From contig CAWJBB010000042.1 in NCBI GenBank assembly GCA_963840855.1, forward strand, positions 1-20,133: DNA of 20,133 bases. The letters run 5' to 3'. This stretch comes from an uncultured delta proteobacterium (GTDB taxonomy: Bacteria; Desulfobacterota; Binatia; UBA9968). Made by a program: the position numbers and the translations under genes. The notes under the pieces were generated by a model. The model saw only the letters and a program-made list of their open reading frames with translations. It searched no databases and had not been told where the DNA came from. Shown here in pieces: positions 1 through 20,133 of this stretch (position 1 is its first letter; every line of letters starts with the position of its first letter).

Positions 1-1356
1 AATGATCTCATCGCCCGACCCTGCGCCGAGTTCTTTGAAGCGCCTGGCGGCGGGCAGCACCCTGGTTTCCAGTGAGCCAACGGCGCTGTTGTACGCGCCG
101 CTGGCTTTTTCGAGGCCGCTGCCGACGTCGGAAATATGGCCGGCCAGCGTTCTCATGCGCTCGTAGAGTAGCTTCCCCAATTCGCTTATGGCCTGCGCGT
201 TCTTGGCAATCTGTTCCTGCTTCCAACCGTACGCAACCGCGTGGAGCAGCGCGATAAGTGTGGTCGGGGTCGCTAAGACCACCCGCTTTTTCATGCCGTC
301 CTCCATCAACTGATGATCGGAATCCGCTGCAGCGGCAAAGAACGATTCGCCGGGAATAAACATCACGACGAACTCCGGGGCTTTGTCGAACTGCTCCCAG
401 TAGCTCTTGGCAGATAAGGCCGACATATGCGATCGAATCTGCATGGCGTGGCGCGTCAGTGCTTCCCTTCTTCCTTGCTCGGACTCTGCTGAAACGCCAT
501 CTAGGTAGGCATCGAGCGAGACCTTGGCGTCAACTACGATTTCGCGCTCTGAGGGGAGGTGAACTATAAGATCCGGGCGAATGCGTCCTTGTTCAGTTGA
601 AACGCTTAGCTGCTCTTTAAAGTCGCAGTGCTCCGACATTCCAGCCAACTCAACGACTCTTCTTAAAGTCATTTCGCCCCATCTGCCCCGGATTTGCGGT
701 GTTCTCAGGGCTGTGACGAGGTTGGCGGTTTCCTTTTGAAGCTTTTCCTGGCTTTCAGTGAGTCCTCTCAGATTCGATTCGAGACTTGTATAAGCACGTT
801 GGCGGGTAGTTTCGAGGGCGCGAACATGTTCATCGAACGATTTCAGCGATTCGGCCAGCGGCTTTACCAACCCGGTGATGGCTTCCTGCCGTTTACCAAG
901 ATCACCTCTCGCTTCCGCGAGGACTTTTTCGAAAGTTTCCCTGGCGAGGGACAGAAAGGCTTTATTGCTGTTTTCGAGGGTCGTGCCGGCCAGCGCCTTG
1001 AAAGTGTCTTTTAGCTTTTCCTCGGCCTCTGCGAGAAGCCGCCTTTCATCTTCCAGCCGCTGCTCGAGTTCCCGCTTTTCGGTTTCTGCTCTGACCTTGG
1101 CGTCTCTTTCCGATGACACCTCGACTCTTAGTTGCTGCAACTCATCGTTCGTCTTCTGGCGGATCTCGTCATACTGCTTGCGAAGTTCCGTCGCGGTCGC
1201 TTCGGCTGCAGCCGCTTTCGTCTCAGCCACCGCGGCTCTACGATCAGCTTCTTCCAGTTTGCTTGTAAGTTTGGATTGCGCGCGTTGGGATGCGACGAGC
1301 CAAGCCACCACCGCGCCAATTAGGAGTCCAGCAGCAGTTCCCAGGATGTATTCCAT
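1..1356 (-). CDS. rmuC: DNA recombination protein RmuC (3' end outside window)
   Basis: Manual translation from ATG at 1356 gives [23 protein letters not shown] (N-terminal TM anchor), a long coiled coil, then RmuC motifs [57 protein letters not shown] and [19 protein letters not shown]. The frame is open to position 1. It is missing from the ORF track because the stop lies outside the window. Confidence 0.93.
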
Positions 1357-1394
1357 GAAAATTAGCTAAACCCAAGCTTGCAATTCTCTTCCGG

Positions 1395-1805
1395 TCAAAT
1401 AATCTTCTGAACGCTCAAAGTGGGTTCGAAAAGCAATTGAATGACGATGCCGTCGGGATCAGCGCAGTAAAACGACGCGCTGCCGTCACGATGAACTTTA
1501 AAGGAATGAACGATCTTGACGCCTTCCGAAACAAATTCTTGCTCCAATTCTTTGACCCTCTCGATGGTCTCGACGACAAAACCGAGGTGATCGAGCTGCA
1601 ACTCTGCGGCCCCTTGGGCGTATTTGTCGGCAATTTCGTGAATGGCGATGTTGTCGCAGCCTGAGGACAGATAGATGTTCTCGGCATCTGGCTCCCAGAC
1701 GACGTCCATGCCGAAAAACTTGCAATAGAATTCCTTCGACCGCGCCGCGTGTTTAACTTTCAACGCGATATGGCGCATCCCTCGTAATCCTGGAACACGG
1801 CCCAT
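1395..1805 (-). CDS. VOC / glyoxalase-bleomycin resistance family protein (~136 aa)
   Basis: C-terminal part of ORF 1395..2021. MRHIALKV...LDHLGFVV...SFYCADPDGIVIQL is the paired beta-alpha-beta-beta-beta VOC pattern. Start moved to ATG 1805 because the longer frame reads through intergenic repeats and overlaps amrS. Confidence 0.85.
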   Translation of the reverse strand: MGRVPGLRGMRHIALKVKHAARSKEFYCKFFGMDVVWEPDAENIYLSSGCDNIAIHEIADKYAQGAAELQLDHLGFVVETIERVKELEQEFVSEGVKIVHSFKVHRDGSASFYCADPDGIVIQLLFEPTLSVQKII

Positions 1806-1811
1806 GTCAGG

Positions 1812-1820
1812 ACTATAGCA
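1812..1820 (-). promoter_or_regulatory. Putative extended -10 promoter (TG-C-TATAGT) for a leaderless VOC transcript
   Basis: Minus strand reads TGCTATAGT-CCTGAC-ATG, so the -10 box ends 6 nt before the start codon. No Shine-Dalgarno fits in that gap. Confidence 0.55.
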
Positions 1821-1823
1821 CAG

Positions 1824-1886
1824 CCCCTCTTCCCCCGCGACGCGGGGAGAGCCCGTCCTGAGCTTGTCGAAGGAACCGAGGAGGGG
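1824..1886. repeat. Composite REP-like palindromic element
   Basis: Outer arms CCCCTCTTC (1824-1832) and GAGGAGGGG (1878-1886), inner hairpin CCCCGC-GAC-GCGGGG (1833-1847), and TCCTGAGCTTGTCGAAGGA (1856-1874), whose core recurs at 8609-8628. Confidence 0.65.
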
Positions 1887-1888
1887 AA

Positions 1889-1915
1889 TTGGAACGGCTT
1901 GAACGTTTGGAACGG
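1889..1915. repeat. Three 9-bp tandem repeats
   Basis: TTGGAACGG CTTGAACGT TTGGAACGG. The TTGAACG core is shared with the element at 8397-8503. Confidence 0.6.
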
Positions 1916-1933
1916 GAGCGTAACGACAGTCTC

Positions 1934-1962
1934 TTGCGGCAAAACGTCTAAAGCGGGATACT
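1934..1962 (+). promoter_or_regulatory. Putative sigma70-type promoter for a leaderless amrS transcript
   Basis: TTGCGG (1934-1939), 17 nt, GATACT (1957-1962), then 6 nt to ATG 1969. Confidence 0.45.
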
Positions 1963-1968
1963 TCTTTC

Positions 1969-3027
1969 ATGAAAGAAGCCCTCTGGTGGCACACCGAAGA
2001 GGATGGCCGAATCCTCTGCACGCTCTGCCCGCGCTTTTGCCGGATGGGCGAGGACCAGGCAGGTTTCTGTTACATTCGTAAGAACATCGGCGGCAAGCTT
2101 TATTCCCTCGGGTACGGGACTTCTACCGGATTCGCCATCGATCCGATTGAAAAGAAGCCGCTCAATCATTTTCTGCCCGGCAGCGAAATCTTGAGCTTCG
2201 GCACCGCGGGTTGCAATCTCGGCTGTCGCTTTTGCCAGAACTGGAGCATCAGCAAAGCCAAGCTCGACGAAGCCAACAGTTTAGGGGCAAGCCCTGAAAA
2301 AATCGTCCAGCTGGCGAAGCGAAACCGGGTGCCGAGCATTGCCTTTACTTACAATGATCCCGTGATCTGGGGCGAGTTCGTCATCGATATCTCGCGCCGG
2401 GCGCGCGAGCAGGGTCTCAAGAGCGTCATGGTCACGGCTGGTTACATCACTCCGGAAGCGCGGCCGGAAGTCTATCGCTACATTGACGCCGCCAACGTCG
2501 ATCTCAAAGCCTTCACCGAGCGCTTCTACCACAAAATTACGTTCTCCCACCTTGATCCGGTGCTCGACACGCTCAAGTGGCTCAAGCATGAAACGGATAT
2601 CTGGTTCGAGATCACCAACTTGATGATTCCAGGAGAGAACGACGACCCGGACGAGACCCAGCGCCTCTGCGATTGGGTGATGCAGAATCTCGGGGAGTCT
2701 GTCCCGCTTCACTTCACGGCCTTTCATCCCGATTTCAAAATGACCGACAAGCCGAGGACGCCCGCTGCCACTTTGCAACGCGCCCGCCGGATCGCGCTCG
2801 CCGCCGGCATCAAATATTGCTACGTCGGCAACGTCTTCGATGATGAAGGCCAGACAACCTGTTGTCCCGCCTGCAAAAGTGTCCTCATTCGGCGCTCCTG
2901 GCACGATATCCTCGAATACAACCTGGACGGCGACCGCTGCGGCTGCGGCGCGAGGATCGCCGGGGTATTCGCTAACGGCTCTCAGTTCAAGCCGCGCCGC
3001 GGCGTGCCGCGGCGCCCGCTTAATTGA
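1969..3027 (+). CDS. amrS: AmmeMemoRadiSam system radical SAM enzyme
   Basis: N-terminal CTLCPRFC...GFC, family signature IDPIEKKPLNHFLPG, radical SAM CxxxCxxC (GCNLGCRFCQNW), AFTYNDP, AANVDLKAF, PLHFTAFHPDFK and YVGNV...TCCPAC. Confidence 0.93.
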   Translation: MKEALWWHTEEDGRILCTLCPRFCRMGEDQAGFCYIRKNIGGKLYSLGYGTSTGFAIDPIEKKPLNHFLPGSEILSFGTAGCNLGCRFCQNWSISKAKLDEANSLGASPEKIVQLAKRNRVPSIAFTYNDPVIWGEFVIDISRRAREQGLKSVMVTAGYITPEARPEVYRYIDAANVDLKAFTERFYHKITFSHLDPVLDTLKWLKHETDIWFEITNLMIPGENDDPDETQRLCDWVMQNLGESVPLHFTAFHPDFKMTDKPRTPAATLQRARRIALAAGIKYCYVGNVFDDEGQTTCCPACKSVLIRRSWHDILEYNLDGDRCGCGARIAGVFANGSQFKPRRGVPRRPLN

Positions 3028-3101
3028 GCGCGGCTTTCTCTCGGTAGCGAAAAGCCAAATTTTATGTTTTATAGAAAGCTCGATCTCGCGTGGGATTCCG
3101 C

Positions 3102-5495
3102 ATGGCCAAAGCAAAACCTACCAGCCGCAAGCCGCTTCCGCATCTAACAATACTCGAAGACATCAGCACGCTCATCAGCCATTCCCACGATCTTCAGGAC
3201 ACCCTCGATAACATCGTCGCCATCGTCGCCGACCGCATGGGGACCGAGGTTTGTTCGATTTATATTTTCGACCAGCGCAGGAGTCGCCTCACCCTTTCCG
3301 CGACCATGGGACTGGATAAGGAATCGGTGGGAAAGGTCTCCATGGGTATCGGCGAAGGTATCACCGGCCTGGTTATCGAACGAATGAAACCCGTGATGGT
3401 TGAGGATACGCTGGCTCACCCTCGTTATAAGTATTTCCCAGAAACCCATGAAGAACATTTTCACTCATTCCTCGGCGTCCCGATCATTGAAAAGAAGACA
3501 CCCCTCGGAGTTTTGGTCGTACAGACCTCGCGGCGGCGCAAGTTCGCGGGCGACGAAATTCGCCTGTTGACGACGATCTCGGCCCAGGTAGCGAGCATCT
3601 TCGTTCAAGCGCGCCTCGCCGACTCGCTCAAGACCAAAGAACAAGAGCGCAAGGAATATCAAAAGCGCATGGTTGACGCCATGCGCAAGCTGCGCTCCTA
3701 CGAGCGCAAACGGCCAGAGAGAAGCCCAACCGCGCGTTGGCGCGGGCGTTTGATGGGCTTGGTAGCCTCCCCCGGCTTTGGCCGCGGCCGCGCTTATGTT
3801 TTGGAGCCGCGCATGGACCTGGGCGCCATTCCAGAGAAAAAAACCCGGAGACGCCAGCATGAAATCGAACGGTTTCGCGGCGCCGTAGAACGCGGCATCG
3901 AGCAGATCAATGTCGTAAAAAACCGCATGAGCACTCTCATCTCGAGGGAAGAGAGCGCTATCTTCGATGTCTACCGTCTAATCCTCGAAGATCCGGCGAT
4001 CATCCAGCAAATCGAAACCCATATCCGCAAAGAGGGCTTTACAGCGGAGTACGCCGTGCGGTTCGTGTTTGAACGCTATCTGGAGAATGTCGCGAAGATC
4101 AAAGACAGCTACCTGCGCGAACGCAAGACGGATATCAAAGATGCCGCGCAGCGGCTGCTGGAAAATCTTACGGGCGTGTCAGGACGGGAACTGGAAATAC
4201 CTGAGGACGCTGTCTTGGTGGCCGAAGACCTTTCCCCCGCCGACCTCAGCATGCTTGAAGGTGACCACTTCAAAGGAATCGTCTTGTCCACCGGAGGTGT
4301 TACCTCCCACGCGTCGATTTTGGCGAAGTCTTTCGAAATTCCCAGCGTCGTCGCCATCGACGGACTGATGGAAAAGATTCGCCAGGGAGACCAGTTGATC
4401 GTCGACGGCAACTCGGGGCTCGTTTATGTCAATCCCGGACATGAAGTAATTCGTGAATATGACCGGCTCGAAAGAGACTATGCCGATTTGAACCGCGAAC
4501 TGGAGGAATTGAAAGACTTGCCCGCGGAAACCCTCGACGGTCACCGCGTCTCGCTTTACGCCAACGTGGGACTCTTAAACGACGTGGCCTTCGCCCATCT
4601 CCACGGCGCCCAGGGCGTCGGTCTTTACCGCACAGAAATTCCATTTCTGGCGCACCGGGATTTTCCCAGTGAAGAGGAACAATACGCACTCTACAAGCGG
4701 GTCGTGGAAGGCATGGCCGGCAAGCCGGTGACGATTCGGACACTGGATATCGGCGCGGATAAATATCCGTCTTATATGCGCAGCACTGGGGTCGAGCCCA
4801 ATCCGTTTTTGGGCTGGCGCTCCATCCGCGTCTCCCTCGAAGTGGAAGAAATCTTCAAGACCCAATTGCGCGCGATTCTGCGCGTCGGTGACCTCGGCCG
4901 GGTGCGCATGCTCGTGCCGATGGTGTCGAGCCTCGAAGAGATCACGAAGGTGAAAGAACTGCTGGCGGAAACGAAAGACGACCTGGAGCGCGACGGCACA
5001 CCCTTTGATAGACACATGGAGCTGGGCGTAATGGTTGAAGTGCCTTCCGCTGTCCATCTAGCCGGCCGTTTTTTGCGTGAAGTCGATTTTCTGAGCATCG
5101 GCACCAACGACCTCATCCAGTACATCCTGGCGGTGGACAGGAGCAACCGCAAGGTGGCGAACCTGTACGAGCCGCTGCACCCGGCGGTGCTGGCGGCGCT
5201 TGCCACAACCATCGAAGCCGGCAAACGGGAAGGCAAACGGGTCGGCATGTGTGGCGAGATGGCCGGCGATCCGCTCTGTGCCCTGCTATTGCTCGGCATG
5301 GGACTCGAAGAGTTCAGCATGGGCGCCCTTTATATCCCGGTCATTAAGAAAGCGGTCCGTTCGATAACCTACCAGGCCGCCAAAGCCACCGCCCAAATCG
5401 TCCTCCAAATGGATACCGTCGGCGAGATCAAGAAGTACCTTTTTGATCAAATTCGCGCGCTGGACATGGTAGAACTAATTGAAATGTATCGCTAA
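3102..5495 (+). CDS. ptsP: GAF-domain phosphoenolpyruvate-protein phosphotransferase (enzyme I Ntr-type)
   Basis: N-terminal GAF domain (EVCSIY...GEGITGLV...HPRYKYFPET.EE.FHSFLGVPI), phospho-His motif GGVTSHASILAKS, GVGLYRTE, RTLDIGADK, EPNPFLGWRSIR, FLSIGTNDLIQY and catalytic GMCGEMAGDP. ATG 3102 preferred over GTG 3090. Confidence 0.95.
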   Translation: MAKAKPTSRKPLPHLTILEDISTLISHSHDLQDTLDNIVAIVADRMGTEVCSIYIFDQRRSRLTLSATMGLDKESVGKVSMGIGEGITGLVIERMKPVMVEDTLAHPRYKYFPETHEEHFHSFLGVPIIEKKTPLGVLVVQTSRRRKFAGDEIRLLTTISAQVASIFVQARLADSLKTKEQERKEYQKRMVDAMRKLRSYERKRPERSPTARWRGRLMGLVASPGFGRGRAYVLEPRMDLGAIPEKKTRRRQHEIERFRGAVERGIEQINVVKNRMSTLISREESAIFDVYRLILEDPAIIQQIETHIRKEGFTAEYAVRFVFERYLENVAKIKDSYLRERKTDIKDAAQRLLENLTGVSGRELEIPEDAVLVAEDLSPADLSMLEGDHFKGIVLSTGGVTSHASILAKSFEIPSVVAIDGLMEKIRQGDQLIVDGNSGLVYVNPGHEVIREYDRLERDYADLNRELEELKDLPAETLDGHRVSLYANVGLLNDVAFAHLHGAQGVGLYRTEIPFLAHRDFPSEEEQYALYKRVVEGMAGKPVTIRTLDIGADKYPSYMRSTGVEPNPFLGWRSIRVSLEVEEIFKTQLRAILRVGDLGRVRMLVPMVSSLEEITKVKELLAETKDDLERDGTPFDRHMELGVMVEVPSAVHLAGRFLREVDFLSIGTNDLIQYILAVDRSNRKVANLYEPLHPAVLAALATTIEAGKREGKRVGMCGEMAGDPLCALLLLGMGLEEFSMGALYIPVIKKAVRSITYQAAKATAQIVLQMDTVGEIKKYLFDQIRALDMVELIEMYR

Positions 5496-5539
5496 TTGCG
5501 CCCGGATCTAAAGCAAACTTGCGCCCCTCCAGTACCCGC

Positions 5540-5568
5540 TTGACATCCAGCAGTGCAGGGGTTATGTT
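5540..5568 (+). promoter_or_regulatory. sigma70-type promoter of the boxB-like module
   Basis: Consensus TTGACA (5540-5545), 17 nt, TATGTT (5563-5568). A strong RBS AAAGGAGGT lies at 5596-5604 before ATG 5613. Confidence 0.8.
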
Positions 5569-5572
5569 AACA

Positions 5573-5590
5573 TTCGAACGCTCGTTCGAA
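5573..5590. promoter_or_regulatory. Palindromic operator over the predicted transcription start (TetR/PaaR-like)
   Basis: Perfect inverted repeat TTCGAACG-CT-CGTTCGAA. The core CGAACGCTCGTTCG (5575-5588) fits CNAACGNNCGTTNG, which I recall as the consensus for Thermus thermophilus PaaR. Confidence 0.7.
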
Positions 5591-5612
5591 GTTTGAAAGG
5601 AGGTCCGAAAAA

Positions 5613-6719
5613 ATGCTCAAAATTTCCACCTTCGATGACTGGATCGAATATTTTCATCAATGGCAAAAGGATATCGGCTACGACCCGGCGCTTCTCCACG
5701 ATCAAAAGTTCGAAACCAAGCTAGGCGAGCTCCATAGCTCGGAAATTGAGTTTGGCGATTTCAAAGGGCAGCCGAAATGGCAGCGTGTTGGCCAAATACC
5801 CAATCAATCGATCCGCGACGCGCTCATGAATCTGATCATCTATCAGGGCGACACCGAGTTCGCGTCGGTGGAACAGCAAAAAAACCTGCTCGACACTGCG
5901 CCGACGGAATACGATCGCAAGGCCCTAATCCGGGTGAACAGCGAAGAAATGCGTCACGGCTGGCAGATGTGCTACCTGCTGGTCAATTACTTCGGCGACT
6001 CGGGAAAGCTCGAAGCGCGAAAACTTTTGGAACGGCGCGCCTTCCGCGGCGACCGGCTCCTGGATTCTTTTAACGCGCCGGTAAACAACTGGCTCGACTT
6101 TTTCACCTACACCGAGTTCGTCGACCGCGATGGCAAGTATCAGTTGACGATGTTGAGCCATTCGTCCTTCGCGCCGTTGGCCGAAAGCGTCACGGCGATG
6201 CTGAAAGAAGAACACTTTCATATGTTCACCGGACATACCGGACTGACGCGAATCATGCGCGCCGGTAAAATTCCCATTCCCATTGTCCAGAAATATTTTA
6301 ACAAGTGGCTCTCCACCGCCTACGATTTATTCGGGACGGATCACTCTTCCTCGGCGCATTGGGCATATACGTGGGGGCTCAAAGGTCGCTACGACGAACA
6401 TGAAGCTACCGTGCCCGCTGAAAAGGACAAACTGAACGATCTTTCCCGCGGTCATTATATGAATGAATCCGCGAAACTCATCGAGCAACTGAACCAGTTG
6501 GTGCCGGAGGGCCAGGCCAAGCTCTATGCCCCGGATCTGAAGTTCAATCGTTCCATCGGCGAGCATATTGGCAAGACCTACAGCGTGACCGGCGAACTAT
6601 TGTCGCCCGAGGCTTACGCGAAACATGTCAAAGAGGCCCTGCCGACCCCGGAAGACGAGCAAGTGTTGGCCGAGATCATCAAGGGCAAAGAGTGGGTGCA
6701 GCAGACACAGCTCAACTAA
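5613..6719 (+). CDS. BoxB-like di-iron aryl-CoA epoxidase subunit (ferritin-like PaaA/PaaC/BoxB family), short form
   Basis: BoxB-type motifs QGDTEFASVEQQ, VNSEEMRHGW, LLERR, FVDRDGKYQL, FAPLA and MLKEEHFH. Candidate di-iron ligands are E82, E112, H115, D171, E200 and H203. Symbol withheld because the protein is much shorter than canonical BoxB and the substrate is not shown. Confidence 0.85.
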   Translation: MLKISTFDDWIEYFHQWQKDIGYDPALLHDQKFETKLGELHSSEIEFGDFKGQPKWQRVGQIPNQSIRDALMNLIIYQGDTEFASVEQQKNLLDTAPTEYDRKALIRVNSEEMRHGWQMCYLLVNYFGDSGKLEARKLLERRAFRGDRLLDSFNAPVNNWLDFFTYTEFVDRDGKYQLTMLSHSSFAPLAESVTAMLKEEHFHMFTGHTGLTRIMRAGKIPIPIVQKYFNKWLSTAYDLFGTDHSSSAHWAYTWGLKGRYDEHEATVPAEKDKLNDLSRGHYMNESAKLIEQLNQLVPEGQAKLYAPDLKFNRSIGEHIGKTYSVTGELLSPEAYAKHVKEALPTPEDEQVLAEIIKGKEWVQQTQLN

Positions 6720-6790
6720 ACGAGCTGTTTGATTAATTAACTGTTGCATCTCGATTCGTGCGCGAGTAAGTAGAATTTCAGGAGAGATTG

Positions 6791-7114
6791 GTGAAGCGAA
6801 TCTGTCTTGTGTGCCAAAATATCGATTGCAAGTCGCGTGGCTCCGAGCCGCTCACGGTTGAGCTGCAGAAGCGGGTCGAGGCCAAGGGTCTCGACGATGT
6901 CGAGGTCAAACCTTATATGTGTTTCGGCGCCTGCCAGGAAGGACCCAACATCGTGCTCTATCCGGAGAAAAGTTGGTACGCCAACGTGCAGGTGGCGGAT
7001 CTTGACGAGATCACCGAGCATCTGGCCGGCGGTCCCCATGTGCAGCGGCTTGACACCATCGACTCATCACTAAAAGAACTGATCTATCAGCTCCTCGACA
7101 CAGGAATTTTGTAA
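6791..7114 (+). CDS. Thioredoxin-like [2Fe-2S] ferredoxin (NuoE C-terminal domain-like)
   Basis: VCQNIDC...GS...MCFGACQEGPNIVLYPEKSWY gives the Cx4C...Cx3C-x2-GP pattern. AGGAG at 6780-6784 favours GTG 6791 (alternative TTG 6788). Confidence 0.88.
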   Translation: MKRICLVCQNIDCKSRGSEPLTVELQKRVEAKGLDDVEVKPYMCFGACQEGPNIVLYPEKSWYANVQVADLDEITEHLAGGPHVQRLDTIDSSLKELIYQLLDTGIL

Positions 7115-7117
7115 GCC

Positions 7118-8380
7118 GTGGAAGGTATCCTCTTCCCACATGGTGTTGCCGAAGGACGGGAAGGATTGACTCATTACCGTGCCCGCGGGGGTTATGAGGC
7201 TTTGGCCAAAGCCGTCAAGGCAATTCCTGAAGAAATCATAAGAGTCATTTCCGAGGCCGGTCTGCGCGGACGGGGCGGCGCGGGCTTTCCGGCGGGGAAG
7301 AAATGGCAATTGACCCGCGAAGCCGCCGAGCAGCCGCGCTATTTAGTGATGAACGGCGGCGAAGATGAGCCAGGCAGTAAAAAAGACCGGGTGCTCATGG
7401 AAAATCTGCCGCACCTTATCATCGAAGGCGTCGTACTCGCTTCCTTCGCCATCGGCGCCTCGAAAGCCTATCTCTACATCAACGCCAACTACGACGTCGC
7501 AGCCAAGAGCATAAATGACGCATTAGCGGAAGCAAAAGCCCAAGGCTACTGGGGCGCCAACGTTCTCCGATCGGAGTTTAGTCTCGACATCGAAATTATC
7601 GCCGCGCCGCATAATTACGTCGCCGGCGAGGATACAGCGGCCTTGGAAGTTATCGAAGGAAAAAAACCGTGGCCGAGGCAAAAGCCGCCTTTCCCTGTCA
7701 CAGTTGGCCTTTTCGGCAAGCCCACGGCCGTTAATAATGTCGAGACGCTGGCGAACATCGCCCCGATTCTCTTGAACGGCGCCGAGTGGTACCGCAAGTT
7801 CGGCACCGCGGGGAGCGCCGGCACGATGATCTTTTCGCTGAATGACGACGTCAATCGTCCGGGAGTTTACGAGTTGCCCTTTGGCACGCCGTTGCGTTAC
7901 TTGATCGAACAATGCGGCGGCGGCATGAAAGGCGGCAAGAAAATCAAAGCGATCATGCCCGCGGCGCCATCATCGGCTTTTCTGCCGCCGGAAAAACTCG
8001 ACACACCGCTCGATCACGACTCAATGCGCGACGCGGGTTCCGCGCTCGGCTGTGGGGTCGTTCGCTTGATCTCCGAAGACGCCTGCATTGTCGAAGAGGT
8101 TTTGAAAATCTCCGAGTTCTTTACCGCGGAATCTTGCGGCCAGTGCCCCGCCTGCCGTATGGAAACCAATACTCTCACGATGCTGCTGAAAAAGGCGCAG
8201 CAAGGCCAGGGTGGCCAAGCCGTACTGGAACAGTGCGGCAAGGTACTTGCCTTTAACAAAGGCAAAGGGTTTTGCAATCTGATCGCCATGCCCGGCCCGC
8301 CCATCGAAAGCGCCCTTAAACTCTTTCCAGGCGATTTCGAGGCCCATCTCACCACCGGCAAGTGCCCGGCGGCGAACTAA
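7118..8380 (+). CDS. Stand-alone NuoF-like NAD(P)H:FMN oxidoreductase (complex I 51 kDa family) with [4Fe-4S] site
   Basis: GLRGRGGAGFPAGKKW, EPGSKKDR, PRQKPPFP...GLFGKPT.VNNVETL, an SLBB-like VNRPGVYELPFGTPLR.LI segment and ESCGQCPACR...GFC. Its GTG start follows the ferredoxin stop after 3 nt. No other nuo genes are adjacent. Confidence 0.9.
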   Translation: MEGILFPHGVAEGREGLTHYRARGGYEALAKAVKAIPEEIIRVISEAGLRGRGGAGFPAGKKWQLTREAAEQPRYLVMNGGEDEPGSKKDRVLMENLPHLIIEGVVLASFAIGASKAYLYINANYDVAAKSINDALAEAKAQGYWGANVLRSEFSLDIEIIAAPHNYVAGEDTAALEVIEGKKPWPRQKPPFPVTVGLFGKPTAVNNVETLANIAPILLNGAEWYRKFGTAGSAGTMIFSLNDDVNRPGVYELPFGTPLRYLIEQCGGGMKGGKKIKAIMPAAPSSAFLPPEKLDTPLDHDSMRDAGSALGCGVVRLISEDACIVEEVLKISEFFTAESCGQCPACRMETNTLTMLLKKAQQGQGGQAVLEQCGKVLAFNKGKGFCNLIAMPGPPIESALKLFPGDFEAHLTTGKCPAAN

Positions 8381-8396
8381 CTAACATTCGCAGCTC

Positions 8397-8503
8397 CGTT
8401 CAAGGTTCAAAAGTTCAAAGTTCAAGGTTTACGAGAGGTTCCGGATCAACTCCAATGCATTTTCCGGATTCAACGTTGAACATTGAACGTTGAACCTTGA
8501 ACG
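8397..8503. repeat. 107-bp palindromic element built from heptamer repeats
   Basis: Left arm has four NGTTCAA units (8397-8425) and right arm has four TTGAACN units (8476-8503). The outer 14 bp are a perfect inverted repeat (CGTTCAAGGTTCAA / TTGAACCTTGAACG). The interior has two TCCGGA palindromes. Confidence 0.8.
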
Positions 8504-8519
8504 TATCCCTCCCAATAGC

Positions 8520-8549
8520 TTGACGGTTTGAATTCCCACTTGGTAGTAT
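8520..8549 (+). promoter_or_regulatory. Putative sigma70-type promoter for the downstream catabolic array
   Basis: TTGACG (8520-8525), 18 nt, TAGTAT (8544-8549), with an extended -10 TG at 8541-8542. Confidence 0.6.
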
Positions 8550-8601
8550 CCCCATCGAGTCCCGCAGATTCGTTGCTCGTGTTCGTGGTTCGATGGGCGA
8601 G

Positions 8602-8632
8602 CTCGCTACCCTGAGCATAGCCGAAGGGCGAG
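8602..8632. repeat. REP-like hairpin related to 1856-1874
   Basis: CTCGC-TA-CCCTGAGCATAGCCGAAGG-GCGAG shares CCTGAGC-N4/5-CGAAGG with the copy at 1857-1873. Confidence 0.55.
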
Positions 8633-8700
8633 TCGGGTTCGTCCGAGCTCGAGCGCGAAAATCGAGTACGATTGGAGTGAGGCGAAAAGGGAGATAGACC

Positions 8701-9528
8701 ATGAGACTTTCACCCATCAAGTGGCCCAACGATGCCAAAATTGCCGCAAGTTTCTTTGTCGCTTTTGAAGCCTTTGAAAAATATTCGCAGTATCGCCAAG
8801 GCGGCGACAAACCGGACTATGCATCTCTCGCCTATGGCGAATACGGCGGCAAAGCCGGCATCTGGCGCATCATGGATGTATTGGCGCGCAACGGCGTTAA
8901 AGGGACCATTGATACCAACGGCCGCGTCGCCGAAGACTTTCCCGATGCTTTGAAAGAGCTGCACGCCGGCGGTCATGAGATCGTCGGTCACGGATGGGTC
9001 AATGACACAGCCCTAAGCTCACTGGACGCTGCAAAGGAAAAAGAGCTCATCAAGCGAACTCTCGACGCCCTGGCGGCCGTGACGGGCAAACGCCCCGTCG
9101 GCTGGGTCAGCCCCGGGCATCGAATCAACGATTATACGTTAGGAAATTTCGTTGACGAAGGAATATTCTGGACCGGCGATTTGCCGGGACCCGATGTGCC
9201 GCAGCATCGCATGGTCAATGGCAAACCGTTGGTCATCATGCCGCGGCTCGATTACGCCAACGATCTTTCGCTAATCTTTAACGCGAAAAATCCCGCGCGG
9301 GTTTACTTTGAGAGCTTCAAGGCCGCTTTCGACTGTCTCTACGCCGAGGGCCAAGCCGGCTCGCCGAAACTCATCGATTGTCTCGTGCACGCGCATATCG
9401 GCGGCAGGCCGAACATCATCGGGGTCTTCGAGGAATGCATCCGTTACGCCAAAGGCTTTCCCAACGTATGGTTCTCTACCAAAGGGGAAATCGCCAGATG
9501 GTACTTGGACAACTACGCGCGGAAATAG
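8701..9528 (+). CDS. Polysaccharide deacetylase-fold hydrolase, PuuE/allantoinase-like branch
   Basis: WPNDAKIA, YGEYGGKAGIWRI, GHEIVGHGW, GKRPVGWVSPG, AAFDCLYAEG, VHAHIGGRP, VWF.T.GEIARW. RBS GGGAG upstream. Confidence 0.85.
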   Translation: MRLSPIKWPNDAKIAASFFVAFEAFEKYSQYRQGGDKPDYASLAYGEYGGKAGIWRIMDVLARNGVKGTIDTNGRVAEDFPDALKELHAGGHEIVGHGWVNDTALSSLDAAKEKELIKRTLDALAAVTGKRPVGWVSPGHRINDYTLGNFVDEGIFWTGDLPGPDVPQHRMVNGKPLVIMPRLDYANDLSLIFNAKNPARVYFESFKAAFDCLYAEGQAGSPKLIDCLVHAHIGGRPNIIGVFEECIRYAKGFPNVWFSTKGEIARWYLDNYARK

Positions 9529-9543
9529 CCTTGTGAGGTGTTC

Positions 9544-10725
9544 ATGACGATTAACAGCCACGCGGTTGAAAAATATCTTTCAGAACTGAATTCGCGGGAG
9601 CTACTACTCAAGCTCACCTGGGAGGAATGGCTGGCTCTCACAGAGCCCTACGCCAACGGTGACTTCTCGAGCGCCGATGTAACCGCGCGCTACCGCCGCA
9701 ACGGCTACGAATGGGACATGCATGGCACGCTCTACACGCCGGCAAACGAAGTCAATGCCAATCGCGCCTTCGTGTGTTTTCACGGCGGCGCCGGCAGCGA
9801 GAAAATCATGGACCTCACGCCGGATGGCCGGCCCGGCTTGGCTCGCGCGCTCGCCGCTCAAGGCTTCAAAGTCCTGGCGCTTACTTATCCCGGCCACTAT
9901 CCACCGGGCGGCCTGTGGAAAACTCCCATACCCGAGCGCCAGCCGATTTATCTGATGGATCGCGAATTGCCTCAACAAGAAATCCACGATCGCAATCTCA
10001 AGTGCACTTTCAACGTCATACTACAGGGCGCGGGTTCGCTCGCCGACGAACATTTAGCCGGCAGAGAAATAATCGGCTTTGGTCATTCCACCGGCGGGCC
10101 CATGGCCGCGCATCTCACCCGCTTTTCCAAGAATACCAAAGTGATCGGCCTGGTGGGCTTTGGCAGCGGCGGCCCGGATGGCTGGCGTCTGGAGTGGCGC
10201 AATAAGACCGGCGCGGAAAAATACTCCGAAAAGCCGGTGGATCATGTGTCGCGCCGCTCGCCGGACAGTTTCAAGGAATCCGGCTACGTCGATCCCGAAG
10301 ATCTCACCCCCTGGGGCGGCGCGGACGAGTACATCCGGCTGGTAAGCCCGCTGCGCTCGCAGATGAAGACCAGCCTCTGCGACAACCAACACAACGCCGC
10401 TTTGGGTATTCTTGAAGAATATCCGAAGCGCACCGGACTCCCGCGCGAAGAATATTTCGATCACTTGCAGGAACTGGACGGCAATTGGCTGAAGTCGATC
10501 AAAGTTTTGCTCACCGTCGGCGAAAACGACAAGGGTCACTGGGTGCGCGGCGACCGTTTGGAGGACAAACGCGAGATGTTCATGGGAGCCAAGTACGCCG
10601 CCACTACGAGAGGCGCGCATGTCGTTCTCATTCCACGCTACGGCCATGTGGGCTACGCGGAACTTTACAATGAAAAGATCGCCTACCTGTGGCTGTGGGC
10701 GCACAAAGCGGGCTATTTCGATTGA
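9544..10725 (+). CDS. Alpha/beta-hydrolase fold protein of unknown substrate
   Basis: Oxyanion loop FHGGAG, YPGH, nucleophile elbow GHSTGG, acid motif VGEND and C-terminal YGHVG. GAGGTG at 9535-9540 favours ATG 9544. Confidence 0.72.
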   Translation: MTINSHAVEKYLSELNSRELLLKLTWEEWLALTEPYANGDFSSADVTARYRRNGYEWDMHGTLYTPANEVNANRAFVCFHGGAGSEKIMDLTPDGRPGLARALAAQGFKVLALTYPGHYPPGGLWKTPIPERQPIYLMDRELPQQEIHDRNLKCTFNVILQGAGSLADEHLAGREIIGFGHSTGGPMAAHLTRFSKNTKVIGLVGFGSGGPDGWRLEWRNKTGAEKYSEKPVDHVSRRSPDSFKESGYVDPEDLTPWGGADEYIRLVSPLRSQMKTSLCDNQHNAALGILEEYPKRTGLPREEYFDHLQELDGNWLKSIKVLLTVGENDKGHWVRGDRLEDKREMFMGAKYAATTRGAHVVLIPRYGHVGYAELYNEKIAYLWLWAHKAGYFD

Positions 10726-10755
10726 ATCGGCATTGGTCGCAGGGAGGAAATATCG

Positions 10756-11838
10756 ATGATATCCAGAATTTCTCACGGTGTGATCATTGTGCTGATTTTC
10801 TTGTGTCTCTCTTTGCAGGTTTCTCTATCCCACGGCGCGCAAGCGAAGCCCATGTCTGCGGCGGAACTTGCGCTGTACAAAGGAACGGACCGCGAGAAAA
10901 TCCTCATCGAGGGCGCCAAGAAGGAAGGCCAGGTCGTCTTTTACACATCGAACACCTGGGTCGCCGGCCCGATGTCGCAAGAATTTGAAAAGAAATATCC
11001 CTTCGTCAAAGCCAACGTCTGGCGCAGCGATTCGAAGGCACTGCTGAAGCGCCTCACCGAAGAAGTCACCGCTGCTCGCTACATCGCCGACGTCGTCGAA
11101 ACCAGCCCGGAATATATGTCGATTTTGTTGCGCGAAAAGATGCTTCAAGAGTATCTTTCCCCGGAGCTAAGCGCGTACGATGACGACGCAAAGATAAAAG
11201 GAAAAACCGGCGTCTTCGGCTGGACGAATCGGGAGATCTACATCAGCCTCGGATTTAATTCCAAGCTCATACCTGCGGCGGAAGCGCCCAAAAACATCAA
11301 GGACTATCTCGATCCCAAGTGGAAAGGCAAGATGTCCATCGCTGGTACCACCACCGGCGTCCAGTGGGTAGGCGCTCTTCTTGATCTGATGGGCCGTGAA
11401 TTTATGGAAAAGCTAAGCGCTCAGGAGATCAACATTCAGAATATCTCCGGAGCGGCTTTGGCAGGCCTGGTCGCGTCGGGAGAAGTGCCCCTATCGCCGA
11501 CGATCTTCAATTCCAACATCTTTACCCATAAGCAAAAAGGCGCTCCAGTGGAATGGCGACCGCTAGACCCCGTGATTGCCGGCGTCGGCACCTCAGGAAT
11601 GGTGCTCAACGCGCCCCATCCGCATGCCGCGCTATTGTTTCTCGACTATCTCCACTCAAAACTCGGCCAGGAGGTCGCCATGAAAGGCGGCCTCAGCTCG
11701 CCACGCAACGATATTGGTTCGCTGGAGCAAAAGTTCAAAAAACTCTACATCGAAAGTAAATACACGCCGGAGGAGTTCGAAAACAAGATCAACGAATGGG
11801 AAGCATTGATGCGCAAGCTCTTTATTCGCAAGCGCTGA
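10756..11838 (+). CDS. Extracellular solute-binding protein (AfuA/FbpA-like ABC family)
   Basis: Signal peptide, GAKKEGQVVFYTS, FEKKYP, DPKWKGK, KGAPVEW and APHPHAALLFLDYLHS..GQ. RBS GGAGG upstream. Confidence 0.88.
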   Translation: MISRISHGVIIVLIFLCLSLQVSLSHGAQAKPMSAAELALYKGTDREKILIEGAKKEGQVVFYTSNTWVAGPMSQEFEKKYPFVKANVWRSDSKALLKRLTEEVTAARYIADVVETSPEYMSILLREKMLQEYLSPELSAYDDDAKIKGKTGVFGWTNREIYISLGFNSKLIPAAEAPKNIKDYLDPKWKGKMSIAGTTTGVQWVGALLDLMGREFMEKLSAQEINIQNISGAALAGLVASGEVPLSPTIFNSNIFTHKQKGAPVEWRPLDPVIAGVGTSGMVLNAPHPHAALLFLDYLHSKLGQEVAMKGGLSSPRNDIGSLEQKFKKLYIESKYTPEEFENKINEWEALMRKLFIRKR

Positions 11839-11985
11839 ATGTTCTGCCGCCATGCCCGCGGTAAAAATCGGCTTGGAGTTTCGCGTCCCGGTTTGTCTAA
11901 ATTCGCGTCTCGGGAGTCTTGGGTCTCGGGTCTTCTTCCCGGACCGCAGTCCCTTGAGCCGTTTTGTATTCGAATGAGGTGAGCT

Positions 11986-13314
11986 ATGGCTAAAAAGATC
12001 ATTGATCAACTCGTAGAATATATGCTGTCGGCTCGAGACCTGCCTTTACCCGGCGAAGTCGTTGAAAGGGCGAAAAATCATCTCTTGGATACTTTGGCTG
12101 CCATTGTATCGGGTTCACAGCTCCGGCCCGGGCAATTGGGAATCCAATTCGCCCGCTCCCAGGGTGGAATTCAGGAAGCGGCGGTCTTCGGTTCGAACCT
12201 GCTGACGTCAGCGATTTGGGCAGCCTTCGCCAACGGCATTTCGGCCCATGCCGATGAGAGCGATGACTCCAACGATCGTCTCCATCCAGGCTGCTCTGTC
12301 GTTCCGGCTGCCTGGGCGATGGCGGAGCGCGAAAAGAAACCCGGTAAAGCTTTACTCAACGCCGTGGTCCTCGGCTATGACATTGCCTCGCGTTTCAACA
12401 AAGCTCTAATGACAAAGTCTACGAGCGTGGCGGGAACATTCGGCGCGGCGGCCGCCGCGGGAAGCCTGCTTGCTCTCGATGCTAAAAAGACCTGCTACCT
12501 TCTCTCGTACGCCGCGCAACAGGCATCCGGCTCAAACGCCTGGATTGGCGATGACGAACATATCGAGAAAGCATTTGATTTCGGCGGCATCAGCGGACGC
12601 AATGGCGTGACCGCGGCTCTCTTGGTCCAGGCGGGATTCACCGGCAACGCCGATGTGTTCGAAGGAGACCGCAACTTTCTCGACGAGCAATCGCCGCCGC
12701 CTGAAAAGAATGAGCTCGTAAGCGAACTGGGAACGCGCTATGAAATCACCCGCGGCTTGATAAAAAAATTTCCCACCGGCGCGCCTATGCAGGAGGCCGT
12801 CGAGGCGATGGTGCGTCTCATTGACCGGCATGGCATCAAGGCCTCGGACGTCGCCAAGGTCGTCGTTCGCCTGCCTGAAAGAGGCGCGCGGACCGTCAAC
12901 AATCGCCACATGCCCGATGTCAATGTTCAATATATTATGTCCGTCGCGTTGCTCGACGGCAAATTGAGCTTCGAAGCGGCCCATGATTATGCCCGGATGC
13001 AAGACAAGAACGTGCTCGATCTCAGAGCCCGCGTCGAACTCGTGGCCGATGAAGAAATGACCCGATCAGCGCGTCGCTACCAGGCTTCGGTTGAAGTGAT
13101 TCTGTCTCAAGGGCAGCGCTTCGAGGAACATGTGATCGACGTGCGCGGGCGGCCGCAAAATCCCATGACAGCGGCCGAGGTCGAAAACAAGGCGCGTGAG
13201 CTTATGACGCCGGTGCTCGGCACTGCGCGCGTGAACCGGTTATTTGATGCCATAAGAAACCTGGAATCGGTGGCCGACATTGGCGAGTTCCGCCCGCTGC
13301 TGATCAAGTCATGA
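11986..13314 (+). CDS. MmgE/PrpD family protein
   Basis: HLLDTLAAIVSG, AAFANGISAHADESDD...HPG.SVVPAA, GYDI, GVTAALL...GFTG and C-terminal RGRPQNPMT..EVENK. RBS GAGGTG upstream. Confidence 0.9.
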   Translation: MAKKIIDQLVEYMLSARDLPLPGEVVERAKNHLLDTLAAIVSGSQLRPGQLGIQFARSQGGIQEAAVFGSNLLTSAIWAAFANGISAHADESDDSNDRLHPGCSVVPAAWAMAEREKKPGKALLNAVVLGYDIASRFNKALMTKSTSVAGTFGAAAAAGSLLALDAKKTCYLLSYAAQQASGSNAWIGDDEHIEKAFDFGGISGRNGVTAALLVQAGFTGNADVFEGDRNFLDEQSPPPEKNELVSELGTRYEITRGLIKKFPTGAPMQEAVEAMVRLIDRHGIKASDVAKVVVRLPERGARTVNNRHMPDVNVQYIMSVALLDGKLSFEAAHDYARMQDKNVLDLRARVELVADEEMTRSARRYQASVEVILSQGQRFEEHVIDVRGRPQNPMTAAEVENKARELMTPVLGTARVNRLFDAIRNLESVADIGEFRPLLIKS

Positions 13315-13455
13315 GGTCGCGCTGAGTAATGTGGATGGCAACCGGAGCCCCTTTCGCTGATTTTCTTGGAGCGGCGCGCTGATCTCGTCCGGTCGAATTC
13401 GAAATTCTTATATTCGAAATTTAACCCCGGCACTTTGAGGCCCCTCGAGTAATTG

Positions 13456-14481
13456 ATGAAAAAAGATATTTTTAAGACCATTATTTTCGTTCTCGTGTTG
13501 CTCGCTCACCGGTTCGATGCCGCGCAAGCAGCGCAAGGGCCCGCTAAACCAGCGCCGGCAAAAGTCCGCATAAGCCAATCGGCGGTGGCCGCGCGCTCAA
13601 CGGTTCTATGGATTGCCCAGGAAAAGGGTCTCTTTGCCAAGCACGGCGTTGACATGGAGGTGGTTTATTTGCGCAGCAGCCCGCTGCAGATGACCGCGCT
13701 CTCGACCGGAGAGGTTCAATTTGCCGCCAGTGGCGGCTCGCCGTTCTTGTTCGCCGTTTCCGGCGGGCAGGATCTCAAGATCATTGCCGGCCAGGGCAAC
13801 CGGCTTTACTATCACCTCGTCGTGCGTCCGGAAATCAAGGAAGCGAAGGATCTGCGCGGCAAACGCTTCGGCGTCACTAACATCGGCGGCACCACGTGGA
13901 TGGCGACCTATTTAACACTCGAGCATCTGGGATTGGATGCCACCCGCGATCGCATCAGCATCAATGGTCTCGGCAATCAGACCATTCTCGCCCAGGCGGT
14001 CGAGGCGGGAAATATCGACGCGACACTGCTCGATCCCTTTCTGAGCCGCGGCCCCAAATCAAAAGGACTAACCGTGCTCGTTGATCTCTATCGCGCGAAG
14101 ATTCCATTCATGAGCGGCACGGTCGCTGTCAGCGGCAACTACCTGCGTGAGCATCCCGAAGTTGTCGAGGCGGTGTTGAAAGCGTTGATCGAAGCGCAAG
14201 CATTCGTCGCCGCGCCGGCTAACCGCAGCGCAGTTCTCCAAACCATGTCGCGCCACATGAAGCTGAGCAATCCGGCTTTGTTGGAGGATGGCTACCAGGA
14301 CTTGCAGGTGGGCGTTGAGAAAAAACCCTATGCTCAGGTGGACGGTCTGCGCAACATTCAGCGCATGATGGCGACTCTGAACCCCAAGGTTAAGAGCATT
14401 CGAGTTGAAGATCTTATCGATAATCGTTTTATCCGCAAACTCGATGAGAGCGGTTATATCGACAGCTTGTATAAAGAATGA
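13456..14481 (+). CDS. ABC solute-binding protein, NitT/TauT (SsuA/THI5-like) family
   Basis: Signal peptide, WIAQEKGLFAKHGVD.E, DLRGKRFGV, GNIDA and C-terminal IDNRFIRKLDESGYIDSLY. Confidence 0.88.
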   Translation: MKKDIFKTIIFVLVLLAHRFDAAQAAQGPAKPAPAKVRISQSAVAARSTVLWIAQEKGLFAKHGVDMEVVYLRSSPLQMTALSTGEVQFAASGGSPFLFAVSGGQDLKIIAGQGNRLYYHLVVRPEIKEAKDLRGKRFGVTNIGGTTWMATYLTLEHLGLDATRDRISINGLGNQTILAQAVEAGNIDATLLDPFLSRGPKSKGLTVLVDLYRAKIPFMSGTVAVSGNYLREHPEVVEAVLKALIEAQAFVAAPANRSAVLQTMSRHMKLSNPALLEDGYQDLQVGVEKKPYAQVDGLRNIQRMMATLNPKVKSIRVEDLIDNRFIRKLDESGYIDSLYKE

Positions 14482-14516
14482 TCCCGTCGCCACCGCGCAT
14501 GAATTCGAGGTCAATA

Positions 14517-15848
14517 ATGAACGACACTCTTCACCCCTCAATTCTCGATCTTTCCCGTAAGATTGCGGGTTTCAGCCACGGTTTTCGTTTAGAGCAAGCG
14601 CCGGCATCCGTCGTGGCGAATGCCAAGCTGGCGATCTTGGACTGTCTTGGTGTCGCCGTCTTAGCCGGGACACAGGAAATCGGCGACTGTCTGCGCAGGT
14701 TTGCTCGGGCCAATGTCGCGTCGGGTAATTGTACGGTCTGGGGCATGGAGATCCAAAGCAATGCCCGGGACGCCGCCCTGTTAAACGGCACACTGGCGCA
14801 TGGACTCGATTATGACGACCGCAATCATTCGACGACCTACACGCTGGCGTCGTCGATCGCGTTGACTGAAGACGCCAACGCCGGCGGCCGTGAAGCCTTG
14901 GAAGCTTTTATCGTCGGACGTGAAGTAAGGGCAAGTCTCGATAGCATTTTTTCCCATCGTGGCAGCGGTATCGGCCCTGGAGCACGCGGCTGGCATTCTA
15001 ACGGTATTCTCGGTCCCATCGCGGCGGCGTGCTGCGCCAGTAAAGTGCTCAAGCTCGATGCGAAACAGACTTTAGCTGCCCTCGGGCTCGCGGCGGGATC
15101 CTGCGGCGCGCTCACCCGCGACGGCGGCACCATGGCAAAGCCATTTCGTTGCGGCCATGCGGCGGCGACAGGCGTAACATCAGCGCTGCTGGCGCGAGAA
15201 GGATTCACCAGCGATGAGACCGCCCTGGAGGAGCGCTACGGGCTTTTGGAAGCCGTAGGTCCTCTGAGCGAACAAATTCTCGCATCCCTGGGGAAAGACC
15301 TTGGCGCGGTTTGGGATCTAGGCCACAGCCTCAGAATCAAGCCCTTTGCCTCCTGCACCGCGACGCACTCCGGCCTCGAAGCGATGCTGCGCCTCGTGCA
15401 GCGTGACAAAATTGCTCCAGGTGACGTCGAAGCAATGGAGTGCGACCTGCGTCCCTATCCGCTGGTGCGCGCCAAACCCACGCGCGGTTATGAAGGAAGA
15501 TTCAGCATGCCTTTCTGTTTGGCGGTGGCATTAGTGTATGGCAAAGTCACGCCGGATGATTTTGTTGATGAACGGCTGCAAGAGCCGCGGATTCAAGAGT
15601 TGATCGGTCGCACCCGCCACCTGCCCAAGGAAGACGTTCTCACCGTAACTCTAAAGAACGGCAAAAAATTGTCGGAGCCTTTCCAACCGCCAACGAATCT
15701 TACGGAGCAGTCGCAAATCAGCGAAAAATTCGCCCAATCGGTGAGCCGGGTTTTTTCACCGGAACGGACACGGGCAATTGCCGATCATGTCATGCGTCTG
15801 GAAGAGCTACGGTCGGTCACGGAACTCACGAATTTATTAAGAACGTAA
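14517..15848 (+). CDS. MmgE/PrpD family protein (second paralog)
   Basis: ILDCLGVAVLA, AALLNGTLAHGLDYDD, RGWH..G.LG.IAAA, GTMAKPF..GHAA..GV.SALLA.EGFT, IKPFASC..TH and GRFSMPFCLA. GAGGT at 14507-14511 favours ATG 14517. The alternative is ATG 14478, overlapping the upstream stop. Confidence 0.9.
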   Translation: MNDTLHPSILDLSRKIAGFSHGFRLEQAPASVVANAKLAILDCLGVAVLAGTQEIGDCLRRFARANVASGNCTVWGMEIQSNARDAALLNGTLAHGLDYDDRNHSTTYTLASSIALTEDANAGGREALEAFIVGREVRASLDSIFSHRGSGIGPGARGWHSNGILGPIAAACCASKVLKLDAKQTLAALGLAAGSCGALTRDGGTMAKPFRCGHAAATGVTSALLAREGFTSDETALEERYGLLEAVGPLSEQILASLGKDLGAVWDLGHSLRIKPFASCTATHSGLEAMLRLVQRDKIAPGDVEAMECDLRPYPLVRAKPTRGYEGRFSMPFCLAVALVYGKVTPDDFVDERLQEPRIQELIGRTRHLPKEDVLTVTLKNGKKLSEPFQPPTNLTEQSQISEKFAQSVSRVFSPERTRAIADHVMRLEELRSVTELTNLLRT

Positions 15849-15897
15849 TTTATCCTTTGGCTTCTTTTCTGAGGAAGCTCTCTGAAGGAGGAAACCC

Positions 15898-16908
15898 ATG
15901 GTCTTGCGCGCAGGCCCGAAAAAACTCATTTTGCTATTTTTCGTTTTGCATCTCCCCATACTTTGTGCTGCGCTTTTCCAACCCACAAAAGTCTTTGCCA
16001 GCAACTGGTACGAGGCAGCTAAAAGCGAAAAGCAGGCGGTGTGGTACACCTCGCTCAATGTGGCGGACAACGAGAAGATAATAGCGGCGTTCACAAAAAA
16101 GTATCCCGGCGTCGACGTGAACGTCAATCGTCAAAGCGCCAACAGCGTCCTGCAAAAAGTCCTCACCGAGCGCCGCGCCGGCAAAGACGTTGCGGACGTT
16201 GTCCTGGTTGGAGCGGAGTATCTCGACCTGCTGCAGAACCGCGGCATTTTACAGAAATACAACTCGGCGGAGTGGAAGGCCGAAAAAGGGGATTTCTGGA
16301 CCGCGACCTACATGAGCGTTCACAGCATCGCCTACAACAAGAACCTCCTTGGCGCGGACATGGCGCCACGGCGCTACCAGGACCTGCTCCAGGAGCGCTG
16401 GCGCGGCAAGTTCGCCGTCAACTTGGGTAATCCGACGTGGATTTATTCCATGTTGGACTTTTTCGGCAAGGATAAAGGCTCGGACTTTCTAAAAAAGCTC
16501 GCCGCGCTGAACCCTCGCGCATACCGCGGCACCACCTTGCTCATGCAAAGTGTCATTGCCGGAGACGCAGAGATCGGCGTAGCGCTGAACCACGACGGCG
16601 TGATCGCCTTTATCAACAAAAAGGCGCCGGTAGCATTGTCGAATATTCAGGACCCCCTCTATGCGGATGTGCACGGCATTGGCATTTTGGGAAATGCGCA
16701 ACGTCCCAACGCGGCGCGGCTGCTGGTCGACTTTATTGTCTCCAAGGAGGGTCAAACCATCCTGGCCGAGCTGGACAAGACCACGGTGCGCGATGATGTG
16801 CCGACAAAGTATCAATTCGATCGCAAGACTCTTCGTGTCGTCGGCCCGGAGGCGCGCGCCAACGTCGAGGAGTACGACAAGATGATGGTGGCATTGTTTA
16901 CCAAATAG
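15898..16908 (+). CDS. Extracellular solute-binding protein (AfuA/FbpA-like ABC family)
   Basis: Signal-like N-terminus, YEAAKSE...WYTSLN, KKYPGV, DLLQERWRGK and PNAARLLVDFIVSKEGQ. RBS AAGGAGG upstream. Confidence 0.88.
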   Translation: MVLRAGPKKLILLFFVLHLPILCAALFQPTKVFASNWYEAAKSEKQAVWYTSLNVADNEKIIAAFTKKYPGVDVNVNRQSANSVLQKVLTERRAGKDVADVVLVGAEYLDLLQNRGILQKYNSAEWKAEKGDFWTATYMSVHSIAYNKNLLGADMAPRRYQDLLQERWRGKFAVNLGNPTWIYSMLDFFGKDKGSDFLKKLAALNPRAYRGTTLLMQSVIAGDAEIGVALNHDGVIAFINKKAPVALSNIQDPLYADVHGIGILGNAQRPNAARLLVDFIVSKEGQTILAELDKTTVRDDVPTKYQFDRKTLRVVGPEARANVEEYDKMMVALFTK

Positions 16909-16930
16909 CAGTGTTCGAAGGAGACGTGTC

Positions 16931-17932
16931 ATGAAGGATTGGAAAAACCGCGGCATCCGCGTTTTCGGCGCGGTCGCGCTGCTGATGCTTTTCTCCGCTG
17001 CGATAGCTTCCGGCGCCGCCTACGAAGAAGCGAAAAAGGAAGGCCAGGTGGTGCTTTACACTTCACTCAATGTGGAGGACTCGCAGCCGCTCGCCGAGGC
17101 CTTTTCCGCAAAGTATCCCGGCGTCAAAGTAGAAGTTAACCGGCAAGGGAGTTCGACCCTGGTCACCAAGATTCTGACGGAGCGCCGCGTGGGCAAAAGA
17201 GACAATGCCGATCTGGTTCTCACCGGCGCCGACTCCCTCGACTTGATGCTGATGGAAGTGCCGACCATCTTTCAGAAATACACCTCGCGGGAACGGCCGC
17301 CAGAGGAACGCGGACTTTACAGCGGTGTCTATTTCACGATCCAGACCATCGCGTACAATAACCGCGCGGTGACCGGAGCCGATATCCCGAGGCGTTATGC
17401 CGACTTACTGCGCGAGCGTTGGAAGGGCAAAGCGGCTATCAATCTCAACAACTACGGCTGGATCTATGCGATGTTGGATTTCTTCGGCGCCGAGAAAGGC
17501 ATGGATTTTTTACGCAAGTTCGCCGCCCACAACCCCAAGCCCGGACGGGGCACGACCTTGATGGTTCAGCAATGGTTGGGCGGCGGCGAGGTGGAATTGG
17601 CGTTGCCGCTCAATCACGACGGCATCAATAAATTCAGAGAAAAAGGCCTTCCCGTTGATTGGGCACGCCTCGAAGATCCGCTTTACGCCGATCTCCACAC
17701 CGTTGCGATATTGGGCATGGCGCGCAATCCCAACGCCGCCCGGCTGCTGGTGGATTTTATTTTGTCCAAAGAAGGACAGACACTGATGGCCAAGACCGGC
17801 AATTCGGTTATGCGCGACGACCTTTCCGTCAAGGACGATATCGATCGGAAGAAGCTCCGGTTCCTGTCGGCCCAAGCTCGCGCGGGCGCGGACAAGCACC
17901 AGAAGACTATGAACGAGCTGTACAGCAAATAA
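16931..17932 (+). CDS. Extracellular solute-binding protein (AfuA/FbpA-like), tandem paralog of 15898-16908
   Basis: Signal peptide, YEEAKKEGQVVLYTSLN, DLLRERWKGK and PNAARLLVDFILSKEGQ. RBS AAGGAG upstream. Confidence 0.88.
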   Translation: MKDWKNRGIRVFGAVALLMLFSAAIASGAAYEEAKKEGQVVLYTSLNVEDSQPLAEAFSAKYPGVKVEVNRQGSSTLVTKILTERRVGKRDNADLVLTGADSLDLMLMEVPTIFQKYTSRERPPEERGLYSGVYFTIQTIAYNNRAVTGADIPRRYADLLRERWKGKAAINLNNYGWIYAMLDFFGAEKGMDFLRKFAAHNPKPGRGTTLMVQQWLGGGEVELALPLNHDGINKFREKGLPVDWARLEDPLYADLHTVAILGMARNPNAARLLVDFILSKEGQTLMAKTGNSVMRDDLSVKDDIDRKKLRFLSAQARAGADKHQKTMNELYSK

Positions 17933-17980
17933 CCCAGCTTTTGCCCAGCAAGCGTGAAACCGCAGGAACAAGGAGGCGTA

Positions 17981-19024
17981 GTGGAACACCAAACCCATGA
18001 AGCGGCCCATGAGAGCCGCGAAGCATTGAAATCAAAAATTCAAATCTACGACATGGACGCTCATGTCATTGAGACCGATGACGATTTGCGCCCGCTGATG
18101 CCGGAACCCTACCGCAACAAGCAGGGCTCTCTTCTCGGCATGGACGAGTGGCACGTTCGCGTCAGGCGTCGGCCACGCGCTCCCGACGATCTGGAAAAAC
18201 GCTTGGCCGTCATGAAAGAGGAAGGGATCGTCTATTCGCTGCTCTTCCCCAGCCGGGCGATGGACGTGGGAACCCAGCGCGACAAAAATTTTGCCGGCGC
18301 TTTCTGCCGCGCCTACAACGACTACATCGCGAGTGTCTGTCGTGAAGCGTCACAGCTCAAGGGTGTTGCCCTGCTCCCCTTTCAGGACGTCCCTGCCGCC
18401 GTGGCCGAGCTCAAGCGCGCCGTCACCAAACTCGATCTGTCCGGCGTCGTGCTTTCTTCTTTCGGCCTCAAGGAGCACATCGGTTCGTCCACCTTCTGGC
18501 CCATTTATGAAGAGATGGAGCGACTCAACGTGCCGCTAATGATTCACGCTTCCATTCAGGGACCGGCGGGCGACCGGCGCGCCGACACTTTCCTCTTACA
18601 GCATACCGTCGGCAGACCGGTGGCGACGTTGTATGATTGTGCGGCCTTGATCTACGGCGGCGTTGTCGAGAAATATCCGAAGCTGCGCGTTGCTTTTCTC
18701 GAAAACCGCGCGGCCTGGGTACCGTACTGGATGGATTACCTGGACGCCAAGTGGGAAAAGCGCCGCGCCGACGCGCCGCTTTTAAAAAGAAAACCCAGCT
18801 CGTACATGACCGGAGGGAATTTTTTCTACTCGGCCGAGCCCGAAGAAAAATCGCTTCCTCACGTCCTGGAGCGCCTCGGCGGAGACCTCATTATTTTTGC
18901 CACGGACTTCCCGCACAGCGGCTCTGCTTTCACCGCCGACCTGCTCGACCGGACGGATATCTCAGAGGACGCCAAGAGCAAGATTCTACACGACAACGGC
19001 AAGCGCTTATTCGGATGGGCTTGA
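17981..19024 (+). CDS. Amidohydrolase family 2 protein (TIM-barrel metalloenzyme)
   Basis: DMDAHVIE, CRAYNDY, FWPIYEEMERLNVPLMIH, KYPKLRVAFLE, FATDFPH and KILHDNGKRLF. AGGAGG at 17971-17976 favours GTG 17981. Confidence 0.9.
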   Translation: MEHQTHEAAHESREALKSKIQIYDMDAHVIETDDDLRPLMPEPYRNKQGSLLGMDEWHVRVRRRPRAPDDLEKRLAVMKEEGIVYSLLFPSRAMDVGTQRDKNFAGAFCRAYNDYIASVCREASQLKGVALLPFQDVPAAVAELKRAVTKLDLSGVVLSSFGLKEHIGSSTFWPIYEEMERLNVPLMIHASIQGPAGDRRADTFLLQHTVGRPVATLYDCAALIYGGVVEKYPKLRVAFLENRAAWVPYWMDYLDAKWEKRRADAPLLKRKPSSYMTGGNFFYSAEPEEKSLPHVLERLGGDLIIFATDFPHSGSAFTADLLDRTDISEDAKSKILHDNGKRLFGWA

Positions 19025-19075
19025 GCGCCGGGGACGTGCGACCACATATTATCCGCAGCTTCAGGGAGGGAGAAC

Positions 19076-20133
19076 ATGGCTGACTTTTCAGTAATCGACG
19101 CTGACGTGCATTTCATGCAAAAAACCGACGACTCCGACGTACGGCCTTTTATGGGAAGCCCATACAGCGATCAGTCAGGTCCCCTGCTACCGGCCACCGG
19201 CTGGGACGCCAGCGAATATGGCCGGATCAAGCCCGACGACTGGACTCCGGATCACTACCGTCGCGCCATGGATCAGGAAGGGGTTGACGTTTCCGTTCTC
19301 TTCCCGACGCGCGCTTTGTTATTGAGCCAAATTCCCCGCAACGGGTTGCCCACCGGCTATTCGGCCAGAGCCCGGGACGAGAACCTTGTGATCGCCTATT
19401 GCCGCGGCTACAACGACCACATCGCCGGCATCTGCAAAGCCAACCCGCGTCTCAAAGCGGCGGCCGTTGTGCCGTTTCAGAACGTTGCCGCCGCGGTCAC
19501 CGAGATTAAGCGCGCGGTTACAGAACTCGGATTGGTGGGAATCGCGCTCTCTTCGCTGGGACTCCCCGAGCACGTGGGAGCGCCGACCTACTGGCCTATC
19601 TACCAGGAAATAGAACGCCTCAACGTGCCGCTGTTGATTCACAATCTTTCCTACCAGGGACCGGGACAGGACCTGCGCGCGGATACTTTTCTCTTTCAAG
19701 ATACGGTGGGCGGGTCGATGGAAACTTTTCATACCTGCACGGCGCTGATGTACGGCGGTATCCCTGACAAGTTCCCAAAACTTCGCATCGGCGTTTTCAA
19801 CACCGGCATCGGTTGGGTTCCCTTTCTCATGGAACGAATGGATAAGGACTTCGAAGGAAGAAACCAGGAAGAGGCCCCGTGGCTCAAGAAGGCGCCCAGC
19901 GCGCACATCACCGGAGGGAATTGGTATTTCGCTACTACCTACAATGAACAATCCTTGCCCTACGTCCTGGAAACCGTCGGCGAGGACCAGATTATCTTCG
20001 GCTCCGCCTATCCGGAAGCGGATAACCTTTTCCCCGAGGCCGTATCAAGCATTCGCGCGCGCACGGATGTTTCCGACCAAGCCAAGAAAAAGATCCTGTC
20101 GGAAAATGCCAAGACGCTGTTCGGTTGGAAGTA
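19076..20133 (+). CDS. Amidohydrolase family 2 paralog with degenerate metal site (window ends in the probable stop codon)
   Basis: Manual translation: MADFSVIDADVHF...CRGYNDH...YWPIYQEIERLNVPLLIH...KFPKLRIGVFN...IIFGSAYPEAD...KILSENAKTLFGWK, 352 codons followed by TA at the window edge. RBS GGAGG upstream. Not in the ORF track. Confidence 0.88.
   Translation, partial: MADFSVIDADVHFMQKTDDSDVRPFMGSPYSDQSGPLLPATGWDASEYGRIKPDDWTPDHYRRAMDQEGVDVSVLFPTRALLLSQIPRNGLPTGYSARARDENLVIAYCRGYNDHIAGICKANPRLKAAAVVPFQNVAAAVTEIKRAVTELGLVGIALSSLGLPEHVGAPTYWPIYQEIERLNVPLLIHNLSYQGPGQDLRADTFLFQDTVGGSMETFHTCTALMYGGIPDKFPKLRIGVFNTGIGWVPFLMERMDKDFEGRNQEEAPWLKKAPSAHITGGNWYFATTYNEQSLPYVLETVGEDQIIFGSAYPEADNLFPEAVSSIRARTDVSDQAKKKILSENAKTLFGWK

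Follow-up and report, generated by a model that had tools for sequence, protein, structure and literature searches.

The window that we analysed is a stretch of 20,133 nt that makes up the whole of contig C42, and the genes of interest occupy positions 5613–8380 on its forward strand. A gene for a BoxB-like di-iron protein of 368 aa (5613–6719) is followed by one for a NuoE-core [2Fe-2S] ferredoxin of 107 aa, read from a GTG at 6791 and ending at 7114 (108 aa if read from 6788), and by one for a NuoF-like FMN/[4Fe-4S] protein of 420 aa (7118–8380). Because the ferredoxin starts at the GTG at 6791, which has AGGAGA 6 nt upstream and accords with homologs that open with MKR.CLVCQN, the gaps between the genes are 71 and 3 nt; the open reading frames thus match the three co-oriented genes described in the initial annotation. 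That annotation had also placed the operon between a promoter/operator and a large palindrome, and these elements were found: a sigma-70-like promoter (TTGACA-17 nt-TATGTT, 5540–5568, forward strand, 10 of 12 matches in a consensus scan), an operator-like palindrome (5573–5590), and a long imperfect palindrome with GTTCAA/TTGAAC repeats (8410–8504), which lies between the operon and a promoter-like site of the next gene (8520–8549). In the lineage of the window, the operon is surrounded by unrelated genes. The NuoF-like gene has as neighbours the BoxB-like gene, the ferredoxin gene and a polysaccharide-deacetylase-family gene, and a search across the window bore out that it holds no other nuo, hydrogenase or formate dehydrogenase gene, no NuoG-like or membrane-arm partner, and neither boxA nor boxC.

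The regulatory region is strongly conserved. Fifteen upstream regions from related loci were aligned, and every one of them has the TTGA of the −35 hexamer unchanged and contains the palindrome. RNA-library contigs from two studies start at 5591 and 5594, which is a weak hint only at the position of the promoter. The operator-like element is a perfect palindrome, TTCGAACG-ct-CGTTCGAA, with the core CGAACGnnCGTTCG, and CGAACGCTCGTTCG at 5575–5588 matches all specified positions of CNAACGNNCGTTNG, the consensus of the TetR-type regulator PaaR of Thermus thermophilus, whose effector is phenylacetyl-CoA (PMC6651687, PMC9493321). Among the 28 public loci of the same clade (clade A, at least 70% identity), 27 have the palindrome no more than about 65 nt from where the BoxB-like gene starts. 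It is the sole exact copy in the 7.1-Mb genome, with no further copy at one mismatch, and the same palindrome is found at the start of a TetR gene in 18 acidobacterial loci of a paralogous clade (clade B). Four metatranscriptome studies include contigs that cover the operon; one contig of 1745 nt, 96% identical, runs from the 3′ end of the BoxB-like gene through the ferredoxin gene into the NuoF-like gene, most of which it spans, although such RNA-library contigs may include carried-over DNA and do not prove a single transcript. In run X3, RNA-library contig depth declines along 8342–8575, from 142 through 16 to about 2.

The BoxB-like protein belongs to Pfam family PF05138 (PaaA_PaaC; 49.7 bits, cut-off 28.5), which also includes the phenylacetyl-CoA epoxidase PaaABC(D)E. 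Against TIGR03225, the NCBIfam BoxB equivalog model of 471 positions, it scores 240 bits in three stretches, below the curated cut-off of 499.1 bits; the PaaA model TIGR02156 gives 44.9 bits, where 280 are needed. The protein is far closer to BoxB than to PaaA. Source databases already label these proteins “benzoyl-CoA 2,3-epoxidase subunit B”, despite scores under the cut-off of that family. The closest solved relative is BoxB (182 bits), and an AlphaFold2 model (pLDDT 94.3) has BoxB chain 3pm5_A as its top Foldseek match (TMq 0.90), with a ferritin-like di-iron fold in a protein about 100 residues shorter (368 aa vs about 475 aa). The complete di-iron ligand set noted in the initial annotation holds up: E82, E112, H115, D171, E200 and H203 align with the BoxB ligands E120, E150, H153, D211, E240 and H243 (PMC5489048), and all six are kept in the 33 locus-derived family members aligned (33/33). 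Seven second-shell residues orient benzoyl-CoA in BoxB (Q116, T119, S123, F193, F203, F206 and T210), and the first five are identical here (Q78, T81, S85, F153 and F163), as is the thioester-binding Gln. The other two, which in BoxB lie along the benzoyl ring, differ family-wide: F206 is replaced by Y166, and T210 by V170, with V or I there in all 33 of the locus-derived sequences; both F206 and T210 are retained in the BoxB-length representatives P0153, P0160 and P0163. We presume that the 368-aa protein is a short BoxB-family di-iron oxygenase, the oxygenase component of an aryl-CoA epoxidase. Because of the two altered pocket residues, benzoyl-CoA itself may not be its substrate.

The ferredoxin corresponds to the core of NuoE without the N-terminal domain and has gained an invariant C-terminal tail (IYQLLD.G). 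It matches the thioredoxin-like 2Fe-2S family PF01257 with 28 bits (cut-off 24.8) at profile positions 66–144 only, and stays under the NuoE cut-off (TIGR01958, 29.9 vs 142.4 bits). As in NuoE, a C-x4-C ... C-x3-C motif is present, and its cysteines (Cys9, Cys14, Cys45 and Cys49) are invariant in 26 of 26 sequences. The NuoF-like protein contains the FMN/NADH domain PF01512 (145.6 bits), PF10589 (57.3 bits) and an SLBB domain; the GRGGAGFP loop (G51, G53, G54) and the four [4Fe-4S] cysteines C340, C343, C346 and C386 are invariant in all 25 orthologs. Among solved structures, HydB, NfnB and NuoF/Nqo1 match it best (about 330–345 bits), and it is presumably the NAD(P)H-oxidising entry point, with an FMN/NADH site and one [4Fe-4S] cluster. 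It falls below the NuoF cut-off (TIGR01959, 415.9 vs 558.65 bits), and it is not the complex I subunit, since a separate nuoD-nuoE-nuoF-nuoG set is encoded on contig C10, with a NuoF above that cut-off (627.7 bits). The separate clade that had been predicted for the NuoF phylogeny was also recovered, with the NuoF-like proteins of the triad grouping apart from complex I NuoF. A NuoE-NuoF fusion on contig C67 adjoins a formate-dehydrogenase-like molybdopterin oxidoreductase gene.

Known reductases for this type of oxygenase were not found. In the genome of the window, the best BoxA match reaches 31.7 bits (cut-off 459.2) and the best BoxC match 75.6 bits (cut-off 712.3), and PaaA, PaaE and PaaK are each without a match at cut-off; no PaaB, PaaC, PaaD or PaaE partner is present. 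None of the 61 genomes of the order has a BoxA hit (TIGR03224) at E ≤ 1e-20, and PaaE (TIGR02160) exceeds its cut-off in 0 of 21 genomes, so neither boxA nor paaE co-occurs with the triad, in keeping with the earlier claim. The genome does encode two benzoate-CoA ligase family genes above cut-off, an Hcr-like cluster, and a cluster that resembles paaF, paaG, paaH and paaJ and is without paaABCDE.

Linkage of the three genes, on which the initial annotation had relied, is conserved. The ferredoxin gene follows the BoxB-like gene in all 28 public clade-A loci, and the NuoF-like gene comes next in 27 of them; in the 28th, the contig ends at that point. Within the order, BoxB-like and NuoF-like genes are adjacent on the same strand, 355–709 nt apart, in 44 of 61 genomes, both genes lie at contig ends in 2 more, and most of the cases without adjacency are contig breaks. 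A clade-A BoxB-like copy is present in 50 of the 61 genomes and the triad is nearly universal, which is unusual for a peripheral catabolic operon. A paralogous clade of roughly 60% identity (clade B) mostly lacks the ferredoxin/NuoF-like pair. The NuoF-like ortholog occurs in only one of five acidobacterial genomes that carry the paralog and in none of 150 sampled Acidobacteriota, 6 of which have a BoxB-like gene. Judging from these gene contents, the paralogs evidently work without the NuoF-like reductase. Acidobacterial paralogs adjoin a TetR gene, PaaF-like and PaaG-like enoyl-CoA hydratase genes, and CoA-transferase or 3-hydroxyacyl-CoA dehydrogenase genes. At 8 of 52 loci, the paralog has 4-hydroxybenzoyl-CoA-reductase-like genes as neighbours (the alpha subunit at locus L045 is above cut-off, 1042 vs 994.55 bits); the product of these neighbours would be benzoyl-CoA.

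Taken together, the three genes probably specify an aryl-CoA ring oxygenase that has three components and depends on O2. It would most likely epoxidise benzoyl-CoA or a close analogue, with a reductase derived from NuoE and NuoF. We infer the electron flow, substrate, product and regulator from the genes and their relatives. NAD(P)H would reduce the FMN of the NuoF-like protein, whose [4Fe-4S] cluster would hand electrons on to the NuoE-core ferredoxin with its [2Fe-2S] cluster. Their last stop would be the di-iron centre, where the short BoxB-family protein would activate O2 and oxygenate the ring of the CoA thioester. The pair would thereby take the place that BoxA has with BoxB, or PaaE with PaaABC. 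A PaaR-like, acyl-CoA-responsive repressor of the TetR type, bound to the palindrome at 5573–5590, probably holds expression off. The idea that a complex I diaphorase module serves as the reductase of an epoxidase is supported: of the four conditions named beforehand as refuting it, three were checked and all came out in its favour, with the linkage conserved, boxA and paaE lacking, and the complex I NuoF a separate one. The kept iron ligands and pocket residues, the acyl-CoA and aromatic genes in the genome and beside the paralogs, the conserved operator and the RNA-library contigs also favour the oxygenase reading. Weighing against it are the shortness of the di-iron protein and its score of half the BoxB cut-off, its two altered pocket residues, the missing BoxC, the paralogs that do without the pair, eight genomes that keep the pair after losing the adjacent oxygenase gene, and the near-universal spread of the triad in the order.

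Donors to di-iron oxygenases include FNR-type reductases, Rieske or plant-type ferredoxins, BoxA (an FNR-type domain with two [4Fe-4S] clusters) and PaaE, and NuoF-type flavoproteins are where electrons enter or leave complex I, NAD-linked hydrogenases, formate dehydrogenases and bifurcating enzymes. Like BoxAB of Azoarcus evansii (PDB 3PER, 3PM5), the proposed system would oxygenate an aryl-CoA with O2 and with two electrons from an external donor; unlike BoxAB, it is without BoxA in the 61 related genomes and without BoxC in its own, and its reductase is a ferredoxin plus a flavoprotein. The phenylacetyl-CoA epoxidase is similar in that paralog clusters contain PaaF-, PaaG- and PaaH-like genes, and dissimilar in that the BoxB-like protein is a single oxygenase subunit. 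Compared with the NuoE/NuoF modules of complex I, NAD-linked formate dehydrogenases and HydABC-type hydrogenases, the domains are shared, whereas the partner gene here is a di-iron oxygenase and the NuoF-like gene lies outside a nuo operon. An arrangement of BoxB relative, ferredoxin and stand-alone NuoF seems to be absent from the literature searched, and if true, this would be the first complex-I-type flavoprotein to feed a di-iron oxygenase.

It is also conceivable, if unlikely, that the ferredoxin/NuoF-like pair is a general NADH:ferredoxin-type module with several acceptors, either both BoxB-like paralogs or unrelated enzymes, and that the clade-A oxygenase is merely co-operonic and can use other donors. 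Pointing in this direction are eight genomes of one genus, among the 61, in which the pair is intact and the adjacent oxygenase gene has been lost, and all eight carry the paralog of roughly 60% identity elsewhere; a strict tie of the pair to an adjacent oxygenase gene therefore does not hold. Of four such genomes fetched, two retain only a remnant of about 50 residues from the oxygenase C-terminus and two have no trace. In addition, acidobacterial paralogs have an identical pocket and no pair, and in genome G002 about 800 kb separate the NuoF-like ortholog from the genes for the BoxB-like protein and the ferredoxin. Against a general role, all clade-A loci of sufficient length have the pair next to the BoxB-like gene, and no other conserved neighbour was seen beside the pair. 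Moreover, in one of the four fetched genomes (L119) the ferredoxin gene is still preceded by the operator that belongs to the oxygenase promoter, and the pair therefore remains in the same regulon.

The dedicated electron chain could alternatively serve another chemistry, such as hydroxylation, desaturation or other oxidation of a CoA thioester other than benzoyl-CoA and phenylacetyl-CoA; substituted benzoyl-CoA and alicyclic or aliphatic acyl-CoA are candidates. Y166 and V/I170 at the benzoyl-ring positions would fit such a substrate, as would the core-gene-like distribution in the order, the lack of BoxC in the genome of the window, and the lack of a PaaK match at cut-off both there and in 5 of 5 paralog-bearing acidobacterial genomes. 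Nevertheless, five of the seven ring-positioning residues and the thioester-binding Gln are those of BoxB, paralogs neighbour PaaG-like and PaaF-like hydratase genes and genes whose product would be benzoyl-CoA, and the operator is of the PaaR type, all of which make this reading improbable. Least plausible is a role without any organic substrate, in which NADH would drive O2 or peroxide scavenging in the manner of rubrerythrin or a flavodiiron protein. The position of the operon alone among unrelated genes and the near-universal triad in the order speak for it; however, the BoxB substrate-channel residues, including that Gln, are conserved, the paralogs are located in acyl-CoA gene clusters, and an operator of the acyl-CoA-responsive TetR type precedes the operon.

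Returning to the aryl-CoA oxygenase, a broader proposal, on which we are evenly divided, is that it belongs to a widespread and unrecognised family of short BoxB-type aryl-CoA epoxidases that stands in for BoxAB or PaaABCDE in uncultured soil and sediment lineages. The family would be a core gene in the Binatia-like order and patchy in Acidobacteriota, with one clade that has captured NuoE/NuoF (from complex I, a hydrogenase or a formate dehydrogenase) as a dedicated NADH-dependent reductase, and a PaaR-like, aryl-CoA-sensing repressor over all of it. Such a route would be overlooked or wrongly labelled in surveys that take boxB/boxA or paaABCDE as markers, because the bacteria in question have no box or paa epoxidase genes of that kind. 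A link between a di-iron oxygenase and a NuoF-type flavoprotein would enlarge the known repertoire of both families and, if true, would provide a handle on “hybrid” aromatic ring opening through CoA epoxides in abundant uncultured soil bacteria, both Binatia-like lineages and Acidobacteriota.

The second-closest solved relative of the BoxB-like protein is SSO1313 of Sulfolobus solfataricus (PDB 4MUD), whose entry is titled [quoted passage not shown] and gives no function. It matches with 74.5 bits and a Foldseek E-value of 2e-9 and shares the ferritin-like core, but at 235 aa it comprises the core only (TMq 0.51).

The simplest account of the three genes is that they encode a BoxB-family aryl-CoA oxygenase fed from NAD(P)H via a NuoF-like flavoprotein and a NuoE-core ferredoxin, a reading that we favour with moderate confidence and in which electrons would pass from NAD(P)H to the flavoprotein, from there to the ferredoxin, and finally to the oxygenase. 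The genes lie between ptsP (GAF-EI, 3090–5495) and a polysaccharide-deacetylase/PuuE-like gene (8701–9528), and the ORF coordinates bear out the initial annotation, which described three co-oriented genes with intergenic gaps of 71 and 3 nt. The first (5613–6719, + strand) encodes a BoxB-like protein of 368 aa that matches PF05138 at 49.7 bits, PaaA at 44.9 bits, and the NCBIfam BoxB model TIGR03225 at 240 bits, under half of its cut-off of 499.1. The second (6791–7114, + strand) encodes a thioredoxin-like [2Fe-2S] ferredoxin of 107 aa whose match to the NuoE profile is confined to the C-terminal core; its start was set at the GTG at 6791 because of the N-termini of homologs and an AGGAGA 6 nt upstream. 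The third (7118–8380, + strand) encodes a NuoF-like protein of 420 aa with the NuoF domains PF01512, SLBB, and PF10589, scoring 415.9 bits vs. a NuoF cut-off of 558.65. Curated cut-offs and gene context both fail to place these proteins within BoxB, PaaA, or NuoF, and as far as sequence can tell they would work like them. The window makes up all of contig C42 (20,133 nt). The assembly is of metagenome type (7.1 Mb in 93 contigs, 94% complete, 8% contamination), and the closest public relatives of the window are MAGs, mostly labelled Candidatus Binatia.

The cofactor sites and fold are consistent with the BoxB-family reading. In a phmmer alignment to Azoarcus evansii BoxB (3PER, 182 bits), numbered as in the published structure and checked against the ligand list in PMC5489048, the BoxB iron ligands E120, E150, H153, D211, E240, and H243 correspond to E82, E112, H115, D171, E200, and H203 of the window’s protein. 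The same text names seven second-shell residues that orient benzoyl-CoA (Q116, T119, S123, F193, F203, F206, T210), and five of these (Q116, T119, S123, F193, F203) are identical here, whereas F206 is replaced by Tyr166 and T210 by Val170. Tyr166 and Val/Ile170 occur in 33/33 locus-derived members of the short family in the BoxB-like alignment, while the BoxB-length representatives P0153, P0160, and P0163 retain Phe and Thr at these positions. The top Foldseek match of an AlphaFold2 model (pLDDT 94.3, 44 sequences in) is BoxB 3pm5_A (TMq 0.90, TMt 0.71, rmsd 2.1), a far better match than SSO1313 (4MUD) and PaaA/PaaC. The ferredoxin keeps C9-x4-C14 and C45-x3-C49, which is the NuoE spacing, in 26/26 sequences, across which the C-terminal tail IYQLLD.G is also invariant, and the GRGGAGFP loop and C340, C343, C346, and C386 of the NuoF-like protein are kept in 25/25 orthologs. 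A predicted complex of the BoxB-like protein and the ferredoxin, built from the alignments of both, scored 0.14 and 0.11 (mark 0.32), with no control runs, and weighs neither way on binding.

The NuoF-like gene is an orphan, separate from complex I. It had been anticipated that the genome would carry a distinct nuo operon and that this protein would fall in a separate clade, and this proved to be the case: contig C10 encodes nuoD, nuoE (157 aa), nuoF (627.7 bits, above cut-off), and nuoG, and in a FastTree of 23 sequences, for which no support values were given, the NuoF-like proteins of the three-gene loci group with one acidobacterial ortholog in a clade distinct from both the complex I and the fusion types. 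Contig C67 carries a formate-dehydrogenase-like set, in which a 574-aa NuoE-NuoF fusion precedes Fe-S and molybdopterin-oxidoreductase genes. The usual partners of such oxygenases were also sought, and the expectation that boxA and paaE would not co-occur with this clade held: BoxA (TIGR03224) was found in 0/61 genomes of the window’s order at E<=1e-20 (31.7 bits at best vs. 459.2 in the window’s own genome), and PaaE (TIGR02160) in 0/21 genomes above cut-off, with two weak matches of ~110 bits. In the window’s genome, the best matches were 75.6 bits vs. 712.3 for BoxC (TIGR03222), 234.7 vs. 646.3 for PaaK (TIGR02155), and 71.2 vs. 280 for PaaA (TIGR02156), the last from a different protein of 309 aa on contig C27.

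The proposed linkage of this BoxB-like clade with the ferredoxin and NuoF-like pair is conserved. Scanning one genome per species, we found at least 589 relatives and kept 80 loci: 28 at >=70% identity (clade A, which includes the window) and 52 at 59–64%, mostly from Acidobacteriota (clade B). In a quick tree, clade A (14 rows) is supported at SH-aLRT 98; because long branches meet, this tree does not settle how the short family is related to true BoxB. The ferredoxin gene directly follows the BoxB-like gene in 28/28 clade-A loci, and the NuoF-like gene comes next in 27/28, with locus L034 stopping after the ferredoxin. The pair is missing altogether from 50/52 clade-B loci, the other two having a ferredoxin (L049) or degraded pieces of both genes (L044). 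Across 61 genomes of the order (3 families and 27 genera, including the unpublished G014 and G020, all kin and so not independent samples), the BoxB-like and NuoF-like genes lie 355–709 nt apart on one strand in 44, and sit at contig ends in 2. This catabolic-looking operon is nearly universal in the window’s order. The BoxB-like gene is alone in 4/61 genomes, two of these copies abutting a contig end (contig ends were checked for these two), and none of the genes is present in 3/61 (completeness 83%, 95%, and 93%). The pair occurs without a clade-A BoxB-like gene in 8/61 genomes, which come from a single genus and all retain a clade-B paralog elsewhere. Four of the eight were fetched (loci L118–L121, from G054, G055, G064, and G062), and the pair is intact in all four; the oxygenase gene is reduced to its last ~50 codons in L119 and L121, with no trace at E<=1e-5 in L118 and L120. 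In genome G002, a 111-aa ORF (L091:1123–1458) preceding the NuoF-like ortholog was considered as a ferredoxin and rejected, as it gave no BLASTP alignment to either ferredoxin.

The neighbours of distant clade-A loci offer no pathway clue; they include a Leu/Phe-tRNA protein transferase, a glyoxalase-family gene, TctA/TctC transport genes, a luciferase-like monooxygenase, and a NUDIX gene. Five public clade-A records (L011, L013, L014, L018, and L020) share the synteny ptsP, triad, deacetylase, and hydrolase, and their NCBI labels span five phyla (Limnocylindrales, Syntrophobacter, Verrucomicrobiia, Udaeobacter, and Eisenbacteria), which suggests mis-binned or mislabelled MAG contigs, not wide transfer.

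Because clades A and B have the same pocket, the gene context of clade B plausibly bears on the window’s enzyme. In Acidobacteriota, the recurrent order is TetR, a PaaF-like enoyl-CoA hydratase, a Mug-type glycosylase, a PaaG-like hydratase (best models PaaG, 220 bits vs. 345, then the alternative oxepin-CoA hydrolase, 208 vs. 300), and the BoxB-like gene, followed by CoA-transferase A/B or 3-hydroxyacyl-CoA dehydrogenase and sometimes an aldehyde dehydrogenase. A three-subunit xanthine-oxidase-family enzyme lies downstream in 8/52 clade-B loci; against the 4-hydroxybenzoyl-CoA reductase model TIGR03194 (cut-off 994.55), its alpha subunit scores 1042 bits (L045) and 978 bits (L057), and the beta and gamma subunits fall under their cut-offs. 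The product of 4-hydroxybenzoyl-CoA reductase is benzoyl-CoA. XDH-family genes near locus L025 were not counted as Hcr-like, the alpha subunit being just 35% identical. Among the five acidobacterial genomes that carry the paralog, a benzoate-CoA ligase scores above cut-off in two, PaaA and PaaK in none, and a NuoF-like ortholog occurs in one; the ortholog was found in 0/150 further Acidobacteriota, six of which have a BoxB-like gene (one of the six unpublished). The reductase pair does not travel with clade B. In view of these reductase-less paralogs and the eight deletion genomes, the pair may not serve the clade-A oxygenase exclusively.

Upstream of the operon, a promoter-like site (TTGACA-17-TATGTT, 5540–5568) is followed by an operator-like perfect palindrome, TTCGAACG-ct-CGTTCGAA (5573–5590), which is present in 15/15 aligned upstream regions against an otherwise unconserved background. 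When up to one mismatch in its 12-base core is allowed, it occurs ~65 nt or less from the gene start in 27/28 clade-A loci, the exception, L032, beginning at a contig edge, and it is kept ~200 nt upstream of the ferredoxin gene in L119, a deletion locus. The motif has 55 matches in 1.10 Mb of loci vs. 5 in a reversed control; in 18 clade-B loci it is found no more than 200 nt from the start of a TetR ORF, the TetR cluster numbering 19 members. The best solved relatives of the acidobacterial TetR are the TetR-family entries 5K7F and 3VPR, which we take to be the acyl-CoA-responsive regulators AibR (5K7F/5K7Z) and PfmR. The operator core fits every specified base of CNAACGNNCGTTNG, given in PMC6651687 and PMC9493321 as the consensus of PaaR, the phenylacetyl-CoA-responsive TetR repressor of Thermus thermophilus. 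An operator search of the window’s genome for a regulon found none: there is one exact copy (the window’s operon), none at one mismatch, and 54 at two mismatches vs. 60 in the reversed-sequence control. The 12-base core recurs twice more, both times within ORFs. The candidate TetR ortholog of this genome (C78:7763–8482) is 38% identical to the acidobacterial TetR; no operator was seen upstream of it, where the region is broken by a run of ~95 A (C78:8535–8630, locus L126), immediately upstream of the gene and probably an assembly or scaffolding artefact.

The choice of substrate is where these lines of evidence diverge. The homology to BoxB and the Hcr-like neighbours speak for benzoyl-CoA, the PaaR-type operator and the PaaG/F-like genes hint at phenylacetyl-CoA, and the Tyr166/Val170 signature allows for another substrate. 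In the window’s genome, we infer a pathway role for a number of scattered genes. Two genes of the benzoate-CoA ligase family score above cut-off (793 bits on C55, 581 bits on C62); a PaaK-family ligase on C72 adjoins HcrC/A/B-like genes, with an alpha subunit at 819 bits vs. 994.55; and an aldehyde dehydrogenase on C50 adjoins a hydratase 55% identical to the acidobacterial PaaF-like neighbour. Contig C40, duplicated on C60, carries paaF-like, paaG-like (284 vs. 345 bits), paaH-like, and pcaF/paaJ-like thiolase (543 vs. 605) genes, arranged in this order. The paaH-like gene was read as two ORFs (L111:8962–9879 and 9866–10609). The near-equal tblastn matches at C40:399.3–403.8 kb and C60:41.3–44.6 kb reflect either a duplication or the 8% contamination or strain mixture. 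Since no canonical epoxidase is encoded, the three-gene operon is left as the candidate epoxidase for these pieces. In the main texts of the openly accessible literature searched, we came across no account of a NuoE/NuoF-type reductase working with a BoxB-like oxygenase, and a 2026 survey of the paa pathway (PMC13186573) gave no match to the terms BoxB, NuoF, Acidobacteria, and Binatia.

Xanthine-oxidase/CO-dehydrogenase-type large subunits are a very large family in this genome, where 50 matches to the alpha model of 4-hydroxybenzoyl-CoA reductase, ~35 of them near full length, are spread over many contigs. A second lone ferritin-like protein of the PaaA/PaaC family is the 309-aa protein of C27 (195499–196428; L113:5499–6428, − strand; PF05138 66 bits, PaaA ~71 bits vs. 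280), whose gene immediately precedes those of ETF beta and ETF alpha (L113:3629–5377); here too, a di-iron protein is unusually paired with an electron carrier. Weak matches to it, possibly homologs (~27–33% identity over ~200 residues), turn up in the majority of the 61 relatives, and in G013 a 68%-identical copy adjoins a clade-B BoxB-like gene.

Environmental RNA libraries also cover the operon. Seventeen of the 24 runs listed are recorded as RNA, and contigs from four metatranscriptome studies (sediment, ice, sediment, and soil), matched at >=90% identity, reach 20 to 27 of the 30 bins. One contig of run X3 (1745 nt, 70 differences) spans 6540–8285 across all three genes, and the overall depth of X3 is 142–330 within the operon and 0–16 outside; these contigs are sequences of close relatives, and depth was not used for ranking genes. 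Contigs of X1 and X4 start at 5591 and 5594, adjoining adapter sequence. The contigs may stem from DNA carry-over, and the uncovered flanks may reflect divergent flanks in the relatives rather than missing transcription.

Downstream of the operon and ahead of the next gene’s promoter-like site (8520–8549), an array of GTTCAA(A/G) repeats and their complement form a long imperfect palindrome (8410–8504), the centre of which is replaced or skipped in two X1 contigs. The PuuE-like gene and a gene for a ~390-aa hydrolase-like protein (together 8701–10725) come after the triad in a good number of clade-A loci. A similar pair, by description only, occurs on C50 (L112:12736–14882), where a PuuE-like gene (313 aa) and a 388-aa ORF that matches nothing in Pfam or NCBIfam lie next to, and divergent from, ECH and aldehyde dehydrogenase genes. 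Farther along the window (10756–20131), a run of genes that may be a separate catabolic island encodes solute-binding proteins, two MmgE/PrpD-family proteins, and two amidohydrolase_2 proteins.
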